This document shows positions 1-64,000 of a DNA stretch of 64,000 nt, piece by piece. The number at the start of each line of letters is the position of its first letter. Position 1 is the stretch's first letter. This DNA comes from a virus. Under the pieces are notes generated by a model that had not been told where the DNA came from, did not search any database, and saw only the letters and a list, made by a program, of their open reading frames with translations. The stretch lies in IMG/VR virus record IMGVR_UViG_3300020724_000005; one strand, written 5' to 3'. The position numbers and the translations under genes are program-made.

Positions 1-2149
1 CTAATCCATCAATCCCAACAGATTTTAGTCGTCTATTTATTTGTATAGCTGCTCTATTTACTATTGAGGCAGCTAATGACTGTATACAATAATTGCGAGA
101 GTTATTGATGCCATTGACGTAGTCCCTGTATATCTTGGTGACTTTCTCCTTACCATATTGTTTAGATAGCATGTTTCTGATTTGCCAATCTGTGATGCCG
201 TCTCCGAGAGAATCGTATATCTTCTTGACTTTGTCCAAGTGTCTGATGCGACCTACTTGGGTCTTGACGTATCCTAAGGTCTGGGCTTGAAGTTTTGAGT
301 CTGCCATCCACTGCTTCAATGCTGGAAAGCCGTTGAGGTATCCATCGACCAAGACTTGTGCCTTCTTCTGTGGTATGTCAAGGTTCATTCCTAGCGCGTA
401 AGCTCCCATGCCGTAAGGGATGCCTAGCGCGTATGCTTTGGCTTTGTTCCTGAGCTGCGGTGCATGCTTTCTGAGGAAGTTCTCTGCCTTTTTATCTGGG
501 GAATATTGGCTGAGATGCTCTGTCTTTATCGCGATCGTAGAATAAAAATCCCAGTTATTTCTGAAGATATCCTTGAGTCCTTCGTCGCCTGAGACATGGG
601 CGAACACGTGAGGCTCCAAAGACTCATAATCGCAATCCACAAAGTCATTGCCCGTGTCGGATATAAAGAACGCTCTCACCAGGTTCGTGTACTCTACTAC
701 TATCGGATCGTCTTCTCCTTCCTCTTTCGGCCTTGGAAGCTGTTGCGCGTCTGAACCATATCTGCCTGATACAGTCCCGTGCTGTTTATAATAAAAGAAA
801 TATCTGCCGTCCTCTTGTGCATCCAAAAAGCGATCCATGTATGTAGACTTGATCTTTAGCAGCTTGCCATATATCCTGAGCTTAGACGCCCAAGAGTGTT
901 TGTCAGCGATGCTCTGGATCAGATCATCATCGAATTGGGGTTTGCCCTTCTTGGTCTGAGACAGGGGTTTTATCCCAAGCGCATTGAATGCTATGTCACC
1001 CATCTGGTCTTTGGACTGTATGTTGAAGAACGTGCCATCGTTGTCTTTCTTCCACAACTTCATGCTTATCTTCTGCAGGTCTATATCGTCTAAAAGAAAG
1101 TCGTGTCCTTCTGACAGAAATCTTTTAACTTGTGAATCTGGCAGTTTGGAGACAGTGGATTTAGTGATGCTGTATTTCCCTGAAGCCTCTGACTTTGGCA
1201 GGTCTAGTTTAAAGTGCTCTACAGCGGCCTGAGCAAATGATCCCTTGTTGCTCGGAGGATATGCCTCTATCGCCTTGCATACTATCCAGTCTTTGATTTC
1301 CTGTCTGCCCACGAGGTCCTCTACCACAAGATCGTAGTACCGTTTCATGTCAAGATCTATCCTCTCTCTCGATGACTTGATGGTATCGATGTCCAGCTTC
1401 ACGCCTTTGTCTTCCATTGGTATGGTGACTTCTCTGTAAAGGGGCATGACCTCGTCCACAAAGAAGAAGCCCTCTAGCCCCTCGTCCTTTATCTTCTGCA
1501 GGTAGTATTTGTATATCCTTAGAGCAAGATCGGTGTCTGCACATGCGTATTTAGAGAGGATGTCTATGTCCGCCTTCCATATCTCGTAGTTCTCCTTCGA
1601 TGTAGATCCGCCGTTTGCGTGTATCGACTCCTTGAGCTCTATCTGCTCCTTGTTCGCCTCAGTCTCGATATCAATACCGATCTCTGTCTGTATGCTCTTG
1701 GCGATCTCCTTCAACGCAAAGGTACCTGCTCCGTACTCAGCGTTTGCACCTTCCTCTTGGACTGTGTGTACCATGAGTATCGTGTCTGCATGTATCGAGT
1801 CTATGAGATCTACGCCGTAGAAGTTCTTGACAAATCTGGTGTCGAAAGAGAGGTTGTGTCCGATGAGCTTTTTTCCTACAAGCAGTGCAATGGCACGTTT
1901 GGCTATGTCATGGCATAAAATACCATCAATAGACGCATTCTGGAGCTCATCGTTGACAAATAACATCGTCGGCATATAGAAACCTAGACCAACTTCTCCT
2001 GAGACAGAGAAGCCTATTATCTTGCCTTTTCTGGGGTTTAGCGAGTTTGTCTCTGTGTCAAAGGATATGAGATCATGGCTCTGTATGTGAGCTATCATTT
2101 CCTTGACTTTCTGAGAAGTATCTACTTTCAAATATGTCCTTTGTGTCAT
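1..2149 (-). CDS. Family A (Pol I-like) DNA polymerase with 3'-5' exonuclease domain; 3' end runs off the left edge of the window
   Basis: My own translation from ATG 2149 (alternative ATG 2098) stays open to position 1. It is absent from the ORF track because no stop lies in the window. Exo motifs: ISFDTETNSL, GHNLSFD, YACADTD. Pol motifs: TVSGRYGSDAQQLPR, motif A DCDYESLEPHV, motif B RNKAKAYALGIPYGMG. Confidence 0.9.
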   Translation of the reverse strand, partial: MTQRTYLKVDTSQKVKEMIAHIQSHDLISFDTETNSLNPRKGKIIGFSVSGEVGLGFYMPTMLFVNDELQNASIDGILCHDIAKRAIALLVGKKLIGHNLSFDTRFVKNFYGVDLIDSIHADTILMVHTVQEEGANAEYGAGTFALKEIAKSIQTEIGIDIETEANKEQIELKESIHANGGSTSKENYEIWKADIDILSKYACADTDLALRIYKYYLQKIKDEGLEGFFFVDEVMPLYREVTIPMEDKGVKLDIDTIKSSRERIDLDMKRYYDLVVEDLVGRQEIKDWIVCKAIEAYPPSNKGSFAQAAVEHFKLDLPKSEASGKYSITKSTVSKLPDSQVKRFLSEGHDFLLDDIDLQKISMKLWKKDNDGTFFNIQSKDQMGDIAFNALGIKPLSQTKKGKPQFDDDLIQSIADKHSWASKLRIYGKLLKIKSTYMDRFLDAQEDGRYFFYYKQHGTVSGRYGSDAQQLPRPKEEGEDDPIVVEYTNLVRAFFISDTGNDFVDCDYESLEPHVFAHVSGDEGLKDIFRNNWDFYSTIAIKTEHLSQYSPDKKAENFLRKHAPQLRNKAKAYALGIPYGMGAYALGMNLDIPQKKAQVLVDGYLNGFPALKQWMADSKLQAQTLGYVKTQVGRIRHLDKVKKIYDSLGDGITDWQIRNMLSKQYGKEKVTKIYRDYVNGINNSRNYCIQSLAASIVNRAAIQINRRLKSVGIDGL

Positions 2150-2330
2150 AAACTTTATTCTTCTTGTATGGGAATAGCTCATTGAGTCTGCTCTGACGCC
2201 TTTCGCATCCGCAGTCTTCTTTTCCTAAGACTTTGGTAGCAAACCACATAGACAAACGATCCAGTCCAAAGAAATGGGTGAATCGTGCTATCGTGTCTCC
2301 AAGACCTCTACTCCTTATCTTGTTTGCCAT
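2073..2330 (-). CDS. hypothetical small protein
   Basis: 85-aa track ORF containing GLGDTIARFTHFFG and CGCERRQ. Its 3' end overlaps the polymerase start. Confidence 0.45.
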   Translation of the reverse strand: MANKIRSRGLGDTIARFTHFFGLDRLSMWFATKVLGKEDCGCERRQSRLNELFPYKKNKVYDTKDIFESRYFSESQGNDSSHTEP

Positions 2331-2514
2331 CTATCTTCTTTTCTATTTGGGTTATTGCCCCGGCGACGTTGAGTATCACGTTTTGAACTTGGAGCCAAAG
2401 AGCGTTGTGGTCCTGTCTGAGCTTATATATTAATCGGAACTGGTATACTTGTAATACCATGAGTACAAATATCACAATGAGGTAAAACGTCTGTGTAGTA
2501 ACTGTGAATGTCAT
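2308..2514 (-). CDS. hypothetical small membrane protein
   Basis: 68-aa track ORF with the hydrophobic segment FYLIVIFVLMVLQVY. Confidence 0.4.
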   Translation of the reverse strand: MTFTVTTQTFYLIVIFVLMVLQVYQFRLIYKLRQDHNALWLQVQNVILNVAGAITQIEKKIDGKQDKE

Positions 2515-2565
2515 AAGTCAAATGTATGACATCTTTTAGAACTTTTGCAGTGTAAGTTCTAAGTG

Positions 2566-3381
2566 CTAAAGCTCTGTGCTCAGCCTTCTGAGGAACCTCC
2601 TGTATAGCCCCTCGTCAGTTGACCATGCTTTGATCTTGACCAGCTCAGAGTAAAAACTGTCTCTTGCAGACTCAAGCCTGTCTTTTATCCAAGGTCCTCT
2701 TAGAAAGAGGAAAGGAACTGCCGTGTTCTTGTACTCGTTGTATACCTCATCGTAGCTCTTGGTCTTTATGTCAGAGAGTGCCCTAAACAGCTGGCTTTTG
2801 ACCGCAGCCATAAGCTTCTTGTCCTTGTCTTTCTTTGCAAGCCCAGAGGCTATTGTGTTTATCAGCGTAGAGGTGTGTGCATCGAACTCAGCTGGTGAAT
2901 TTAGATGTGATATGAGGTCCTTTTCGTACTGCTCTATGTCTTCTGGGCTTGCATTCTTGCCTGGCGCTTTCGGTGCTCCAACTCCCAGCTTTGCATCTAG
3001 ATCTGGATCGAACGCTTTAGGATCTATTGCATGTATGAGCTCATGCTCTATGTTCACCGTAAAATCATGCTCGTCTGTAAGCTTTGCAAGGTTTGCCATG
3101 ACAGCCATGTTCTGCTGGTCCATCCTAGCGTATGCTCCATCCTTTGGATCGTTATACAGACCTAAGCTGATCGATGTCAGGTTGCCTCTGCGGTCTTTCA
3201 TGTTGAACATGTTCTTGAAGCTCATAGGAACATATGGATCTTGCTTGTAGCTTTTAGGCGACTTCTTCTTGAGAGAGTCTAGGTTGTTCTCTATGTAGGA
3301 GAACGCAGAACTAGCCTTTGACAGCTGGTCCTGCGGTATCTTTACTATCTTCTCTGTAAGCAGATCTATGAGCTTTATCAT
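2566..3381 (-). CDS. putative zinc metallopeptidase (HExxH) carrying the MIKLIDLL leader
   Basis: 271 aa. The N-terminus is MIKLIDLLTE and there is an HELIH motif (NIEHELIHAIDPK). Confidence 0.55.
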   Translation of the reverse strand: MIKLIDLLTEKIVKIPQDQLSKASSAFSYIENNLDSLKKKSPKSYKQDPYVPMSFKNMFNMKDRRGNLTSISLGLYNDPKDGAYARMDQQNMAVMANLAKLTDEHDFTVNIEHELIHAIDPKAFDPDLDAKLGVGAPKAPGKNASPEDIEQYEKDLISHLNSPAEFDAHTSTLINTIASGLAKKDKDKKLMAAVKSQLFRALSDIKTKSYDEVYNEYKNTAVPFLFLRGPWIKDRLESARDSFYSELVKIKAWSTDEGLYRRFLRRLSTEL

Positions 3382-3386
3382 ATGTT

Positions 3387-3394
3387 ATAAATAT
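3387..3394 (-). promoter_or_regulatory. GATATTTAT(A/T)A-type intergenic motif copy
   Basis: Plus strand reads ATAAATAT followed by C. It lies 5 nt upstream of ATG 3381 and abuts the stop of 3397..4143. Confidence 0.4.
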
Positions 3395-3396
3395 CA

Positions 3397-4143
3397 TTAA
3401 ACCTTGCTTATTATTATTTTAAAACCTTCATAATTTGACTTTTCTATTTTAGAAGATGTCAATATTATCTCTCTTATTCCAGATCTGATTTTATTCATAT
3501 CTCCAAAATTAATCTTTAACTCTTTCTTTGCTGTTGTTATTTTATCAAATTTCTTTATTAGATCTCCATCTTGATTATATAAATATGCAAATCCTAACCA
3601 TTTATAATTCTTATCTCCTTTTTTACATTCACTCCATTTTTTCCTATATTCTGGATTACTAAGTATATCTTTCATTTTATCTGAGAATTTTTTTAGATTC
3701 TCTTCATTTTTCCAATATGCATCCACTCCATTTTTTACGCTAGTTCTATACTCATCGTCTTTCCATAAATTTTTAGAAATATCAACAAATTTATGTCGTA
3801 AAATATCTTTATTAGTATTTGATGCATTTCGTAATTTTTCTCTATGCTCTTCTTTATTTGGATGATTTGTAAAATTATCTCCACCATCCCCTCCTGTAGA
3901 AATATTATAACCAATTTCTGGATTTGTAGAATTATAATAGCTGATCCAATATTGCTCTTTTATATTTAATTCCTCAATAGAAGAGCTATGATCTAATACG
4001 CCCTTTTTGAACTTATCTCGACCATAGCTCTTTATAGCATCTTTTATTTTTACTCCAGATCCAAGATAGCTTGGATCATTTTTTGTGTCTTTACCTATAT
4101 AAATTTTTCCTGATTCTAAATTTGTAGTCTTATAAATTATCAT
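3397..4143 (-). CDS. GIY-YIG homing endonuclease (free-standing)
   Basis: N-terminus MIIYKTTNLESGKIYIGKDT...YLGSG; conserved EQYW and GYNISTGG. The insert is very AT-rich compared with its neighbours. Confidence 0.85.
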   Translation of the reverse strand: MIIYKTTNLESGKIYIGKDTKNDPSYLGSGVKIKDAIKSYGRDKFKKGVLDHSSSIEELNIKEQYWISYYNSTNPEIGYNISTGGDGGDNFTNHPNKEEHREKLRNASNTNKDILRHKFVDISKNLWKDDEYRTSVKNGVDAYWKNEENLKKFSDKMKDILSNPEYRKKWSECKKGDKNYKWLGFAYLYNQDGDLIKKFDKITTAKKELKINFGDMNKIRSGIREIILTSSKIEKSNYEGFKIIISKV

Positions 4144-4172
4144 AAGGTCTTTATAATAAATATGCGGACCTT
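4144..4172 (-). promoter_or_regulatory. hairpin abutting the HEG start codon, with the motif in its loop
   Basis: AAGGTC (4144..4149) pairs with GACCTT (4167..4172). The 17-nt loop contains ATAAATAT (4156..4163). In the transcript sense the 3' arm touches ATG 4143. Confidence 0.45.
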
Positions 4173-4188
4173 GTGTAATTCAGTTAAT

Positions 4189-4872
4189 TTATATATTAAT
4201 TTCACAACTATTTCCAGCACACGCAACTTGGTCCTTAAGGTCTGTGTTGTCTTCTGCCTCTACCACCAAGCTCAGATCTATGTTAGAAAGCGACTCCATC
4301 ATTTTTTCGTAAGTCTCTTTATCGCAGTCTTGGAAAGGTGCCTGAACGTAGGTGTGGTCTGAGAATGGCAGCACTGAAAGCCCGTTGTAGCAAGTCCTGT
4401 TCTCCCACATCCACTCTCCTACAGTGTCCCACTCTCCGTCCTTTATAGAGATCGTGGCCGAGATGTTGTGTGTGTTCTGTCCTGTCTTGTGTCCTGGTTT
4501 GATCCAGTTGTTGTAGAAGTATTTTACCCTCTCGAGCAGATCTATCGCTGACTCTGTCCTCAGTATCGAACCCTCTGGCGCTTTCTGTGGGACCGAGATG
4601 ACTGCCGTGCTGTGGGGCTTGAAGTACTCGTCCTGTATCAGCTCTGGGTGGTATATGCTCAGGTACGTGTATATGGCCTCGTTCTTGCCAACTCTTATGT
4701 TTCTGATGTAGTACTCGCTGTGCCACGCATGTATGCCAGAAGATGTGCCCAGGACTAGAGAGGAGGTATTATGAACCACAGATTTATTTTTTAGTTGATA
4801 TGAATGAGTATTATCTACTTCTATGTCAACAGTAAATTTATTTCCAGACTTTGTTATTTTTTTAATTTTCAT
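4189..4872 (-). CDS. nrdJ: ribonucleotide reductase class II, C-terminal fragment preceded by a split-intein C-fragment (35 aa)
   Basis: MKIKKITKSGNKFTVDIEVDNTHSYQLKNKSVVHN then T(+1)SSLVLGTSSGIHAWHSEYYIRNIRV. Intein blocks F and G end in HN. The extein continues the RNR motif KPSG|TSS. Confidence 0.85.
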   Translation of the reverse strand: MKIKKITKSGNKFTVDIEVDNTHSYQLKNKSVVHNTSSLVLGTSSGIHAWHSEYYIRNIRVGKNEAIYTYLSIYHPELIQDEYFKPHSTAVISVPQKAPEGSILRTESAIDLLERVKYFYNNWIKPGHKTGQNTHNISATISIKDGEWDTVGEWMWENRTCYNGLSVLPFSDHTYVQAPFQDCDKETYEKMMESLSNIDLSLVVEAEDNTDLKDQVACAGNSCEINI

Positions 4873-6007
4873 AATATTTAATTAATTCTATTATATTTTC
4901 TAATACTAATTGCTTATTTTTTAAATAATTTGATTCTTTAACTCTAATTAAATTTAATCCCATATTAGCATATATCTTATCCTTTAATCTATCTCTCTCT
5001 ATATTATTAGGTAAAGAATGCCAATAATCTCCATCAAATTCAATTACAGTATTTCCTATTTTAATGTCTGGTACTATACACTTTATTTGATAATCATTCT
5101 GGTTTAGATTTATAAAATAGGGTTTTGTTATTGGGTAACCAAAAAATACCTCTTTTTGTTTATTGTTTAATAAATCATATAGTGATAAATTAAAATCTTT
5201 TTCTATATTTGAACTAAAATCTGGAAAATAACTAATTTTCTTTTTTATCATATCAGAATATAAATTCCGACCCTCTACTTCTCCAAATTTATCTATATAA
5301 TATTCTAATCTTCCAGATTTTCCTTTACTATAACATAATTCTTTATATCTATTTAAGCCTTCAATTTTTCCAAATTTAGAGATATAATAGTCTTTAGTCT
5401 GTGAATATGCTATTTTTTTATTAGCCTCATCATATTTTTCCTTTCCTATATTATCACCATACTTTTTTATATAATAATCTAACCCTCTTGATTGATTCTT
5501 ATTAACAAACTGTTTAGCTTCTAATTCACTTACTCCATAATATTTCATTACAGATTTATAATCTCTACAAGAATACCCACTGTCTATTTTCTTTTTATAT
5601 CTTAATCTACCCTCTTTTTCTCCATATTTTTTTATCATGCTTTCCAAGTCAGTCTTTGAATTAATAGAGTGTTTTGCTTTAATGTCTTTTATTTCATCAT
5701 CACTATATCCATTTAATTTTAAAGCATTTATACTAACTGAAAGTTTACTATTTTTTTCTAAATATTCCTCTCTACCTAACTCCTCCCCGTATCTTTTAAT
5801 GAATCCATTTAGGGTATTTTTAAACTTATCATTTTCTATTTTTTGTTTATATTTAAATAAGCCTAACTCTTTTCCGTATTTAAACTGTAATACTTTTAAA
5901 GAAGACCCTCGCATTAAATTTGCACATCTCTTGTTGCCCCCCTCTTCTCCAAGTAGATGAATCAGTAGTCGTCTCAGTCTATTAATCTTTTTTATATCTT
6001 TTTTCAC
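4862..6007 (-). CDS. homing endonuclease with a Vsr/DUF559-like nuclease domain (GTG start)
   Basis: The C-terminus reads IEFDGDYWHSLPNNIERDRLKDKIYANMGLNLIRV. About seven KYG-x-x-x-G-x-x-x-Y repeats lie upstream. It is very AT-rich and sits between the two nrdJ halves. Confidence 0.7.
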   Translation of the reverse strand: MKKDIKKINRLRRLLIHLLGEEGGNKRCANLMRGSSLKVLQFKYGKELGLFKYKQKIENDKFKNTLNGFIKRYGEELGREEYLEKNSKLSVSINALKLNGYSDDEIKDIKAKHSINSKTDLESMIKKYGEKEGRLRYKKKIDSGYSCRDYKSVMKYYGVSELEAKQFVNKNQSRGLDYYIKKYGDNIGKEKYDEANKKIAYSQTKDYYISKFGKIEGLNRYKELCYSKGKSGRLEYYIDKFGEVEGRNLYSDMIKKKISYFPDFSSNIEKDFNLSLYDLLNNKQKEVFFGYPITKPYFINLNQNDYQIKCIVPDIKIGNTVIEFDGDYWHSLPNNIERDRLKDKIYANMGLNLIRVKESNYLKNKQLVLENIIELIKYYEN

Positions 6008-6008
6008 A

Positions 6009-6058
6009 ATTAAGCCTTTTATTATAAATATCTGATTAATTACAATAATAGGCTTAAT
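6009..6058 (-). promoter_or_regulatory. 9-bp hairpin abutting the HEG start, with the motif in its loop
   Basis: ATTAAGCCT (6009..6017) pairs with AGGCTTAAT (6050..6058). The loop contains ATAAATATC (6024..6032). In the transcript sense the 3' arm ends 1 nt before GTG 6007. Confidence 0.45.
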
Positions 6059-6071
6059 AGTAAAAATTAAT

Positions 6072-7682
6072 CTAATAATTTATAATATCATCATCATCCT
6101 TCAATTCGTCTGCTCTAACCCACCCCCTATTTTTAGTTAAAAACCTATGATTTGCTGTAACTGTAACTACCAAACCATCTTCAAACTCCACATCAAACGT
6201 TTCTTCTACTCCATTAATGTATAATTTATTAATTTGTTGCCATTCATCATTTAAATCTTTGACTTTTATATCCTCTGTTACTTCTAAAAATAGCTTTTCG
6301 TTATTTTTAAAATCAGATAAGTCATATCCATTGATTTTAAAAATATCCTCTAATGAGAGAATACCTTTATTTGTTATTATTTCAGTTTCTGGTATCATGC
6401 ACCCACTCGGTTTTATTGTAGTGCAACGGGCTGCTGCGTTTATCCCTACCGCTTTCGCTACTGCTGCGTTCGTCTCTTTCACTATGAGAGCGGCCTTTTT
6501 AAGATCCAGCTTCTGAGCAACTCCTGACCCTATTCCAGTCATTCCTACTCCTATTAGTGCTTCTTTCTCTGTAGTCTTCTGCCATATTGGTCTGAGATAG
6601 TGAAAGTTAGTGTATCCTGCTTGTAAAGTCCCTATTATCGCTGCTGCATTTACTCTGTCATTAAGATCTTCTTGGTCTACTACGTCTGAAACATTTACCT
6701 CGCAAAGGTTGCAAAATTGATATGGTCTTAGTGCAATTTCCATACAAGGATTACTTCCTAAATCTTTATCATTACTAAGAAATATACCCGGTTCTCCTGA
6801 TCCCGAGTTCTCAATCTTCTTCCAGAGATCCATAAAGAATTCCTTTGTAAGTCTATTCCTTAAAAGTACAGCCGAGTTATTCGCTCTACCCCTTTGCGGA
6901 TTTAATTCCCACCATTGACCAGTCTTACAAGAGATCATATCCTCATCGTCAGCTGAGAATAGTGATACTAATGCCGCTCTCCTTATACCCCCAGCAAGTA
7001 CTGCATCAGCTATGTGGCAGACCATGTCGTGAACCTCTATCGAGCTGAGTTTATCTCCATCCTCTTTCTGGCTGAGTATTCCATCTAACATTAGTAAGCA
7101 CTCTTTCAGTGGTTGAGGACCTGGAGCTTTACCGCCAGAAGTAACTAGCATTGCTCCTTTTGGACGTATGTCAGAGAAGTCAAAGTTAATCGATGATCCA
7201 CCTCTGAAATAGGACTTGATCAGGGCTTTGACTGCGTCTGCCCAACCCTCTATCGAGTCTCCTATCAGGAACCTTGTGTGCTTCTTTGGGTTCGGTTTCC
7301 TTATCTCTGGCAGCTTCTCAACGTGGTGCTTCTGTACAGAGAAACCTACTCCCGTGCCACCAAGCAGCAGGAACATCGTCTCAGAGAAAGCGTGTATGTC
7401 GTCTATAGGAAGGTACGCGCAGTTATACACTCTGTTAGGAGATATCTCTATCGACTTTCCACCGAACTGCAGGCTCCTCATAGAAGGAAGCACCTTTTTA
7501 TCATATACGAATTCATAAGCCCAGTCTATCTCAGCTTGCATATTGGGATATTTCTTGAGATGCATTGCCTTGTTTCTGTCTACCAATTCTTCCCAAGACT
7601 CTCTCTTCTGTAGTTCTGGGAGGTATTTGGAATATTTTAAGTGTACTGTAATATCTGATAATATTTCCTGTGAGATATTCAT
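6072..7682 (-). CDS. nrdJ: ribonucleotide reductase class II, N-terminal fragment fused to a split-intein N-fragment (109 aa)
   Basis: RNR-like body (SLQFGG, NPCMEIAL, TTIKPSG) followed by CMIPETEIITNKG...TANHRFLT...IINY and a stop. Confidence 0.85.
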   Translation of the reverse strand: MNISQEILSDITVHLKYSKYLPELQKRESWEELVDRNKAMHLKKYPNMQAEIDWAYEFVYDKKVLPSMRSLQFGGKSIEISPNRVYNCAYLPIDDIHAFSETMFLLLGGTGVGFSVQKHHVEKLPEIRKPNPKKHTRFLIGDSIEGWADAVKALIKSYFRGGSSINFDFSDIRPKGAMLVTSGGKAPGPQPLKECLLMLDGILSQKEDGDKLSSIEVHDMVCHIADAVLAGGIRRAALVSLFSADDEDMISCKTGQWWELNPQRGRANNSAVLLRNRLTKEFFMDLWKKIENSGSGEPGIFLSNDKDLGSNPCMEIALRPYQFCNLCEVNVSDVVDQEDLNDRVNAAAIIGTLQAGYTNFHYLRPIWQKTTEKEALIGVGMTGIGSGVAQKLDLKKAALIVKETNAAVAKAVGINAAARCTTIKPSGCMIPETEIITNKGILSLEDIFKINGYDLSDFKNNEKLFLEVTEDIKVKDLNDEWQQINKLYINGVEETFDVEFEDGLVVTVTANHRFLTKNRGWVRADELKDDDDIINY

Positions 7683-7761
7683 TTCTGTTAAAGTTTTGAG
7701 AATAGTTTATAACTTGGGCCCTGAGATGGGTCCATCAGTTTGATCTTAGTGGTGTGTGATG

Positions 7762-7962
7762 TTACTTACCTGGGATGGTAGTGTTGCCTGAAGCAGCTGG
7801 AGTTGTACTCTGCATGCTCTTCAGCTTTATTGTGTTTGTTCCCTTTTGGTTAGTAGAGTTGAGAGCTGCGATGCTATCGTTGTACTTGTCAAGAGATTGA
7901 GTGGTTCTGTAACCGTCTCCCTTTATCGCTTTATTGAACAAGTCTATTAGAAAGTTTGCCAT
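7762..7962 (-). CDS. hypothetical small protein
   Basis: 66-aa track ORF with a motif copy 27 nt upstream. Confidence 0.4.
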   Translation of the reverse strand: MANFLIDLFNKAIKGDGYRTTQSLDKYNDSIAALNSTNQKGTNTIKLKSMQSTTPAASGNTTIPGK

Positions 7963-7989
7963 GTGTATTGTTATGTTTTCTTCGTATCA

Positions 7990-7997
7990 ATAAATAT
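7990..7997 (-). promoter_or_regulatory. GATATTTAT(A/T)A-type motif copy
   Basis: ATAAATATC on the plus strand, 27 nt upstream of ATG 7962. Confidence 0.4.
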
Positions 7998-8014
7998 CTG
8001 AGTCGAGAGAGAAA

Positions 8015-9400
8015 TTACTTGGAAAGTTCAAAGAATTTCTTACTCAGTATGGATTTCTCTTCAAAAGTCAGACTAGAGCTGTTAGAGGTTTTGAAAGCGT
8101 TGTTCGTAGCTGCCTGCATTGCGTGTATCTCTTCTTCTGTTAGCTCTGTCTCATCTATCTTTATCGTACCGTTGTCCGTGTCGATCATCGCATTGTACGT
8201 CATACCGTCTTGTCCATATCGATTTTTCATGATGTGCACTCTACCTGTCTTGTTGAGTTTGTCTGCTCTCTTTCTGGACAGAGACAGTATGAAGTCTGCG
8301 ATCATGATCTTGTTGTACGATCCTGCTGCCTTGTCACCTTCTACGATGTCATCCTTTGCCCCAGCCCTGTTCACCTGAGACACAGACCATACGGGAATGT
8401 TCAGCTCTCTTGCCATGCCTTTCACCGCGGTGTACACGTCATCTATCTCGTCCTTTACTTCTCCTCCGACCCTTTTTGACTTCAATAGGTCTATGTAGTC
8501 GATGATGATCAGATCAGGTTTGTGTCCCATGTCGGTGCACTTCCTTATGTGAGACTCTATCTTGTTGACTGTGGTCTTGCCCATTGGGAACTCAGCTATC
8601 GTCAGTCTGCCTGGTAAGTTTGCTACTGTCTCTTCTACCTTGCTACGATGCAGGTGGACTTCCTTGAAACCTATGCCGGTGAACACAGAATCGTACCTCT
8701 TGCCTGTGTAGATGTCTGAGAGCTCTAGCGTGTAGTGGTTGACAGTGAGCGCCTGCTTGACTGCCTCAGCTCCTATGTTGACCAGAAACCAAGACTTGCC
8801 TGAGCCTGGTCCTCCGAATATTATGCCAAGGTCTCCTCTTCCAAGTCCTCCCATGAGATGATCGCTTATCTTTGGCCATGGAGTAGGCACTGCCCTTCTG
8901 TCGTCTTCTCTGTACCTCTGCTCTATGTCTTGCAAATACTCGTGTCCTACGTTCTTGTCTGCACCGGCTTTTAACGCAGAATCTATCATGATCCTTATGT
9001 CTTCAAACTGGCCTTTGGAAAGCAGATCTACGGAATTGAGTAGCGCCTTCTTTAATTGCTGGTTCTTGCAGAAGCTTGAGAACTCCAGTTCTATGTACTC
9101 CTTGTCTTCGTTCGCCGTCTTTAACGCCTCTTTCAACTGCTCTGCTACCGAGACCCTGAGGACCTCGTTGTCTATCTTTTTGACTTCTATCTGAAGATAT
9201 TCTAGTGACGGTGTGGTATGATATTTGTAATAATACTTTAGAATGTCTTTGACTATCCACTGTGACGCCGGCGAATCGAACATCTCTGGCTCTACAACGT
9301 CGTGTATCGTCTGTAGGAACTCTTTATGACGTAAAAGTGAAGCAAGAACTTTTATTTGAAATCCACTTCCATACGCGTTGAGCGTGTTTAATTGTGCCAT
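8015..9400 (-). CDS. replicative DNA helicase (DnaB / T4 gp41-like)
   Basis: Walker A GGPGSGKSWFL, Walker B LIIIDYIDLL, and SQVNRAG. I chose ATG 9400 (MAQLNTLNAYG) so the gene does not overlap the upstream HEG. Confidence 0.85.
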   Translation of the reverse strand: MAQLNTLNAYGSGFQIKVLASLLRHKEFLQTIHDVVEPEMFDSPASQWIVKDILKYYYKYHTTPSLEYLQIEVKKIDNEVLRVSVAEQLKEALKTANEDKEYIELEFSSFCKNQQLKKALLNSVDLLSKGQFEDIRIMIDSALKAGADKNVGHEYLQDIEQRYREDDRRAVPTPWPKISDHLMGGLGRGDLGIIFGGPGSGKSWFLVNIGAEAVKQALTVNHYTLELSDIYTGKRYDSVFTGIGFKEVHLHRSKVEETVANLPGRLTIAEFPMGKTTVNKIESHIRKCTDMGHKPDLIIIDYIDLLKSKRVGGEVKDEIDDVYTAVKGMARELNIPVWSVSQVNRAGAKDDIVEGDKAAGSYNKIMIADFILSLSRKRADKLNKTGRVHIMKNRYGQDGMTYNAMIDTDNGTIKIDETELTEEEIHAMQAATNNAFKTSNSSSLTFEEKSILSKKFFELSK

Positions 9401-9407
9401 AACTTTA

Positions 9408-10127
9408 TTATATATTTGGTTTTTTATATTTGCACTTATCAAAATGCCACTGAGTCATTCCGTTATTTCCTCCAATTTTATTACAATGCGGACATTGTAT
9501 TTTTGGATTTTTTATTCCTAATCTATTAGTATTTCCTATTTTAGATATGCTCAATTTTCTTTTATGTTCTTCTGATTTAGATTTTCCCTTAAGAGCTCTG
9601 CTAATATTTGCCTTCTCTAATTCTGATTTTACTCTATTTTTTTGACCTTTAGAAATTGATTCTCTATGTTGTAAAGATAAACATATCCCTAATTTAGATT
9701 TTCTTATATTTAATTTAGTTTCTTCTGATCTTACTTTTCCCGTATTCGATTCTTTCATCTTTTTTTTAGTATCATCAGAAACTAAATGGCCTTTTCTGGA
9801 TAATCTATATAATCGTTTTGTTTCTTCAGAATGTTTAAAACCAAATTGACCTTGTCCACCATCTGTCATATTAACTAAAGGTCCCAATTTAAGATCTGCT
9901 CTTCCATAGAATATAATCCAAAATTTTTCTTTTTCACAGGCTTCTTCCCAAGTTAACCATTCTTCTGACATAATTTCTACTTTATATTCTGTAAGATTAA
10001 TCACATTATTCCAATGAATATTTCTGTTCTTTTTTGAATAAGATCTTTTATAGTTTTTATCTGATCCTATTCCTATATAAAAAACCTCATTCTTGTCTAG
10101 TCTTATATGACGATACACATATGCCAT
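9408..10127 (-). CDS. GIY-YIG homing endonuclease with NUMOD3-like repeats and a C-terminal CPHC zinc finger
   Basis: MAYVYRHIRLDKNEVFYIGIGSD; repeats HSEETKRLY, SDDTKKKMK, SEETKLNIR, SEEHKRKLS; C-terminus CPHCNKIGGNNGMTQWHFDKCKYK. AT-rich. Confidence 0.85.
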   Translation of the reverse strand: MAYVYRHIRLDKNEVFYIGIGSDKNYKRSYSKKNRNIHWNNVINLTEYKVEIMSEEWLTWEEACEKEKFWIIFYGRADLKLGPLVNMTDGGQGQFGFKHSEETKRLYRLSRKGHLVSDDTKKKMKESNTGKVRSEETKLNIRKSKLGICLSLQHRESISKGQKNRVKSELEKANISRALKGKSKSEEHKRKLSISKIGNTNRLGIKNPKIQCPHCNKIGGNNGMTQWHFDKCKYKKPNI

Positions 10128-10137
10128 AAAATAAAAA

Positions 10138-10232
10138 TGGTCCAAAGTGACAAAGAGCCTGCATGCTCTCTATCTCAAAGGACCAATAAGTTCTATTATA
10201 GATAACTCATGCAGGAGCTTCTATCTATAATA
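10138..10232 (-). promoter_or_regulatory. structured HEG leader (copy 1): two hairpins with complementary loops enclosed by a long-range helix
   Basis: Hairpin S1 pairs 10194..10204 with 10222..10232. Its loop CTGCAT is complementary to loop ATGCAG of hairpin 2 (stem 10154..10158 with 10165..10169). The outer helix pairs TGGTCC (10138..10143) with GGACCA (10180..10185). Confidence 0.6.
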
Positions 10233-10237
10233 AATAT
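10230..10237 (-). promoter_or_regulatory. GATATTTAT(A/T)A-type motif copy
   Basis: ATAAATATC overlaps the 5' arm of leader hairpin S1, 102 nt upstream of ATG 10127. Confidence 0.4.
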
Positions 10238-11133
10238 CAGGAAATACTTGCTAAATACTTAAAGTTTGTGTATAGCCACGAAGGTAGGTTTGTGATGCTC
10301 TGTCCCAGTTGATCTTCGTTATACATCTCTGTAAACTCTGTTGGATAGTAGTCCTTCTTTGGGTTGCCCATCATCTGGTCTATCTCCTCTTGTGCCTCTG
10401 CTGGTATGTTAGGCTCGTCTAGGTCCATGAGCTTCTTGTTGATCTCTAGCTGGCTTCTGAAGTCGTAGATCTTTTTGAGCATTGCAACATCGCCGTCCTT
10501 GCACTTCTCTATGACATGCTCTAGACTGATAGTAGCACTTTTTCCTAACTCTGGAAAGTGTTTAAGCAAAGTCTTGATGCCTAATCCCTTTACCCCAGGA
10601 ACGTTGTCTCCTTTGTCGCCAAGCAGCACCTTCTGGGTTAGAAAGTTGTGAGACGTCACTTCGTACTCGCTCAAGACGTCTTTTGGAGAATAGAACTTCT
10701 TCTTTGTAGGTGAGTATATGCTGATCCTGTCCGATGCAAGCTGAAGGTAATCTCGGTCCGAAGACATGATGGTCACCTCTTTTCCTATGCGCTTTGCTAT
10801 GTATCCTATGACATCGTCTGCCTCTATCTTGTCTATCGATAGCAGATCTATGGGAAGACATTTGAGGTAGTCCACGAGCCTCAGAAGCTGGTTCTTGATG
10901 GCATCAGACTCCTCTTCTTGGGAATCGAACATGTCCCAGTTTGTGATTCTCTTTATACCCCTATTTGCTTTGTACTCAGGATAGAGGTAACGCTTATTTG
11001 TTGAGCTACCGCGGCCATCAAATACTACTATGACACGTGTTGGTCTTATCAGTCTCATCCCATATGCCATCGACTTGAGAAACCCAGTTAGAGCTCCTAT
11101 GTGCTGTCCAGCTGGGTTCACGTGCTGGATCAT
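10237..11133 (-). CDS. flap endonuclease / 5'-3' exonuclease, main segment (as listed in the ORF track)
   Basis: VVFDGRGSSTNKRYLYPEYKANR, EADDVIGYIA, SSDRDYLQL, LLGDKGDNVPGVKGLGIKT. The N-terminal DG strand is missing from this ORF and lies upstream, across an in-frame TAA. Confidence 0.85.
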   Translation of the reverse strand: MIQHVNPAGQHIGALTGFLKSMAYGMRLIRPTRVIVVFDGRGSSTNKRYLYPEYKANRGIKRITNWDMFDSQEEESDAIKNQLLRLVDYLKCLPIDLLSIDKIEADDVIGYIAKRIGKEVTIMSSDRDYLQLASDRISIYSPTKKKFYSPKDVLSEYEVTSHNFLTQKVLLGDKGDNVPGVKGLGIKTLLKHFPELGKSATISLEHVIEKCKDGDVAMLKKIYDFRSQLEINKKLMDLDEPNIPAEAQEEIDQMMGNPKKDYYPTEFTEMYNEDQLGQSITNLPSWLYTNFKYLASIS

Positions 11134-11157
11134 CGCGAAGGATCGGAGAAAGTTGTT

Positions 11158-11166
11158 GAGTTAAAG
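11158..11166 (-). other. candidate recoding site CUU-UAA-CUC inside the flap-endonuclease reading frame
   Basis: The minus strand reads GGT CTT TAA CTC AAC, with TAA at 11161..11163. The frame is conserved on both sides (KVFIVDGL * LNNFLRSFAM). Confidence 0.5.
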
Positions 11167-11265
11167 ACCGTCGACTATGAAAACCTTTGAATTCAGGCTT
11201 AAGTCGACGGTCTGTGTATTATTTTGTGAAAGATCATTTATCATTTCTGCATATCTACTATTCAT
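11164..11265 (-). CDS. flap endonuclease 5' segment (34 codons), in frame with 10237..11133
   Basis: My own translation gives MNSRYAEMINDLSQNNTQTVDLSLNSKVFIVDGL. KVFIVDG is the canonical first catalytic Asp strand of FEN/5'-3' exonucleases. It is too short to appear in the ORF track. Confidence 0.6.
11165..11213 (-). other. 11-bp GC-rich hairpin inside the FEN 5' segment
   Basis: AGACCGTCGAC (11165..11175) pairs with GTCGACGGTCT (11203..11213), with a 27-nt loop. Confidence 0.6.
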
Positions 11266-11279
11266 ATTCTACTATAGAT

Positions 11280-11843
11280 TTAATTTTTATATTTACAATT
11301 ATCAAAATGCCACTGGATCATATTACTCTTATTTGCTATTTTTTTACAATGCGGACATTGGGCCAAAGGCCTATTTTTAGCAGATTCACTTTGTGCAATT
11401 TTAGTTTTTTCTGATGTTTTTAATTCTTTATTCCACGTATTCATTCCAATGAAAAATGATCCTGAATTTACTTTATGTGGAAATTTTTTATCTTTATTCC
11501 ATGGAATTCTATTTTTAATACTTTCAATATAGCATTGTTTAGCTTCTACTGATATTCTTATACTATGTCTACCTGTATTTTTATCTTTAATGCACATTAA
11601 ATGAAAAGCATATGTTAATTTTTTATTTTCAGGAAAACTTCTATGTAATAACCAGTGCGCTAATATATGCTCTCTAATAGTTAATAAAACTATATTTTTA
11701 TTGTTTGTATTTCTTCTATCACCAATTCCTCCCAAACATATTGGCACTATGTGATGAGACTCGTAATAAACCTCTTTATTTTTTGTTCTTTTCTCCAATT
11801 TACATTTGCAGACTAATCTATTATATATTTTTAAGTAATCCAT
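11280..11843 (-). CDS. HNH homing endonuclease with a C-terminal CPHC zinc finger
   Basis: MDYLKIYNRL...YYESHHIVPICLGG...NIVLLTIREHILAHWLL; C-terminus CPHCKKIANKSNMIQWHFDNCKYKN. I chose ATG 11843 by analogy with the paralogue at 45814. Confidence 0.85.
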   Translation of the reverse strand: MDYLKIYNRLVCKCKLEKRTKNKEVYYESHHIVPICLGGIGDRRNTNNKNIVLLTIREHILAHWLLHRSFPENKKLTYAFHLMCIKDKNTGRHSIRISVEAKQCYIESIKNRIPWNKDKKFPHKVNSGSFFIGMNTWNKELKTSEKTKIAQSESAKNRPLAQCPHCKKIANKSNMIQWHFDNCKYKN

Positions 11844-11852
11844 AAAATAAAA

Positions 11853-11953
11853 TGGACTCATTGAAGTCAAAGGTCGGGCAATGACCAATGATTCTAGAGT
11901 CCAATAAGTTTATTATAGATAGTTAATTGCCCTAACTTTCTATCTATAATAAA
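11853..11953 (-). promoter_or_regulatory. structured HEG leader (copy 2)
   Basis: Hairpin S1 pairs 11909..11922 with 11940..11953 (14 bp). Its loop GGGCAAT is complementary to loop ATTGCCC of hairpin 2 (stem 11872..11875 with 11883..11886). The outer helix pairs TGGACTC (11853..11859) with GAGTCCA (11897..11903). Confidence 0.6.
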
Positions 11954-11956
11954 TAC
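11949..11956 (-). promoter_or_regulatory. variant motif copy (ATAAATAC)
   Basis: It sits in the same position relative to leader hairpin S1 as the copy at 10230, 105 nt upstream of ATG 11843. Confidence 0.3.
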
Positions 11957-11963
11957 TTGATTT

Positions 11964-13046
11964 TTAAGAATCTTCAATATCAAATATATCATTTTTTGAT
12001 GGATCCTCTTCTTCTACAATATCAAATATCTCAGAACCTAGCGCCTTTATCCACTCATGCGAATATTCATTTTTATATTTACTTATCGCTGATGGAGAAT
12101 CATCAATAAAACCATGCACTGTCATTATAACTTTGCCTACAGCTGTAACTCCAGTTATGTGATTTTTATCGCATGAAATTCTAGTTCTCTTAGCAAATTC
12201 CACGTCTTTTCCATTTTTTGTAGCTTTTATTTTATTAGTCCCCGCCTTTGAAATATTCCCGAAAGTGATTACAAGAGTAGAGTCAAACCACATAGTATTA
12301 CCTCCTTTATTTTGTAAAGTTGGTTGTCCCATTGGATTATCTGGTTTTGCTACCCAAACTTTATTTATTGCTACAAGTGTATTGGTGTAGGGTTGGCTCT
12401 CCTTTCTCGACATAATGATACGTTGATTGATGAAGTTGCCAAATTGAGTCGACATAGCACCTGCAGCCCACTCATTATTATTAGTGGATTTTTCTATGCT
12501 CAGACGACAAGGTATAGACCCCACCGAGTCCCACAGAAAGCATATGTCATACGGTAGATTGCCTTTCTTCTGCTCGTCTAAGATGTCTGCCATAAATCCC
12601 GCCACGTCCTCTACGCACTGCATCTTTTCCCTGTCTACGTATATGAAGAAGCCACTGTAATCTACCACTTCTCCTGTTGACTTATCGACGACCTCATCAA
12701 ATTGTAAACCCATTGACCTTGCGTGCTCCCAAGACCATTTCATCTCGGTAACTATAAACACTGGGAGTATGCCCATCTTTTGAGCTTGCACTGCTGCTTC
12801 TAATAGCGCAGTAGTCTTGCCAGTATCTGAGTGTCCTCGTAGTAGAGTGATGTGTCCTATCGGTATGCCAGGGATCTGAAGTGTATCACTGAAAGCCTTG
12901 GAGAGAGGTATCCACCTCGTCTCCTTGAACTTTACAGATGTGCTTGATAGGTTCTTGGACTTCTTGAATTTGTCCAGATTGAATTCGCCTTTGATGGCTG
13001 TAGAGAGAGCCCCATTGAGGCTCTCTTTCTTTTCTGATTTTGCCAT
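11964..13046 (-). CDS. RecA-superfamily recombinase/ATPase (UvsX/RadA-like)
   Basis: Walker A GHSDTGKTT, Walker B-like ICFLWDSVGS, 360 aa. It lies next to the SSB gene. Confidence 0.55.
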   Translation of the reverse strand: MAKSEKKESLNGALSTAIKGEFNLDKFKKSKNLSSTSVKFKETRWIPLSKAFSDTLQIPGIPIGHITLLRGHSDTGKTTALLEAAVQAQKMGILPVFIVTEMKWSWEHARSMGLQFDEVVDKSTGEVVDYSGFFIYVDREKMQCVEDVAGFMADILDEQKKGNLPYDICFLWDSVGSIPCRLSIEKSTNNNEWAAGAMSTQFGNFINQRIIMSRKESQPYTNTLVAINKVWVAKPDNPMGQPTLQNKGGNTMWFDSTLVITFGNISKAGTNKIKATKNGKDVEFAKRTRISCDKNHITGVTAVGKVIMTVHGFIDDSPSAISKYKNEYSHEWIKALGSEIFDIVEEEDPSKNDIFDIEDS

Positions 13047-13064
13047 GTAACCTTTTTAATTGGA

Positions 13065-13922
13065 TTAGATATTGAAGAGATCATCAATTTTTGCATCGAT
13101 ATCACTCTTCTTTGTGCTCAGTGAAAACGACTTGGTCTCTGCCTTAGTCTCTTTCTTCTTAGGCTTTTCTTCCTGCGTTTCCCAAGAAAGATCTCCGCCT
13201 GGGATCTCTGGAGCGTTGTCTGGTGCGATGACTACCTCTGGCTTGTCTGTCTCCTCTTCTGGGTTCAGGTGTGCTTGTAGCGCTGCCTTCATCTCATCGT
13301 AAGAGTAATGCTTGTACGTATCCAGTGGATTTGGCTGTTCTGTGAGCCACTTCTTGATCTCTGATTCCTTCTCAGACAGAGGAGTCACCTTGCCTCTCAC
13401 CCTTACTTTTGACTGGTTGAAGTTTGTGCCGTTCTGCTCTGGAGATGTCGTCTCGATCGTGATATCGCGTCCAGAGATGGGATCTGTGTAGTCGCCAACG
13501 TCTTCGTCTTCCATGATCGCCAAAAGCTCCATGAAAACCTGCTTGCCGAATTCCCAAAGCATGACGCCTTTGTCTTCTTCGCCACGCACTATCACTGGCA
13601 CCATGACCCTCATCTTTGGTTCCATCTTCCTGGCCAGCTGCCAATCCTCCTTGTTAGAAGACTTACGTAGCTTCTGAGTGAACTCTGCGATCGGATCTTT
13701 CTCTCCATGACACGCTGGAGACATCATCGTCTTGTTGTTGATCCCGTAGTAGATGTAGATCTCCTTGAACGGGTTTGTCTTGTCGAAAACAGACGGGAGT
13801 ATTCTCACCGAGTGTTTGCCTACTGCTGATCTCCATAGAGTCTTGGGTTGATCAGATTTGGAACCCTTTGGGTTCTGAAGTGACGCTAGTCTACTTCTCA
13901 ATGCTGCAACGTCTATTGCCAT
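13065..13922 (-). CDS. ssDNA-binding protein (T4 gp32-like)
   Basis: LWRSAVGKHSVRILPS, MRVMVPVIVRGEEDKGVMLWEFGKQV, and an acidic C-terminal tail DIDAKIDDLFNI. The layout parallels gp32. Confidence 0.6.
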   Translation of the reverse strand: MAIDVAALRSRLASLQNPKGSKSDQPKTLWRSAVGKHSVRILPSVFDKTNPFKEIYIYYGINNKTMMSPACHGEKDPIAEFTQKLRKSSNKEDWQLARKMEPKMRVMVPVIVRGEEDKGVMLWEFGKQVFMELLAIMEDEDVGDYTDPISGRDITIETTSPEQNGTNFNQSKVRVRGKVTPLSEKESEIKKWLTEQPNPLDTYKHYSYDEMKAALQAHLNPEEETDKPEVVIAPDNAPEIPGGDLSWETQEEKPKKKETKAETKSFSLSTKKSDIDAKIDDLFNI

Positions 13923-13982
13923 ATTTGAAACTATTTGTTTATAAAAGAATGTAATGATTAATATCGATCCAGAAAAATAGAT

Positions 13983-14405
13983 CTATGAAGTCGCCACTAT
14001 CTTGTGTACGAGGGTGTTTAATTTTCGAAATGCGCTGCCTTGCGTCAGGAGCATTGAGTTTCTGTACTCTTGCCAGTTTATAGGGAACTTGTTGTCCATC
14101 ATGCCGTTGTTCAGGCTCATGATCAAGGTATTCAGCGCGTTTATCGTGTAGAGCGTGTTGCTCTCTTTCTTTCTGTGTAGAAGGATCGTGTTGTTCAGCA
14201 TCCGTGTCTCATGTCCTTCGACCTCGATGTTGTATGTGCACATGTACTCGTCAGACTCTGGAGACGTCAACACGAAGATCTTGCTGTATAGGATCTTGTA
14301 TTGGCCGTTTATCTCTGCCAATCTTTCTTCGAGTCTTTCTTTGGGTGTGAAGCTGCAAAAGAGCCTATTCATTAATGAGTCTTGCGTTAACGTGATCGTT
14401 GTCAT
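13983..14405 (-). CDS. hypothetical protein
   Basis: 140-aa track ORF with a motif copy 15 nt upstream. Confidence 0.5.
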   Translation of the reverse strand: MTTITLTQDSLMNRLFCSFTPKERLEERLAEINGQYKILYSKIFVLTSPESDEYMCTYNIEVEGHETRMLNNTILLHRKKESNTLYTINALNTLIMSLNNGMMDNKFPINWQEYRNSMLLTQGSAFRKLNTLVHKIVATS

Positions 14406-14420
14406 AACCTGATTGTTTTT

Positions 14421-14428
14421 ATAAATAT
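14421..14428 (-). promoter_or_regulatory. GATATTTAT(A/T)A-type motif copy
   Basis: ATAAATATC, 15 nt upstream of ATG 14405. Confidence 0.4.
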
Positions 14429-14434
14429 CGGGTT

Positions 14435-15739
14435 TTAGTCGAAAAAATAGTCTTTTGAGTGCTTGTGTTTTACCCTGAATCCGTCTTCTTCGAGTATCTG
14501 CTTGACTCTGATGAGGAACTCCTTGCCTTCCTGTACCGAGTAGTCAAACAGGAAGGCGTCGTAGGTTATCAGCACCAGCTGGCTTGTCTTTCCTGACATG
14601 TACTCCCTAAGCCTCTCTATCTTCTGTACATTGTTTTTGGTCTCTAGATTCTGCACCCAATAGTTAAATAGCTTGAGCTTGTTCATCTCTGGATTCTTTC
14701 TGAGCAATGTCCCTGTTGGAAGTATCAATGAACCGTCTCTCTTGTACCTCTTCCAGATCTCGTCTATGAAGTCTCCAAGCTTTGAGAAGAAGGGGAACTC
14801 CTTGTACTGGTCATCTATCCCTCCGTACAACTGCTTAAATGTGATCTCCTTTGATTTATGATACTCCTCTTCTGTCAGCTCTTCCTTGCCAAAGTATATC
14901 TTGCCTAGCTGCATGTGTATCGACTGGTCTTGATCTTCAAACTCGTGTCCTATCTGCCGTGCTATGAGTCTCAAATGATACGAGTCAAAATCGAACTCAA
15001 CCAAATAATCATGTCTTGGAACGAAACACCGTCTGAACTCTCTGGTCTTTGGTACTGCTACGAAGTTTATGCCGTTGAAAGAGTTGGTAGGTCTGCCTGT
15101 GGTGTTGTACATGTTGTAGTACGAGTATACCAGCCCACCTTTTACGAAGCTCCTTTTTGACTGCACTGCGTACGTGTCGTCTAGTGCCTCTTCATCTATG
15201 GCGACGCCCTGCCTCTCTACCCATCCGTATGCCTCACAGGCTCTGTCTAATATACTGTGATCATTCTCAAGGTCAAACAGGGACTGGACTTTGTTATAGA
15301 GACACTGGCACCTCTCGTAGTGCTTCGTTATCGGCAGGATCTCGTTTAGGTTTGGAAGAGCGCCCATCCTCATGTAGAAGTCGCTGTGTATCATCGTATC
15401 GCACTCTAGCTTTGATCCGTCTATACCCTGGTCCATCCTCGTGAAGTTCAGATCTACTGCGTTATCGATCTGGAGAAAGTACGAGTGGAACTTCCTATCG
15501 AGCAAGTAGACTTTCTTGTGCGAGTTTATGAAAGATTGAATCTGGGCTATTTCTAGGCTGAATCCTTCGCTATGGTTTACGGGGAATATGTAACCTTTGG
15601 CTCCATCATTATAGTAGACCAGTGAGCATCTGGATAGCCTAGGATGATACCTGTCTGAAGATGATACTACTTGAATGAAGCACGATTCGCTTGGAGAGAG
15701 CTTTGAGAGCTGCTCTGATGTTTCTATGATAAAGTACAT
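14435..15739 (-). CDS. second, minimal family A-like DNA polymerase paralogue with divergent catalytic motifs
   Basis: TGRPTNSFNGINFVAVPK; motif A FDFDSYHLRLIA; motif B KSKEITFKQLYGG; motif C LITYDAFLFD. No recognisable DxE exonuclease motifs are present. Confidence 0.7.
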   Translation of the reverse strand: MYFIIETSEQLSKLSPSESCFIQVVSSSDRYHPRLSRCSLVYYNDGAKGYIFPVNHSEGFSLEIAQIQSFINSHKKVYLLDRKFHSYFLQIDNAVDLNFTRMDQGIDGSKLECDTMIHSDFYMRMGALPNLNEILPITKHYERCQCLYNKVQSLFDLENDHSILDRACEAYGWVERQGVAIDEEALDDTYAVQSKRSFVKGGLVYSYYNMYNTTGRPTNSFNGINFVAVPKTREFRRCFVPRHDYLVEFDFDSYHLRLIARQIGHEFEDQDQSIHMQLGKIYFGKEELTEEEYHKSKEITFKQLYGGIDDQYKEFPFFSKLGDFIDEIWKRYKRDGSLILPTGTLLRKNPEMNKLKLFNYWVQNLETKNNVQKIERLREYMSGKTSQLVLITYDAFLFDYSVQEGKEFLIRVKQILEEDGFRVKHKHSKDYFFD

Positions 15740-15799
15740 TTGTCAAAACCTGATTAGTAGGAATGTAAGTTATCTTTTGGAACTTTTGTAGTCTATGTT

Positions 15800-16471
15800 T
15801 TAAGTCGTAGGTCTTGCCCATTTGCTGTATTGTCCTCCTATGAAGTCTGTCATCCCTATCATAGTCTTGTTGAGCTCTTCAGTCAGCCGTTTGTTGGTGT
15901 CGATTATTCCAGCTCGAGTATCGTATTGGGATATCCTCACGGCGTTTAGTGAACCTGTCAACTTCCACATCATCTGCCCTGTCATATACATAGATATGTC
16001 ATACGGAGCAGTTCCGTTCTGTATGTTCGTGTATTCTTCTGGAGATATCTCTATCACGTACCCTCTGTCGTTCGTCTTCTTTGCAAAGTATCTTATCAGG
16101 TATCCTCTGCCGTAGTCGTCTGATATAGGAGACGGGTAGTAGGGCACAGGTCCTCCTCCCAAGTTGATGGGACTGTTTTGCTGCTGAGTTGATTTCTTTG
16201 AAGACACAGAACTCCTGTCTAGAGTTGCTGCTATCAACGCCTGTTGCAGAGATTGTGGAAGCGCTGGGTTAGAAAGCACAGAAGATGCCTTGGTGTCTAG
16301 AACGGGTTTCAACGGCTCACTTGGACCTTGTAGCGGATCTGGTCCTGTGAAAGCAGTGCCATCATACGCCACATAGTACTTTCCTACATAAGGAGCGCCA
16401 TTCAGCGTGAAGTCTCCTCCAGCTGTGTTCTGGTTTGTCTGTATCCTAGAAGATGGGTAGTATCTCAGCAT
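15800..16471 (-). CDS. hypothetical tail/baseplate-module protein
   Basis: 223-aa ORF, the last gene of the tail gene string. Confidence 0.4.
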   Translation of the reverse strand: MLRYYPSSRIQTNQNTAGGDFTLNGAPYVGKYYVAYDGTAFTGPDPLQGPSEPLKPVLDTKASSVLSNPALPQSLQQALIAATLDRSSVSSKKSTQQQNSPINLGGGPVPYYPSPISDDYGRGYLIRYFAKKTNDRGYVIEISPEEYTNIQNGTAPYDISMYMTGQMMWKLTGSLNAVRISQYDTRAGIIDTNKRLTEELNKTMIGMTDFIGGQYSKWARPTT

Positions 16472-16474
16472 GGG

Positions 16475-19400
16475 TTAAAATTTTCCGAATTCTCCTTTAT
16501 CTATCCTGTTCAAAATGTCTTTAGAGTATGCAAGCCTTATTTCTGGATCTTGTACAGACGAGTTTTGAAATTCATAGAATCCCATGGCATTGATAGCTGT
16601 CATGAGGTCAGTTGTAGTCTTTAGAATTTTACACTCTTCTACAAATGGAGTATTAGACATCTCAATGTCTATGAACGCAAGTTGCACATCAATACTGTTG
16701 TAGTCATGCTTAGTTTTTAGCTGAGCTAATCTTGATCCAAGCCATTGGGCTATCCCATATGCGCCACTGCCCCGTTTGTTCGATACAGTGGTGATCAACC
16801 CAGACTCTTGGAGAAGATTGCCTACTACCACAGCGGTGCCTACTTTTCCATAGCCTCTGCCTTTAAAGAAAGTTATAGCTTTTTGTATCTTTGCCTTATC
16901 AAAGCCAGTAGTGTCTCCATTGACCGGGCCTGGGTTAGCTGTAGCATTCAAAGTCTTTACAGCGGGTGGTGGTGCGTTGAATACACTTTGATCTTCGTAG
17001 TCTTCTTGGTTCTTAAGCAGAGTCATGAACCCGTCTACTGCAGTCGTCCACTGGTTGTTCTCGAAGCTATGCACCAGCTTGGATATGGAGAATGCTACTT
17101 TGCGGTCATTGAGATTCTTCTGGTTGTACCTGTACGGAAGCACTTGTTCTGAAAGAGTGTAGAGCTGGAACGGGTACAGGCTCGATATGCCATCCATGGT
17201 CACGCTTGACTTCAGAGGTATTATAGCAGAATGCACTGATCCTTTGCTGATGTTTCTGACGTAAGACATCCTTTCTATGTAGTAGTTTATCGCCCTGTTG
17301 ATGCTGTCTTCGCTCAAAGCTTCAATTTTAGGTGTCACCTCTCCACTGTAGTATCCGTTTATCCTCTGCATGACAGAATCAAAGTTAGCAGCTATGCTGA
17401 ACATGGAGTTGTTGTCAGCAGCTATAAATTTGTCTTTTCCAGTGCCAGAGTTGTCTACAGTATACGGCTTGTATCTGTCTATGAAGTTGTAGTTGTATAT
17501 CCCAAAGTCAGAGTTGTCTCTGCTCATCCCCACTTGGTTTTGAGTTCCTCCAGGGTTTGCAGATATCGCAAGCATGCTAGACACCCTGCTGCTTATGTCA
17601 GTTCTTATGTCAAAAGCTCTCGCTACTGACCCTTTACCGAACACTGGTATCTCACACGATGTTCCTATAGTACTGCTTTTGGCTGTGTTAGGATCTGCTG
17701 GTATCAGTTGGTCATCGACTATGGAGTAGCAGTTTGCATTATCGTTGTAGGCGACCCTCAATGCGTTGTATCCACCCATGCACTTGTTGATGTCTTGGAC
17801 TATAGTCTTCATGATCCCTTGAAAGTACGTCTCGTAGGTGTCACTCTGCCTTGACAGGTCCTTTATAATCTTTAGGAGATACTGCACATTCACCATGATC
17901 TCCATAGTTCTTCCGATGTATGGATTAGACTTTCCTTGTACGTCTGCATGTGGGTTTGGAAGCAGGCTTGATAGACCGTTCTTCTCTCCGTCTTCTGGGT
18001 TCCAAAGAGAGCTAGAGACTGCAGTGCTTTTGTTGTGTACAGGGTTTGTTGAGCTTCCTTTGTCTGCAGGCGCTTGGTACTGGAGGTAGTCTCCTTTTAT
18101 CAAGCTGGAATCGAACAGCTTTTTGTAGTCTGTCTTCCTTCCTTTGTAAGCGACCAAGAATTTGTTAGGATCAAGAGATATCTGGTTCACACTGCTCTGG
18201 TAGAAGTTGGTAGACTGGTTGAAGTCTATGTATGCCATTGGAGACAGCGTTGCATTCGGATTGTCTGCGCTCGGGTTGTCTTGTGAGTTGTACAGTATAG
18301 CAGTGTGGTTGAGCATCATCATGAACAGACCAAGCGGTATGTAGACGAACTCTTTCACTGCGATCTGGTGTGAGCTGTCTTCTATCACCGTCATGCTATT
18401 TCCAAAACTGAATGTACGAGGAGTGAACAGCTTTTCAAAGTCAACTTGCGGGATCTTTGAAGACTGAAATATGTTATCATCTCCAAGGTTCTCTCCAGAC
18501 ATGATGTAGGAGTTGTTACCGTATCTCAAGTTTATCTCTAGCCTTTTTGCAGCGTCCAAAGATCCGTCATAGTAGCTTTTGTAGTATCCGCTGAGATCTA
18601 CAGGCTTTAAAGACTGGTCAAGTATGTTTGCCAGCGCTTTGCTGTATGCTCCGTCTTGAAACAGGTTCTTGAAAAAATCTATGCTTACGTTCGGGTTTAC
18701 TCTTCCAAGAGCTGCAGTGTGATTATCTGCGTATATTATCATAGACTTCAGCATCATCTCCAACGCAGACTCTGAATCCAATGAGGCTTTGAACTGGTCG
18801 AAGTCGTAAGTTTGTGATGCGTTGTTTATAGCATTGTTATATTGATCTTTCGCCTGTTGTACTTGCGCATTGTACTCTACTGTGAGCTTGTCCTTCGTCA
18901 GGTTTTTTTCATCTGGGACTAGGGGTGGCTTTGTGCTATTCACATCTATGCTTGTTATCAGAGACAGATCTGGGAGGTAATACCTACCTTCGTAATCAAG
19001 ACCTGCTGCTGCTTTATCTGAACCTCCGTTCCCCACGTCAGAATCTTCACCTGGTGCCAGTCCAAGCTCTATATAGATCTTATCATTTGACTTTGTAGTA
19101 GAACTCAGCTTCACATAGACTCCATAGCGAGAATCTTTAACAGGGTCTACTTGTAAAATCTCAACTTTATATTTTGTAGCTGGATCTTCAAAAGCGCTTA
19201 TTGCTTCTGAAGTTGCGCTTTTTTTAGAAGCATCTACTAGAAACGTTGTTCTGACTGAAAAATACGCTTCTTCTACAACACCAGCGCTTCCTGAGATCAG
19301 ATCAGTTACAGAGCTGTTCTTTGATCCGTAGGTGATGAATTTACCTGGGTTGTCAACTTGCGTAGTAAAAAAATAATCGCTGACGCTCTTCTTTGCTGTA

Positions 19401-20779
19401 GGATCGTTCGGTAATTTTCCAAACTTGTCGTAAAAATCATTCTCAAGCTTTGCAAAGTTTAAAGTCACAAGCATGTCCTGACCGTGGTTTATGTACTCTT
19501 TTACGTTATCGAACCACAGTACACCGTTTGCATATCCTGTAACAGGCGCAGTAGTGGTAAAAGATGCATTGTAGAACTTGTCGTTACTTTGCATAGTAGA
19601 TCCAGTCTCTACGTACTGCATGTACGATATGTCAGCTTTAGTGTCTTTGTAGTTTGATGCTGCCTGCATCAGCTTTTCTTTCGCGCCTATCGTGTCTCCA
19701 ACAGCTTGGTTAATTGGATCTATGCTTATGTTACCTGTGTTGTAAAGCAGAGTAGTGAACGGATCATCTATCTTCAATTTAGAAAAGAAGGCAGAAGAGT
19801 CTTTCTTGTCAAGTTCTGCTTGAGCTTGTGCGTCTGCAGCTCCCAAAGTCTTTAACGCCACATCTTGCAGCTCTTTATATTTCCTGTTAAAGTAAACTTT
19901 AAGCTCCTGCTCATACGCTCTTGCCATCTTTGTGGGGTGGTTGAGCTTGAGGTCTCCCATCACAGCTCCCATGGCAAGCGCTTTCACTGTGCAGTCGAAC
20001 CCTCCGTCTTGCGTCATCGTAAAGTTGAACTGAGTTATCAATCCAAGCATCCCTCCGTAGTTTCCATGAGACTTTTGAGCGCCAGAGTTTATCCTGATAG
20101 CTATCTCTTCTTTGGTCATCTTCTTCGTAAAAGGATCTATCATGAACTGCTCTGACGATTCTAGATTTCCGCTGTTCGTGTAATACTTTGTGTGTCCCCA
20201 CTCAAGCAAGATAGAGTATCCTGGTCTGAAGTACAAAGCGTCTATTATATCAAGCTGCTGTTTGTTCCAGACCTTAAAGTTTATCGTAGCCTGTCGAAGA
20301 GATCCCATCTTTCCGGTAGTCTCTACTGTAGCTGACGTTATACCGGGCATTGGCTTATACCCATACGTGTGAACCTCTGACGATCCTAGCATGCCGTAAG
20401 CTCCATTTGGGTCTATGCCTGACCTGAGCCCTCCGCCTGGCTGAGCATATGCAGAAACTCCACCAAAGAGTATGTAGTTCTTTGCAAGGTCACTCATGCT
20501 CTTTATCATCACGTTCTCTGGTGTTATCTGCTGGAAGTCTCTTATTATCTGAGACGGTTGCGCGTATAACACTCCTTTAGAAGAGTCCAAAGGAAAAAGG
20601 TCTATAGACGAAACTGCTCTGAACCAAGATCCACGGTTTGCGAGGTAGAGCAAGTCGCTGTCGCTTCTTGACTCGTTCTGCAATATCTCACTTCTCTTTT
20701 GTATCTGAGCCGCTGTCCATCGATACATGGGGTAACCGGCAATGTTACATATCTTGTCGAATTCGTTGTTCGTGAGCAT
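16475..20779 (-). CDS. large tail hub/baseplate protein with a C-terminal tail-lysozyme-like domain
   Basis: 1434 aa. The C-terminus reads GTAVVVGNLLQESGL...GSGAYGIAQWLGSRLAQL, the pattern typical of phage tail lysozyme domains. Confidence 0.6.
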   Translation of the reverse strand: MLTNNEFDKICNIAGYPMYRWTAAQIQKRSEILQNESRSDSDLLYLANRGSWFRAVSSIDLFPLDSSKGVLYAQPSQIIRDFQQITPENVMIKSMSDLAKNYILFGGVSAYAQPGGGLRSGIDPNGAYGMLGSSEVHTYGYKPMPGITSATVETTGKMGSLRQATINFKVWNKQQLDIIDALYFRPGYSILLEWGHTKYYTNSGNLESSEQFMIDPFTKKMTKEEIAIRINSGAQKSHGNYGGMLGLITQFNFTMTQDGGFDCTVKALAMGAVMGDLKLNHPTKMARAYEQELKVYFNRKYKELQDVALKTLGAADAQAQAELDKKDSSAFFSKLKIDDPFTTLLYNTGNISIDPINQAVGDTIGAKEKLMQAASNYKDTKADISYMQYVETGSTMQSNDKFYNASFTTTAPVTGYANGVLWFDNVKEYINHGQDMLVTLNFAKLENDFYDKFGKLPNDPTAKKSVSDYFFTTQVDNPGKFITYGSKNSSVTDLISGSAGVVEEAYFSVRTTFLVDASKKSATSEAISAFEDPATKYKVEILQVDPVKDSRYGVYVKLSSTTKSNDKIYIELGLAPGEDSDVGNGGSDKAAAGLDYEGRYYLPDLSLITSIDVNSTKPPLVPDEKNLTKDKLTVEYNAQVQQAKDQYNNAINNASQTYDFDQFKASLDSESALEMMLKSMIIYADNHTAALGRVNPNVSIDFFKNLFQDGAYSKALANILDQSLKPVDLSGYYKSYYDGSLDAAKRLEINLRYGNNSYIMSGENLGDDNIFQSSKIPQVDFEKLFTPRTFSFGNSMTVIEDSSHQIAVKEFVYIPLGLFMMMLNHTAILYNSQDNPSADNPNATLSPMAYIDFNQSTNFYQSSVNQISLDPNKFLVAYKGRKTDYKKLFDSSLIKGDYLQYQAPADKGSSTNPVHNKSTAVSSSLWNPEDGEKNGLSSLLPNPHADVQGKSNPYIGRTMEIMVNVQYLLKIIKDLSRQSDTYETYFQGIMKTIVQDINKCMGGYNALRVAYNDNANCYSIVDDQLIPADPNTAKSSTIGTSCEIPVFGKGSVARAFDIRTDISSRVSSMLAISANPGGTQNQVGMSRDNSDFGIYNYNFIDRYKPYTVDNSGTGKDKFIAADNNSMFSIAANFDSVMQRINGYYSGEVTPKIEALSEDSINRAINYYIERMSYVRNISKGSVHSAIIPLKSSVTMDGISSLYPFQLYTLSEQVLPYRYNQKNLNDRKVAFSISKLVHSFENNQWTTAVDGFMTLLKNQEDYEDQSVFNAPPPAVKTLNATANPGPVNGDTTGFDKAKIQKAITFFKGRGYGKVGTAVVVGNLLQESGLITTVSNKRGSGAYGIAQWLGSRLAQLKTKHDYNSIDVQLAFIDIEMSNTPFVEECKILKTTTDLMTAINAMGFYEFQNSSVQDPEIRLAYSKDILNRIDKGEFGKF

Positions 20780-20781
20780 AA

Positions 20782-21087
20782 CTATCTTATGGTATTTATC
20801 TGGTTGTAATCATTTATGATCGACTGTATGTTAGCAGGTATCCTCAGCTGCATCCCTATAGGGGGGAATAGGCTGTCTCCTGTCAAAGAGTTTGCAGATG
20901 CTATTATCCACCAGAGGTCTACATCTCCATAGAACTTCTGCGCCATGATGTCCATCCTGTCTCCTCTTGTAGATATCAAATAGCTATCAGAGTCTGAGAG
21001 TGGTATGTCAGGATACACAGCATTCACATAGAATGGTATCCCTCTTGGAGAATTCTTTGTAGTAGGTATGTTCTGGTATCTGTTCAT
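20782..21087 (-). CDS. LysM-like tail protein (P2 gpX-like)
   Basis: 101 aa; GDRMDIMAQKFYGDVDLWWIIASAN resembles a LysM motif. It lies between the hub genes. Confidence 0.45.
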   Translation of the reverse strand: MNRYQNIPTTKNSPRGIPFYVNAVYPDIPLSDSDSYLISTRGDRMDIMAQKFYGDVDLWWIIASANSLTGDSLFPPIGMQLRIPANIQSIINDYNQINTIR

Positions 21088-21093
21088 CTTTGT

Positions 21094-23061
21094 TTATTTT
21101 CCTGGAACTGTTCCTGGTGCGCTCTTTGTAAAGTCTAAAGAAGTCCCTGTAATGTCTAATCCATTTCCAGGCTGATAAGGATTTGGCGACGTTGGTATTG
21201 GTGTTGCAAAAGTATTTAGCGGAGCTAGACTCAATGGGTCTACTTTTAGAGTTTTTACTGGATCTATAAATCCGCTTCTGCCTACTAAAACAGGAACGCT
21301 GCCTGATGCGGCATTGTCTTGCTTTTCCGTCTGTCTCTTTGGCAGTATAGAGTGTATCGGCTTAAATGATACTGATACCTCTACTACATGTGGAAGCTGC
21401 AATACATCTGTTCCAGGATCTCCTTCAAGATTTATCTCCCATGGAGTTGCGTTGTCTGCTGTCACATTCACGCTTTCCAAGAATCCAGGTACACGGTACA
21501 AATAGTCTCCTATGGTCACCTTCACTAATGGAGCTCTCATGATGCCTCCATCAGAATAATCTGGGTACACTTGTGATATCAGGTTGTTTAGCTTGTTGTA
21601 CAACGGCCTCAATTCGCTTCTTGAAAAAGCTGCGATCTTGAAGCTGAATCCTATCGTCCTTGAAAACCCCTGATATGTAAAGAAGTCCTCTCCACGTCCC
21701 ATGTACTTGAAGGCGGTCAGGTTTGCTGCATTGCTGTCTGTGAATCCGTTTGTTAAAAAGGCTCTGAAGAAAAGCGCAGTAGACACGTTTTGATCGTTGC
21801 TCATGCACTCAAATCCGAACTTTATGATGTCTGTGGCTTTTACTCCTCCTAACTTAGCAAGCATGTCATTATTTTCGTAAGGGTCTCCTCCTAAATTATT
21901 AAAAACCACAGGATACATGGCATTCAAAGCGTCAGTGGCGCCTGGTATTTTGACAGTGTAGTTCAGCGGTTTGTTCTGCTGACCAAAGTTGCCTGTGCCT
22001 ATCCTGTATTCTAGGCTGTTATTTGCATAGTCCCAAGCAGGTTGAACTGCTTGTGTGTTTGCTCTGAAGTCCTGTATGTTCGTAGCATTTATAGGAGCTC
22101 CCTTTATAGAAGTCTGCTTTGCGATCTCGTTGTAGTTCATCACCATAGGAGAGTAGACGTACGTGGTGTCTGTGTACCTTCCTACTATGGTGTCTCCACG
22201 GTCTCCAAGAGAGTTAGGCCCTCCTGAGTAGTTGAATATCAAATTCGGGTCTAAAGACACTCCAAGGCTCTTTGCAAAAGAAACGTCTATGGATCCGTTT
22301 ATAAACCCGTTGACCCCGTTAGAGAACATGTTGCCAAGCACTCCACCTCTCATCTTCAACCTGTTCAGAAGAAGAAGCCTGTTTGTTGACGCGTTGTTGT
22401 ACACGTTTTGCAGCCCCACTGTCTCTGCGTAGAACATGTCTGTGGTCGAGTATGCTGCGTCTCCCAGTCTGGATAGATGAGCTCCTGTGCCTTGCATTCC
22501 TGCTTGCCTCACTGTGTTATTCTTTGAGTACGCTCTCGTGTTTTCCAAGATTACTCCAGACAAGTTGCTTTTTCCTGTCTCCATCCTTGGATTCGTAAGC
22601 CCCAGCAGCTTTTGCTTTTGGACAAAGTTTACTCCTGCTGTAGTGTTCATGAAAGACAGTATCCTAGACTCATCTACTCTTCTGCGGTAGTCTCCTTCTA
22701 GTCCAGGGTTGTTTGGCGATGGGAAGAAGTCTCCCGTGTCAGAATTTGTGCTTCCGGATGCGTCAGACGTTATGAACGGTGGTTTGCCAAAAGAAAGATC
22801 TAGCATGCTGGTCTTTAGATACCCGAGCCCGCTTCCTTGCTTTCCATCGACTATCTTTACAGACTCTATCTGATCTAAGCCTTTGTTCTTAAGGTTGTTG
22901 TTATAGAACTGGTACTGGTTGGACGATGGTATCAGGTTGAATTTTGCTTGCGCTGATTCTGGCGTGTTGTTCGCAGAATAGTCAGTGTGCGGAACTCCGC
23001 CGTCTGTAGCAGGGTCCCACTTTAAAGTAGCGTATTGTGTTGTTAGGTTTACTAGTGCCAT
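21094..23061 (-). CDS. tail/baseplate structural protein (function unclear)
   Basis: 655-aa ORF immediately downstream of the tape measure gene. Confidence 0.45.
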   Translation of the reverse strand: MALVNLTTQYATLKWDPATDGGVPHTDYSANNTPESAQAKFNLIPSSNQYQFYNNNLKNKGLDQIESVKIVDGKQGSGLGYLKTSMLDLSFGKPPFITSDASGSTNSDTGDFFPSPNNPGLEGDYRRRVDESRILSFMNTTAGVNFVQKQKLLGLTNPRMETGKSNLSGVILENTRAYSKNNTVRQAGMQGTGAHLSRLGDAAYSTTDMFYAETVGLQNVYNNASTNRLLLLNRLKMRGGVLGNMFSNGVNGFINGSIDVSFAKSLGVSLDPNLIFNYSGGPNSLGDRGDTIVGRYTDTTYVYSPMVMNYNEIAKQTSIKGAPINATNIQDFRANTQAVQPAWDYANNSLEYRIGTGNFGQQNKPLNYTVKIPGATDALNAMYPVVFNNLGGDPYENNDMLAKLGGVKATDIIKFGFECMSNDQNVSTALFFRAFLTNGFTDSNAANLTAFKYMGRGEDFFTYQGFSRTIGFSFKIAAFSRSELRPLYNKLNNLISQVYPDYSDGGIMRAPLVKVTIGDYLYRVPGFLESVNVTADNATPWEINLEGDPGTDVLQLPHVVEVSVSFKPIHSILPKRQTEKQDNAASGSVPVLVGRSGFIDPVKTLKVDPLSLAPLNTFATPIPTSPNPYQPGNGLDITGTSLDFTKSAPGTVPGK

Positions 23062-23062
23062 T

Positions 23063-25474
23063 CTATCCTGTTGTTAGTGTTCTTGAGTACCTGCTAGTGT
23101 TGATGTTGTCTGCTGACTGTTGGTCACTCAGCCCTCTTATCGTGCTTCTTGTTGTAGCTCCGTCTTCTTGCTTCTGTATTATGGTCAACTCATTCTGTAC
23201 TACTACAGGTCCTCCTGCTGAAGCTGCAGCTGATGGAGATGTTGTCATAGCTGTTGATCCTGCTGCGTTAGCTGCGCTCATCGATGATATTCCAGATGTT
23301 GGAGTAGACAGTCCTCCAAGAGAAACTCCTTTGAGCTGAGCTCCTGCTCCTTCTACCATATTTATCATCCCCTCGTCTATGTTTATCCCTGGGAAGTAGT
23401 TCAAAAACCTCATGATGCCTCCAAGTATAGCTCCTGTCACGTCAAGCACCTTAACAAAGAAGTCTTGTATTCCTCCTACTATCTTTTTGAGGCTGTCTGG
23501 CTGTGATAAGAAGTTTATCGCTTTATCTATGAAAGCTCCAACTCCTGAGCTGGATACCAAGTCTGCAAAGCTCTGCTTTATCTTGTCTATGAACGCGGCT
23601 ATCTTTTCGTTGGCTGCTCCAGAGATCACTGCGTTCGCCGCCTCATCTCCCATAGCTGCTGCCATGGCTTCTTGAGTCTTATACTTCTTTATTGCAAGGT
23701 TGTACTGCTCTCTGTAGTCGTCTGTCTGCTTTGCTCCTATGATCCTCATGTACTCCTGCTTCTTCAGCATGTCTGCCATTTGGTCTCTTGTCATGCCGAA
23801 CGCTTTGGATATAGACTCTGCCTGTATCCTGTTGAGCTTCATGAAGTCTGTAGAAGATCCGACCTGCTTGTTTATCTCTTGGGCTGCACCAGCAAGATCA
23901 TTGTTCAAAAAGAGGTTTCTTGCAGTCTCAAGGTTTAGATCTCTGCCTGTAAGAAGCTGCGCCTCAAACTGGCTAGAGATGCTAGATTCAAAATCCAAGA
24001 AAGAGTCTGCGATGCTATCCATCTCTTTGAGGCTGGTGCCTAGAGACTTTGCTGTTACAAGCGCTTTTGTGAGCTTCTCTGGGTACTTTGCAAACGAAAG
24101 CCCGAGATAGCCTCCGTACGTAGAAGCTTCTTTGAGCACTCCTTTCTGGTCAAGCTGTATTCCCTTTGCCAAGCGAAGCGCTGCGACTTGGGTGAATACG
24201 CCTTTGATTATCTCTTTCTGATTCCTGTTCTGTAGCACTGACGCCTCTACAAGCCCTGTCCTCTCTGTGAGTTCAAGCCCTGCGACGTTCTTCAGCATTA
24301 TGTCTGTTTCGAGTCTGTCATTTGAAAGACCGTTCATCACCCCAAGCTGCTTTCCGAGCTCTATCTGAGTCTCAAACATCTTTCTGCTTGTGACAAAGAC
24401 GTTGTTGCTGTTGGTTGCAAAATCAGAGTAGTACTTGTTGAGCTTTAATGCTTCATCTGCGCTCAGACCCATCTCTCTGCCCATCTTCTGGACTTGGCTT
24501 ACTGAGTTGACTACTATGTCAAGGAACATGGAGAAAGTGTCAACAAGGCCACCCAGAACTCCACCGATGAGTGGTATAGTCTTCAGAACGTTAGAGAAAC
24601 CAGACGTTAGGTCTGATATGGGGCTTCCTCCTTCTGGAGTCAGTGCTTTCATTCCATTCTTAAGCTCAGATGCTATCGCTGACCCTGTCTTCTTTACAGC
24701 AGAGAACAGCTTAGCAAGTCCGACTGCCCAAACTGCGGGGTCTCCAAAGCTCTTTAAGAACTCGCTTCCTATAGATCTAAGACCAACTAATGCTACTTTC
24801 CATTTACCAGGATTCGTGACTTCGTTTTGGTTCTTTACGAGATCACGAGACTTTTGGACCATCTTACCATAAGCTTCATCTCCGACTCCAAGCTTCTTAG
24901 CAAGTATTCCTACAAGATTTCCTGAGACACCCATCTGCTTTACGACCATGTTCTCAGTCTTCAAAAGACCTTGCAACACAGCAGCCTGCTCGTTCATATT
25001 GTCTGTAACCTTCTTAGACGCAATGTACTCTGCTTCTTGTGCAGTAACACTTCTCCTGTGAAAATCAAGCTCTGCTGTGAGGTCCGCTAATTTTTTTAAT
25101 CTTGTGGCAGTGGCATTTTTAGCAATTTGGCTTTCTTTTTTCTCTATCTTTTGCAGTAGATCATCTTCTTTCTTCAGTTTCTCATCAGCAGACTTCTGTA
25201 TAGCTTCATTTATTGTAGCAAGCCTATTTTGTGCAACAGCTCTTCTTCCCAACGCCCTCTCTATATCAGCTTCAAGCTTCTTGGAGTTTATCTGAGTATC
25301 TGATATCGCTTCATACTTTGCATTGATGTCTTCAATGAAATTGGCTACCTTCTTGAGTTCATCAATAGTCCTTTTGGTGTTAGTAGTAAGATCTCCTGAG
25401 AACTGTACTATGTCTTTGTAGAGGTCGTATGCTTCTCTGAGTTTTTTGGGATCTAAGCCTTGTGCATCTGCCAT
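23063..25474 (-). CDS. tail tape measure protein
   Basis: 803 aa with a coiled-coil N-terminus, Gly/Ala-rich hydrophobic central segments, and a position downstream of the sheath and tube genes. Confidence 0.7.
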   Translation of the reverse strand: MADAQGLDPKKLREAYDLYKDIVQFSGDLTTNTKRTIDELKKVANFIEDINAKYEAISDTQINSKKLEADIERALGRRAVAQNRLATINEAIQKSADEKLKKEDDLLQKIEKKESQIAKNATATRLKKLADLTAELDFHRRSVTAQEAEYIASKKVTDNMNEQAAVLQGLLKTENMVVKQMGVSGNLVGILAKKLGVGDEAYGKMVQKSRDLVKNQNEVTNPGKWKVALVGLRSIGSEFLKSFGDPAVWAVGLAKLFSAVKKTGSAIASELKNGMKALTPEGGSPISDLTSGFSNVLKTIPLIGGVLGGLVDTFSMFLDIVVNSVSQVQKMGREMGLSADEALKLNKYYSDFATNSNNVFVTSRKMFETQIELGKQLGVMNGLSNDRLETDIMLKNVAGLELTERTGLVEASVLQNRNQKEIIKGVFTQVAALRLAKGIQLDQKGVLKEASTYGGYLGLSFAKYPEKLTKALVTAKSLGTSLKEMDSIADSFLDFESSISSQFEAQLLTGRDLNLETARNLFLNNDLAGAAQEINKQVGSSTDFMKLNRIQAESISKAFGMTRDQMADMLKKQEYMRIIGAKQTDDYREQYNLAIKKYKTQEAMAAAMGDEAANAVISGAANEKIAAFIDKIKQSFADLVSSSGVGAFIDKAINFLSQPDSLKKIVGGIQDFFVKVLDVTGAILGGIMRFLNYFPGINIDEGMINMVEGAGAQLKGVSLGGLSTPTSGISSMSAANAAGSTAMTTSPSAAASAGGPVVVQNELTIIQKQEDGATTRSTIRGLSDQQSADNINTSRYSRTLTTG

Positions 25475-25479
25475 ATGAA

Positions 25480-25487
25480 ATAAATAT
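25480..25487 (-). promoter_or_regulatory. GATATTTAT(A/T)A-type motif copy
   Basis: ATAAATATC, 5 nt upstream of ATG 25474. Confidence 0.35.
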
Positions 25488-25496
25488 CAAGCAAAG

Positions 25497-25757
25497 TTAG
25501 TTTTTGCTCTTTGCTTTAGAAACAAAAGTAGGTCCTTTTTCCATCGCTTTTTTTACAGCATCTGGCATCTGGAACTTGCTCATGTTCGTGTTCTCAGTGA
25601 CTACCTGCTTGGATTCATTACGCTTCTCTTCTACTTTGTTCAAGAACTCCTCTATCTTCTTTAAGCTGAACTTACGATGCGGCACAGGCATGTTCCAGAC
25701 TTCTGAATACGTGAATCCTCCTCCACCGTGGTAGGTCAGTTCGAACACCTCAGTCAT
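25497..25757 (-). CDS. hypothetical tail-module protein (possible assembly chaperone)
   Basis: 86 aa; the call rests on its position between the tube and tape measure genes. Confidence 0.35.
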   Translation of the reverse strand: MTEVFELTYHGGGGFTYSEVWNMPVPHRKFSLKKIEEFLNKVEEKRNESKQVVTENTNMSKFQMPDAVKKAMEKGPTFVSKAKSKN

Positions 25758-25767
25758 GAAGACGACT

Positions 25768-26529
25768 CTATATTCCGCTCCCGGGAAAAAAGAAATCTCC
25801 AGTTATCGGGAGATCTAGGGTTGCCTCCTCCCCATCGCTGAAAGTGACCTTCACCTTTGTGTCTATGTCTGGCGTTATCTGGGCCATGTACTGTCTTAGG
25901 GCGTTTGCATCTTTTGCCATCAATGCTTGGTCTACAAAGTCTCTTATGGTCTTTGTTGAGTAGTCTCCATTGACAGACGTTATCTGATACTTCAGTCTAA
26001 GGCTAGCGCCTGAATCTTGCCCAAGAGCCTTCTTAAGGCCTTTAGATTCTTCGTCTACTTTCTTTTCGTCTGCAAGAGTCATCAGCTTGAAAGTCACTTT
26101 GTTCTTGGAGAATGGAAGCTCAAAGTCGAACTCGTTCTTTCCTTTGAATATGCTTTCGTCTATCTTCTTGTACTCCATAGACTGGAGGTCTACTGTAACG
26201 ACCTCTTCTTCTCCTGTCCTTGGGTGAGGATACTTGAACTGGTAGTCTTTGCCATAACCCAAGATCCTTGCAGCTATGAGAAGTCCGTTACGGTCTCCCA
26301 GTATGAGATCTTCGTACACAACGTCTGAGGCTATGAGAGCTCTCAAGGTCTTCTCTATAGCGGTGCCTGCTCTGAGATTGTTGATGTTTGTTAGGATGTC
26401 TTCATCCTTTGCTGTCATGTAACGCATCTCTATCTTCCCTTTAGAGAGTGGGCTTTCTGGTGAGTATACCAGCCCTTTGCTAGGTAGGTCTACCATTTCG
26501 GTAGGGATCGCAAACTTTTGTTCTGCCAT
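25768..26529 (-). CDS. hypothetical tail-module protein (possible chaperone or hub subunit)
   Basis: 253 aa; N-terminus LPSKGLVYSPESPLSKGKIEMRYMTAKDEDIL. Called by position only. Confidence 0.35.
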   Translation of the reverse strand: MAEQKFAIPTEMVDLPSKGLVYSPESPLSKGKIEMRYMTAKDEDILTNINNLRAGTAIEKTLRALIASDVVYEDLILGDRNGLLIAARILGYGKDYQFKYPHPRTGEEEVVTVDLQSMEYKKIDESIFKGKNEFDFELPFSKNKVTFKLMTLADEKKVDEESKGLKKALGQDSGASLRLKYQITSVNGDYSTKTIRDFVDQALMAKDANALRQYMAQITPDIDTKVKVTFSDGEEATLDLPITGDFFFPGSGI

Positions 26530-26598
26530 GTGTAACTGTGTTTATTATATATATTGAGGTTCTAAGTTTTCCCCTCTATAGAATATAATGAAATTTAT

Positions 26599-26642
26599 CT
26601 AAAAAGAAAAAAGCTCCTTTTGAGTGGAGCTTCTTTTTTTAT
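26599..26642 (-). terminator. rho-independent terminator after the tube gene (looks bidirectional)
   Basis: AAGCTCC (26611..26617) pairs with GGAGCTT (26626..26632), flanked by an A-run upstream and a T-run downstream. On the minus strand the stem is followed by TTTTTTCTTTTT. Confidence 0.7.
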
Positions 26643-26696
26643 CTATTGTTGGTATTGCCTAATAGTTTAGAATAAAAATATTCTAATAATTAAGAA

Positions 26697-27185
26697 TCAG
26701 TAGTTGAGTATACAAAAATCACAACCGAGTGTCAATGTCAACTCTGTAGGATCAGATGTAGACCAGTCGTAGTTGCCAGCTGAGAAAGTCTTGATAAATG
26801 CGCCCTTTACGATCCATTCACTTACAATATCTCCCACTGGTCCTACTATATCCAAAGTAACATCTTTCTTATAAAAGTCAGAGTATCCATCTCTACCGGT
26901 CACTGATTCGTGGTGAAGACGAACCCACTCCATGCAAGCCTGCTGTCCTGAAGGAGATATCGGGTTGTAGAGAGATAGCTCGATGTCTTTCCACTCAGCC
27001 TTACCTTTTATCTTAAAGTAGGTGTTGATGTGGTCCAGCTTGATCTCACCCATTTCAACACTAGGAGCTGACGCCTTTTTAATCATGTATGAGGGAATAC
27101 CGTCGATGTACATGATGAACCTGTTGCTTACCGTAGGTTCAAACGCCGTATAAAAGATTTCTGCGGGATCCAAAATTCCTGCCAT
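26697..27185 (-). CDS. tail tube protein (T4 gp19-like)
   Basis: 162 aa, directly downstream of the sheath region; the pattern FIMYIDGIP...WKDIELSLYNP is typical of gp19-like tubes. Confidence 0.7.
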   Translation of the reverse strand: MAGILDPAEIFYTAFEPTVSNRFIMYIDGIPSYMIKKASAPSVEMGEIKLDHINTYFKIKGKAEWKDIELSLYNPISPSGQQACMEWVRLHHESVTGRDGYSDFYKKDVTLDIVGPVGDIVSEWIVKGAFIKTFSAGNYDWSTSDPTELTLTLGCDFCILNY

Positions 27186-27216
27186 ATTATTTTAGTTTTA
27201 TTCTTGTTGTTCGTTT

Positions 27217-27224
27217 ATAAATAT
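27217..27224 (-). promoter_or_regulatory. GATATTTAT(A/T)A-type motif copy
   Basis: ATAAATATC, 31 nt upstream of the tube ATG 27185. Confidence 0.4.
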
Positions 27225-27226
27225 CG

Positions 27227-27709
27227 TTACTTTGCTTTTTTCTTTGCAGCCTGTCCTTTCCACATAGCCGCTGCTGCTACCTTCTGGCCTCTTTCTTTTG
27301 AGCCGTACTCTTTGGCTGCTTTCGTTGCGACCTTCTCGAATCCTTTGCCTTTCTTGCCTATGTCCTTGCCAGACTTTGCCTTTTTGACTACAGCTGATTT
27401 CTCCTTTTTGGTGAGACCTGCTGATGGTTTCTTTTTGGCTTCATCTAGATCTTCTTCTCCTTCTAGATCATCTCCAATGAACTCCTCGTAAGCATATCTC
27501 ATAGCCTCTTCAGCTTCAGACCCATTCATCGCATTACCAAGAACGTATTCTAAGATCTTGGTGTCTGATACTCCAAAATCTCTTAAAGACTCTAGTGTAT
27601 CAAAAGCTTCTGCTCTTGGGTTTTTAAATGCCTCTTTTATCACTTTGCCTTTGAGAGACTCATACAGTGCAGCTGGCACTTTTACTCGTACTATTGTGTT
27701 TTTGTTCAT
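27227..27709 (-). CDS. hypothetical Lys-rich protein
   Basis: 160 aa with an acidic middle and a basic C-terminus (KGKGFEKVATKAAKEYGSKERGQKVAAAAMWKG). Confidence 0.5.
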   Translation of the reverse strand: MNKNTIVRVKVPAALYESLKGKVIKEAFKNPRAEAFDTLESLRDFGVSDTKILEYVLGNAMNGSEAEEAMRYAYEEFIGDDLEGEEDLDEAKKKPSAGLTKKEKSAVVKKAKSGKDIGKKGKGFEKVATKAAKEYGSKERGQKVAAAAMWKGQAAKKKAK

Positions 27710-27710
27710 G

Positions 27711-29468
27711 TTATCCGAATGTTACGCCTGTAGGCAGTATGTTGAATGTTAAGTAGATGAATTCTGCTGTGCGGGTTGGCTGTAAGTATATAGAACCTAT
27801 AAGCTCGTTTCTGTCTATCACAGCCGGAGTGTTGTTCGTATCGTCCATCACAACTGAGAAGCTGTAAAGACCTTGTCTCTGCTGTACGCTTGCGAGGTAT
27901 GGGTTCACTGCGTTCAGGAACTTGTTTCTTGTCACCTGAGTGTTTGGTTCGAATACCAGGTTGTCTGCGATCTGACCTATGTAAGACTTCAGAGATATCA
28001 ACAGTCTTCTAACGTTGACTCTGTCGAGAGCTGATGATTTCTGCTGCAGCGTCTTCTGACCGTATATCACTGTACCAACTCCTGGGAATATAGATATCGG
28101 ATTGACCTTAGACGCATACAGAGTGTTTCTGTCGTCGATCGAAAGCTTTCTTTCTGGCTGTAGAACTGCGCTCATTCCACCTCTTGTGAAGCCTGCTGGA
28201 GCGAACCACTCTGCGCCGATCTTGTCGTTGTATTCGTACACTGCTGGCACCATCGTAGAAGCTGGAACGAAGTTTGTTCTTCCTGTCTCTACTGATCTTA
28301 TCTGTACCCACGGCCAGTACGTAGCTCCGTATGAGTTATCGAACGACTTAGCGAGTGTAGTTATAGTTCCTATGTTCTGAGCGTATCCACCCATATCTAC
28401 GACTGCGATGTTGTCTCCTCTATTCTGTGCAAGAGTCAAAAGAGCGTTGATCTCAGTAACAGCGTTCTGTGCTGTTATGCCTGGAGCGTATATCGAGTTG
28501 AACTGGTAAGAGTCTTTGTTTCCAAGCAGGTTTATCGCCAGATCGTAGTCTGATGCGTGTAGGCCTTGGATGTTAGTTCCAGGAGTATCGTTTACTGATG
28601 CCACTGTTGGGATTGCTTCGAACATGTTCAGCGCTTCTATTCCAAAAGAGCCGTATAGTCCTCCTGTTGCTCCGCCGAATGCTCCGTTAACAGACCCTGA
28701 TCCTACCAAAGGAAGAGAGCTTGTGTATTGATTTTGTGGCTGGCCGTATGAATTGAAGTAGTTAGGAGTAGGTAGATTCACCGATTTAACTCTAACGTAC
28801 TTGCTTATGTTGATGTAAGATCCAGTAACTTGCAAGTAGTAGTTTCCTGTGGTAGGATCTGCTATAGCATTTTGAACTTGGTCTCCTATCACGTAAGAGA
28901 TGTAGTTGTTCTGGTTCGGATCTAAAGAGAGGTTGTTCCAAGACTCAAGCACAGTTTTGCTGTTCTCGTAGTCGTCTCCTCTGCGGATCACCAAGCTGAA
29001 CAGTCCTGAGCCTGAATCAGAGCTCACTATCTCCCATCTTACGTTTGCTGAAGATCCTGAAGGAAGAGCTCCGTTAACTGCAGTACCGCCTGTGTTGTTC
29101 ATCACTGTACCTGCAGACAGAGTCTCAAGAACGAATGCTGTGACGCTGCCAGAAGCCGCTAAGCTAGCAGTCGCTGGAGTATAAGATCCAGATACTACCC
29201 TAGTGACAAGCAAAGAAGTACCGCCTTGCTGGAAGTATCCGTTTGCCGCCATGCTCGTAAGGTATTCATAAGAAGTACCTCCAGAGACAAAAGCTGCCCC
29301 AAAGACTGCCTTGTATTGTGAGTAAGAAGTTACTACCGTTGGGATGTTAACTGGTCCTAGAACTGTAGGTCCTATTAATGCTGCACCAGCTATGATCGGT
29401 CCTTGTGTTATCTGACTCTGGTCGTTCTCTATCGAAAATACGCCAGGGCTTATGAGTGTTTCAGCCAT
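27711..29468 (-). CDS. contractile tail sheath protein (T4 gp18-like)
   Basis: 585 aa with an N-terminus ISPGVFSIENDQS typical of sheath proteins. It is adjacent to the tube gene. Confidence 0.8.
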   Translation of the reverse strand: MAETLISPGVFSIENDQSQITQGPIIAGAALIGPTVLGPVNIPTVVTSYSQYKAVFGAAFVSGGTSYEYLTSMAANGYFQQGGTSLLVTRVVSGSYTPATASLAASGSVTAFVLETLSAGTVMNNTGGTAVNGALPSGSSANVRWEIVSSDSGSGLFSLVIRRGDDYENSKTVLESWNNLSLDPNQNNYISYVIGDQVQNAIADPTTGNYYLQVTGSYINISKYVRVKSVNLPTPNYFNSYGQPQNQYTSSLPLVGSGSVNGAFGGATGGLYGSFGIEALNMFEAIPTVASVNDTPGTNIQGLHASDYDLAINLLGNKDSYQFNSIYAPGITAQNAVTEINALLTLAQNRGDNIAVVDMGGYAQNIGTITTLAKSFDNSYGATYWPWVQIRSVETGRTNFVPASTMVPAVYEYNDKIGAEWFAPAGFTRGGMSAVLQPERKLSIDDRNTLYASKVNPISIFPGVGTVIYGQKTLQQKSSALDRVNVRRLLISLKSYIGQIADNLVFEPNTQVTRNKFLNAVNPYLASVQQRQGLYSFSVVMDDTNNTPAVIDRNELIGSIYLQPTRTAEFIYLTFNILPTGVTFG

Positions 29469-29491
29469 TTATGTTATTGTTTTTTCTACTA

Positions 29492-29499
29492 ATAAATAT
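29492..29499 (-). promoter_or_regulatory. GATATTTAT(A/T)A-type motif copy
   Basis: ATAAATATC, 23 nt upstream of the sheath ATG 29468. Confidence 0.4.
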
Positions 29500-29509
29500 C
29501 GGCCATTTC

Positions 29510-29746
29510 TTACGAAATATCTCCGGTTTCTATATTTATCGTAACGTTTCCGTACTTGGACTTTATCTCTTCAAAGATCGATTCTTCTCTCTGTTTCAAC
29601 GCTGCTATCTCCTTTCTTTGCTCATCTATCTTAAGCTCTATAGATATCTTTTGAAACTCTAATTCGCCTAGTGCTGAAGCTATGTCTAAAGCGTCTTGTC
29701 TTATGAGGTTGATCTTACTGAGTTCGTCTTCTGTCAGTCTTGCCAT
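29510..29746 (-). CDS. hypothetical coiled-coil protein
   Basis: 78-aa ORF with a motif copy 14 nt upstream. Confidence 0.45.
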   Translation of the reverse strand: MARLTEDELSKINLIRQDALDIASALGELEFQKISIELKIDEQRKEIAALKQREESIFEEIKSKYGNVTINIETGDIS

Positions 29747-29760
29747 AACGTGATTTGATT

Positions 29761-29768
29761 ATAAATAT
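29761..29768 (-). promoter_or_regulatory. motif copy
   Basis: ATAAATAT, 14 nt upstream of ATG 29746. Confidence 0.35.
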
Positions 29769-29772
29769 GTGA

Positions 29773-30006
29773 TTATTTAGACGAGATCTTCTTTATGTCT
29801 TCTAACATTTTATTAGAGTTCTCTTGCACTCTATTCACAGTCTCTTTTACTTTAGGATCTTCAGTCATCTTCTTGAAAGCGTCCTCTGCGAACTCCGCGC
29901 CTTCTTTTACTTCTTGGACAAACTCCTCTATCTTGCTGGCTTTTACAAGTAGTATGATCACCAGAGTTATTGCGATAGCTACGAGTGCTGTTATCAGTAT
30001 AGGCAT
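29773..30006 (-). CDS. hypothetical membrane-anchored protein
   Basis: 77 aa with the N-terminal TM segment ILITALVAIAITLVIILLV. Confidence 0.45.
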   Translation of the reverse strand: MPILITALVAIAITLVIILLVKASKIEEFVQEVKEGAEFAEDAFKKMTEDPKVKETVNRVQENSNKMLEDIKKISSK

Positions 30007-30022
30007 AGTTGATGGATTTGTT

Positions 30023-30030
30023 ATAAATAT
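30023..30030 (-). promoter_or_regulatory. motif copy
   Basis: ATAAATAT, 16 nt upstream of ATG 30006. Confidence 0.35.
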
Positions 30031-30033
30031 TGT

Positions 30034-32643
30034 TTAATCTACAAAAGCATATGATATTGTTGCAGGAGCTAATAAAGAGTTCCAGTTGGTCGTTCTTGTT
30101 AAAGTAGGTTTATAGTCCCATATAGGTTGTCCTCCTGAGCTATTGATATCGGTTGCTGTCACAAAAGATACGTTTTGGGTAGCTCCTGGCTGTAGATTAA
30201 ATAATGTTGCAGTTGATGGAGTACTTGCTACTAGTGATATATTAGATGCTGCTGTTCCTCTTAAAATTAAACCACTATTTACAGTATATGTTTTATTAGA
30301 AACTAGAGAATGGGTTGCTCCTGCTGTTGTAGATATTAGATTATATGTACTAAAAGCCGCTGATCCTGTAATGTTAGTAGAAGTATTTAGAGACATTGTA
30401 CCATAACATGTTAAACTTGAAGTATTAATTGTAAATACTGAAGTAGAACCAGTTGTTGTAATACTATATAAACTTAATGAAGAAGAGTTAGCCAATGTTA
30501 AACTACCAGAAACTACTAAATTACTTGTACCATATGAGATACTACCCGTTGTATAAGTTAGTGTTCCTGTTTTAGCTATCGATCCTGATAGTGTTAATGA
30601 ACCTGTAGTATTGATTGTTAAAGCACTAGTTATATTACCTGTTCCACTCCATGTACCTGTACCGGTTAAAGACAATGGAGTAGTTCCTGCAAGAACAGCG
30701 CCTACTGTAAGATTACCTGATATAGTAGATGCAAAGTTACCATTTATGGTTAAGTTCTGAGTAGCTACCGTAAGATTAGTGAAATTGATAGCACTTGGTA
30801 TAGTTAACGTAGTTGCTGTACCTGCTCCAGTATTAGTGATAGTACCAGTGGGATTAAAGAACGTAGACCCACCAAAAGTTGTATTACCTCCTATAGCGAG
30901 GGTTAAAGTACCTGAAATATTTAAGTTTGAAGATAGAGTAAAAGTACCAGCAACAGAAATAGTTAGATTATTTAAAGTTACTGAATTGGTCAGGTTGATG
31001 GTAGATCCCCCAGAAATTATATTTACAGTAGATCCTGTGGTAACTACAGTACCAGCTGTATATGTCAAAGTTCCCGCACCCCAATAAACTGTACCAGAAA
31101 TAGTTAGTGTGCCTGACGTGTTAATGGTTGTATTCAAAAGCACCGCCCCGGTCGTAGTGTGACTCCATGTACCAGTACCGGTAAATATCAAACCAACACC
31201 ATTTGACGAATAAAGTCCAACTGTACTGTTTATAGTTAAATTTCTACCCACATTTATATTAAAACCCGCCCCATTAACAGTGGTGTAATTTGATCCGTTG
31301 GAAGTTAAATCGGTTACATTTATTGTATTAGGTATTGTCAAGATGCCTGATCCTAACACCATGTTTCCAATAGGCTTAAAATTCCCAGCGCCGTTTACCG
31401 AACAGTTATTTCCACCTTGCATAACGGTAAACGTTCCTGCGATCGTAAAAGTAGAAGAACATGTTATAGTTAAAGCACCTGCTCCTGTTTGAGAAGTAAC
31501 ATTATTCCAACTGACGGCACTGGTTGTATTCATTGTACAACTAGAATATAATTTTAAAGTTGATCCTGTTGTAATAACTGTACCAGCAGTATAAATCAAA
31601 GAAGGAGCATAACCAACTGTTCCAAATCCTACAGTACCAGATATAGTTATTGTTCCTGAAGTATTAATAGTAATATTTCCTCCGGCAAAGCCAAAATCAC
31701 CAGTCCAAGTACCGGTTCCTATTAAATTCATATTTGCTGCTAAAAAAACCACCCCTCCTATATTAAGATCACCGGTTAGATTTAAAGTACCAGTTCCACC
31801 TGTAGTTAAACTAGTAGTAGTAATAAGACTTTTTATAGTTGTATTTGCACTTAAATTGACTCCTACTCCAGCAACATTGAATGTCCAATCACCCCAACTC
31901 ATAGAAGCATTTGTAGTATTAATCGTTGATGAGGTGCCTACAAAATTTAATATAGAACCAGTTGTAACTATTGTCCCCGCAGTATAAGTTAAAGTTCTTG
32001 ATGATGAAGTAGAACCAAAATTTACAGTACCAGAAACAGTTATAGTTCCTGCTGAATTGAATACAAGACTTAAACCTAGATTACCACTCCCTGTCCAAGT
32101 ACTATTACCAGCTAAAACAATTGTAGATGCTGCTCCTGGAGTGTTAAAATTTAAGTCAGCATTAACATTAAAAGTTCCAGTTACTGTTAGGTTAAAAGCA
32201 CCTGACATTCTGGTAAGAACACCTACAGTTAAATTATTAACTGAAAAGTTAGATGAAGTTAATGTTTTTATTCCATTACTAGTTGCAAAGGTTAATAACC
32301 CTCCCCAACTCCCCCCTGCTCCCGACGCTAATGTAGTACTCCCAGCAGCTACCAAAGCACTGGATCCTGAGACACTAACAGTTGTAGTTCCTAAAGTAAC
32401 AGTTCCACCAGTAGTTGTAGTAATAGTATTTGACATGGTTATGGTATTAGTATAACCTGTAAAATTTATAGATAAACATACTCCAGCAACATCTACTGTA
32501 CAGTTTCCTGAGTTAGCATCAAATACAGCAGTATCAGCAGTAGTAGGTACTGCCCCACCAGTTCCACCACCTGAACTTAAACTCCAGTTGGTAGATACAC
32601 TCCAGTTTACGTTACCACTATTTCTAAAATAATATGTTGCCAT
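30034..32643 (-). CDS. beta-helix-type tail fibre/adhesin, long paralogue
   Basis: 869 aa, T/G/S/N-rich. The N-terminus is MATYYFRNSGNVNWSVSTNWSLSSGG. It contains four internal modules of about 130-150 aa (GTGTW...TINTSGT(I/L)TISGTV...TYTAGT(V/I)(I/V)TTGS). Confidence 0.6.
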   Translation of the reverse strand: MATYYFRNSGNVNWSVSTNWSLSSGGGTGGAVPTTADTAVFDANSGNCTVDVAGVCLSINFTGYTNTITMSNTITTTTGGTVTLGTTTVSVSGSSALVAAGSTTLASGAGGSWGGLLTFATSNGIKTLTSSNFSVNNLTVGVLTRMSGAFNLTVTGTFNVNADLNFNTPGAASTIVLAGNSTWTGSGNLGLSLVFNSAGTITVSGTVNFGSTSSSRTLTYTAGTIVTTGSILNFVGTSSTINTTNASMSWGDWTFNVAGVGVNLSANTTIKSLITTTSLTTGGTGTLNLTGDLNIGGVVFLAANMNLIGTGTWTGDFGFAGGNITINTSGTITISGTVGFGTVGYAPSLIYTAGTVITTGSTLKLYSSCTMNTTSAVSWNNVTSQTGAGALTITCSSTFTIAGTFTVMQGGNNCSVNGAGNFKPIGNMVLGSGILTIPNTINVTDLTSNGSNYTTVNGAGFNINVGRNLTINSTVGLYSSNGVGLIFTGTGTWSHTTTGAVLLNTTINTSGTLTISGTVYWGAGTLTYTAGTVVTTGSTVNIISGGSTINLTNSVTLNNLTISVAGTFTLSSNLNISGTLTLAIGGNTTFGGSTFFNPTGTITNTGAGTATTLTIPSAINFTNLTVATQNLTINGNFASTISGNLTVGAVLAGTTPLSLTGTGTWSGTGNITSALTINTTGSLTLSGSIAKTGTLTYTTGSISYGTSNLVVSGSLTLANSSSLSLYSITTTGSTSVFTINTSSLTCYGTMSLNTSTNITGSAAFSTYNLISTTAGATHSLVSNKTYTVNSGLILRGTAASNISLVASTPSTATLFNLQPGATQNVSFVTATDINSSGGQPIWDYKPTLTRTTNWNSLLAPATISYAFVD

Positions 32644-32646
32644 TGT

Positions 32647-33408
32647 TTAAAATCCTCCTAAGAAAGTAAATGATGTATTTACTGGAAAAACTGACATATC
32701 TTGCCAGTTTAAAGTATTACTTAATACTCCACTGTATGTCCATATTGTTTGCCCATTGGAGCTGTCTATCCATGTTCCATCTAAAAATCCGTTATCCTGT
32801 GTTCCAGTCAAGGTAAGTATTGCGTATGTTCCTGCAGAAGATGATGTAAGTATTATGTGGGAAGTAGCAGTCCCTGTGGTTGTCATCGCACCTGTTATAG
32901 TATAAGTGTTTCCTGCAACCAATGTATGCGTAAGACCTGCAGTAGTACAAGTAAAATTGTTTGTAGTAAACCCATTAGTACCTGCAAATGTTAGCGCTGC
33001 TGATAAAGTCAAAGTACCTCCTATTGTAAATACAAATGAGTTTATGGTTATGGTTGATGTTGCTGATACTGTAATGGAGTTGGGCCATGTTTTATTATTG
33101 CTTATCCAAGTACTAGAAGCATTAAAGGTTAACCCACTTGCTCCTGATATTGTCATACCTGAAACTAATGTAATATTTCCTGATATCGTAAGTCCATTGG
33201 TCATTGTCAATGTACCAGTATAGCCAGTACAAGTAAGAGATTTACAAACAGAAGCTGCGTCTACTGTACATCCACCTGAGTTGTTATCTAAAATAGCATC
33301 ATCTGTAGCAGTTGGCACAGCACCGTTGGCCAGACCTCCTGAAGAAGTTGACCAGCTGGATGCTGCACTCCAGTTACCGTTAGAATTTCTAAAGTAATAA
33401 GTTGCCAT
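32647..33408 (-). CDS. beta-helix-type tail fibre/adhesin, short paralogue
   Basis: 253 aa. Its N-terminus (MATYYFRNSNGNWSAASSWSTSSGG) and C-terminus match those of 30034..32643. Confidence 0.6.
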   Translation of the reverse strand: MATYYFRNSNGNWSAASSWSTSSGGLANGAVPTATDDAILDNNSGGCTVDAASVCKSLTCTGYTGTLTMTNGLTISGNITLVSGMTISGASGLTFNASSTWISNNKTWPNSITVSATSTITINSFVFTIGGTLTLSAALTFAGTNGFTTNNFTCTTAGLTHTLVAGNTYTITGAMTTTGTATSHIILTSSSAGTYAILTLTGTQDNGFLDGTWIDSSNGQTIWTYSGVLSNTLNWQDMSVFPVNTSFTFLGGF

Positions 33409-33409
33409 G

Positions 33410-33652
33410 TTATATTGTCACTACTTGTCCTATTGGTACTTGGGGTATGATAGCTGCTACTTGCTGTGTGCGCGTTATTCTTGCTTGCTCAGATTGCCCT
33501 CTGATGGAGAGACTCAAATTGATATAATCTATTGAATCTGGAGCAAAGATAGCAACTACTATTTCTTGTTTTGTACCGTCATCAAATGTATACTCTGCCG
33601 TAACATTTAAAGTTTCTCCTGCCTGTTCTGTCGATAAAATTTTGTAAGTCAT
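33410..33652 (-). CDS. hypothetical small protein
   Basis: 80-aa ORF between the fibre genes. Confidence 0.45.
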   Translation of the reverse strand: MTYKILSTEQAGETLNVTAEYTFDDGTKQEIVVAIFAPDSIDYINLSLSIRGQSEQARITRTQQVAAIIPQVPIGQVVTI

Positions 33653-33666
33653 AAATTTATTTATTT

Positions 33667-36600
33667 TTAAGGTAATGTTCTTATTGCTACGAATTGTACT
33701 GTAACTCTGCTTAAAGTTGTTGCTGAGTTAACAACAAATTCCATTATGTCGTTTGCGTTTATGTTTGTTGAAGTCCATCCTGAAACGCTCGCTGATGCAA
33801 ATTGTTGGGAAGATAGAGACGCTGAGTTGCCAGTTCCTACCAATGAGGTTGAGTTTCTTTTTAAGTCTATCTGTATACAGCTTCCTGCACTTCCAGTATT
33901 TGCCATTACCACCCAGCTTTTGATGGATCCTGACCATGGAATAGATACATATCCTTTAGTACCTGTTGATATAGTTCCACCCTGTCCGTCTAATGTTATA
34001 CCAAAAGATGAAGTTGCAGTAGAAGCTCCACCACCTCCACCGCCAGCAGAACTTAAGGCGTACGAAGCTGTTAAAGCGTAGCTTGAGCTGACCGCGTTTA
34101 GGACATATGATGCAGTTTGGGCTGTTGTAACATAGGACGCTGTAGACGCATAAGAAGCTGTTCCAAATAGAGATCCTGTTATTGAAGATGCACTTACAAA
34201 TGATGCAGTCAGACTATTAACTGATACTCCGTCATTCGTAACTAAACTTCCGCTGAGTGTATAGCTTCCGCTTAGTATCTTGGTGTTGTACCAAACGTTA
34301 GAGTCATACATCAGTAGATCTCCGTATGTAGGACTTGTTAACAATACGTCGCTTAAAGCAGCCAAAGACGTGGTACTTACGCCGGTGCTGCCTCCTATTC
34401 CTCCTACGTTTCTAAATAGACCTCCTTGCTGTATTATCGCTCTTGTGCTTGATAGATCTGTACACCCTTTTTGTACGATTATGTACGCTACAAATATCGC
34501 GTTAAGAGCTGTATTTGGAGCTTCAGTAAACGCTTCTGTGTTTATTGCTGCCTGTGCTGCTGCTGACGTAGAATATTGCGCATTTCCATAATATACCACA
34601 AAAGCATTTGTAGGAGAATTTGGAAACCAGAATACTCTTTGGATAGTCCAGTTAGAGTTATTTACATTATTGCCTGTTACCGTAGTTAAATTTCCTGTTG
34701 TAATATTTACGTATTGACTTGGATCTATGACTGTGTATCCAGCATTTGCAACACCAGTGTCTATGACTGGAGTAGAACCTGATATGTAGTACCTGAATAT
34801 CTTTGAAGTTGTTATAGCTCCTTCTACTGTGGTAGACGGGTGGTTTGGGTTTATTGTATAATTAGCTCCCTCTCTCCACGCGTTTCCTCCTGTTTTGATG
34901 ATACTTAACGTAGATCCGCTTGGCTGTAAAACGTGCCCAGATAATTTAAGAGGTCCAAATGCTCTAAGAAAGTCATCAGATTTTTGGAATCCACCGTATG
35001 ATATCTGAGGTGAGTTAAATACTCCAGAAGATACACTGCCGCTGAGATGTAGAACAACTCCTAAAGGTATAGAATTGTCCCACTGGTTTATGTCAGTAGA
35101 TCCCCAAGGAGTGACTTGTTGTATTACAGTGCTTCCGCTATTTATGCCTACGTATGTTATCTTTGCAGAACCTGAATTGATTATGGGCTGAGAAGTATAA
35201 TTAGGCCATGATATGTACTGGACTGTTGGATACGGCGCACTTGCTGTAGAAGCATTCAGGGTGACTATTATTCCGGTTCCAGCAGATATGTTAAACGTTG
35301 TAGATCCTGTAGTTGATGATAGTATGCCTCCGCTTAGTATGCCGGTATATAATACGCTTTCTAACCAACGTAAACGAGTTGAGTTTGAATATCCTGATCC
35401 ATTCTGTGAAAAGTATAGATCTTGCGTTGAACCAGAAACGTAAATGTACGATGCTGATATCGAGTTGTCTATACTCTTTACTACTGGATTAAACTTAATT
35501 ATGCCGCTCGTCTCCATGTCTCCGTATACCCCGATCGTTGGAGTTGCTGGAGTTGTGGTTGAACCTGAGATTATGATAGATCCTGAGAGAGTCGTGTTAC
35601 CATACAGGTTGTTATTTCCTATTTGAGTAGTAGATCCAGAGATATTCAAAGATCCTGTTAACGTAGTACTGCCGATAAGCGTATTAGATCCGGATGTATT
35701 TATGCTTCCGGTGATTGTTTGATTGCCGATAAAAACGTTTGAACCTGTCGTAGCAAGACTGGCGGATTTTGACACAAACACTGGGTCTACTTCTTGGTAA
35801 TACGAAGCAGATGTGCTTGAGTAACTGTAAGAAGAGCTTATAGCATACGAAGAGCTTAAAGCTTGTGTTGCATATGAAGCTGTACCTTGCAATGAACCTG
35901 TGAATCCACCTGTAGATGATACAGACCCAGTTACGCTAAGAGATCCTGATATGATCGCTGATCCAGTGAAGGGGAATGATGCGCCTGTACCTCCATTTAG
36001 AGCATATGATGCAGTAACCGCGTATGATGAACTCAAGATGCTGTTAGATCCGTAAGGACCATACACGTTAGAACTTGTTACATATGACGCAGTAGATGAA
36101 TACGAAGCTGATGTAACTGATCCTGAAAAGTAACTTGCTGACAGCGCATAAGAAGCTGATAACGCATATGAAGCAGTCGTACTTGTGTTAGAATACGATG
36201 AGCTTAAACTGCTTGAAGCGTATGAAGCAGACAGTATAGAGTTTGCTCCATAAGGTCCATATACTTTTGATGAAGTCACAAAAGACGCTGTCTGAGCGGT
36301 TGTGGTGTACGAAGCAGTAACTGCATATGAAGCGCTCAGCACAGACATCGAACTAGTCTGGTTGCTTAACACCGCTGGGCTGCCGTTTACTGACAGTGAT
36401 CCTGTGATGCTTACGCTGCCGGTCATCACTTGAGTGTTAGTCAGAGAGTTACCGAATATGTTGCTTCCAGAGCTGAATATCACCGATGATGTCTCTGTCT
36501 GTACTACTAGAGTCTTTGCTGTGAGAGTTCCTGCTACTGTAAAGTTATCTGCATAGGAGGCCGTTACTGCTACTGTTGCAAAAGAGGCAGATATGGAGTT

Positions 36601-37878
36601 ATCTGCGTTGTTTGCATGAGAAGCGCTAGTTGAGTTTAAAGAATAAGAGCTTGATGTTGAGTTTTGCGCCTGTGAACTGCTTATGGCATATGAAGCACTT
36701 ACGACTGATCCTCCGTAGTAAGAGGCTGTTAAAGAATACGAACTAGAAACTGCATTCAAAACGTATGAGGCAGTGACTGCATTCTGAGCTTGGGAACTGC
36801 TTACGGCATAGGATCCGGATTTAGAATAAGAACTGCTTACTGAATATGATGCTGTTGATGCATAGGATGCTGTTAGAGACACAGAAGAGTAAGATGCTGT
36901 GTTGCTATAGCTTGAGCTCAGAGATGCCAAAGAATATGATGAGGATACGCTGTACGATGCTGTGCCCTGTAGCGACCCAGTAAATGACGGAGCTGTTACT
37001 CCTCCAGGCATTGAAGTTGTACCGTTATTGTAATAGTTCCAAGTATATGATCCTGAGGTTTGGGTATATGCGCCATAATCATCTACCCAAACAAGTGATT
37101 GAGTGTTGCTTGAGGCCATCTCTACATACTCCCCAGGAGCCGCTATTAAATCAACCCCACCTTCTAAAAATAAATTATATACAAGACTACCACCTCTTAA
37201 ATTTACTGAACCTGTTACTTCTACATTATTTACAAAAGCAACTTTATCCTCATATACTATTAGCCCATTCTCTGCACTATATCCGTTAACCTGCAATCCT
37301 ATGCTCTGGGTTGAATCATTATGGAAAACAAAACGACCATCATTCCACCCAAAGTAGCTCATCACAGAGTTTGTTTTTGAGAAGGTATCATTATAGAAAC
37401 GAGCTATCCGAGGAGAATCATTATTTCCGTGTATCTCTTGAATTGAATAGTTTGGACTACCAACAGTAGGGGACAGTATTATTACACCACCGCTTCCTGT
37501 TATAGTTAGATTAGTATCAAAGACTGAATTTGTTTCTCCTACTTGTAATTTAATAGTAGGTGACGCCCAAACATTATCATATTGAGCGCTTGTGTCTGCT
37601 ATTACGAATGTAGATCCAGAAACTCCAGCAGTATAGTGCGCATATCCTTCATTTGCAAACTTAATACCTGAGCCAAATCCATCTGAACTACCTCCGTCTA
37701 TTATTTGATTTCCAAAAAATAGATTTGACCCAGTTGTAGCTAAGCTTGCAGACTTTTCAACAAACACTGGATCTGTCTCATGGTAATAAGACGCGGTACC
37801 TTCTAGAGAACCTGTGAAAGTCCCCACAAAAGATCCAGATATCGGTTTTAAAAGCTGTTTACTGTTTATTTGAGCCAT
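33667..37878 (-). CDS. long tail fibre protein with (S/T)ASY low-complexity repeats
   Basis: 1403 aa with dozens of SASY/TASY/SSSY units and internal duplications (YYHETDPVFVEKSASLATTGSNLFFGNQ and YYQEVDPVFVSKSASLATTGSNVFIGNQ). Confidence 0.6.
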   Translation of the reverse strand: MAQINSKQLLKPISGSFVGTFTGSLEGTASYYHETDPVFVEKSASLATTGSNLFFGNQIIDGGSSDGFGSGIKFANEGYAHYTAGVSGSTFVIADTSAQYDNVWASPTIKLQVGETNSVFDTNLTITGSGGVIILSPTVGSPNYSIQEIHGNNDSPRIARFYNDTFSKTNSVMSYFGWNDGRFVFHNDSTQSIGLQVNGYSAENGLIVYEDKVAFVNNVEVTGSVNLRGGSLVYNLFLEGGVDLIAAPGEYVEMASSNTQSLVWVDDYGAYTQTSGSYTWNYYNNGTTSMPGGVTAPSFTGSLQGTASYSVSSSYSLASLSSSYSNTASYSSVSLTASYASTASYSVSSSYSKSGSYAVSSSQAQNAVTASYVLNAVSSSYSLTASYYGGSVVSASYAISSSQAQNSTSSSYSLNSTSASHANNADNSISASFATVAVTASYADNFTVAGTLTAKTLVVQTETSSVIFSSGSNIFGNSLTNTQVMTGSVSITGSLSVNGSPAVLSNQTSSMSVLSASYAVTASYTTTAQTASFVTSSKVYGPYGANSILSASYASSSLSSSYSNTSTTASYALSASYALSASYFSGSVTSASYSSTASYVTSSNVYGPYGSNSILSSSYAVTASYALNGGTGASFPFTGSAIISGSLSVTGSVSSTGGFTGSLQGTASYATQALSSSYAISSSYSYSSTSASYYQEVDPVFVSKSASLATTGSNVFIGNQTITGSINTSGSNTLIGSTTLTGSLNISGSTTQIGNNNLYGNTTLSGSIIISGSTTTPATPTIGVYGDMETSGIIKFNPVVKSIDNSISASYIYVSGSTQDLYFSQNGSGYSNSTRLRWLESVLYTGILSGGILSSTTGSTTFNISAGTGIIVTLNASTASAPYPTVQYISWPNYTSQPIINSGSAKITYVGINSGSTVIQQVTPWGSTDINQWDNSIPLGVVLHLSGSVSSGVFNSPQISYGGFQKSDDFLRAFGPLKLSGHVLQPSGSTLSIIKTGGNAWREGANYTINPNHPSTTVEGAITTSKIFRYYISGSTPVIDTGVANAGYTVIDPSQYVNITTGNLTTVTGNNVNNSNWTIQRVFWFPNSPTNAFVVYYGNAQYSTSAAAQAAINTEAFTEAPNTALNAIFVAYIIVQKGCTDLSSTRAIIQQGGLFRNVGGIGGSTGVSTTSLAALSDVLLTSPTYGDLLMYDSNVWYNTKILSGSYTLSGSLVTNDGVSVNSLTASFVSASSITGSLFGTASYASTASYVTTAQTASYVLNAVSSSYALTASYALSSAGGGGGGASTATSSFGITLDGQGGTISTGTKGYVSIPWSGSIKSWVVMANTGSAGSCIQIDLKRNSTSLVGTGNSASLSSQQFASASVSGWTSTNINANDIMEFVVNSATTLSRVTVQFVAIRTLP

Positions 37879-37881
37879 TCC

Positions 37882-39144
37882 TTATGCAAATTTACCTATT
37901 CCTAATACTGTATCACTTGGATCAAAACCGTATCCTAAAGCTGTTGGATCTATCACCAAAGTGGATGTACTTATTCCGTCTGTTGTAAAACTAACTATCG
38001 AACTCTTTTCTACAAAAGCTCCGTTGATAAAGAAGTTGAAGTTATCTAACCCTGTCGCTGGTAGTCCTGAAGGCGCTGTTAACCATATACCTGGGAAAGT
38101 AACTGTTGCGTTATCTACGTAAGTTGCCTGTAGCTGCTTATTGGTAGAAAGGTATGTAAGGAGCAATGGATTCACAGACCCTGCGTTTATGTTGTACACG
38201 TTATTGACAGAATCGTTTATCAGCGCACCCTTGGCAGGACTTCCTGTCTTCTTAGCGGCGGTGCTTGAAGTCTCTGTTCCGCTCGTGGTCTCGAGTCCAA
38301 ACACCAGCTTTGATATCCCATACGATCTACTAGCGCCCGCTATCTTGCTCATCTCTGTGTCTGGGATCAGGTAGCCGTTCAGTGTGAGGTTAAAACTGTT
38401 TCTTACCAGCCTATCGTCTCCAAGATCATACGATAATGTGTCGGTGAATGTTTCTATGTTGCTGTAGAAAAGGAAGCGATTAGGGTCACCCCAGTAGCTT
38501 CTAGATGAAAAGTTCAATGACTCGATAATAGTATCTATCTGTTCTACAAAGTAAGTCCACACCATGCAAGTGTATTCTACAGTCACGTAGTCTGGGGTTA
38601 TCGACACCAAGTACTCTGTCTCTGGAGATCTGTTGTTCAGAGCCGCAAAGTTGCTGTATATGTTTCTCTTTGAGTATTTCTTTTGGAAGAACTGCAAGTT
38701 ATGAGCCTGGTTACCGTCGAGTTTGTTTCCTAAAGTTCTGTTCTGAGTAACTGAGTTACGTTTGAACATGATCAGAGGCGCCATAAGCTTTCCTTTCTGG
38801 TCTCTGTAGTATCCGTCTGCTTGCACGCTCTTCCAGTTCTCAGGAGTTCCGTACAATATAGGAACGTTCAGCTTGGTGTTGTTTTGAACCACCGTCGGTT
38901 TCAGTACTTGGGTAAAGTAGTACATCACCGCATCGTCTATGTCTTTTATCCCTACTGAAAATACTTTATCAGTGTCTCCTTTCAAAGAGTACTCTAAAGC
39001 TCTGTTGTTCTCTGGCTGTCCCAGCTTCTGAGGCTCTGTGAAAACTGGATCTGGAACTTGCTGTACATATGGGGTCTCAAGAGTCTTCATGAACTCTCGT
39101 CTGCTTTGTGGCCTTGTCGTCTGTATCCCGCCTTTTCCTGCCAT
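37882..39144 (-). CDS. virion structural protein (neck/baseplate region, unassigned)
   Basis: 420-aa ORF between the head genes and the fibres. Confidence 0.4.
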   Translation of the reverse strand: MAGKGGIQTTRPQSRREFMKTLETPYVQQVPDPVFTEPQKLGQPENNRALEYSLKGDTDKVFSVGIKDIDDAVMYYFTQVLKPTVVQNNTKLNVPILYGTPENWKSVQADGYYRDQKGKLMAPLIMFKRNSVTQNRTLGNKLDGNQAHNLQFFQKKYSKRNIYSNFAALNNRSPETEYLVSITPDYVTVEYTCMVWTYFVEQIDTIIESLNFSSRSYWGDPNRFLFYSNIETFTDTLSYDLGDDRLVRNSFNLTLNGYLIPDTEMSKIAGASRSYGISKLVFGLETTSGTETSSTAAKKTGSPAKGALINDSVNNVYNINAGSVNPLLLTYLSTNKQLQATYVDNATVTFPGIWLTAPSGLPATGLDNFNFFINGAFVEKSSIVSFTTDGISTSTLVIDPTALGYGFDPSDTVLGIGKFA

Positions 39145-39145
39145 G

Positions 39146-39637
39146 TTATAGTCTCTCTTGTTTTATTCCCAACGAATCCGGAGAAGCGTAGTGGGTCTTC
39201 AGTATCATCGAATATGAAGATCCAAAGTTCTCTAGACCGTCTTGGTATGCGTATTGGTTGTCTTTTCCTAGTATCAGCTGATTCTCGTTTACAGAGTCCA
39301 CAGAAAAATACAACTCATTGTACATGATCACATCACCCACCTCAGGAAACACGTTTGCTTGAATTAGATGGTCTTTAAAGAACCTGAACTCAACTGCCCT
39401 TGTGTTGTCTGGTCCAAACTCTGTCTGCGTGAATTCGAAGTCTCCTCTCTGTATCAAGCAGTTTATCAGCACAGGTCCTATGTAGGTTTTGTTAAGAGCC
39501 TCTCCGTATGTGTTGAAAGGCGTATCTCCTAAAACTACCTTGTAATATCCGATTGCTTGACTCACGATGTTCTCCACGACTTCTCTCGTCATAAATTTGA
39601 ACGTTGTTATGTCTCTTGTTGATCCGAATAGAGCCAT
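39146..39637 (-). CDS. virion structural protein (unassigned)
   Basis: 163-aa ORF, start-stop coupled to the upstream gene. Confidence 0.4.
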   Translation of the reverse strand: MALFGSTRDITTFKFMTREVVENIVSQAIGYYKVVLGDTPFNTYGEALNKTYIGPVLINCLIQRGDFEFTQTEFGPDNTRAVEFRFFKDHLIQANVFPEVGDVIMYNELYFSVDSVNENQLILGKDNQYAYQDGLENFGSSYSMILKTHYASPDSLGIKQERL

Positions 39638-40800
39638 TAGCCGATGTAGATTAATAGTGGAACGTTCAATAATGTGTCGCTTTCAGATTTTGCCTCTGCG
39701 GCTTTTCTCTCCAGCTGACTCTGTCTTGTCATATCTTCAAGCTCCTGTCTCAATCTTTCTTTCAGTGCCTGCTGCGTGTTTTGTCCTTTCGATATCAGAT
39801 CTGCTCCATTCAAAGTCACTTCAGACCCTGGAACTGGAACTTGAGTGTACTTTCCTCTCACTAGACCAAGAAGTTCAGAAGCAAGAGCCAATGTGTATTC
39901 GTATATCCACTGCCTTCCTGGTCTATTGATCTGAGAGTACGTTATCGTGCCGTATGGAACTTGAGAAGGATTAGCTACGAGGTTTGTGCTTCCGGAGTAT
40001 GGACTGTTTATGCTTGGATCTCCCATCTCGCTCTTCTTTGAATACTGGATCCAAAGGGCGCTGTTTATCTCAGGCATCGGGAATATCTTGAGCTTGTTGT
40101 TGACTATCTCAAACGTATACGCGCTTCTTCTCACAGTGTTTGACATCTCTATCTCCTGGATCCTCTGTATGTCCCAGTAGACAGGGAACAGGGTGAAGTT
40201 GAGTCCTGGAGAATACGACGCCCATCCAAAGTTCTCTGCTGCTCCTTGGTAGTTTATAGATCCACCAACGTATGGATCGTAGTATTGGTTTATCGCTGGG
40301 TTTCCTTGGTAGTACACTTGCTGCACAACGACTCTGTCTCCTGGCTGTATCCATCCTCCTGAGATAGCGATGCTCTGAATGTCGTATATCTGACTGCCCG
40401 AGTATAGTGTTATCGAGCCCGTGTACCAATCTATGTTTCCGCCAACTCCAGCAGGAGCTCCGTATGAGTCTGCTATCGTTATGACTGTATTTAGGTTTGG
40501 GACTACGACTGTGTTATTGAGAAGAGATCCAGTAGGAGAACCTTCTAGACCTAGATAGTTGTCTTTTATCTTAGACTGGTATATCTCTAGAGCATATGTG
40601 GAAACAGCCTCTTCAAAACAAGCAAAAAATTGACTATCTTGAAGCTCCACTTCCATCATGGGGTAACCTAGCTTTTTGGCACAGTAATCAGCTACTTGCA
40701 CAGATTCACTTACAAATACTGGATCTGTATCGTAAAGTCCAAACGGTGTACTACCTGTTGAGAATGAAGCGCTGCCTGGCCACGGTTGAGGGTTACTCAT
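39637..40800 (-). CDS. virion structural protein (unassigned)
   Basis: 387-aa ORF with a motif copy 14 nt upstream. Confidence 0.4.
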   Translation of the reverse strand: MSNPQPWPGSASFSTGSTPFGLYDTDPVFVSESVQVADYCAKKLGYPMMEVELQDSQFFACFEEAVSTYALEIYQSKIKDNYLGLEGSPTGSLLNNTVVVPNLNTVITIADSYGAPAGVGGNIDWYTGSITLYSGSQIYDIQSIAISGGWIQPGDRVVVQQVYYQGNPAINQYYDPYVGGSINYQGAAENFGWASYSPGLNFTLFPVYWDIQRIQEIEMSNTVRRSAYTFEIVNNKLKIFPMPEINSALWIQYSKKSEMGDPSINSPYSGSTNLVANPSQVPYGTITYSQINRPGRQWIYEYTLALASELLGLVRGKYTQVPVPGSEVTLNGADLISKGQNTQQALKERLRQELEDMTRQSQLERKAAEAKSESDTLLNVPLLIYIG

Positions 40801-40814
40801 TTTTTGTGTTTATA

Positions 40815-40822
40815 ATAAATAT
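40815..40822 (-). promoter_or_regulatory. GATATTTAT(A/T)A-type motif copy
   Basis: ATAAATATC, 14 nt upstream of ATG 40800. Confidence 0.4.
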
Positions 40823-40837
40823 CAGGAAAGCCGACAA

Positions 40838-41515
40838 CTAGTCCTCATATTGCTTATAAACTCTGAGGATCTCTTCTACTATCGGATCTCTGTGGTTTTG
40901 TTTGAGAGTGACTACCGCAAACTTAGGAACATCGGTAAAGTTCTTACAAATGAAATCGAACCCTGAAGTTTTTTTCTCCTTTAGATCGATCTGAGACGCA
41001 TCTCCGCAGAGCACCATCTTTGAACCTTTGCATATCCTGCCCAGCACCAATCTCATCTGATCGTGTGTTATGTTCTGTGACTCATCTACCAGCACAAGAC
41101 AGTCTGAGAAGTTTCTGCCTCTCATGAAGCCAAGAGGACATATCTCTATCTTGCCTTCTTCTACCAACTTGTCTATCTTCTCTTTGTTGTAGAGTCTGTA
41201 CATGTTATCAAACACTGGAGCTGTGAACGGCGCTAGCTTGTCTTCTTTCGATCCTGGGAGGAATCCTATGCTCGCTGCTGCCTCTACAGTGGGTCTTGTT
41301 ATGATGACCTTTTCTATGTCTTTCTTAAAGAGCATGTCCAAAGCGACCTGTGCAGCAAGCAAAGACTTACCAGAGCCCGCCTGGCCTTTCAGTATAGTCA
41401 CCGTGTTGTCAAAGATCACTTGCTTAGCCAAACGCTGTTCTTCATTCAACTGTATCTGAAACTTTATAGGGCCTTTGGGTTTTCTGCCGTTAGGACCAAC
41501 TTTTTCTTCGACCAT
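40838..41515 (-). CDS. phoH: PhoH-like ATPase
   Basis: GQAGSGKSLLA, ITRPTVEAAASIGFLPG, CPLGFMRGRNF, LVDESQN, VLCGDASQIDL. Confidence 0.9.
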   Translation of the reverse strand: MVEEKVGPNGRKPKGPIKFQIQLNEEQRLAKQVIFDNTVTILKGQAGSGKSLLAAQVALDMLFKKDIEKVIITRPTVEAAASIGFLPGSKEDKLAPFTAPVFDNMYRLYNKEKIDKLVEEGKIEICPLGFMRGRNFSDCLVLVDESQNITHDQMRLVLGRICKGSKMVLCGDASQIDLKEKKTSGFDFICKNFTDVPKFAVVTLKQNHRDPIVEEILRVYKQYED

Positions 41516-41539
41516 TATGTTTGGTTGGGTTTGAAACTA

Positions 41540-41806
41540 TTAATATCCTGGGAAGTAAGATCCGCTGTATATTATCGCAAGACCTGCTGATTGTGTCACA
41601 GAAGTTATGTTACCGTATATGCTTTGGCCTTGGTTGAATGATGCGCTTATTGAACTTCCGCTAAGATTTGAAAATTTAATGATCGCAGTGGTCCCTGTTA
41701 CTGCATAATACCAAAAGGCATCACAAGCTTTATTCACAGATCCGCTAAGTATAGCGCCTCCATTTAAACCATACGGGTCTTTTAATCCGTCTACTATTTG
41801 TGGCAT
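41540..41806 (-). CDS. hypothetical protein
   Basis: 88-aa ORF with a motif copy 13 nt upstream. Confidence 0.45.
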   Translation of the reverse strand: MPQIVDGLKDPYGLNGGAILSGSVNKACDAFWYYAVTGTTAIIKFSNLSGSSISASFNQGQSIYGNITSVTQSAGLAIIYSGSYFPGY

Positions 41807-41819
41807 GTTATTGTTTTAT

Positions 41820-41827
41820 ATAAATAT
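41820..41827 (-). promoter_or_regulatory. motif copy
   Basis: ATAAATAT, 13 nt upstream of ATG 41806. Confidence 0.35.
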
Positions 41828-41837
41828 TGAAATTATT

Positions 41838-42155
41838 CTAAAGAGTAGACTTGAAAATGTAAACTTTTCCTTCAAGGTCTAATATATCTTTTATAGCAAG
41901 GTTCAGTTCTTTTGTTATTTTTTGGGATAGATCTGCTATTCCTTTGTTAGAAGAGTGCTTGTATATATCTAAATTCTTTTTGACGTCTCTAAGAGATTTT
42001 GCAAACTTTTTAAAGTCTGCTACATTGTATACTTGGGTCTTTACACTTCCAGTTTCTGGGTCTATCGTCTCTGGCCCTTGTAAGAATCCCTTCTTCATCA
42101 ATTTATCGACGTCTATTATTTCCTCGTCTTCAATTAAAAGATCTATCAGTTTCAT
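41838..42155 (-). CDS. leader-bearing small protein (MKLIDLLIE...)
   Basis: I moved the start to ATG 42155 because the track's N-terminal extension runs through the capsid-gene terminator. The N-terminus is MKLIDLLIED. Confidence 0.55.
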   Translation of the reverse strand: MKLIDLLIEDEEIIDVDKLMKKGFLQGPETIDPETGSVKTQVYNVADFKKFAKSLRDVKKNLDIYKHSSNKGIADLSQKITKELNLAIKDILDLEGKVYIFKSTL

Positions 42156-42159
42156 GCTT

Positions 42160-42167
42160 ATAAATAT
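42160..42167 (-). promoter_or_regulatory. motif copy
   Basis: ATAAATAT, 4 nt upstream of ATG 42155. Confidence 0.3.
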
Positions 42168-42183
42168 AGAATACTTTTTGATG

Positions 42184-42213
42184 AAAAACAAAAAAGCCCG
42201 GTAAAAACCGGGC
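42184..42213 (-). terminator. rho-independent terminator after the major capsid gene
   Basis: GCCCGGT (42196..42202) pairs with ACCGGGC (42207..42213) around a 4-nt loop. On the minus strand the stem is followed by TTTTTTGTTTTT. Confidence 0.75.
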
Positions 42214-42242
42214 CTTTCTTTTATTATTGTCTTAGATTAAAC

Positions 42243-43955
42243 TTAGACTACATTCAAATCTGATACGAACAAGTTCGCATAAAATTCGGGCCTGACCATC
42301 GTCATTGCGTAACGTGTCATTATCCCCTTTCTTGGAGTAAAGGTGTTAGGATCGTACACCAGAGGCGTCATGATCAATGGCACGTAAGGAGCGTAAACCG
42401 CACCACACTCTAAGAACTGGTTGCCACGGAAACCTAACAGTACCACGTTCTCCAGCATATAAGGGTTCTTATACACTTTGTAACGGCTGTTAAGAGAACC
42501 GATCTTCTGTACACCGAAAGCATACTTCATTGTGTCTGCTGCACCGTCAGTATCAGCTGCAAATCCTGGGATTGATTCAAGGATCGTAGCTACTGCTGGA
42601 GAAACTACCATGAAGTTTGCACCGCCACGGAGAGTCTTCTGGTGGATGATGTTAGACAGCTTCTGAAGCTTGATACCGATGGTCTGGAACCAAGTCATCT
42701 GGTTGTAGAACACGCCTGCAGTGTTTGAAGTAAACGCAGTGTTTGTTGAGTTGATCTGGTTACCAACTTTAGCAGACCAGTAGTCAACTGTTGGAGCCTT
42801 TTGGATCAGCATGTCAAGAACTTCAAGATCTATTTCCAGAGTGATGTACTCAGAAAGAATACCAGTCAATTCAGCCTCAGCGTCAAGTGAGTGGTATGCG
42901 TTAAGATCCTGTGCAAATTCTGGTGTCCACTGTGCTTTCAACTTACGTGTTTTAGCAGAGATCGTCTGGCTTACCATCTGTACGTTAACCTCTGGGATAG
43001 AAATTGAAGTAGGAGAGTATGCGTTAGGAACAGAAACACCTTGTGTAGATGTACGATCTTCAAAGTCACCGATTGCGTTAAAGTCAGTCTGCTTGTTATA
43101 GTATACTGTCATCAAGCTACCAGTCAACAGGTTATTTGTAGCTGTAGCATATGTGCTAGAACCACTAACAATAACAAAGGACAGAGTATCTGTAATATTA
43201 TTGTAAGAAGTAAATTGATTTGCACTATTTGCTGGGTTAACTAGTGCTGCAATGCTAGATACAGATCCTGTAATTTCAAAAGCACGAACGCCATTCTGAT
43301 TCAAATATGGGAATAGGGTTGCATTAGCATTTGCAAAGTTTACAATAGCTACTGCGCCAGCCGCAACAGATGCAGAATAGTTAGCATCAAAGTTAAGGTT
43401 TGCCCAAGTTACTTGAGAACCAGTTAATACTGAAGATGCTGTAAAGCTTGCGCTAAAAAGGTTTAAAGAATAACCAAAAGTACCAGCACCATAAAGACCA
43501 CCAGCATTTGAGTTACCAAAATCTTTTGTGTCTTTTGTACCGTACATTGAAGTACCAGCACCAAATCCAGGATTACCTGTAGTACCGTACTGGAAGTCAA
43601 GGTAGAACACCAGACCAGCAGGAAGGTTCATTGGCTGTACGCTAACGAACTCCTTAGATGCAAGCTGACCGAAGATCTTACGAACCAACGGAAGAGCCAC
43701 ACCAGCCCACTGTTCACCAGCACCAGCTGTGAAAGTAGCACCGTTAGATACTCCGCCTGTTGCAGCAGAAGTCTCAGTTACGAGCTGTTTAGACTGATTC
43801 TCAAGGATCATCGCCATCGTCCTAGAGTCATGCTCGTTCAAGTTTTTAAGCAGGCCTGATTTGCCCCACTTCTTAACGAGTCTTTGAGAAACTGACAGAG
43901 TCGAACTATATGCGTTCTGTGCAGATTCTTGTAAAAGGGAATTTACTAGATTCAT
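42243..43955 (-). CDS. major capsid protein (T4 gp23-like) with an N-terminal propeptide
   Basis: 570 aa. It follows the scaffold gene, and its C-terminus AVYAPYVPLIMTPLVYDPNTFTPRKGIMTRYA is gp23-like. Confidence 0.8.
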   Translation of the reverse strand: MNLVNSLLQESAQNAYSSTLSVSQRLVKKWGKSGLLKNLNEHDSRTMAMILENQSKQLVTETSAATGGVSNGATFTAGAGEQWAGVALPLVRKIFGQLASKEFVSVQPMNLPAGLVFYLDFQYGTTGNPGFGAGTSMYGTKDTKDFGNSNAGGLYGAGTFGYSLNLFSASFTASSVLTGSQVTWANLNFDANYSASVAAGAVAIVNFANANATLFPYLNQNGVRAFEITGSVSSIAALVNPANSANQFTSYNNITDTLSFVIVSGSSTYATATNNLLTGSLMTVYYNKQTDFNAIGDFEDRTSTQGVSVPNAYSPTSISIPEVNVQMVSQTISAKTRKLKAQWTPEFAQDLNAYHSLDAEAELTGILSEYITLEIDLEVLDMLIQKAPTVDYWSAKVGNQINSTNTAFTSNTAGVFYNQMTWFQTIGIKLQKLSNIIHQKTLRGGANFMVVSPAVATILESIPGFAADTDGAADTMKYAFGVQKIGSLNSRYKVYKNPYMLENVVLLGFRGNQFLECGAVYAPYVPLIMTPLVYDPNTFTPRKGIMTRYAMTMVRPEFYANLFVSDLNVV

Positions 43956-43993
43956 TTTGTTTGTTTTTAAGTTTTAAAATAGTTGTTTCTGAA

Positions 43994-45529
43994 TTAGATG
44001 CCTGCTAGTTTCTGCATTCTTGCTATGAAAGGATCAGACTCCAGTGTGTTTCCTTTTGGAGCTCCGCCTGTTGGCTTAGATGCAAATCCTGAGAAGGATT
44101 CTTTTAATTGTTTCTTAGGAGCAGCAGTTATTGATTCGCTGATGAACTTAAATGTGTTCTTCACTTCTTTAACCGACGTCGCTCTATCGAATGCATTCAG
44201 GACCTTTACTTTTTGTGCTTCAGTAAGAGATTTAGATTTGAAGATCTTGTTAACATAAAGAAGCTTAGCGTTCAGAAGATTGATCTCATTCAGCTCTTTC
44301 TGCATCAGTTTGATTGCTTTCTTAGCCTCTTCGAGTTCTTTCTTTTCTGCCATCTTTTTCTTCTCTTCCATCTTCTTCTTCTCGTGCATTTTCTTTTTGG
44401 CTTCTTCCATGTGATGCTTAGCTTCGTCCATTTCGTCTTCTTCTTCATCATCCTCTTCGCCTTCGTCTTCGAGTTCAGCTAGAATCTCATCAAGAGAAAC
44501 TTCATCATCACCAGCTTCTGCGCCTTCTCCACCTTCGTGGCCAGCCATTGCAGCTTTGATTGCGTTTACAAGATCTCCAAGAGTTACGTCAACAACTTTG
44601 GTGTCTTCTTCAGACTCTTTGCCGTCTTCTCCCTCTTCTTCATCTTCTTCTTCGTCGTCTTCTTCTTTGGCTTCTTCCATTTCGTCGTAATGTTCGTCTA
44701 GCTCTTCTTCATGTTTGGCTTTCTTTTTCTTTTTAGCCTCGTCCATGTGGTGTTTAGCTTCGTCCATTTCGTCTTCTTCTTCATCGTCTTCTTCATGGTG
44801 AGCTTCGTCCATTTCTTCGAGTTCGTCTAGGATCTCATCAAGATACTTTTCATCAAGATTACCAGGATCTGCTTCGTCCATTTCGTCATAGCCTTCTTCC
44901 ATGTCTTCAATAGCGCCTTTATGAGCTGGAGCATGTTTGTAACCGGCTTCTTTTGAGCGATGTGCTTTATTTGTATGCACAATGTGCTCTGCCTCGTCCA
45001 TCTCTTCTTCAGATTCGTCCATTGATAGAATATCTTCTATACTCTCAGTCTCTGGATCATTTTCTTCTGAGTGTATGTGAGTTGCGCCCATTTTTTTAGC
45101 GGCCTTTGCAATCATCTTCCAGAATTTATCAACATCTTCACCAGTACGTTCTACAACTTTAGCAGTTTTACCGTTAAATTCAACTGTAGCTTCATGTTCA
45201 CCAGAAGGTGATGTATATACTTCTGCTGTTGTTGCTTGATCACCATCTTCTCCTTCGTCCATTTCATCATACTCATCTAAATCTTCGATCGCGCCTTTAT
45301 GAGCTGGAGCATGTTTGTAACCGGCTTCATGACTACGAGCTGATTTCTTTGTGTGAACGATGTGCTCTGCTTCGTCCATTTCTTCTTCTTCAGATTCTAC
45401 GATGTGTTTCTTCAACATCGCTTTGATCTTTGGCTCGAATGCTTCTTGAATCGCAGCTTTAGCGTTGGCCATGGCGCTTTCACGAACTGCTTTTGCATCA
45501 GCAACAGCCTGAGTGTAAATACTTTCCAT
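43994..45529 (-). CDS. prohead scaffold/core protein (gp22-like), highly acidic and repetitive
   Basis: 511 aa, Glu/Asp/Lys/His-rich, with EMDEA repeated six times. It lies between the protease and the capsid gene. Confidence 0.7.
   Translation of the reverse strand: MESIYTQAVADAKAVRESAMANAKAAIQEAFEPKIKAMLKKHIVESEEEEMDEAEHIVHTKKSARSHEAGYKHAPAHKGAIEDLDEYDEMDEGEDGDQATTAEVYTSPSGEHEATVEFNGKTAKVVERTGEDVDKFWKMIAKAAKKMGATHIHSEENDPETESIEDILSMDESEEEMDEAEHIVHTNKAHRSKEAGYKHAPAHKGAIEDMEEGYDEMDEADPGNLDEKYLDEILDELEEMDEAHHEEDDEEEDEMDEAKHHMDEAKKKKKAKHEEELDEHYDEMEEAKEEDDEEEDEEEGEDGKESEEDTKVVDVTLGDLVNAIKAAMAGHEGGEGAEAGDDEVSLDEILAELEDEGEEDDEEEDEMDEAKHHMEEAKKKMHEKKKMEEKKKMAEKKELEEAKKAIKLMQKELNEINLLNAKLLYVNKIFKSKSLTEAQKVKVLNAFDRATSVKEVKNTFKFISESITAAPKKQLKESFSGFASKPTGGAPKGNTLESDPFIARMQKLAGI
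44873..45013 (-). repeat. scaffold internal repeat, copy 2
   Basis: SEEEMDEAEHIVHTNKAHRSKEAGYKHAPAHKGAIEDMEEGYDEMDE. Confidence 0.8.
45254..45394 (-). repeat. scaffold internal repeat, copy 1
   Basis: SEEEEMDEAEHIVHTKKSARSHEAGYKHAPAHKGAIEDLDEYDEMDE. Confidence 0.8.
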
Positions 45530-45628
45530 ACTTTTTTAAAGTTTTTTGGATCTTAATCGTTCATTGAGGATGTGGAACGATATGGGAAATTAGTGTAATA
45601 GCGTCATATTGGGAAGACGCATCTGTTG

Positions 45629-45636
45629 ATAAATAT
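45629..45636 (-). promoter_or_regulatory. motif copy (divergent pair with 45709..45716)
   Basis: ATAAATAT, 99 nt upstream of the scaffold ATG 45529. Confidence 0.35.
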
Positions 45637-45708
45637 ACAACTTTTGACGAGAATCGAGTTTAAACAAAAAAAATATTACAACTTAGAGTTTAAATTTGCT
45701 ATTGTCTG

Positions 45709-45716
45709 ATATTTAT
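45709..45716 (+). promoter_or_regulatory. GATATTTAT(A/T)A-type motif copy in plus orientation
   Basis: GATATTTATAA read on the plus strand, 97 nt upstream of the only plus-strand gene (ATG 45814). Confidence 0.45.
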
Positions 45717-45720
45717 AATA

Positions 45721-45802
45721 AATTGCTACTGGTACTAGTAATTAACAAAGATATTGAGTCATCATAGATGGAGTTGTACCAGAACTCTGTTTATTTTGAC
45801 TC
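45721..45802 (+). promoter_or_regulatory. structured HEG leader (copy 3, plus strand)
   Basis: Hairpin S1 pairs AATTGCTA with TAGTAATT (45721..45728 with 45736..45743) around loop CTGGTAC. Hairpin 2 pairs GAGTT with AACTC (45771..45775 with 45783..45787) around loop GTACCAG. The outer helix pairs GAGTCA (45756..45761) with TGACTC (45797..45802). Confidence 0.6.
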
Positions 45803-45813
45803 ACTTTTATTTT

Positions 45814-46446
45814 ATGGATCATCTCAAAATTTACAATAGGATCATTGCAAAGGCTAAATTAGAAGGGAGAAAAAAACTTTCTAGAGATCATAATGATTAT
45901 GTCTACTACGAAGCTCATCATATCATTCCAAGATGTTTAGGAGGTATGAATGATAAAACTAATATAGTACTACTTACAGCTAGAGAGCATTTTATCGTCC
46001 ATTGGTTATTATATGAAACTGATAATGGAAATGTAAAATTAGCTTTGGCATTTTTTATGATGTGTAATACTAAAGATCACAATCAATTAAGATACATTCC
46101 AAGTTCTAGAATTATAGAATATTCAAAAAATCAACACTCTAAGTATCACCACTCAAAACTACCTAAATTTAAAAAAATAAATTCTGATTTAAGAAAAGGA
46201 AAATCTATAGTAGAACAGTTTGGAAAGCAAAAAGCTTTAGAATGTTCAATTAAAAAATCTAATTCTTTAAAACTGAGCTATCTAAATGACCCCACACTAT
46301 CAAAAAGAAAAAGTGATTCTATGAAAGGAAAAAATAAAATTGTTCGTAAATTTACATGCCCACATTGCGGAAAAATAGGAGGAATTTCTACTATGAAACA
46401 GAAACATCTTCCTATATGTAAATCAGCTCAAACAGCAAATCCCTGA
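45814..46446 (+). CDS. HNH homing endonuclease with a C-terminal CPHC zinc finger
   Basis: MDHLKIYNRIIAKAKLEGRKK...YYEAHHIIPRCLGG...NIVLLTAREHFIVHWLL; C-terminus CPHCGKIGGISTMKQKHLPICK. The track ORF starts at TTG 45754; I prefer ATG 45814. Confidence 0.85.
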   Translation: MDHLKIYNRIIAKAKLEGRKKLSRDHNDYVYYEAHHIIPRCLGGMNDKTNIVLLTAREHFIVHWLLYETDNGNVKLALAFFMMCNTKDHNQLRYIPSSRIIEYSKNQHSKYHHSKLPKFKKINSDLRKGKSIVEQFGKQKALECSIKKSNSLKLSYLNDPTLSKRKSDSMKGKNKIVRKFTCPHCGKIGGISTMKQKHLPICKSAQTANP

Positions 46447-47061
46447 TTGTAAACAGATGATCTCTGAAATTAACTTATGAATTCTAGAATATTTATCTAC
46501 TGATACAGAATGATCTATCGATTCTTTAAGCCCTTTTTTGCCTTCTTGGTGCATATAGGAACCGAAATTTGAGGGTTGCGAAACAAAATCCCACCCAATA
46601 AGATCTAAATCGTCTTCTACCTGCACCAATCCTTCTCCTATTTGTGTAACTGATCCCATAGCTCTTGATGATATACCCACTGAGAGGTTATTCTCAAACA
46701 GCGTCTTTAGGATGTTTCCGGATGGTGTAGGGAGTATTTCAACTCTGCCATATAGATCTTTGCCTTCCCACCATATTTCCATGATGTTGTGGCTTACGTT
46801 CTTTAAGTTGATGATGCTTGTTTCTGGATGGTCTAATTCTCCAAATGCTCTTCTTTCTTTTATAGGTCCTTCAGCATATTTCTGTGCTTGAGACATAAGG
46901 ATATCATGCGGATAGATTCGTTGATTTGCATTGGGAATATCAGCAGAAGACAGCTTACCGACAACTACCATATTACTATTTCCACGAAGTCCTTCTTTAA
47001 GGTGACTAAGAGGTTTAAATACTGAATACTCTATGAGAAGTTGTGGTTTCATATTATACAT
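46423..47061 (-). CDS. prohead core protease (T4 gp21-like)
   Basis: FGELDHPE and GISSRAMGS (His/Ser motifs). It sits between the core proteins and the scaffold, as in T4. Confidence 0.75.
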   Translation of the reverse strand: MYNMKPQLLIEYSVFKPLSHLKEGLRGNSNMVVVGKLSSADIPNANQRIYPHDILMSQAQKYAEGPIKERRAFGELDHPETSIINLKNVSHNIMEIWWEGKDLYGRVEILPTPSGNILKTLFENNLSVGISSRAMGSVTQIGEGLVQVEDDLDLIGWDFVSQPSNFGSYMHQEGKKGLKESIDHSVSVDKYSRIHKLISEIICLQSGICCLS

Positions 47062-48238
47062 CTATTGCTTGTCCTGAATTAAAAGCTTTTTGTAGATCTG
47101 CTCTTGCTGATCCTTGAACTTTATTTAATTTATTTTGTACTGCTTGATTATGAGCAGAGTCGGTAGTTTTAGCTGTGGCAACTTCATCTACTTCTTTTGT
47201 CTTCTTTTTCTTTTTAAGGAACTCCACTACTTTCTTGATCACAGCATCTTTCTTTTCATCTACTGTCTTTACTCCGGGTTTTGCTTTTGCGTCAAATTTC
47301 TTTATCTTTGCATCATCAAGCTCATTTGAAGATTTATCATGGTGCCCAGAAAAGTGATTTATGATGTTCATCTGGTAGTCTTTATGTTTGCCTTCTCCTA
47401 ATTCTACAGTGAGAGTTGATCCTACTATTGCTTTTACAGTTCCTGGTCCATCTGGTGTTTCTACTCCCATGCCTATTCCGTATACGTGGTGACTATCTTC
47501 GGTCAATCTTTTTTTTAAGAAAGTCTCTATGGCCTCCATCACCTTGTGTTTCTTTTCAGGCTGCTTCATCTGCTTCATGCCTTTATGACCTTTTGCATGA
47601 CTTGACATCTCCTTTACTCCTTTTGGCTTTCCCTTCTTATTCTCTTTTGTAGAAGCTTTTGTGTTTGCTTTATGCTTTTCTACTCCTTTTGGAGACTTCA
47701 TCTGATGATGCTGATCTTTAAGTTCTTTCTTTACTGGGATCATCTTACGCTTCTCGTCTACTTTATTGATCTCCTTTGCGTTTGCGACTAGCACATCATC
47801 ATAACATCTTGGATCTTTTTTGAGCTTAGCTACCACCTTCTCAAGCGTCTTTTGGTACACTTCACCGTCTATCTTAGGAAGCTTTGCAAGCTCTACGTTC
47901 ACAGCTTTGTTCACCAGGATCGGATTCAATCTGTCTATGGTAAGGTGTAGATCTTCTTGCTCTTTTATGATTTTCTTTGGAGATTTACCTTCTTTTAGTT
48001 TTAATAGACCCAATCTAATAGCCTGTTCTACTTTATCTTGAAGTAAAGGTTCATTATCTTCTCTAGTCTCTTCTGCTTCTCTGATCACAGACTTCTGCTT
48101 CAGAATCCTGATAGCATCATCGTATGAGGTCAAGTTGCTTATGTATGGGAGTTGAGCGTCTTTACGAACTTCGTAGAGGAACTTCTCTTTTGATACTTCT
48201 CCCGCTCTATGTTTCGCAAATAGGTTTGCTACTGTCAT
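47054..48238 (-). CDS. hypothetical prohead-core-region protein (Lys-rich)
   Basis: 394-aa ORF in the slot between portal and protease. Confidence 0.45.
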   Translation of the reverse strand: MTVANLFAKHRAGEVSKEKFLYEVRKDAQLPYISNLTSYDDAIRILKQKSVIREAEETREDNEPLLQDKVEQAIRLGLLKLKEGKSPKKIIKEQEDLHLTIDRLNPILVNKAVNVELAKLPKIDGEVYQKTLEKVVAKLKKDPRCYDDVLVANAKEINKVDEKRKMIPVKKELKDQHHQMKSPKGVEKHKANTKASTKENKKGKPKGVKEMSSHAKGHKGMKQMKQPEKKHKVMEAIETFLKKRLTEDSHHVYGIGMGVETPDGPGTVKAIVGSTLTVELGEGKHKDYQMNIINHFSGHHDKSSNELDDAKIKKFDAKAKPGVKTVDEKKDAVIKKVVEFLKKKKKTKEVDEVATAKTTDSAHNQAVQNKLNKVQGSARADLQKAFNSGQAIDV

Positions 48239-48256
48239 CTTTTTGTATTTTTAGTA

Positions 48257-48264
48257 ATAAATAT
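48257..48264 (-). promoter_or_regulatory. GATATTTAT(A/T)A-type motif copy
   Basis: ATAAATATC, 18 nt upstream of ATG 48238. Confidence 0.4.
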
Positions 48265-48267
48265 CGA

Positions 48268-48369
48268 TTATCGTCCCTGACCTCTATACGCCTTTGGCCT
48301 TTTAGAGTTTTTATTGTAAGATTTTTTAGCTTTTCCTTTCTTCTTAATTCCAAACGAAACTTTTACCAT
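48268..48369 (-). CDS. candidate 33-aa highly basic peptide (below the ORF-track cutoff)
   Basis: My own translation gives MVKVSFGIKKKGKAKKSYNKNSKRPKAYRGQGR: 13 of 33 residues are Lys or Arg and none is acidic. The ATG lies 1 nt after the stop of 48371..49354, and the ORF fills an otherwise empty 130-nt gap. Confidence 0.35.
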   Translation of the reverse strand: MVKVSFGIKKKGKAKKSYNKNSKRPKAYRGQGR

Positions 48370-48370
48370 A

Positions 48371-49354
48371 TCATTTGAGTTTTTTGTGTTTTACGTAAAT
48401 GCTCTTTATCATCTCTGTCATCTTTTCAAGAGACCTTTTTGTGTGAGTGGTCTCGTTTACCATTCCAGCAGTAGTCAGATCGCTTTTAAGAGTAGCAAGG
48501 TACTCCACCATTCTATTGACCTCGGCCAGCTTCTTTCTCACTAGGCCAACTCCAGTGTGGTACTGTCCAGCTGCATCTCTCTCACGTGTTGCTTTTTTGA
48601 ATCTAGAGTAGCTCTCTTGGAGTTCTTCTGATTCGTCCCACAGCGCTTTGTATTGGAATCCTCCTGTGGAAGGACGATTGGGTATTGAAGGGGCTGGCGT
48701 GAAACCAAACTTATCAACAGCATAATTCTTTTTAAGTTTTCCTGCTGCGAGCTTTGGTTCTTTGTCTTTTGATTCTTTTGCTGATGGAGCAACTGACGTA
48801 TACTGCATAGGAGATCCTGTCACTATCGTGCCGTCTTCTTTCTTTGCAGATATTCTATTCTTGCCATTATCTTTGAATATCTTAGTAATCACTGCTTTTT
48901 CTCCAGCATGATATACGCTGCTTCCTACTTTTACTTCTTTGCCGTCTCTAGTCTCTGCTGTAGGTTGATCTTTAAAAGCAAAAGAACTTCCTGGCTTGAA
49001 CTTTCCAGGCTCTCCCTTTTTTATGTTAGACGGATCTGGAGTCCTATAATCTTTTTTACTATAAGATTCTTTCATTTTTTTCTTTGGCTTATCAAGAGCT
49101 TGAGCGTATTGCATGCCTGAACCAGGGGTGAACGTGGCTCCGCCTGAACCTACTCCGCCTCCAGTAGCTGACATCTCTTCCATGGTATTAGGAGCTTTAC
49201 GGATGATGTCTTTGGCCTCCTCAGCTGTTATCTTTCCAGACTCTACAGCAGCAAGCAACGTATCTATGAGATGCTCTGCCATGTCCATTTCTTCTTGGCT
49301 AGGCTGATGCTCACTGCCACGCATCCTATCTACCATCGATTGCATATCACTCAT
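48371..49354 (-). CDS. hypothetical prohead-core-region protein sharing motifs with the scaffold and the capsid N-arm
   Basis: 327 aa. EEMDMAEHLID matches the scaffold's EEMDEAEHIVH; SATGGGVGSGGATFTPGSGMQYA matches the capsid's SAATGGVSNGATFTAGAGEQWA. Confidence 0.5.
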   Translation of the reverse strand: MSDMQSMVDRMRGSEHQPSQEEMDMAEHLIDTLLAAVESGKITAEEAKDIIRKAPNTMEEMSATGGGVGSGGATFTPGSGMQYAQALDKPKKKMKESYSKKDYRTPDPSNIKKGEPGKFKPGSSFAFKDQPTAETRDGKEVKVGSSVYHAGEKAVITKIFKDNGKNRISAKKEDGTIVTGSPMQYTSVAPSAKESKDKEPKLAAGKLKKNYAVDKFGFTPAPSIPNRPSTGGFQYKALWDESEELQESYSRFKKATRERDAAGQYHTGVGLVRKKLAEVNRMVEYLATLKSDLTTAGMVNETTHTKRSLEKMTEMIKSIYVKHKKLK

Positions 49355-50208
49355 TTGTGTATCTTTTTAAGCTCATCTATAAGATCTATGTACTGTAGAA
49401 GTCCTGATATTGTCTCGTCTTTTACTCTTTTTCCTTCTTTTATCGGTTGAACCAGCTTTACCACTTCGTCCAGCTTTATCTTTACTACTGGATCAGTGAC
49501 CTTTTTAGAGAGCTTCACTATGTCTGCTTTGATCTCTGTCAGCTGTTGGTTTACGTAAGAATTGAGCTTTGTTGTGTTAGATATGCTGGTGATGTAATTA
49601 TTGAGGATGTCTTTTTGCCTTGTTGACATGCCTTCGTACTTTTCATTGAACTTTTCTACCAGTATCTTGTATGTAAGCAGCCTTATCTCTTTGTCTTCCT
49701 GCATCAACTCTTCCATGATATTTTTGGAAGCTGGCATATTTTCAAGTTTGGATTTTGTCACATGCTCTAATACTACGACTTTATTTAGGAAGACTTGCTT
49801 AATATCAACATCTTTTGTATTTTGAGATTCGAGTGTATTATATATTGCAGCAAGCGTTTTGTAATTATCTACCTTAGCCTTAAAGAAATCGTCAATATCA
49901 TACCCAGACTTGATTTCTCTTATAAGGTTATACTTTAGTTTCTGTATTGCTTCTTTATCAAGCTTCTTATACTGCTCTAAAATTGTAGAGATTAGCATCT
50001 CTGCTTTAGATTCTGAGAGTTTAGGACTTGTTACTACTCCATTGTAAAGAGCGTACTCCTTGCCTAGTTCTGTGTTCGTAAAATACTTCTTGAGTATCTT
50101 TACTGCTTTTGACTCCCTATTGGCAATAAAATCAGCCGTAGTCTGTCTGACTAGCAACTCAAAAAGTATGCCAGAATTTCGATATTTCGAATGTTTAAGT
50201 GATGCCAT
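49351..50208 (-). CDS. hypothetical prohead-core-region protein
   Basis: 285-aa ORF just downstream of the portal gene. Confidence 0.45.
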   Translation of the reverse strand: MASLKHSKYRNSGILFELLVRQTTADFIANRESKAVKILKKYFTNTELGKEYALYNGVVTSPKLSESKAEMLISTILEQYKKLDKEAIQKLKYNLIREIKSGYDIDDFFKAKVDNYKTLAAIYNTLESQNTKDVDIKQVFLNKVVVLEHVTKSKLENMPASKNIMEELMQEDKEIRLLTYKILVEKFNEKYEGMSTRQKDILNNYITSISNTTKLNSYVNQQLTEIKADIVKLSKKVTDPVVKIKLDEVVKLVQPIKEGKRVKDETISGLLQYIDLIDELKKIHK

Positions 50209-50228
50209 GAATTGGATCGATTCTATTT

Positions 50229-50236
50229 ATAAATAT
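50229..50236 (-). promoter_or_regulatory. motif copy
   Basis: ATAAATAT, 20 nt upstream of ATG 50208. Confidence 0.35.
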
Positions 50237-50256
50237 ATCTAATTGCTTCTCGGTGT

Positions 50257-53200
50257 TTATTCTTTGATGTTTCTTTCATCTAAAAGCCCACCTGTTTCAC
50301 TTTGGTTCTCAAACAGGGACACCTTCTTGCCCGCAAACATCTTTGCCATGCTGTCTTTATTCTGAAGATACACCGCTTTAGTGCTTTCAAAGCTCAATGG
50401 TCCACCTTTATATTCTACCTTATCTTCTCCGCGTTCCATGCTAGATCCCATTCCTTTTCTGCCTATTGGATCTCTACCAAACGCACTTTTGTCAGTTCCG
50501 ATGATCGATTTGTACTTTTCAGGCCTTCCTGGCATCTTCACTGGCTCATTAGGATTTGTTTCGTTGTAGCCGTCTGGAACGTCTAAGGTAGGTTTTCCGC
50601 CGTACAGTCCTGCTATCTGGGAAGGAGTTCCGTATGCTGTGCCTGACTCTAGAGGATCGTTTCCTTCTGTCTCTATCTGATCGTATCTGAATTTGTTCTT
50701 TTGGTCTTCGATGATCATGTCTTGGAGCTCACCAAACGAATCAGGAGAAAGGTGGAATATGTTTTCCCAGATGTACTCTTTAGGAAGTATCGCTCCTTCA
50801 ACAGCTTGAGTTGCCAGATCGATCTTCTCTTTGAACATCGCTATCCTCTCCTGGTCGTATATGATGGACGGATTTGTCAGGCTCAGGGTGAAGTTTGCCA
50901 TGCCTTCGTCTGTGTATCCGTTTGCATATAGATGAACTAGAGCTATCTTCTTGAGCTCTGATACTATGATCCTCTGCAGTCTTTCTACAGTACGAGCAAA
51001 CCTGATGTCTTCTGCCGCGAGGGTAGCTTTACCTGTGAGGTCTTTTTCGTATCCCATGAACGCCTTTGGTATCTTCAACGCTGCGAATAGCTTTTCTCTA
51101 AAGTATATGACGTCTTCTATCGCATTGTACTCCAGGCCTTTCGCCGTATCTATCCTTGTAGACGTATCATTGCCTCTTACAGGAACTATGAAGTCTTCTA
51201 GTAGGTTCTGTTGGTTGTACTTTAGGTTGTATTGTCCTGTGTTAGGATCGATCAATGGAGTCTTCTTCATCTTGTTGATCATCCTCTGAACGTAGTTCTC
51301 TACCTCGTTTGGTGGTATCGCTCCAACGTTCGTGTAGAATATCCTTCTCTCTGGGGCACGAGTGATCCTATGGATCAACATGGCATCTTCTATGAGCGTA
51401 TACTGTTTAAACAGCTTTCTTGCTGGCTCTAGGTATGATCTGCCATAGGGAAGATAGTTGACGTCTCCAATGAGCCTGAAATGTGCCATCTCGTAGTTAT
51501 CAAACCACACTCCTGGGTCTTGGTTGTTGAAAGCCGAAGTGTATCCAGATGTTGCTGCCAATGCTGCGTTAGGATCAAACTTGAATCTCACCTCATTAGG
51601 GTTGTTCGGGTTGTATCCTTCCTGGCGCACTATGTTGTATGCTGAAAATGGAATTACATTATACACGCCAAATTTATCAGAGATCTCCATCTTTAAGTAG
51701 AAGTCCCCGTACTTGCACATGTTTCTTATCCAAGACCATAGATTGAACTCTATGTTGAGCACTGAGTAGAATAGGTTTTCTAAGATCTTCTGTATGTTTT
51801 CGTCTGAAGACCTTATAGTCAGTACTTGACCCTGTTCATTTTTGAGTGTACAATTGTGTGTATATATCTTAGACCCGTCTTTAGCCTCTATAGCAAATAT
51901 GTGATTGTCTCCTGCATTTACTATGTCATAAACATCTTCATATCCGCATTCTTCTATTGATACAACTTTATGATTAGATGATTTTGCAAAATCTTCTAAA
52001 GTTGAATATCCATTACCCAACACTATTCTTCTCAACTTATTGATAGTAATAGAATTACTATTACAAAAATCTGATACTAAAAATCTCTTTCCCTCTTTGT
52101 AAGTATTATTGCAATATGACCTAAATTTAATTATAGTATCAGTGCTATGGTTAGAAAGTATTTTATTTATTAGGGTTTTAGTATTATTACACTTATACAC
52201 AGCAAAGAGATCTCTAATTATTTTTCTCCACTCAAATGTTATAATATTAAGTTCTTTTTGTATATCTCCTAAAATATTTTTGTGGGGATCATTTTTTATT
52301 CTATCTATTATATATGCTAAGTTTATAGATTTTTTTCTAGTAGTTTGTGTATTATATCTACCATTTTTTTCTTTTGAAATTTTATATCCTTTTCCATACA
52401 TTCCATTTTTAGATCCACGGTGTCCATATACGATTTTTCTTTCTTCTGAACTCAAATTTTCCATGTAACTTTTCATGGAATCTGATTTCTTTTTCAAAAA
52501 AGACTGCTTATCTACATTTTCCCAAAAATGTTTTTGTCCTTCCATTAATTTTACGTAGTAATCATTTTTTTTGGGCGGATCTGAATTTATACTAACCCAA
52601 AGGTTTTTATTATATTCAGCATGAATTTTATTATGCTCATTCCATCCTACCCACTTTAGAAAATTAGGATTATTATTTCTTTTATCAAAAGAGTCATGGT
52701 GTACTACTGGTTTTTCTTTTGCTGGAATCTGATTCCTCTGTTCTTTTAAAAATGTAACCTGATTTGCTACTATCCTATGAGTATATTCGAATTTATCCCC
52801 ACTCCATATTTTTTCATATCCAGGCATGCTAGTTCCTTCTGATATTTTAGTAGAAAGAGCTAATATACTAGTACTAATTTTTATGTCACTAGTAGTTATT
52901 TGAGATCCACTGCTATCTATCCAAATATGATTAGATGTAGCTTTTACTTCAGTTCCATCATCGAAGGTTATTTTATATACCCTTTTCTTCCCATTATAGG
53001 CCACTTTTTCAGCTTTTACTGGACGGAATTCATTAGTTTTTTCATCTAAACCATATATCCATATGTCTTTTGCTCCTGAGTCGTGCAATTCTTTTATGGT
53101 CTTCTTAGTTCCATCTAAAAGAGGTATAACTGTATCTGCTCCAAGACATTCATCCGCTATAATATCCAATGCTGAAGCTATGATTGCATCTGTATCCATA

Positions 53201-53457
53201 GAATCATAATCAGCGTAGATCTGTACTCTCGCTGACTGATAGTTCATCGCCAGATTCAGGTTGACACCATACGCAGTAGAGGTGGTATAAACTTTGTGGA
53301 ACCTATCAATAAGAGAATTAGTCTGAATAACACCATTGGATTGGATATTATCTGTATCCATGACCGAAAGCATATTGCCCCCATCATTGCGGATAATAAC
53401 GTCCGTACTAAATAGTCTGCGGAGTGTAGAAAATAAATTCTGTTGTATTTCTGCCAT
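50257..53457 (-). CDS. portal protein (T4 gp20-like) interrupted by a 432-aa intein
   Basis: The extein parts YADYDSMDTDAIIASALDIIADE and CTLKNEQGQVLTIRS...LWSWIRNMCKYGDFYLK are gp20-like. The gene is adjacent to the terminase. Confidence 0.8.
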   Translation of the reverse strand: MAEIQQNLFSTLRRLFSTDVIIRNDGGNMLSVMDTDNIQSNGVIQTNSLIDRFHKVYTTSTAYGVNLNLAMNYQSARVQIYADYDSMDTDAIIASALDIIADECLGADTVIPLLDGTKKTIKELHDSGAKDIWIYGLDEKTNEFRPVKAEKVAYNGKKRVYKITFDDGTEVKATSNHIWIDSSGSQITTSDIKISTSILALSTKISEGTSMPGYEKIWSGDKFEYTHRIVANQVTFLKEQRNQIPAKEKPVVHHDSFDKRNNNPNFLKWVGWNEHNKIHAEYNKNLWVSINSDPPKKNDYYVKLMEGQKHFWENVDKQSFLKKKSDSMKSYMENLSSEERKIVYGHRGSKNGMYGKGYKISKEKNGRYNTQTTRKKSINLAYIIDRIKNDPHKNILGDIQKELNIITFEWRKIIRDLFAVYKCNNTKTLINKILSNHSTDTIIKFRSYCNNTYKEGKRFLVSDFCNSNSITINKLRRIVLGNGYSTLEDFAKSSNHKVVSIEECGYEDVYDIVNAGDNHIFAIEAKDGSKIYTHNCTLKNEQGQVLTIRSSDENIQKILENLFYSVLNIEFNLWSWIRNMCKYGDFYLKMEISDKFGVYNVIPFSAYNIVRQEGYNPNNPNEVRFKFDPNAALAATSGYTSAFNNQDPGVWFDNYEMAHFRLIGDVNYLPYGRSYLEPARKLFKQYTLIEDAMLIHRITRAPERRIFYTNVGAIPPNEVENYVQRMINKMKKTPLIDPNTGQYNLKYNQQNLLEDFIVPVRGNDTSTRIDTAKGLEYNAIEDVIYFREKLFAALKIPKAFMGYEKDLTGKATLAAEDIRFARTVERLQRIIVSELKKIALVHLYANGYTDEGMANFTLSLTNPSIIYDQERIAMFKEKIDLATQAVEGAILPKEYIWENIFHLSPDSFGELQDMIIEDQKNKFRYDQIETEGNDPLESGTAYGTPSQIAGLYGGKPTLDVPDGYNETNPNEPVKMPGRPEKYKSIIGTDKSAFGRDPIGRKGMGSSMERGEDKVEYKGGPLSFESTKAVYLQNKDSMAKMFAGKKVSLFENQSETGGLLDERNIKE
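51853..53148 (-). mobile_element. contiguous intein with an HNH endonuclease domain in the portal gene
   Basis: It starts CLGADTVIPLLDG (Cys codon 53146..53148), has block B ATSNHIW and an HNH region VVHHDSFDKRNNNPNFLKWVGWNEHNKIH, and ends VYDIVNAGDNHIFAI...IYTHN followed by C+1 (51850..51852). The core is AT-rich. Confidence 0.85.
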
Positions 53458-53467
53458 ATTTTATTTT

Positions 53468-54895
53468 TTATCCCAATAGCCAATTCAGATCCTCTATAGT
53501 ATTTCCATTTACTGTAGTGATCTCCATTTGATATGGATTATTATTTATAAAGTTATTTGTATTGTAAACTGGGGATTCTCCCATCTTCTTCATCCCGTCT
53601 AATGTAGCATATGTTAAACTCTCTGCCGTCCTTCTGAATCTTATAGAAGAGTCTCTCATATACATCGATATCGCAAAAGACATCACAAGGTCATCATTGT
53701 ATCCTTGCATTGCTTGTGGTTTTGAGTTCTTCCATATGAACACTCTCAATTCTTCTAAAAGCCTAAGTGATCTTATCTTTACTTGCTTTGTCTCTATGAA
53801 GTCTCTCATCCTCTCTATAATAAGAGGTCTTGATGCTGACGACATAGTGAATCCAGGAACTAATGAGTCTGTTGCTCCGTATCTTTCAAGCCTCTTCTCA
53901 TTGTCTAAACTAAAATCTGTCCTATGCGAGTAGTGTAGGTTACTGTAACCGCTCTCGATCAAAGTCTGAAGAACGTCCCAACCTATGTTTGCATTCTCCA
54001 CAGCGACCAAGGCATTGTTGTACTCGAAAGCCGCTGCCAGTATTGTCTTTGCAAACTCTCTGGTGTCGCACTGGGCTTGGTATTCTGCTACCTGGGTCAA
54101 TGTATCTACGTCTATGATGTGGAACGCGGAATAGTCAGCTCCGTCTCCTCTTGCTACGTCTGCACATAACAGATAGGTTTTTAGAGGGCTTGGGTACTCC
54201 CATATCCACATTGCCTTATCGAGTCCCCTTCTTTCGATAGGCTCTAAGACCATGTTTTCTTCATACCAACTTAGTATGTCTGGGATGATGACAGTATTAC
54301 CCGATGAACTAAAGTCACAATCACACTCTTGCGCAGCCATTCTAACTCCAAGGTCTTGATCTTGTCTATCTCTCCAAGGTTGACTTCTTTCTGGGTGTAC
54401 TGTCCAAGGAAGTGATACTGGTACAAAGCTGTTTTCTTTTTTCTGCGCTTTTATATATGTTTTGTGGAACCAATTACCTACGCCGTTTGGAGTCGATAAT
54501 GCTATACATTTACCACCGGTTGCCAAGGTTTGCTGAGCAGAACCAAAAAGATCCTCTGCATTATCTATGAAAGCGCAATTATGACTAACTACATCATTTG
54601 TATAATATTCGTTTTTATTCTTTACGTTTACTAAATCATAAACTTCGAATTCTTCTTCTATAATATCAATAGAAATAATAGAAATATTCCCAAATAGTAT
54701 ATCGCCTACTCTCAATAAACACGCTTCTAGAAACTCACCATTTGGAAATTTAAGACAATGCCCCTCTGTACACTTTATAAAAGAATTATTTGATAATTTT
54801 ATATGAAAAATGATATTAGTAATCTTTGATAAAATTCCATCAAAATCACTAAACCCGGTTGGAGTTAAAATTTCATATTTAGTATTTTTTATCAT
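53468..54895 (-). CDS. terL: large terminase C-terminal fragment preceded by a 106-aa split-intein C-fragment
   Basis: MIKNTKYEILTPTGF...CTEGHCLKF (block B)...EVYDLVNVKNKNEYYTNDVVSHN, then C+1 AFIDNAEDLF, which completes the gp17-like MDE|CAFI Walker B region. A nuclease domain follows. Confidence 0.85.
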   Translation of the reverse strand: MIKNTKYEILTPTGFSDFDGILSKITNIIFHIKLSNNSFIKCTEGHCLKFPNGEFLEACLLRVGDILFGNISIISIDIIEEEFEVYDLVNVKNKNEYYTNDVVSHNCAFIDNAEDLFGSAQQTLATGGKCIALSTPNGVGNWFHKTYIKAQKKENSFVPVSLPWTVHPERSQPWRDRQDQDLGVRMAAQECDCDFSSSGNTVIIPDILSWYEENMVLEPIERRGLDKAMWIWEYPSPLKTYLLCADVARGDGADYSAFHIIDVDTLTQVAEYQAQCDTREFAKTILAAAFEYNNALVAVENANIGWDVLQTLIESGYSNLHYSHRTDFSLDNEKRLERYGATDSLVPGFTMSSASRPLIIERMRDFIETKQVKIRSLRLLEELRVFIWKNSKPQAMQGYNDDLVMSFAISMYMRDSSIRFRRTAESLTYATLDGMKKMGESPVYNTNNFINNNPYQMEITTVNGNTIEDLNWLLG

Positions 54896-55599
54896 TTTAA
54901 AAATTGTCTCATCGATTTTAATAACTGGGGTTGTTCTTCATAATTAATCATATTCGCATTTTTCTTAAACCAACTATCTGAAATTATTACCATTTTATAA
55001 GAATTATCTTTACACCATGATAATGCGCTTTTAAATTTAATTATATTTTTAGGATCCGATTTTAATTTTGATGGTTTTATTTCATATAAAATTTTTTTGT
55101 CAAAATCAACGAAATCTACTATATAAGATGATACTTTATTTTGATATTCATATTGTATTCTTACTTTTTCGTAGTCTAGATGTTGATTTAATAGAAAAAA
55201 TACAGCTTCCCAATTACTTCTGAATTTTTTTATGTCATCTTTAATTTTAATATAGCTTTTCCAATTTGTCCAACTATTAGTTATGCATGGCGTAAATTTA
55301 CCTTCTTTTATAAGTCTCTTTAATCTTATTGAATTCTGTCTTCGTGCTTCTATTACTCTAGGACTACTCTTAATCTTTTCTTTATGTTCCTGTGTCGATA
55401 CAGTTTTTTTATTTGATTCTACTCTTTTTCTTTTTGTTTCTTCTGAATCTTTATGGTGATTATGTGAAGTCCAACATGGTTGAGTACAGTATTTTTTATT
55501 TTCTTTTTTTGTTAAATATCTCTTTCCACATCCGGAACATTCTTTTTCTATAGGTTCTTTCCAATTCCACGAGTGTTTTTTAATATTCTCTATAAACAT
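54892..55599 (-). CDS. homing endonuclease with an N-terminal zinc finger and a PD-(D/E)xK-like C-terminal domain
   Basis: CSGCGKRY...YCTQPCW; NUMOD3-like HKDSEETKRKRVES; C-terminus YIVDFVDFDKKILYEIKPSKL. It is very AT-rich, and its ATGA overlaps the IntC start. Confidence 0.65.
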   Translation of the reverse strand: MFIENIKKHSWNWKEPIEKECSGCGKRYLTKKENKKYCTQPCWTSHNHHKDSEETKRKRVESNKKTVSTQEHKEKIKSSPRVIEARRQNSIRLKRLIKEGKFTPCITNSWTNWKSYIKIKDDIKKFRSNWEAVFFLLNQHLDYEKVRIQYEYQNKVSSYIVDFVDFDKKILYEIKPSKLKSDPKNIIKFKSALSWCKDNSYKMVIISDSWFKKNANMINYEEQPQLLKSMRQFLK

Positions 55600-55610
55600 T
55601 TGCTTTTACT

Positions 55611-55618
55611 ATAAATAT
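55611..55618 (-). promoter_or_regulatory. GATATTTAT(A/T)A-type motif copy
   Basis: ATAAATATC, 11 nt upstream of the HEG ATG 55599. It overlaps the stop of the terL N fragment. Confidence 0.4.
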
Positions 55619-56217
55619 CAATAATGTCCAGATAATTTATTTTTTAATTCATTTATTGTTGTCTTTTCTATTTCGCCAGTATTTTTATTCTTAATTAATA
55701 TTTCAGTATCTCCAGTTACACATTCATCCATCACAAGAAGAGATACTGCTTCAGAACGAGCTGAGTCGCTTGCTCCTGACACTGCCTTTATCTGAGAACC
55801 GTTTGTGAGTCGTAAACTTAGCCTGTTGTCTTCAGTAGCTCCTATCTTCAACCAAGCTGGAAGGTTATCGTATGCAAATCGTACCTTTGTGACCATATTC
55901 TTGGCCGTCTCTTGCTTTGTTGCTATGACCAGTACGTTCTTATCTTTGTGGAATACCATGAGCCAGAGCGCATAAGCAGACACCAACGTTGATATCCCCA
56001 GCTGTCTTGACTTGTTTATTATTACATTTTGGTCTCCTGAAAAGACCTTTAGCATGGATTCTTGGAATGGGTATAGATCAAAGAGCATCCTGCCTCTTTG
56101 AGGGTGTTGGATCATGTAATACTTCTTCATGAAATATACCGGGTCTGTGGCGCATTTCACAAATTCTTCTCGTATCTTATCTTTGATAGTGGATTGCCTC
56201 GTAATCGGTTCGGGCAT
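55618..56217 (-). CDS. terL: large terminase N-terminal fragment (ATPase Walker A/B) fused to a 34-aa split-intein N-fragment
   Basis: KSRQLGISTL (Walker A) and LLVMDE (Walker B), followed by CVTGDTEILIKNK...SGHY and a stop. Confidence 0.85.
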   Translation of the reverse strand: MPEPITRQSTIKDKIREEFVKCATDPVYFMKKYYMIQHPQRGRMLFDLYPFQESMLKVFSGDQNVIINKSRQLGISTLVSAYALWLMVFHKDKNVLVIATKQETAKNMVTKVRFAYDNLPAWLKIGATEDNRLSLRLTNGSQIKAVSGASDSARSEAVSLLVMDECVTGDTEILIKNKNTGEIEKTTINELKNKLSGHY

Positions 56218-56230
56218 AAAACTTTTGTTT

Positions 56231-56238
56231 ATAAATAT
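56231..56238 (-). promoter_or_regulatory. motif copy
   Basis: ATAAATAT, 13 nt upstream of the terL ATG 56217. It is the left arm of the inverted repeat 56229..56265. Confidence 0.4.
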
Positions 56239-56321
56239 ATCGGATTTGACTGAGTATATTTATAAGTCTCCTGCATCAATATAATCTTCAATGTTGATTT
56301 TAAAAAGTCTATCTTTGCAGT

Positions 56322-56780
56322 TTAAGTAGTTTCTTCAGGAGTCTCTGGTTTTTCCTTTGGTTTTTCTTCTTTTTTTGTTGGAAGCTCTTCTGACCTTGGT
56401 CCTTCTTCGCTCTCTGGACCTTCAGACTTTGATTTTGCTCCATATCTCTGTATCCTATTGATCGCCATAGTAGCCCTTTGGATGTCTCCTATGTTCATCA
56501 GATAGTAGCGCTTGCCTTGCACACCTGCTTCGTACGCTTTTCCCATGAACGTCATAAAGAAGTACTGATTGTTTTTTAGCAGTATCTTGAAGGTGGTCGG
56601 CTTTCCAGATATTATGAATATTCCATCCAAGTATTCTTCAAAGTTATCTCCCATCAAAGTTATTAGGTTCTTGTTGAGCCTTTTATACTTTCTCAGGATG
56701 TAGCCCATAGGATCTGCATCAAACTCTGGATTTGTGTGATCTTCATGTACTTCTTTGAGTATGTCTATCAGTTTTATCAT
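56322..56780 (-). CDS. leader-bearing protein (MIKLIDILKE...)
   Basis: 152 aa with N-terminus MIKLIDILKE and a Glu/Pro/Lys-rich C-terminal tail. Confidence 0.6.
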   Translation of the reverse strand: MIKLIDILKEVHEDHTNPEFDADPMGYILRKYKRLNKNLITLMGDNFEEYLDGIFIISGKPTTFKILLKNNQYFFMTFMGKAYEAGVQGKRYYLMNIGDIQRATMAINRIQRYGAKSKSEGPESEEGPRSEELPTKKEEKPKEKPETPEETT

Positions 56781-57040
56781 TATTTTTCTATTTGTCTTAA
56801 TGCCACTATAAGATCGAGTATTTTATCAGAAATATAATCTTCATAATCTGAACTTACTTCTTTTCCCCTAAGATAATAATCTTTCGTATAATCATCTATC
56901 TCAATATCATAAAAATCTTTTAGATCATCTATGATATCTTTATCTAACTTTTTAGATATTCTTAATTTTACTATAATATCATCTAAAGATCTTATAAGAT
57001 TATCTATATCTTTATTACTTTCTAAAAGTTTATTTGACAT
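56780..57040 (-). CDS. hypothetical acidic protein
   Basis: 86-aa, AT-rich ORF whose stop is coupled to the next start. Confidence 0.45.
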   Translation of the reverse strand: MSNKLLESNKDIDNLIRSLDDIIVKLRISKKLDKDIIDDLKDFYDIEIDDYTKDYYLRGKEVSSDYEDYISDKILDLIVALRQIEK

Positions 57041-57407
57041 ACCCTCTATCTTTTAGTTTTGATATGATATTGTCTACCTTATTTGATATCTTTTTATAGT
57101 GAGATTTCATTATAGATTCATCAAAAGATTCATCTACTCTAGATATTGGTTCTATACTATACCCAAAATAATTTTCTTTATCCTCTGGATTATAATATCG
57201 AGTTCTAGTTGTAAAAATATAATCATCAACTCTAGGATCATAGTCTTCTACTCCACGTTCCTCCCATTCATTTGATTCAACCCAACTTTCTGCTTCGTCT
57301 TTTGAATCAAAAATTCTGCTTGTAGGGAATTCTTCATCTCCATAATCTGTAAATACTACTCTGTATTTTATTATACTCTCTTTGGGTATGTCTATGAGTT
57401 TTATCAT
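57030..57407 (-). CDS. leader-bearing protein (MIKLIDIPKE...)
   Basis: 125 aa with N-terminus MIKLIDIPKE. Confidence 0.6.
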   Translation of the reverse strand: MIKLIDIPKESIIKYRVVFTDYGDEEFPTSRIFDSKDEAESWVESNEWEERGVEDYDPRVDDYIFTTRTRYYNPEDKENYFGYSIEPISRVDESFDESIMKSHYKKISNKVDNIISKLKDRGYVK

Positions 57408-57418
57408 TGTAATTATGT

Positions 57419-58018
57419 TTAAGCAACTTCTGATGCATATTCTGCTACGCTATGCATGTAATCACTAGCAAGAGTTATATATGCTGCAACCCATCCAGGA
57501 AGCTCTGTTCCTGGTTCTACCATGCTGTAAAGCTTTGATGCGTTAGATATCAGATCTTTAAGTTCAGCTCTTGCCATAGTGGCTTGGTGTCCAGAATCAG
57601 GTTTCCCCCAAACATCTCCACACTGGGCGCATTTTCCATTTACCATTTCCTCTCCACAGTCTGTGCAAACCTCTTCTGCTATTGGGTGTGTTGATTTTAT
57701 TGCATTCATATCCTGATTGTCAAATGATGGCTGCTTAAAATATCTTCTTTTTTCATTTCCGTAGTATATCTCTGGAGTCTCTGCTGGATTTGGGGTAAAC
57801 TCCTTTAAATTCCTCATCTTTGGAATAAAATGATCTTTTATCCAGTCCTGAGTCTTTTGGCTAAGCTGTTTTCTTGGAAAGTCTCTCTTAAACAGATTTT
57901 GAAGATGTAATCCTCGCTTTTTTAACTCTTTTTCTACGTAATCAGGAACATCTACTTCCATTTTTTTAGGATTTAGTGCTTCTGCTAAAAGTTTTGTTAT
58001 GAGGCTCTTTTTTGTCAT
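57419..58018 (-). CDS. hypothetical Cys-rich protein
   Basis: I chose ATG 58018 (MTKKSLITKLLAE) rather than the track's GTG 58048. It has a CTDCGEEMVNGKCAQCG zinc-ribbon-like motif. Confidence 0.5.
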   Translation of the reverse strand: MTKKSLITKLLAEALNPKKMEVDVPDYVEKELKKRGLHLQNLFKRDFPRKQLSQKTQDWIKDHFIPKMRNLKEFTPNPAETPEIYYGNEKRRYFKQPSFDNQDMNAIKSTHPIAEEVCTDCGEEMVNGKCAQCGDVWGKPDSGHQATMARAELKDLISNASKLYSMVEPGTELPGWVAAYITLASDYMHSVAEYASEVA

Positions 58019-58037
58019 ATCTGCTGTTTTATATAGT

Positions 58038-58045
58038 ATAAATAT
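58038..58045 (-). promoter_or_regulatory. GATATTTAT(A/T)A-type motif copy
   Basis: ATAAATATC, 19 nt upstream of ATG 58018. Confidence 0.4.
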
Positions 58046-58284
58046 CACTTAGGTTCGAACCAATCACTACACCATTTTCTAGGATCTTTTATGTCCATCA
58101 CAGCGTTTCCGTTCCATGCCTCGTAGTATTGGTTTCCACAGATGTGTTGGTCATTCTCGTAGCTGTAGTACTTGCATACTGCGCAGCTAAAGCCATCAGG
58201 ACTGTACATGAAAGGTTCATGGTTTGTTGGGAGAGTTATGTCCCCTTTGATCTCTTCTTTAAGTAAGTCTGTAAGCTTTATCAT
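58045..58284 (-). CDS. leader-bearing small Cys-rich protein (MIKLTDLLKE...)
   Basis: 79 aa with N-terminus MIKLTDLLKEE. Confidence 0.6.
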   Translation of the reverse strand: MIKLTDLLKEEIKGDITLPTNHEPFMYSPDGFSCAVCKYYSYENDQHICGNQYYEAWNGNAVMDIKDPRKWCSDWFEPK

Positions 58285-58288
58285 ATTT

Positions 58289-59053
58289 TTAGTTTTTTCT
58301 TCCCCACTGTATGCCTTCTTTTCCGCTTTGCAACCACATCTTTACGTAGTTCTTTTGTCTTTCTGTGGCTTTGTATCCTTGCTTTTTTATAGAGTTCATG
58401 ATCCCATCTAGGTAATCATCTTGCTTGCTCCTCTTTGCTATGTTGTTCACTCTGTTCCACTCTTGCTCTCCAAACGGCTGTAAATTCTTCCAATCTTCTT
58501 TTAGAAAGTCTGATAGCTTTATCGTCTTGCTCTCTTTAATGCTAGCAAGAGCTTTTAATTCTTTGTTTGCGTCGTCTATTTTATAGAGGTATTTTTTTAT
58601 CTTTGTAGAAAAGAAACTTACTATCTTATTGAGGTACAATTTGACTTTATCTGCAGTTGATGCTTCAGATAGTTTTCCTATGGTAAATCTAGTGGATACT
58701 TTTCTTACAGTAGACTCTTCTTCTTCTAGCTTCTTACAAACTGCTTTTGTAGCTTCATTCAGCTTGGTTAGCGCATATTCATATGCTTTTTTATATTTGT
58801 GAACTTGAGACTCATATGCCGGTTGCTTAATAGTTATTATGTAATACTCTGAAACCGCTGTTTTTTCTTCAAGCTGCTTCATTGTTTCAAACATCGGAGC
58901 TAGATCTTTTGCAAATTCACCATATTTTTTTTCCATAACTTTCATTCTGTCAGACAGCTCATCTATCTCATTTTGTAGATGGTAGAATTTTTCTAGTTGT
59001 GCAACTATTGCTGGATCCTGGATCTCAATTTCTTTAAGGTAGTTTTTTTTCAT
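58289..59053 (-). CDS. hypothetical coiled-coil protein with an internal leader-like motif
   Basis: 254 aa. Residues 177-186 read TIKLSDFLKE, encoded by ACG ATA AAG CTA... at 58496..58525. Confidence 0.55.
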   Translation of the reverse strand: MKKNYLKEIEIQDPAIVAQLEKFYHLQNEIDELSDRMKVMEKKYGEFAKDLAPMFETMKQLEEKTAVSEYYIITIKQPAYESQVHKYKKAYEYALTKLNEATKAVCKKLEEEESTVRKVSTRFTIGKLSEASTADKVKLYLNKIVSFFSTKIKKYLYKIDDANKELKALASIKESKTIKLSDFLKEDWKNLQPFGEQEWNRVNNIAKRSKQDDYLDGIMNSIKKQGYKATERQKNYVKMWLQSGKEGIQWGRKN

Positions 59054-59262
59054 CTCTTTTCTTTTTTAGGACGTAATAAGATATATAAACCAAAGAACAA
59101 TCCCGCTATACAGTACAAAACGAAGTTTGCTCTCCATAAACTTCCTGTCTTTAGAAATAGCCAATATTGAACTGCATCGAACCCAAACGGGTTGAAGAAC
59201 ATCGCTGCCATCAGACAGATCGTTGCCAAGTTTTGTTTTAGTGTTTTGTTCCAAGTATTCAT
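59050..59262 (-). CDS. small two-TM membrane protein (holin-like)
   Basis: 70 aa with TM segments LATICLMAAMFFNPFGF and FVLYCIAGLFFGLYILL and a charged C-terminus RPKKEKR. Confidence 0.4.
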   Translation of the reverse strand: MNTWNKTLKQNLATICLMAAMFFNPFGFDAVQYWLFLKTGSLWRANFVLYCIAGLFFGLYILLRPKKEKR

Positions 59263-59310
59263 GTCTACTATCGGGGTCCATATTACGGGGTTAACGTTAA
59301 CAATACAAGA

Positions 59311-59955
59311 TCAATTCATAGAGAACTTGAATCCTGTTAATTTTTCAACATCTGCGATTTGTACCTTCCAGTGGTCTATCCCTTTAGGTTTATCTGTCGT
59401 GTTATCAAATATGTAAGCTTCATACGCCTTTGTCTTTTTTACATAGATCACCTTCCAACATTTAGTAGGCACGGTAGTAGTTCCTATCTTTTTTGCAGAT
59501 CCAATAGAACCACACCAAACGTAGACTGAATCTTGGTTGTCTACTATAAGCCTTGTTTTCGTTTCCAATGACTTCCAATCTCCAGCATTCAGAGAGTGGT
59601 ATTGAGCCGCCATGTTTGAGAAATAAAAACACTCTGCTTGTTGTTTTGCGCCAAAGCAAAGGTTGTCTGCTGCTGGACACATATGGCCACGGTCTGTGCC
59701 TGAACCAACATAGTCCTTTGCCAAATTCGTTTCTGAAGGAAGAAGAGGATCTGGAGCAAATTGGTCTTTCCTTGCCAGGGGACTTTTGCAACCAACTCTC
59801 GCTTTTGTGTCCCACCATTGAACCAAAACTGGGTAATGAAAGGACTTACTGTACGTGGTCTTGTATGCCTCGTGTACTAAAGTTACTGTGTCTTGTGCTG
59901 AGCTGGTTAGTATGCAAAACAGTATTGCTGCAACCGTAGCGATTATATTTTTCAT
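59311..59955 (-). CDS. secreted DNA/RNA non-specific endonuclease (Serratia NucA-like)
   Basis: Signal peptide MKNIIATVAAILFCILTSSA|QD. Active-site motif DRGHMCPAAD and FYFSNMAAQ. Confidence 0.75.
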   Translation of the reverse strand: MKNIIATVAAILFCILTSSAQDTVTLVHEAYKTTYSKSFHYPVLVQWWDTKARVGCKSPLARKDQFAPDPLLPSETNLAKDYVGSGTDRGHMCPAADNLCFGAKQQAECFYFSNMAAQYHSLNAGDWKSLETKTRLIVDNQDSVYVWCGSIGSAKKIGTTTVPTKCWKVIYVKKTKAYEAYIFDNTTDKPKGIDHWKVQIADVEKLTGFKFSMN

Positions 59956-59959
59956 GTTT

Positions 59960-60559
59960 TTATTTTAAAAGTGAATAATACTCATTGAAGTGTTTGATTC
60001 TATCGTCATTTCCTATAGTCCCACCGTTCACTCTCTTTGTGATCTTGGTGACTGTATCAACTGTTGCGCCTTCGTCTGCTATCTTGTGAAGACCGTTTTT
60101 GTGGAAGAACCACGCTGCAGAAGCCAAAGGGTATTTAGTTGCTACCAGATCAGGACTAGCCACACAATCTTCGTTTATTGCTTTTGAAAACGCAGCGTAG
60201 TTGTCTTTTCCTGTCAGTTGAATACAGCCGCGACCACGGAATTTGTATCCTTCTCCAGATGATTCAGGACCGTTGCCCATGCGGCCTCCATAGACTAAAT
60301 TAGCTATCTTTTCGGGTTTTCTTTCATACTCCAAAGCTTTTGCGTCTGTTGGGAAATACTTGCCGAATATGCTACGAAGTCCTTTTGCTCCGTAATTCAG
60401 ATTCTCGTTTAACACTTTGAAACCACCTGATTCGTGTCCTGCTTGAGCAAGGAAATGCGCTAAACGCAGCGGGGTGTTCAATTCAAACTTTGCCATCGTA
60501 TCTGGCAGTTGAGCGATGATGTTGTCTGGAACGTGTCCTTTTAAACTCTCTAGATTCAT
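59960..60559 (-). CDS. endolysin, glycoside hydrolase family 19 (chitinase-like)
   Basis: LAHFLAQAGHESGGF, YKFRGRGCIQLTGKDNY. Confidence 0.8.
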   Translation of the reverse strand: MNLESLKGHVPDNIIAQLPDTMAKFELNTPLRLAHFLAQAGHESGGFKVLNENLNYGAKGLRSIFGKYFPTDAKALEYERKPEKIANLVYGGRMGNGPESSGEGYKFRGRGCIQLTGKDNYAAFSKAINEDCVASPDLVATKYPLASAAWFFHKNGLHKIADEGATVDTVTKITKRVNGGTIGNDDRIKHFNEYYSLLK

Positions 60560-60574
60560 ACTTTATTTTTGTTT

Positions 60575-61282
60575 TTATTTTTTAAAATAGTAGGCGTGTA
60601 TCATGTCTGCCGTCATTCCAAGCACTGCTGCTACAAGACCGCCTTCTATGAATGCCCTTGTGGTTTTGTACCTGGTAGCTTTCTCTTCATATTCAAGCTT
60701 GTACTTATAGTCCTCAAGTTTCATCTCTGTCGTGGTCTTGTATAGTTCAAACTTACCTTGTACATCTGTCTTTGACATATCTACCCTCAGTCTTTCAAAG
60801 TCTAACCGGTAGTTCATAGCCTTGATGGTATCATTCAGACTAGCAACATTCTGGGTCAGCTTGTAGTTCTTATCGGCTATCAAGTTCAGTTCACCTTCAA
60901 GATCTCTGTTCTTTATCCATACAGCATGACTATAATCACTCAAGAAAAGATTGGCAGCATTTAAAGTATCTACCAACCTATGGAAACTCTTCATGCTATC
61001 TTTGAACATCGTAAACCTTCTGTTCATGTCCTTTCCTTGCTGTACTGTCATCACTACTACTGTATCATCATCCAGGATCCTAGTCATGGGGTATTGCGCC
61101 TGTGATTTAGGAGTCGGAAGCGCTGTCGGTAATTGAGCAGTATTCAGGGCAGGTGTAGCCGTAACACTATTCGTTATCGCCGGAACTGGGTTTGCTGTCG
61201 CTATTTGGTTCGTTGACTGGCAGTAGGTTGAAATGCTTATTAACATTAACAACAGTGTCACCAAGCTTCGCTTTAAGTTCAT
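60575..61282 (-). CDS. lipoprotein-signal plus C-terminal-TM protein (spanin-like)
   Basis: MNLKRSLVTLLLMLISISTYC|QS, a Pro-rich linker, a coiled coil, and the C-terminal TM segment GGLVAAVLGMTADMI. Its start is embedded 116 nt inside 61167..61580. Confidence 0.45.
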   Translation of the reverse strand: MNLKRSLVTLLLMLISISTYCQSTNQIATANPVPAITNSVTATPALNTAQLPTALPTPKSQAQYPMTRILDDDTVVVMTVQQGKDMNRRFTMFKDSMKSFHRLVDTLNAANLFLSDYSHAVWIKNRDLEGELNLIADKNYKLTQNVASLNDTIKAMNYRLDFERLRVDMSKTDVQGKFELYKTTTEMKLEDYKYKLEYEEKATRYKTTRAFIEGGLVAAVLGMTADMIHAYYFKK

Positions 61283-61580
61283 TGTTTTCTTTTTTTAATA
61301 CTTTGACTTCTGTATGTAAAACTTCTATATTCTTTGCAGTTTTTTCGACTTTTGTGATGATCATAGAATCGCTTTTTATGCTCTTCTGTCCCATAGATAT
61401 CACGTTCTTTTTACTCTTTTCCAGTATGGTATCTACAGGTAATACGTCTGCTTGAGGAGCTGATACCGTAGTTGAGTCTTTGTGGGAGATGTATTTATCT
61501 TTCAAAGACATCAACTGATTTCTTCCAAAAAAGGCTGCTGCAGCTAAAGCTGATATCGCCATCACTATTTTCTGTTTCAT
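61167..61580 (-). CDS. N-terminal TM plus coiled-coil protein (i-spanin-like)
   Basis: MKQKIVMAISALAAAAFF, then the coiled coil EVLHTEVKVLKKENNELKAKL. Confidence 0.45.
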   Translation of the reverse strand: MKQKIVMAISALAAAAFFGRNQLMSLKDKYISHKDSTTVSAPQADVLPVDTILEKSKKNVISMGQKSIKSDSMIITKVEKTAKNIEVLHTEVKVLKKENNELKAKLGDTVVNVNKHFNLLPVNEPNSDSKPSSGDNE

Positions 61581-61582
61581 TC

Positions 61583-61924
61583 CTACTTTATTTTACCGAG
61601 TTGTTGTAACACCGCTATTTTGGATTCAGCCGCTGCTAAAGTGCTATCAGATCTTCTAAGTTGATTGCTTAAGTTCTCTACTCTGACTTCTAACGCCTGT
61701 ATCTTTTTGCTTTGGTTTTCTATCTGGCCAGTATAATTCATCTTGCCATCTACGTATAAATATCCGATCGCGATGAGAACTATGAATAACATCCCTTTTA
61801 CAGGATCTTTACTGAAGTCCTTGAAGCTTATCGGCATCAATGAAGGTGCTTTGACAGCAGTCTCTTTGGGCACAACAGCTTTAGGCTTTGCAGCCTTAGG
61901 CTTTACAGTTTTAACAGTAGTCAT
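61583..61924 (-). CDS. single-TM coiled-coil membrane protein (holin/antiholin or spanin-like)
   Basis: 113 aa with a Lys-rich N-terminus, TM segment MLFIVLIAIGYLYV, and a coiled-coil C-terminus. Confidence 0.4.
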   Translation of the reverse strand: MTTVKTVKPKAAKPKAVVPKETAVKAPSLMPISFKDFSKDPVKGMLFIVLIAIGYLYVDGKMNYTGQIENQSKKIQALEVRVENLSNQLRRSDSTLAAAESKIAVLQQLGKIK

Positions 61925-61940
61925 TTAGATAGGGTTTGAT

Positions 61941-61948
61941 ATAAATAT
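61941..61948 (-). promoter_or_regulatory. GATATTTAT(A/T)A-type motif copy
   Basis: ATAAATATC, 16 nt upstream of ATG 61924. Confidence 0.4.
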
Positions 61949-61966
61949 CGAAGTGTTTTCGTAACC

Positions 61967-62437
61967 TTATGATTTTACAAGCTTAGTCTTATCTACAAAA
62001 TCTGCTCTTCTTACTGATGGTATCTTTCTGACTCTGTCTTCTATTGTTTTTATAGTACTTGTGTCAAAAGTTTCAAATGGGGCTGGGTCTATCTTGATGC
62101 TGATGTCCACAACATACTTTTTTAACCTTGCTGCCGATGGCTGACGGTTATTTGTAACACGTACGATGGTAACTCCAGTTAGAGCCCTGATGTCAGAGAG
62201 GATGTCTGCAAGTGATCTCTTTGTAGTATCTGCCATGAGTCTGCCTTCTATCTGATAGATCTTAGGACTGAATGTTTCTTTGACAGTAGAATTTATATCT
62301 TTAGCCGCTTTCACAGCTTTTTTATATGCTTTACTGCCTTTACGAGCAGGTTTCTCTCCCCTAGCTCTTTTTGCTCGGATGTTCGCCCAGAGTCCAGGCT
62401 TTTCTATTTCCTTCAGTATGTCTATGAGCTTTATCAT
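61967..62437 (-). CDS. leader-bearing protein (MIKLIDILKE...)
   Basis: I moved the start to ATG 62437, which forms an ATGA overlap with the stop of 62434..62691. The N-terminus is MIKLIDILKEIEKPGLWANIRAKRARG. Confidence 0.6.
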   Translation of the reverse strand: MIKLIDILKEIEKPGLWANIRAKRARGEKPARKGSKAYKKAVKAAKDINSTVKETFSPKIYQIEGRLMADTTKRSLADILSDIRALTGVTIVRVTNNRQPSAARLKKYVVDISIKIDPAPFETFDTSTIKTIEDRVRKIPSVRRADFVDKTKLVKS

Positions 62438-62691
62438 GTCTTTTTTATCTTTATCTTTACGGATCCGGTTCCTTTTATAGCACGATGCCAAACCCCTCTT
62501 GGTATAAATATCTCTCCTTTCATCTTTACAGGTATCTGGTTGTCCATTTGAAACTTCCAGTCTGTGTCTCCTACCACCTCTATCAACCTATCTTCCTGAT
62601 CTCTGTGCCACTTAAGCTCTATAGGATCTATGTTCTCATCGAACTCTCTGATCAGGACTTCATCTTCCAAAATGTCTTTATATGGCCTCAT
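62434..62691 (-). CDS. hypothetical small protein
   Basis: 85-aa ORF. Confidence 0.45.
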   Translation of the reverse strand: MRPYKDILEDEVLIREFDENIDPIELKWHRDQEDRLIEVVGDTDWKFQMDNQIPVKMKGEIFIPRGVWHRAIKGTGSVKIKIKKT

Positions 62692-62693
62692 GT

Positions 62694-63290
62694 CTACCAG
62701 TATCCTGAAAAGTTACTCTTCAATCCCAACAGCTTTGCGTATCGCGGAAGTCTGCACGCCCAGTACCCAGCATGTGTCTTGTCTTTCTTCTGAGCGCATT
62801 TGTGTCTCGCTGCGAAGCTCTTTCTTGCTGCTGGGTTGTTGATCTTTGCGCTAAGTCCTGTCGTGTCTCCAAAGCTGACCTTCTTTATTCCGCCTGTCTT
62901 TGGATTCCTTACGAACACATAGAACTTCTTAGATCCTCCTCTGTGTGGTTTGTTCAAAGCCGGCTGTTTCTTTTTTGACTTTGCCTTTGCTTCGAGTAAA
63001 AAATCTCTCGTCATCGGATAGTCTAGCGGAACTGTAATGCCTTTGTAGTTTCCGGTCAATCCTAGGTCAGTTTCTGTCAGGTACCATATATCTTCATCGC
63101 CCAACGACAAAAGTCCCCTATTTAGCAACTGGCGCGCTTCTGTGAACAGGGCTACGAAGTTTGCTGACTGAGGACGATATATGTTTTCGTTCAAGTCGAT
63201 GGAATTGTCCAAATGGTAAGCAAGCCCCTCAGATATAAGGAGCTTATTTGCAGTTTCATGTAAAGTTATCTTGCCTCTATTGCAACACAT
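62694..63290 (-). CDS. conserved hypothetical protein
   Basis: 198 aa. KKFYVFVRNPKTGGIKKVSFGD...FAARHKC...AGYWACRL resembles a domain I recall from marine phages and giant viruses. Confidence 0.45.
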   Translation of the reverse strand: MCCNRGKITLHETANKLLISEGLAYHLDNSIDLNENIYRPQSANFVALFTEARQLLNRGLLSLGDEDIWYLTETDLGLTGNYKGITVPLDYPMTRDFLLEAKAKSKKKQPALNKPHRGGSKKFYVFVRNPKTGGIKKVSFGDTTGLSAKINNPAARKSFAARHKCAQKKDKTHAGYWACRLPRYAKLLGLKSNFSGYW

Positions 63291-63291
63291 G

Positions 63292-63666
63292 TTAGTGTAA
63301 GTATTGTAGTTTGTAAAGTGTTGTCTCTATCAGCTGGTAGATCTCATCTATCAAGTTCTGGAGGTATGTGTCATCTTGCAGCATCGTTCTAGTCCTCTCT
63401 ACATACTGGGAAAGCGCCTTGAAGTATATGACTGGGTTGCCGTCCTCTCTGAAAGTTGTAGGACCGTCGTATCCTGTGATTATGCCGTATTTGCCTTGGA
63501 AAGCTTCTACAAATTCATCGACTGCATCAACTATCTCATCATAGTATTCATTGAGCGCTTTATGCTCAGCAAAAGAAGATTCGTCCTGTACTTGCCAGTG
63601 AAATATATGAGCCTGTGTTCTTGATGCCAGAAGGGTTGATATGAACTTTGCTACTGTTGGATTCAT
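63292..63666 (-). CDS. Dps/ferritin-like four-helix protein (tentative)
   Basis: I chose ATG 63666. AHIFHWQVQDESSFAEHKALNEYYDEIVDAVDEFVE resembles the Dps HW...F..H...Y motif. Confidence 0.35.
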   Translation of the reverse strand: MNPTVAKFISTLLASRTQAHIFHWQVQDESSFAEHKALNEYYDEIVDAVDEFVEAFQGKYGIITGYDGPTTFREDGNPVIYFKALSQYVERTRTMLQDDTYLQNLIDEIYQLIETTLYKLQYLH

Positions 63667-63667
63667 G

Positions 63668-64000
63668 CTATAATTCCATTTTTTTAATAGTATTTGTAAC
63701 AAATCTTGCTGCATCTTTAATAGAATATTCAAACTCTTTTGCTATCCTTTTTAAAAATGTTTCAACCATTTTTTCCTCAAGTGACAGACTTTTAACAGCT
63801 TCATTCACTTTTTTCTTCTTTCCGTCTTCTTGCTCTTCTGATTCTTCTTCTTTCTTAGACTTAGAAACTTTTTCGAGTTTATCCATCAGGTCTTCTATCT
63901 TGCCTTGGATCTGGGATATGTGTTGTTTGTGTTCTCCTGCATGGTCCGGATTCTCCTTTGCCATCTTCATGTGGTCTTTTCTTTTAGATTCCAGCTTATC
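63668..64000 (-). CDS. hypothetical protein, possibly 5'-partial (frame is open to the right edge)
   Basis: The track ORF 63668..63970 has no upstream stop before position 64000. Confidence 0.4.
   Translation of the reverse strand, partial: DKLESKRKDHMKMAKENPDHAGEHKQHISQIQGKIEDLMDKLEKVSKSKKEEESEEQEDGKKKKVNEAVKSLSLEEKMVETFLKRIAKEFEYSIKDAARFVTNTIKKMEL

Follow-up and report, generated by a model that had tools for sequence, protein, structure and literature searches.

A fractured phage large terminase gene carrying a predicted split intein of the AceL-TerL/GOS-TerL type and a TnsA-like putative homing endonuclease gene

How a phage might obtain an intact large terminase from a gene that is broken inside its ATPase active site is the question raised by a locus in a 64,000-nucleotide stretch of viral DNA (IMG/VR virus record IMGVR_UViG_3300020724_000005; this whole stretch is hereafter called the window). 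Three colinear genes lie there on the minus strand: the N-terminal part of terL fused to an intein fragment, IntN (55618..56217, 199 aa); a free-standing homing-endonuclease-like gene, HEG (54892..55599, 235 aa); and a second intein fragment, IntC, fused to the C-terminal part of terL (53468..54895, 475 aa). In the reading that we favor, with a probability of about 0.82, terL has been fractured by an AT-rich mobile element of 1,145 nt that comprises IntN, HEG and IntC (54578..55722, minus strand). This element would be a mini-intein of the AceL-TerL/GOS-TerL family interrupted by a TnsA-like HEG, with trans-splicing joining the terminase halves and homing spreading the element.

The two host parts are clearly those of a large terminase. 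The N-extein (55723..56217, minus strand, 165 aa) includes the Walker A motif (SRQLGIST) and the Walker B motif with the catalytic glutamate (SLLVMDE), and it matches Pfam Terminase_6N and GpA_ATPase as well as PHROG 5989, terminase large subunit (5e-50). The C-extein (53468..54577, minus strand, 369 aa plus the stop codon) begins with Cys+1 (CAFIDNAE...) and contains the remainder of the ATPase domain, with the coupling motif IALSTPNG, and the nuclease domain. It matches PHROG 2, terminase large subunit (1e-25), and is 52% identical to TerL of Flavobacterium phage immuto. Joining the halves yields an uninterrupted T4 gp17-like terminase through Walker B (…VMDE|CAFID…), and this spliced sequence is colinear with T4 gp17 (3ezk/3cpe, E=1e-43) through the junction, where ...iyiDECAFIPNF... 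of gp17 aligns with ...lvmDECAFIDNA... of the predicted product. The sequence-only reading had placed the insertion at the Walker B site MDE|CAFI, and the gp17 alignment, which crosses the junction, bears this out: the insertion point directly follows the catalytic Glu, inside the ATPase active-site strand.

The intein fragments were found exactly as first proposed, with open reading frames and lengths (34 and 106 aa) agreeing to the residue. IntN (55621..55722, minus strand) forms the last 34 residues of the first protein, CVTGDTEILIKNKNTGEIEKTTINELKNKLSGHY; it starts with Cys1 (codon 55720..55722), holds block A and ends at the stop codon 55618..55620. Blocks B (T43-x-x-H46), F (D87) and G (H105-N106) all lie in IntC (54578..54895, minus strand, 106 aa, ending ...VVSHN|CAFID). 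The split therefore falls between blocks A and B, and block B, read as C-T43-E-G-H46, lies in the C-fragment as anticipated. Searching the PDB with phmmer revealed a match of IntC to 6dsl_B, "Consensus engineered intein CatC" (E=1.2e-16, query residues 38-142), and weaker matches to VidaL (6vgv, 8e-5) and gp41-1 (6qaz, 9e-4). In these alignments the block B segment corresponds to CSDNH in CatC and to CSEEH in gp41-1. A similar PDB phmmer search with IntN plus extein as the query returned nothing meaningful, and the AF2 single-sequence model of fused IntN and IntC with short exteins was unusable (pLDDT 34). The CatC match, together with the review PMC11766414, upholds the link to AceL-TerL and GOS-TerL that had been made at the outset.

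The set of class 1 splicing residues is complete (C1, T43, H46, D87, H105, N106 and C+1). In an alignment of nine IntC homologues H46, D87, S104, H105, N106 and C+1 are invariant and T/S-x-x-H is conserved; Cys1 is present in 35 of the 35 IntN peptides listed from related loci. We infer from homology to the tested inteins that this atypical split intein of the AceL-TerL/GOS-TerL type would be active in splicing. The intein pieces could instead serve solely as a dimerisation device, with the TerL halves functioning without covalent ligation, and there is a precedent in the phage enzyme Aeh1 NrdA, which is reported to be split by a homing endonuclease and to assemble without splicing (PMC3045599). 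We consider this very improbable for terL: the residues of the splicing chemistry, including Asn106 and Cys+1, are conserved throughout the family, the +1 residue is Ala in the empty allele, homologues splice in vitro (review PMC11766414), and the break lies within the active-site strand, straight after the catalytic Glu.

The insert stands out in base composition, with a GC content of 22-26% in IntN, HEG and IntC vs 41-43% in the flanking terL exteins. Its only non-coding part is the spacer of 18 nt between the terL-N stop codon and the HEG start (55600..55617, minus strand), which includes TATTTATA on the coding strand (55610..55617). A promoter role might be imagined for this spacer; scans for sigma-70 promoters and terminators gave background levels only. 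At its other end the HEG stop codon overlaps the IntC start codon by 4 nt (ATGA), and this overlap suggests that translation of terL-C may be coupled to that of the HEG. Removal of the interruption as RNA, by a group I or II intron with its HEG, would have parallels, as HEGs of T4-like phages often reside within group I introns and terL transcripts of phage ICP1 are spliced (PMC10448857). However, so short a non-coding part speaks against it, and an intron of either group was rejected, as the insert has no intron-like RNA (Rfam, no match at E<=1). An artefact of assembly or frameshift that conceals a truly contiguous intein is at odds with the recurrence of this reading-frame layout, which is seen in independent assemblies as well as in genomes of cultured phages. 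RNA removal and artefact, taken as one alternative, are to our mind scarcely credible.

The gene in the gap encodes a protein of 235 aa whose AF2 model has a pLDDT of 92. The protein comprises a four-cysteine, zinc-ribbon-like motif (residues 21-42), a helical linker (40-98) and a TnsA-N-like core (residues ~104-220; 54940..55290, minus strand) with the candidate catalytic residues E144, D162 (IVDFVD) and E173-x-K175 (YEIKP). These four residues (E144, D162, E173 and K175) are invariant among the homologues. The protein matches PHROG 15427, "endonuclease" (3e-27). While 44 of 53 homologues match PF08722, Tn7_TnsA-like_N, in Pfam (best E=2.4e-10), the window HEG alone has no match to it at E<=0.1 and hits only Tox-REase-9 (0.005). 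A Foldseek search of the model against the PDB ranked TnsA, 1t0f_A, at a probability of 0.99, with an E-value of only 0.03 as the best, and placed Cas4 and I-Bth0305I lower; against BFVD it found TnsA-N proteins of phages CP20 and PspYZU05 (E=1e-14 to 1e-11). The HEG family profile compared with PDB sequences gave only noise (TFIIS) and weak matches to T7 endonuclease I. Fold and motif together point to a TnsA-N-like enzyme with predicted nuclease activity, and the PD-(D/E)xK type is the one that the sequence-only reading had proposed.

The finer description of this protein fared less evenly. A zinc finger is plausible, given the four-cysteine motif (CxxC...CxxxC, with CxxC...CxxxxC in the majority consensus of 53 homologues) and two short strands that AF2 predicts there with high confidence (residues 17-20 and 27-30). 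The NUMOD3-like repeats find little backing, as Pfam NUMOD3 is matched by just 2 of 53 homologues and not by the window HEG. The assignment to a family other than that of the HEG in nrdJ of the window is sound: a common origin of the two was rejected (BLASTP E=37, hhalign probability 0.4%), and the nrdJ HEG matches Pfam REase_MTES_1575. Membership of the Vsr-like/EDxHD group (the I-Bth0305I family) was also rejected for the terL HEG, which has the motif D...ExK instead of E-D-x-H-D and no similarity to the nrdJ HEG; its resemblance to 3r3p is one of fold only (Foldseek probability 0.6-0.77).

In ten close relatives, with C-exteins 77-93% identical, the element is precisely absent and the site reads ATGGATGAA|GCTGCC (MDE|AAF; MDE|AAFID), and the same three-gene insert was found in one other relative (L004/L090). 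Among the 80 nearest terL loci one is occupied and at least 78 are uninterrupted. The IntN/HEG/IntC insert is polymorphic for presence and absence among these relatives. Given the gp17 alignment, the CatC match, the drop in GC content and the ten uninterrupted relatives, the arrangement of the locus is not a matter of chance. Contiguous mini-inteins, in which a short linker joins the IntN and IntC homologues, occupy the same terL site in four loci (L030, L049, L055 and L029); none was found in a close relative.

The extent of the family depended on the search used. A word-based search with the fused intein returned 7 proteins only, while an exhaustive search of representatives and a scan of IMG/VR revealed the family, with 769 representative clusters (96 of the best 150 begin at IntC) and 412 intein relatives, respectively. 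An in-frame stop no more than 45 codons ahead of the IntC homology is present in 62 of the 80 closest IMG/VR intein loci, and 26 of the 80 have the family of the terL HEG upstream of IntC; others have HEG remnants or no HEG. IntN homologues end the upstream terL open reading frame in 35 related IMG/VR loci with a readable IntN, 34 of them at 30-43 aa and one at 44 aa by a doubtful regex match. The assembly collection has the exact terL-N plus IntN protein indexed in 72 of its blocks, and the protein is carried by all 24 contigs that were read (one is shown; the other 23 are listed as places similar to it). The rarity at first ascribed to split inteins with short N-fragments consequently holds for characterised examples only, and not for sequence data, in which there are 412 IMG/VR loci and many cultured T4-like phages.

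These loci also bear on whether the HEG is still a homing enzyme. It is possible, though unlikely, that the intein trans-splices while the HEG is no longer active in homing and is decaying, or is kept only for the translational coupling of terL-C. In that case vertical inheritance with sporadic loss would account for the distribution of the element. Every stage of decay is indeed seen at the break: L019-L022 retain remnants of 60 aa and 129 aa, while L023, L056, L026 and L032 lack the HEG altogether. The window HEG, which taken alone falls under the Pfam thresholds, ranks with the shortest of its family (many homologues have 300-360 aa). However, its open reading frame is intact, its four candidate catalytic residues are those that never vary, and its model is confidently folded. 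Its dN/dS against L004 is about 0.18, compared with 0.33 for IntN, 0.25 for IntC and 0.03 for the exteins, all of them rough values since dS is above 1 (saturated). Occupied and empty alleles are moreover interleaved among close relatives, with identities of 93% to L088, which is empty, and 92% to L090, which is occupied.

Under the favored reading of an invaded, trans-splicing mini-intein, the HEG gene would sit in the short linker between the first beta-hairpin and helix of the intein (block A) and the strand YEILTPTGF. Its presence in that linker would mean that the intein is made as two pieces, IntN on TerL(1-165) and IntC on TerL(166-534). The short IntN is predicted to dock on the larger IntC and complete the HINT fold. 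Trans-splicing would then take the class 1 route, beginning with an N-S acyl shift at Cys1, continuing with trans-thioesterification to Cys+1 and cyclisation of Asn106, and ending with an S-N shift. The expected product is a seamless TerL of 534 aa (...VMDE-CAFID...), locally of the same sequence as T4 gp17. The HEG probably cuts intein-less terL or contiguous mini-intein alleles, the element being copied into them during repair (homing).

The least-described part of the locus is the TnsA-like endonuclease family, and within the library of papers searched none joins TnsA, homing endonucleases and inteins in a relevant way. Members of such a family may combine a PD-(D/E)xK core of the TnsA-N type with a DNA-binding helical linker and a motif of four cysteines. 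We regard it as an even wager that the gap gene represents an uncharacterised HEG family that has repeatedly invaded the linker between blocks A and B of terL mini-inteins, generating most natural "atypical" split inteins. Expression of an essential packaging enzyme would thereby be tied to translation of a selfish gene, a link that is drawn from the overlap of the HEG stop with the IntC start.

The locus and its relatives form a series of empty site, contiguous mini-intein, HEG-invaded split intein, decayed HEG and HEG-less split intein, which supports the 2009 model of split-intein origin, and the "atypical" break appears as a recurrent landing site common to several endonuclease families. 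A short IntN is accessible to peptide synthesis, and split inteins that have one are therefore of use in semisynthetic protein labelling. Judged from its sequence, the locus would add one natural Cys1/Cys+1 pair of 34/106 aa, and hundreds of natural variants (IntN ~30-43 aa) offer a pool in which to look for pairs that are faster or orthogonal. All this leaves current understanding intact: the terL intein family has been known since 2009, biochemically tested since 2014 and is common in phage genomes, and the locus is a further member of it.

Among known systems, the closest characterised ones are AceL-TerL (25/104 aa), GOS-TerL (37/115) and Cat-TerL (30/104), for which trans-splicing has been recorded (Thiel 2014, Bachmann & Mootz 2015 and Stevens 2018, as cited in the review PMC11766414; PDB 6DSL). 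They resemble the window intein in the large-terminase host, in the split after block A and in having blocks B, F and G in IntC, and AceL and Cat share Cys1/Cys+1 with it. The N-fragment length of about 25 aa given in the sequence-only reading is correct for AceL and not for GOS or Cat, and the range in PMC11766414 makes an IntN of 34 aa ordinary for the family. The window pair, with its own lengths of 34 and 106 aa, is nevertheless clearly diverged, even though the CatC match spans nearly all of IntC. VidaL (6vgv) and gp41-1 (6qaz) have the same HINT fold, and the VidaL alignment crosses the break point.

A terminase fractured at an unusual point is already on record from Dassa et al. 2009 (PMC2677866), whose Lake Gatun gp17-like locus has no intein motif other than N1 in the N part. 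Their fractured genes have the layout of the window: host-N plus IntN, a short spacer, a same-strand HEG, and IntC plus host-C overlapping the 3' end of the HEG. The gain and loss of HEGs in the IMG/VR loci also matches their series. The spacer is shorter in the window (18 nt vs 27-51), as is the overlap of HEG and IntC (4 nt vs 6-69), and an RNA hairpin, which lies upstream of most of their HEGs, was not supported upstream of the HEG in the window (z=0.06). The HEGs described in that paper are GIY-YIG and Vsr-like only, whereas that of the window terL is TnsA-N-like with the classical motif E...D...ExK. TnsA (1t0f, 1f1z) and T7 endonuclease I share the PD-(D/E)xK fold and the motif type with the HEG (Foldseek probability 0.97-0.99). 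In contrast to TnsA, the HEG stands alone as a small protein that has a four-cysteine motif and helical linker and lacks the TnsA C-terminal domain; it has no Tn7 partners, and its context is an intein rather than a transposon.

Cultured T4-like phages with a fractured gp17 provide a further parallel, among them Salmonella phage SG1 (MF001354), the E. coli phages HY03, JEP6 and PD112, Yersinia phage TG1 and Pseudomonas phage PspYZU05. They share with the window the three-gene layout, the insertion point (IYIDE|...|CAFIPNF), the position of the intein break and the HEG family (YITDF...YEIKP). They differ from it in a longer IntN (41-43 aa vs 34 aa) and in sequence, with ~29% identity for IntC/terL-C (query residues 7-440) and 34-37% for the HEG over most of its length. 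GenBank labels these genes only as "terminase large subunit" twice and a hypothetical protein or endonuclease. In the viable phage SG1 the genes read ...IYIDE|CVAKDT...*, then the HEG, then M...ESHN|CAFIPNF, the same order as in the window.

The large terminase gene (terL) of the window lies at 53468..56217 on the minus strand, as three ORFs in succession. The first (55618..56217, 199 aa; Pfam Terminase_6N and GpA_ATPase; PHROG 5989, 5e-50) encodes the N-terminal part of a T4-type large terminase (terL-N); it ends with ...SEAVSLLVMDE, followed by CVTGDTEILIKNKNTGEIEKTTINELKNKLSGHY and a stop codon, and this CVTGDTEILIKNKNTGEIEKTTINELKNKLSGHY tail is a 34-aa intein N-fragment (IntN). The second, a homing-endonuclease-like gene (terL HEG; 54892..55599, minus strand, 235 aa), starts 18 nt past that stop. 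The third (53468..54895, minus strand, 475 aa) begins with the 106-residue intein C-fragment (IntC), which ends in ...YYTNDVVSHN and is followed by CAFIDNAE... and the remaining TerL (terL-C). Its start codon overlaps the HEG stop (ATGA), which suggests translational coupling of the HEG and terL-C. Re-reading the ORFs returned every length and motif quoted in the sequence-only reading, which had proposed an atypically split intein.

The terL interruption is an insertion and not a product of chance. When the first ORF, cut after residue 165, is fused to the third from its residue 107 on, the resulting 534-aa protein is colinear with T4 gp17 (PDB 3ezk, 3cpe; E ~1e-43), and the alignment crosses the junction unbroken (...lvmDECAFIDNA... 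against ...iyiDECAFIPNF...). In gp17 this stretch is the Walker B strand, to which the catalytic Glu256 belongs. The exteins, the flanking terL parts, have GC contents of 43% and 41%, against 22.5% for IntN, 25.7% for the HEG and 24.8% for IntC. With the C-extein of the window as the query against IMG/VR, the 80 nearest terL loci comprised one occupied, at least 78 uninterrupted and one cut off by a contig end. Uninterrupted terL, SLL(A/V)MDE↓AAFID (arrows mark junctions), was found in ten relatives with C-exteins 77–93% identical (one occupied locus aside). At the DNA level the empty site is ATGGATGAA↓GCTGCC, and the window reads ATGGATGAA↓1,145 nt↓TGCGCT; occupied alleles have Cys at position +1, where empty ones have Ala. 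The sole occupied relative among these loci (L004/L008/L090) has the same layout, with ORFs of 199, 236 and 475 aa.

A fusion of IntN and IntC matches PDB 6dsl_B, 'Consensus engineered intein CatC' (E=1.2e-16), as well as VidaL (6vgv, 8e-5) and gp41-1 (6qaz, 9e-4). Since AF2 run on the single fused sequence gave a pLDDT of only 34, the intein fold was assigned by sequence homology. C-T43-E-G-H46 of IntC aligns to block B (CSDNH in CatC, CSEEH in gp41-1), and the break therefore lies upstream of block B, as had been claimed. An alignment of nine IntC homologues shows a conserved Thr/Ser in block B and no variation at H46, D87, S104, H105, N106 or C+1; Cys1 is the first residue of every recovered IntN peptide. 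Contiguous mini-intein relatives occur at the same terL site (for example L030, ...LLVVDE↓CVAGSTKVTVRSKKTGEIREIEIQELYDLYTIKSITEWEVLTPSGW...SSN↓CAHIEG) and place the break in a short linker, from an 'ELxxxL' helix to a '(Y/W)E(I/V)LTPxG(F/W)' strand. Compared with L004, dN/dS is 0.33 for IntN, 0.25 for IntC and 0.03 for the exteins, rough values because dS is saturated.

Protein trans-splicing, by homology to tested inteins, is the best-supported reading of this locus. The two TerL halves would be translated separately, the 34-aa IntN would dock on IntC to complete the HINT fold, and class 1 chemistry (Cys1, T-x-x-H, Asp, His-Asn, Cys+1) would join the exteins to give a complete TerL with the native DE-CAF sequence restored at its junction. 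In favour of this reading, the catalytic residues are conserved, the break falls within a strand of the ATPase active site, and the arrangement has persisted, both in cultured, viable phages and in a phage population recovered in many assemblies. Set against these points, a non-covalent assembly of TerL without splicing is unlikely. Less probable still is that the interruption is an artefact or is removed from the RNA: no intron-like RNA was found in an Rfam search, only 18 nt are non-coding, and the exact terL-N and IntN protein is indexed in 72 assembly-collection blocks and was present in 24 of 24 contigs read.

The terL HEG matches PHROG 15427 'endonuclease' (3e-27); alone it gave only sub-threshold Pfam matches, to restriction-fold families. 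It has 110 homologues in a set of 5.8 billion proteins. PF08722 (Tn7 TnsA-like N-terminal endonuclease) was detected in 44 of 53 aligned homologues, a double zinc ribbon in two and NUMOD3 also in two, which lends little weight to the NUMOD3-like repeats previously read in this ORF. An alignment-based AF2 model was confident (pLDDT 92) and consists, from N- to C-terminus, of two short strands around C21-x2-C24...C38-x3-C42, several helices (residues 40–98) and an alpha/beta nuclease core. Foldseek matched it in the PDB to TnsA (1t0f_A; probability 0.99, 164 columns), Cas4 and I-Bth0305I, all at E≥0.03, and in BFVD best to phage 'TnsA endonuclease N-terminal domain' proteins (E=1e-14 to 1e-11). 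E144, D162, E173 and K175 are invariant in the alignment and make up a classical PD-(D/E)xK constellation. Presence/absence polymorphism, foreign base composition and this intact motif indicate that the mobility of the composite element is most likely driven by the putative endonuclease, with intein-less terL or a contiguous mini-intein as its candidate targets. The main alternative, an inactive or domesticated HEG beside a still active intein, is given a small though appreciable chance; among the best 80 IMG/VR relatives of the intein, L019–L022 keep only HEG remnants and L023, L056, L026 and L032 have no HEG.

Elsewhere in the window, nrdJ is also fractured (4862..7682, minus strand), into nrdJ-N with an IntN of canonical length (6072..7682) and a 381-aa HEG with a REase_MTES_1575-type domain (4862..6007). 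No similarity between the nrdJ and terL HEGs was found by BLASTP (E=37) or hhalign (probability 0.4%), which bears out their earlier assignment to different families. Directly downstream of terL, the T4-type portal gene (gp20; 50257..53457, minus strand, 1,066 aa) carries a large in-frame intein at about residues 111–514 (CLGADT...THN↓CT; Pfam Intein_splicing 3.6e-8, just below the gathering score); the portal of the close relative L004 is 634 aa and intein-less. A NUMOD3-containing ORF (9408..10145, minus strand, 245 aa) that overlaps the start of a DnaB/gp41-like helicase gene (8015..9442, minus strand) is probably another free-standing HEG. The motif TATAAATA occurs 20 times in the window against 4.35 expected by chance (e.g. 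55610..55617, 56230..56237, 6023..6030, 14420..14427 and 62503..62510). Sixteen copies are on the plus strand and so read TATTTATA on the coding strand, and at least six lie 4–30 nt upstream of minus-strand start codons (terL-N and both the terL and the nrdJ HEG among them). It is a candidate phage promoter motif, and the terL HEG has its own copy.

A scan with the IntC alignment recovered 412 IMG/VR relatives. In 62 of the best 80 an in-frame stop lies no more than 45 codons upstream of the IntC homology, so that these are split at the same place as in the window; 35 of the 80 have a recognisable terL-N ending in IntN (34 of 30–43 aa, and one doubtful match of 44 aa), and 26 carry the terL-HEG family upstream of IntC. 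Unrelated endonucleases, classed by eye from their sequences, sit at the same intein break elsewhere: a 480-aa protein with KYG repeats and a D...EIK motif (L024, L065), a Vsr/DUF559-like endonuclease (L033, L086) and, in a different host gene, an HNH endonuclease (L077, L080). The 'atypical' linker is thus a shared landing site and not that of one HEG family.

Other arrangements were also observed. In L061 (1870..4686) a TnsA-like HEG and IntC–terL-C form a single in-frame ORF (935 aa), and the intein ends in SGN↓S in place of SHN↓C, which may mark a decaying or remodelled version. Campylobacter phage CP30A (L002, JX569801) has IntC and terL-C (2498..3826) right after the gp13 neck gene, with terL-N and HEG absent next to them; another part of its genome may encode the N-fragment, which would make this a truly dispersed split terL. 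Related inteins are inserted a few codons earlier in the gene, ahead of the Walker B strand, in L047, L057, L059, L063, L070, L087 and the proteins P0113 and P0114; they read SHN↓C(L/V/S)LLDE..., some contiguous and some split. The metagenomic proteins P0111, P0112 and P0113 are 'middle' TerL fragments that start with an IntC of the window-intein family and end in a second short IntN at an ...AAQEC↓D site (e.g. QE↓CVDGDCVVSVCDTYTNSIMDMKISDLYTKLDESC), a layout implying that in some phages atypically split inteins fracture terL at two sites. The window terL is uninterrupted at this second site (RMAAQECDCDF).

When 1.84 billion representatives were searched exhaustively with phmmer, 769 clusters matched at E≤1e-3; among the best 150 are 96 proteins whose IntC homology begins no later than residue 25. 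Of the deposited phage records, 72 match the IntC and terL-C query over at least 80% of its length. The cultured Salmonella phage SG1 (Tequatrovirus) has the same layout at the same site, ...AMIYIDE↓CVAKDTKVTIRCKATGEIKEMTMLEVKALAITQKEAKDAQK and a stop, then a HEG with YITDF...VYEIKP, then MQFLELDGYEVLTDDGF...NNVESHN↓CAFIPNF. E. coli phages HY03, JEP6, PD112, CE1 and G2494, Yersinia phages TG1 and phiR1-RT, Pseudomonas phage PspYZU05 and Shewanella phage Thanatos-2 match in the same way.

The fractured-terminase arrangement is therefore widespread, in metagenomes and in cultured T4-like phages. It is also already known, having been published since 2009; the term 'fractured genes' was defined by Dassa et al. 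2009 (PMC2677866). In the paper library searched, no relevant paper brought together TnsA, homing endonuclease and intein, and the TnsA-N-like endonuclease family at the break is the only under-described component of the locus. The characterised inteins of this kind, all trans-splicing, are AceL-TerL (IntN 25 aa, IntC 104 aa), GOS-TerL (37 and 115 aa) and Cat-TerL (30 and 104 aa) (PMC11766414). The family named in the sequence-only reading, AceL-TerL/GOS-TerL, was right, as the CatC match indicates. Its 'rare', said of splits with very short N-fragments, fits only the characterised examples, and an IntN of 34 aa is not exceptional but typical both of these inteins and of the IMG/VR relatives. 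By homology, the locus is assigned as a further natural AceL/GOS-TerL-type atypical split intein within a fractured terminase gene.

What the first reader, a model, noticed from the sequence alone, without database searches (positions are those of the whole stretch)
56322..58284. Family of otherwise unrelated proteins sharing the N-terminal decapeptide M(I)KLIDLLKE: candidate capsid-targeting/propeptide signal
Six ORFs begin with nearly the same 9-10 residues. They are MIKLIDLLTE (2566..3381), MKLIDLLIE (41838..42155), MIKLIDILKE (56322..56780), MIKLIDIPKE (57030..57407), MIKLTDLLKE (58045..58284) and MIKLIDILKE (61967..62437). After residue 10 the proteins show no similarity to each other. 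The codons differ synonymously (Lys AAG/AAA, Leu CTC/CTG/CTT, Asp GAT/GAC), so the peptide is what is conserved, not the DNA. The length, the position and the terminal hydrophobic-x-Glu closely parallel the T4 capsid targeting sequence of internal proteins (MKTYQEFIAE), which the gp21 prohead protease removes after (L/I)-x-E. A gp21-like protease (46423..47061), a gp22-like scaffold and a gp23-like capsid protein are all present in this window. If correct, these are packaged and ejected proteins (early effectors or anti-defence factors) marked by a phage-specific address tag.
Basis: partly seen in the sequence, partly recalled or inferred. Interest (0 to 1): 0.85.

Follow-up and report, generated by a model that had tools for sequence, protein, structure and literature searches.

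The report
Shared capsid-address tag on phage proteins
Six otherwise unrelated proteins of this T4-like phage, and hundreds more in its uncultured aquatic relatives, start with the same ten amino acids, which most likely act like phage T4's capsid-targeting leader: an address label, cut off by the head protease, that loads enzymes into the virus head for injection into the host.

Summary
Six minus-strand ORFs start M(I)KL[IT]D[IL][LP]xE, and their bodies are unrelated. Two neighbouring genes carry internal or degenerate copies.

- **Spread:** the same decapeptide heads at least 119 ORFs, falling into about 52 unrelated families, in at least 115 viral contigs. These contigs share this window's terminase, portal and protease. 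Cellular genomes (596 Gb) essentially lack the tag.
- **Level of conservation:** it is at the peptide level. Synonymous sites vary and upstream DNA is not conserved. Conservation stops after Glu10.
- **Fixed positions:** L4, I/L7, L8 and E10 match the targeting and processing positions mapped in the T4 IPIII leader, and the L/I-x-E site of the gp21 protease.
- **Head proteins:** the window encodes a gp21-family (S77) protease. Its N-terminus, KPQLLIE|Y, aligns with T4 gp21 EPQLLIE|T. The capsid protein starts with a clade-conserved 10-mer, MNLVNSLLQE|S.
- **Cargo:** Zeta-toxin kinases, an ART-PolyVal ADP-ribosyltransferase, GNATs, 2H phosphoesterases and an HExxH protein. These are effector-type domains.

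The best reading is a T4-type capsid-targeting, protease-cleaved leader. The evidence is circumstantial because there is no proteomics. I classify it as a new member of a known kind, unusually standardised and cargo-rich.

The parts
56322..56780 (-). Tagged gene C (152 aa), MIKLIDILKE|VHEDH...; tag codons at 56751..56780. Function of the body is unknown.
   Evidence: A tagged homolog occurs in L111. The L066 homolog has a 4-aa insertion but keeps ...IIIKE|VHEDH. No Pfam, PHROG or PDB hit.
57030..57407 (-). Tagged gene D (125 aa), MIKLIDIPKE|S...; tag at 57378..57407. Pro at position 8 is a private substitution.
   Evidence: The 97%-identical relative L111 has MIKLIDILKE on the homolog. No informative family hit.
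58045..58284 (-). Tagged gene E (79 aa), MIKLTDLLKE|E...; tag at 58255..58284. Small Cys-rich protein.
   Evidence: All 12 homolog clusters carry tag variants (MISLIKILQE, MIKLTDLISE and others). P0012 has the tag internally after a fused 47-aa domain. The AF2 model is low-confidence (pLDDT 60.7) and places the tag in a separate helix.
61967..62437 (-). Tagged gene F (156 aa), MIKLIDILKE|IEKPGLWANIRAKRARGEKP...; tag at 62408..62437. Basic N-terminal region followed by an alpha+beta domain.
   Evidence: Residues 9-57 match phrog_11180. Tagged homologs occur in L007, L066 and L067.
41838..42155 (-). Tagged gene B (105 aa), 9-residue variant MKLIDLLIE|D...; tag at 42129..42155. Lies immediately downstream of the capsid gene.
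   Evidence: L186 and L113 carry tagged ORFs with a similar body motif (IDPETG/IDPVTG), seen by eye, not by blastp.
2566..3381 (-). Tagged gene A (271 aa), MIKLIDLLTE|K...; tag at 3352..3381. The body is a putative zinc metallopeptidase.
   Evidence: 18 homolog clusters, all tagged; the motif E-H-E-L-x-H-x-x-D-P-K is invariant, as is E-F-D-A. AF2 pLDDT is 90.9 overall, with residues 1-10 at 61 and later blocks at 89-97. The top fold hits are minimal metallopeptidases but are not significant.
58496..58525 (-). Internal tag copy TIKLSDFLKE|D at residues 177-186 of ORF 58289..59053 (254 aa), with 68 residues after it. It is either a remnant of a gene fusion or an internal cleavage site.
   Evidence: PSSM score 15.1 bits; coordinates. 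P0012 shows the same arrangement.
57419..58018 (-). Gene p199. Residues 71-197 align with residues 8-141 of proteins that start MIKLSQFIKE|FTG. It has a degenerate internal tag KMRNLKE|FTP (57800..57820) and a new tag-like N-terminus MTKKSLITKLLAE|A (57980..58018).
46423..47061 (-). Prohead protease of the T4 gp21 family (Peptidase_S77), the presumed enzyme that removes the tag. Its N-terminus is MYNMKPQLLIE|Y.
   Evidence: Pfam 6e-24 and phrog_207 7e-47. BLASTP against T4 gp21 gives 1e-20 and aligns KPQLLIEY with EPQLLIET. The N-terminus M-x-K-Q-[LV]-L-I-E|Y is conserved in 69 relatives.
42243..43955 (-). Major capsid protein (gp23 family). It has a tag-format N-terminal decapeptide MNLVNSLLQE|S (43926..43955) and a predicted maturation site ...QLVTE|TSAATGG after residue 61.
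   Evidence: Pfam Gp23 5e-75. The N-terminus M-x-N-L-V-x-S-L-L-x-E|S is conserved across 80 loci. BLASTP places the E61 region next to T4 gp23 FLTE|AEIGG.
43994..45529 (-). Very acidic 511-aa protein encoded between the protease and capsid genes, with 15 [LI]-x-E sites. It is the presumed scaffold or core protein and a candidate docking partner for the tag.
   Evidence: Position and composition. The family is conserved in 76 of 80 head modules. One relative's homolog starts MATNRDLLKE|A. It has no similarity to T4 gp22.

Best explanation
The decapeptide M-I-K-L-x-D-[IL]-L-x-E is most likely a T4-type capsid targeting sequence that doubles as a protease site.

Proposed mechanism, all steps inferred. 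The proteins are made late in infection. The N-terminal peptide, predicted as a short amphipathic helix with hydrophobic residues at positions 4, 7 and 8, docks each protein onto the scaffold core of the assembling prohead. The S77 (gp21-family) prohead protease then cuts after Glu10 at the site L/I-x-E. This releases the mature protein inside the capsid, and it leaves with the DNA at the next infection.

Because the label is short and standardised, any gene that acquires it becomes cargo. That would explain why it heads about 52 unrelated families, many of them effector-type enzymes, arranged in tandem arrays in variable regions.

Shown here:
- the tag, its peptide-level conservation and its sharp boundary after residue 10;
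- the distribution of the tag within one T4-type head lineage;
- the protease family;
- the homologous N-terminal LLIE on the protease;
- the conserved tag-format N-terminus on the capsid protein;
- the cargo domains.

Inferred: docking, cleavage, packaging, ejection and late expression.
For: **The tag**
1. Six window ORFs carry the tag, against about 0.004 expected by chance.
2. At least 115 viral loci contain 119 exact-pattern ORFs, all at ORF starts. Their bodies form 52 blastp clusters.
3. About 120 further variants occur, some in tandem arrays.
4. Synonymous sites follow the codon usage of the gene bodies, upstream DNA is not conserved, and there is no Shine-Dalgarno sequence.
5. In 188 MIKL-anchored ORFs, I/L7 is 100%, L/I8 is 98% and E10 is 94%. 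Conservation then collapses.

**Parallels with T4**
6. Leaders verified from the T4 record: IPIII MKTYQEFIAE|A, gp24 MAKINELLRE|S (4 identical and 4 conservative positions against MIKLIDILKE), gp21 MNEPQLLIE|T.
7. In T4 IPIII, residues 4 and 7 determine targeting and residues 8 and 10 determine processing. The leaders are 10-19 aa long (PMC9026906). Cleavage is always after Glu (PMC5694885).

**Head genes**
8. The window has an S77 protease, a gp23 capsid protein and a gp20 portal.
9. The protease and capsid N-termini are conserved across 69-80 relatives in the same format, two hydrophobic residues then x-E at residues 8-11.
10. At least 29 tag-bearing loci carry the same terL, portal or protease lineage within about 14 kb.

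**Specificity**
11. The tag is essentially absent from 596 Gb of cellular genomes.
12. Only 1 of 2,074 ORFs in MCP-selected head modules carries it, so it is not a general N-terminal bias in these phages.

**Cargo**
13. Domains found: Zeta_toxin (3 families), ART-PolyVal, GNAT, 2H/Acb1-like, hydrolase and methyltransferase, plus the HExxH protein wA. This overlaps the domain repertoire of proteins predicted or known to be packaged and injected (PMC5512222).
14. In the wA model the tag lies outside the fold, with pLDDT 61 against about 95.

**More distant relatives**
15. Immuto and Mel-JY01 keep looser leaders with the same two-hydrophobic-then-x-E ending on homologous families.

**Gene context**
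16. The tagged genes C-F lie among late-type genes: lysozyme, nuclease and terminase.
Against: - No virion or prohead proteomics exists for this clade or for its nearest cultured relatives. Packaging, cleavage and ejection are therefore unproven.
- The presumed docking partner shows no similarity to T4 gp22.
- Expression timing is unknown.
- About 6% of MIKL tags lack Glu10. Window gene D has Pro at P3. The Mel-JY01 protease's own N-terminus ends LLID rather than LLIE.
- Positions 1-6 are conserved more strictly than a cleavage site needs, so an unidentified specific binding partner is implied.
- Tagged genes are numerous (about 17% of genes upstream of terL in tag-selected loci) and rarely lie inside the head module. 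This would also fit a non-virion signal.
- Two hydrophobic residues followed by x-E within the first 22 residues occurs by chance in roughly 1 protein in 8. That motif alone is therefore weak evidence outside the strict tag.
Confidence: 0.68

Rival explanations
1. The leader is a protease-removed propeptide with no address function. The prohead protease, or another protease, cuts after Glu10, for example to activate toxic enzymes at a set time as zymogens. The proteins are not loaded into capsids.
For: The L-x-E ending and the S77 protease are present. Many cargos are potentially toxic enzymes, such as Zeta toxin, ART and an HExxH protein. T4 Alt is cut at both ends, and a control role for its propeptides has been raised (PMC5694885).
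Against: gp21-type proteases act inside the prohead (PMC5694885). Positions 1-7 are conserved far more than a cleavage site requires, including positions 4 and 7, which are targeting determinants in T4 (PMC9026906). Capsid and protease N-termini share the same format.
Confidence: 0.1
2. The decapeptide is a peptide signal unrelated to the head. It could be a degron, a docking helix for a phage or host factor, or a signal for membrane or compartment localisation. It would mark a regulon of host-takeover proteins that act inside the infected cell.
For: The tag has an amphipathic pattern. Tagged genes are numerous, arrayed in tandem in variable regions and rarely found in head modules. The cargo enzymes could act during the same infection. 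There is no proteomics.
Against: The fixed positions coincide with the T4 CTS and gp21 determinants. The tag co-occurs with one S77/gp23 head lineage. Conservation stops exactly after Glu, as expected for a cleaved unit. The peptide is too short and too charged to be a Sec, Tat or lipoprotein signal (sequence inspection).
Confidence: 0.12
3. The conserved element is the nucleic acid, not the peptide. It could be a recombination or cassette-shuffling junction, a homing-endonuclease site, or an AT-rich translation-initiation or repressor-binding region that happens to encode the peptide.
For: The genome is rich in homing endonucleases and inteins. T4-type phages shuffle genes through conserved DNA cassettes (PMC2839356, PMC4122927). 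GAC is over-represented at Asp6 (53% against 16%), and the window's tags use ATA for Ile 13 times out of 14.
Against: Third-codon positions vary freely and follow genomic codon usage (Leu TTA/CTA/CTT/CTC/CTG, Ile ATT/ATA/ATC). Amino-acid substitutions are conservative. Upstream DNA is not conserved. Conservation ends at a codon boundary after Glu10.
Confidence: 0.04
4. The shared N-terminus is a passive relic. A short N-terminal module was copied along with gene starts during duplication and illegitimate recombination in hypervariable regions, and it has no function of its own.
For: Tagged genes occur in tandem arrays, and fusions and fissions leave internal copies.
Against: A relic would decay. 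Instead the peptide is kept across capsid-protein divergence down to about 58% identity, with synonymous turnover. It is also kept, in looser form, on homologous families in immuto and Mel-JY01.
Confidence: 0.04

Closest known systems
Capsid targeting sequence (CTS) of T4 and T-even internal proteins IPI, IPII and IPIII (Mullaney & Black 1996; Repoila 1994; PMC9026906, PMC3012670, PMC12373910)
   Same: - An N-terminal leader of about 10 residues on otherwise unrelated proteins.
- Hydrophobic residues at positions 4, 7 and 8, an acidic residue at 6 and Glu at 10 (IPIII MKTYQEFIAE against MIKLIDILKE).
- A gp21-family protease is encoded in the genome.
- The cargo genes are hypervariable, and in T-even phages they were found by searching for the leader.
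   Different: - The leader sequence differs, and the phage lineage is distant (protease 29% identical to gp21; uncultured aquatic clade).
- The cargo is far larger and more varied: about 52 families in the sample, against about 10 small Ip families.
- It includes enzymes (Zeta-toxin kinases, ART, GNAT, 2H, HExxH) rather than small basic inhibitors.
- Packaging is not demonstrated here.
N-terminal propeptides of T4 gp24 (MAKINELLRE|S), gp21 (MNEPQLLIE|T), gp67, gp22 and Alt (ITE-6)
   Same: - Same length class, same ending (hydrophobic residue, x, Glu) and same protease family.
- The gp24 leader shares 4 identical and 4 conservative positions with the tag.
- The gp21 LLIE aligns directly with the window protease.
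   Different: - In T4 these leaders are on core head proteins. Here the same format also marks dozens of accessory proteins.
- A 10-residue similarity cannot establish homology.
- No gp24 homolog was identified in the window.
Polyvalent proteins of phages and conjugative elements (Iyer, Burroughs, Anand, de Souza & Aravind 2017, PMC5512222)
   Same: - Overlapping effector-domain repertoire: ART-PolyVal and a zincin-like HExxH peptidase domain (both described in that paper), plus kinase-type and other conflict-type enzymes.
- Predicted delivery through the virion to act early in infection.
   Different: - Polyvalent proteins join 2-15 domains in one polypeptide.
- Here each domain is a separate small protein with its own address tag, so the arsenal is modular rather than fused.
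Long propeptides of ejection proteins in giant phages phiKZ, 201phi2-1 and SPN3US (PMC5694885, PMC7411985)
   Same: A gp21-related protease cuts after Glu and removes N-terminal propeptides from packaged proteins.
   Different: Those propeptides are mostly longer than 100 residues, are not a shared standard sequence, and use A/S/G-x-E rather than L/I-x-E.

Membership tests
T4-type capsid targeting sequence / gp21-cleaved N-terminal leader | Short leader (10-20 residues) at the extreme N-terminus of the precursor | tested here: met
   All six window tags, and all 119 exact-pattern tags found elsewhere, start at the initiator Met. Conservation ends after residue 10. Leader lengths are taken from PMC9026906 and PMC5694885.
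T4-type capsid targeting sequence / gp21-cleaved N-terminal leader | The leader ends in the prohead-protease site (L/I)-x-Glu | tested here: met
   In 188 MIKL-start ORFs, L/I at position 8 is 98% and Glu at position 10 is 94%. Exceptions: window gene D has Pro8, and about 6% lack Glu10.
T4-type capsid targeting sequence / gp21-cleaved N-terminal leader | Hydrophobic determinants at positions 4 and 7 (targeting positions in IPIII) | tested here: met
   Leu4 is present in all six window tags, and I/L at position 7 is 100%. IPIII has Y4 and F7 (PMC9026906).
T4-type capsid targeting sequence / gp21-cleaved N-terminal leader | The genome encodes a gp21-family (Peptidase_S77) prohead protease and a gp23-type head | tested here: met
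   Pfam: S77 6e-24, Gp23 5e-75, Portal_T4 4e-63. BLASTP of the window protease against T4 gp21 gives 1e-20. The same lineage is found next to tags in at least 29 loci.
T4-type capsid targeting sequence / gp21-cleaved N-terminal leader | The same leader on mature domains that are otherwise unrelated | tested here: met
   52 blastp clusters among 123 tagged proteins. In an alignment of 51 representatives, only 9 of the 10 tag positions are invariant and mean column identity is 8%.
T4-type capsid targeting sequence / gp21-cleaved N-terminal leader | A gp22-type scaffolding core to which the leader binds | tested here: inconclusive
   An acidic 511-aa protein lies between the protease and capsid genes and is conserved in 76 of 80 head modules. 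It has no sequence similarity to T4 gp22: BLASTP E=5, hhalign probability 0.1%.
T4-type capsid targeting sequence / gp21-cleaved N-terminal leader | Physical incorporation into proheads, removal of the leader, and ejection into the host | not testable with these tools
   No cultured member carries the strict tag. No proteomics papers were found for Mel-JY01 or immuto.
Polyvalent proteins (PMC5512222) | Two to fifteen effector domains fused in one large polypeptide | tested here: not met
   Tagged proteins are 45-400 aa and mostly single-domain. Only the domain repertoire overlaps.
Mobile regulatory DNA cassettes (PeSL-type) of T4-like phages (PMC2839356, PMC4122927) | A conserved intergenic DNA motif (promoter plus stem-loop) flanking the shuffled genes | tested here: not met
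   No position-specific conservation in the 40 nt upstream of 98 non-redundant tags. Within the tag, synonymous sites vary.
Sec, Tat or lipoprotein signal peptides | A positively charged n-region followed by an uninterrupted hydrophobic h-region, with an A-x-A or lipobox cleavage site | tested here: not met
   The tag is 10 residues long with charged residues at positions 3, 6, 9 and 10 and no hydrophobic run (sequence inspection).

The most novel reading that the evidence does not exclude
A whole, globally distributed clade of uncultured T4-like aquatic phages (at least 593 contigs with a related capsid gene) has standardised one decapeptide as a plug-and-play label for capsid loading and cleavage. 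With it, these phages deliver a large and rapidly exchanging arsenal of separate effector enzymes: kinases of the Zeta-toxin type, ADP-ribosyltransferases, metallopeptidases, acetyltransferases and 2H phosphoesterases. This would be a modular alternative to fused polyvalent proteins. Internal copies of the tag would act as polyprotein-style cleavage sites. If so, the tag is a sequence-searchable marker for injected anti-defence and host-takeover proteins in metagenomes.
Probability: 0.45. Interest if true: 0.78.

Novelty: new member of a known kind. Interest (0 to 1): 0.66.

Why it matters
Injected phage proteins are the first phage products to meet host defences. T4 Ip1-3 each block a different GmrSD restriction enzyme (PMC12373910), and Alt reprograms the host RNA polymerase. 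Such proteins are hard to recognise from sequence alone.

If this decapeptide is a capsid address label, a simple pattern search yields hundreds of candidate injected effectors, in at least 50 families, from phages that have never been cultured. These include enzyme classes not previously seen as separately packaged cargo.

It would also show that the T4 CTS principle is ancient and widespread across gp21/gp23-type heads. It would point to a possible natural tag for loading foreign proteins into capsids of this phage lineage.

Tried and rejected
- **Cultured phages carrying the cargo.** tblastn of wE and wF against 50,697 phage records found nothing.
- **Proteomics or papers on the nearest cultured relatives.** Nothing was found for Mel-JY01 or immuto, and the tag string itself appears in no held paper.
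- **Function of the window cargos.** Pfam and PHROG searches on the six proteins and their neighbours were mostly empty. PDB sequence searches for C, D and F found nothing meaningful. The wE structure model is too weak to use (pLDDT 60.7). The wA fold search gave no significant hit; the top hits are minimal metallopeptidases at E of about 0.3.
- **Homology of the acidic 511-aa protein to T4 gp22.** Rejected at the sequence level.
- **T4 late promoter TATAAATA as a timing marker.** The motif is enriched (20 against 4.4 expected), but on the non-coding strand, so it reads TATTTATA upstream of genes. It cannot be equated with the T4 late promoter, and timing remains unknown.
- **Nucleic-acid-level explanation.** Rejected on the pattern of synonymous-site variation.
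- **A genome-wide bias toward MIKL starts.** Rejected: only 1 of 2,074 ORFs in MCP-selected loci has it.
- **The two-hydrophobic-then-x-E motif alone as a marker.** Considered too common by chance (about 13% of N-termini) to count as evidence without conservation across relatives.


Full report
**1. The observation**

All six ORFs exist at the stated coordinates, on the minus strand, and begin exactly as quoted. A position-specific score built from the eight residues KLIDLLKE was scanned over all six reading frames. It finds only these six at 25.8-28.8 bits, each immediately after an ATG. One weaker internal copy scores 15.1 bits (TIKLSDFLKE, 58496..58525, inside ORF 58289..59053). About 0.004 hits at 25 bits or more are expected in 128,000 six-frame positions.

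With the tag removed, the six proteins fall into six different blastp clusters. The uniform ATA for Ile (13 of 14) is only a mild bias, because ATA makes up 61% of Ile codons in this genome. The 60 nt upstream of the six starts show no common sequence.

**2. What kind of genome this is**

All genes in the window run on the minus strand. The head module is T4-type:
- Peptidase_S77 protease (46423..47061, 6e-24);
- Gp23 capsid protein (42243..43955, 5e-75);
- gp20-type portal with an intein (50257..53457);
- a large terminase.

The nearest cultured relatives by protease sequence are Microcystis phage Mel-JY01 (46%) and Flavobacterium phage immuto (43%). T4 and the cyanophages are much more distant. 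It has no detectable similarity to T4 gp22.

**3. The tag is clade-wide and heads many unrelated proteins**

I searched IMG/VR with a degenerate back-translation of MIKLID[ILFM]LKE. The same pattern in 596 Gb of cellular genomes gave four hits. Three are spurious short ORFs. One is a real tagged gene on a 2.9-kb, low-coverage contig mis-binned into a MAG. That scan serves as an empirical null.

All 119 matches in the viral loci lie at ORF starts. Their bodies form 52 clusters at E 1e-5. Window proteins A, C, D, E and F each have tagged homologs. An alignment of 51 representatives has only tag positions invariant and a mean column identity of 8%.

A relaxed scan of the same loci finds about 120 more variants. 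It also finds tandem arrays, for example eight tagged genes within about 3 kb in L034. In 29 loci that include terL, 17% of same-strand genes upstream of terL are tagged. These loci were selected for containing a tag, so that figure is biased upward.

By contrast, 80 head modules chosen by capsid-protein similarity contain a single tagged ORF among 2,074 ORFs. The tag is therefore not a general N-terminal bias of these phages. At least 29 tag loci carry terminase, portal or protease genes 44-97% identical to the window's. At least 593 viral contigs encode a related capsid protein.

**4. Peptide, not nucleic acid**

Across 98 non-redundant tags, third-codon positions follow the codon usage of the same genes: Ile ATT/ATA/ATC, Leu TTA/CTA/CTT/TTG, Lys AAA/AAG. 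Only Asp GAC is over-represented, at 53% against 16%. The 40 nt upstream are simply A/T-rich, with no conserved positions and no Shine-Dalgarno sequence.

Anchoring only on MIKL gives 188 distinct ORFs. In these, position 7 is I/L in 100%, position 8 is L/I in 98%, position 10 is Glu in 94% and position 6 is Asp in 82%. From position 11 onward no residue exceeds 31%. Such a sharp boundary is what a separable, cleavable unit would show.

**5. Link to the head protease and to T4**

I verified the T4 comparators from the T4 record:
- IPIII MKTYQEFIAE|A
- IPI ...STITE|A
- gp24 MAKINELLRE|S
- gp21 MNEPQLLIE|T
- gp67 MEGLIE|A
- gp22 MLKEQLIAE|A
- gp23 ...FLTE|AEIGG

In T4 these 10-19-residue leaders target proteins to the scaffold core, and gp21 removes them. 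In IPIII, residues 4 and 7 matter for targeting and residues 8 and 10 for processing (PMC9026906). Cleavage is always after Glu, and Alt is cut at ITE-6 and LTE-619 (PMC5694885).

The window tag has the same pattern: hydrophobic at 4, 7 and 8, acidic at 6, Glu at 10. It matches the gp24 leader at 4 identical and 4 conservative positions.

BLASTP aligns the window protease's KPQLLIEY with T4 gp21 EPQLLIET. It also places the capsid protein's QLVTE|TSAATGG next to gp23's maturation site. Across relatives, the protease N-terminus is conserved as M-x-K-Q-[LV]-L-I-E|Y in 69 loci. The capsid N-terminus is conserved as M-x-N-L-V-x-S-L-L-x-E|S, or as ...SLLE|S. One relative's scaffold homolog begins MATNRDLLKE|A.

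Two hydrophobic residues followed by x-E in the first 22 residues is common by chance, in roughly 1 protein in 8. For these head proteins the weight therefore comes from conservation across relatives and from the alignment with T4, not from the motif being present.

**6. More distant relatives**

Mel-JY01 carries looser versions: MIKLKSLL[KQ]E, MIKLMSLVTE and MGILKQLLKE. In immuto, genes upstream of terL that are homologous to tagged families carry different short leaders with the same ending. Examples are MRLLELLRE|AKEAIEDFAKTRG..., compared with MIKLTDILKE|VKETFENFA..., and ...NIIKE|ILSEKKADRC.... The principle is older than the strict decapeptide, which looks like a standardisation within one clade.

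**7. The cargo**

Pfam hits among the 51 representative families are Zeta_toxin (3), ART-PolyVal, GNAT, AAA_33, alpha/beta hydrolase, methyltransferase, weak 2_5_RNA_ligase2/Acb1, DUF6934 (4) and DUF5824.

Window protein A belongs to a family with an invariant E-H-E-L-x-H...D-P-K...E-F-D-A motif, which suggests a zinc metallopeptidase. Its AlphaFold model is confident (pLDDT 90.9). Residues 1-10 score 61 and the following blocks 89-97, so the tag is a flexible appendage outside the fold. The fold search gave no significant hit; the top hits are minimal metallopeptidases.

These domain types overlap those of polyvalent proteins, which are predicted or known to be packaged and injected (PMC5512222). 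Here, however, each is a separate small protein. No tag was seen on replication, tail or baseplate proteins.

Window genes C-F lie among late-type genes: a GH19 lysozyme, a secreted nuclease, membrane proteins and the terminase.

**8. Additional copies in the window**

Gene 57419..58018 aligns over residues 71-197 with proteins that start MIKLSQFIKE|FTG. It retains a degenerate internal tag (KMRNLKE|FTP, 57800..57820) behind a 63-residue extension, and the extension itself starts MTKKSLITKLLAE|A. ORF 58289..59053 has the internal TIKLSDFLKE|D. A homolog of protein E (P0012) likewise has SIKLADLLKE|A after a fused 47-residue domain. These are fusions that keep the tag, and the internal copies may be used as cleavage sites. 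Gene D's Pro8 is a private change, because its 97%-identical relative has Leu.

**9. Verdict**

The best explanation is a T4-type capsid targeting sequence that is also a protease site, marking packaged and probably injected proteins. I give it a confidence of about 0.68. The evidence is coherent but circumstantial: no proteomics exists, the docking partner is unidentified and expression timing is unknown.

The rivals carry the rest of the probability: a cleavage-only propeptide, a signal unrelated to the head, a nucleic-acid element, or a passive relic.

Relative to what is known, this is a new member of the CTS / internal-protein kind. It stands out for the strictness of the tag, its spread across a large uncultured clade, and the number and enzymatic nature of its cargo families.

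Noticed in passing
53468..56217 (-): The large terminase is a 'fractured gene'. The TerL N-half ORF (55618..56217) ends ...VMDE|CVTGDTEILIKN...SGHY*, which is an intein N-fragment. A free-standing endonuclease ORF follows (54892..55599, phrog_15427). Then ORF 53468..54895 starts with about 106 aa of intein C-part ending ...VVSHN|CAFID, followed by the TerL C-half. Relatives have an uninterrupted terL. This implies a split intein and protein trans-splicing.
   Followed up: partly
50257..53457 (-): The portal protein (1066 aa) is interrupted by an intein with an HNH-type endonuclease, at roughly residues 111-514. The Portal_T4 domain resumes at about residue 547.
   Followed up: no
window-wide, e.g. 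3386..3393, 42159..42166, 56230..56237, 58037..58044: The octamer TATAAATA occurs 20 times against 4.35 expected, mostly on the + strand. On the coding strand it therefore reads TATTTATA. In about 14 of the 20 cases it sits within about 30 nt (mostly 3-20 nt) upstream of a start codon, including tagged genes A and B, terL and several tail genes. It may be a promoter-like or leaderless-start element and is not the T4 late promoter orientation.
   Followed up: partly
48371..49354 (-) and 42243..43955 (-): The 327-aa head-module protein contains ...EEMSATGGGVGSGGATFTPGSGMQYA. This closely resembles the capsid protein segment TSAATGGVSNGATFTAGAGEQWA, which lies right after its predicted maturation site. 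An immuto ORF has a similar MSTTGAVGG after ...EVLEE. This may be a shared N-arm on a second shell or decoration protein.
   Followed up: no
45754..46446 (+): This is the only sizeable plus-strand ORF in the head module. It lies between the scaffold-like gene and the protease. At the DNA level (about 73%) it matches seg/mob-type homing endonuclease genes of T4-like coliphages.
   Followed up: no
57030..57407 (-), codon 8: Tagged gene D has Pro (CCC) where the clade consensus and the 97%-identical relative L111 have Leu. This puts Pro at P3 of the presumed cleavage site. It may be an inactivating mutation of the site or a sequencing error.
   Followed up: partly
L116-L119 (Mel-JY01 60276..62718): Microcystis phage Mel-JY01 has three adjacent paralogs that start MIKLKSLL[KQ]E or MIKLMSLVTE, followed by ISDRVWH[LV]T. 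This resembles by eye the 'YHFT' tagged families in the metagenomic contigs. It is a cultured system in which the leader hypothesis could be tested.
   Followed up: partly
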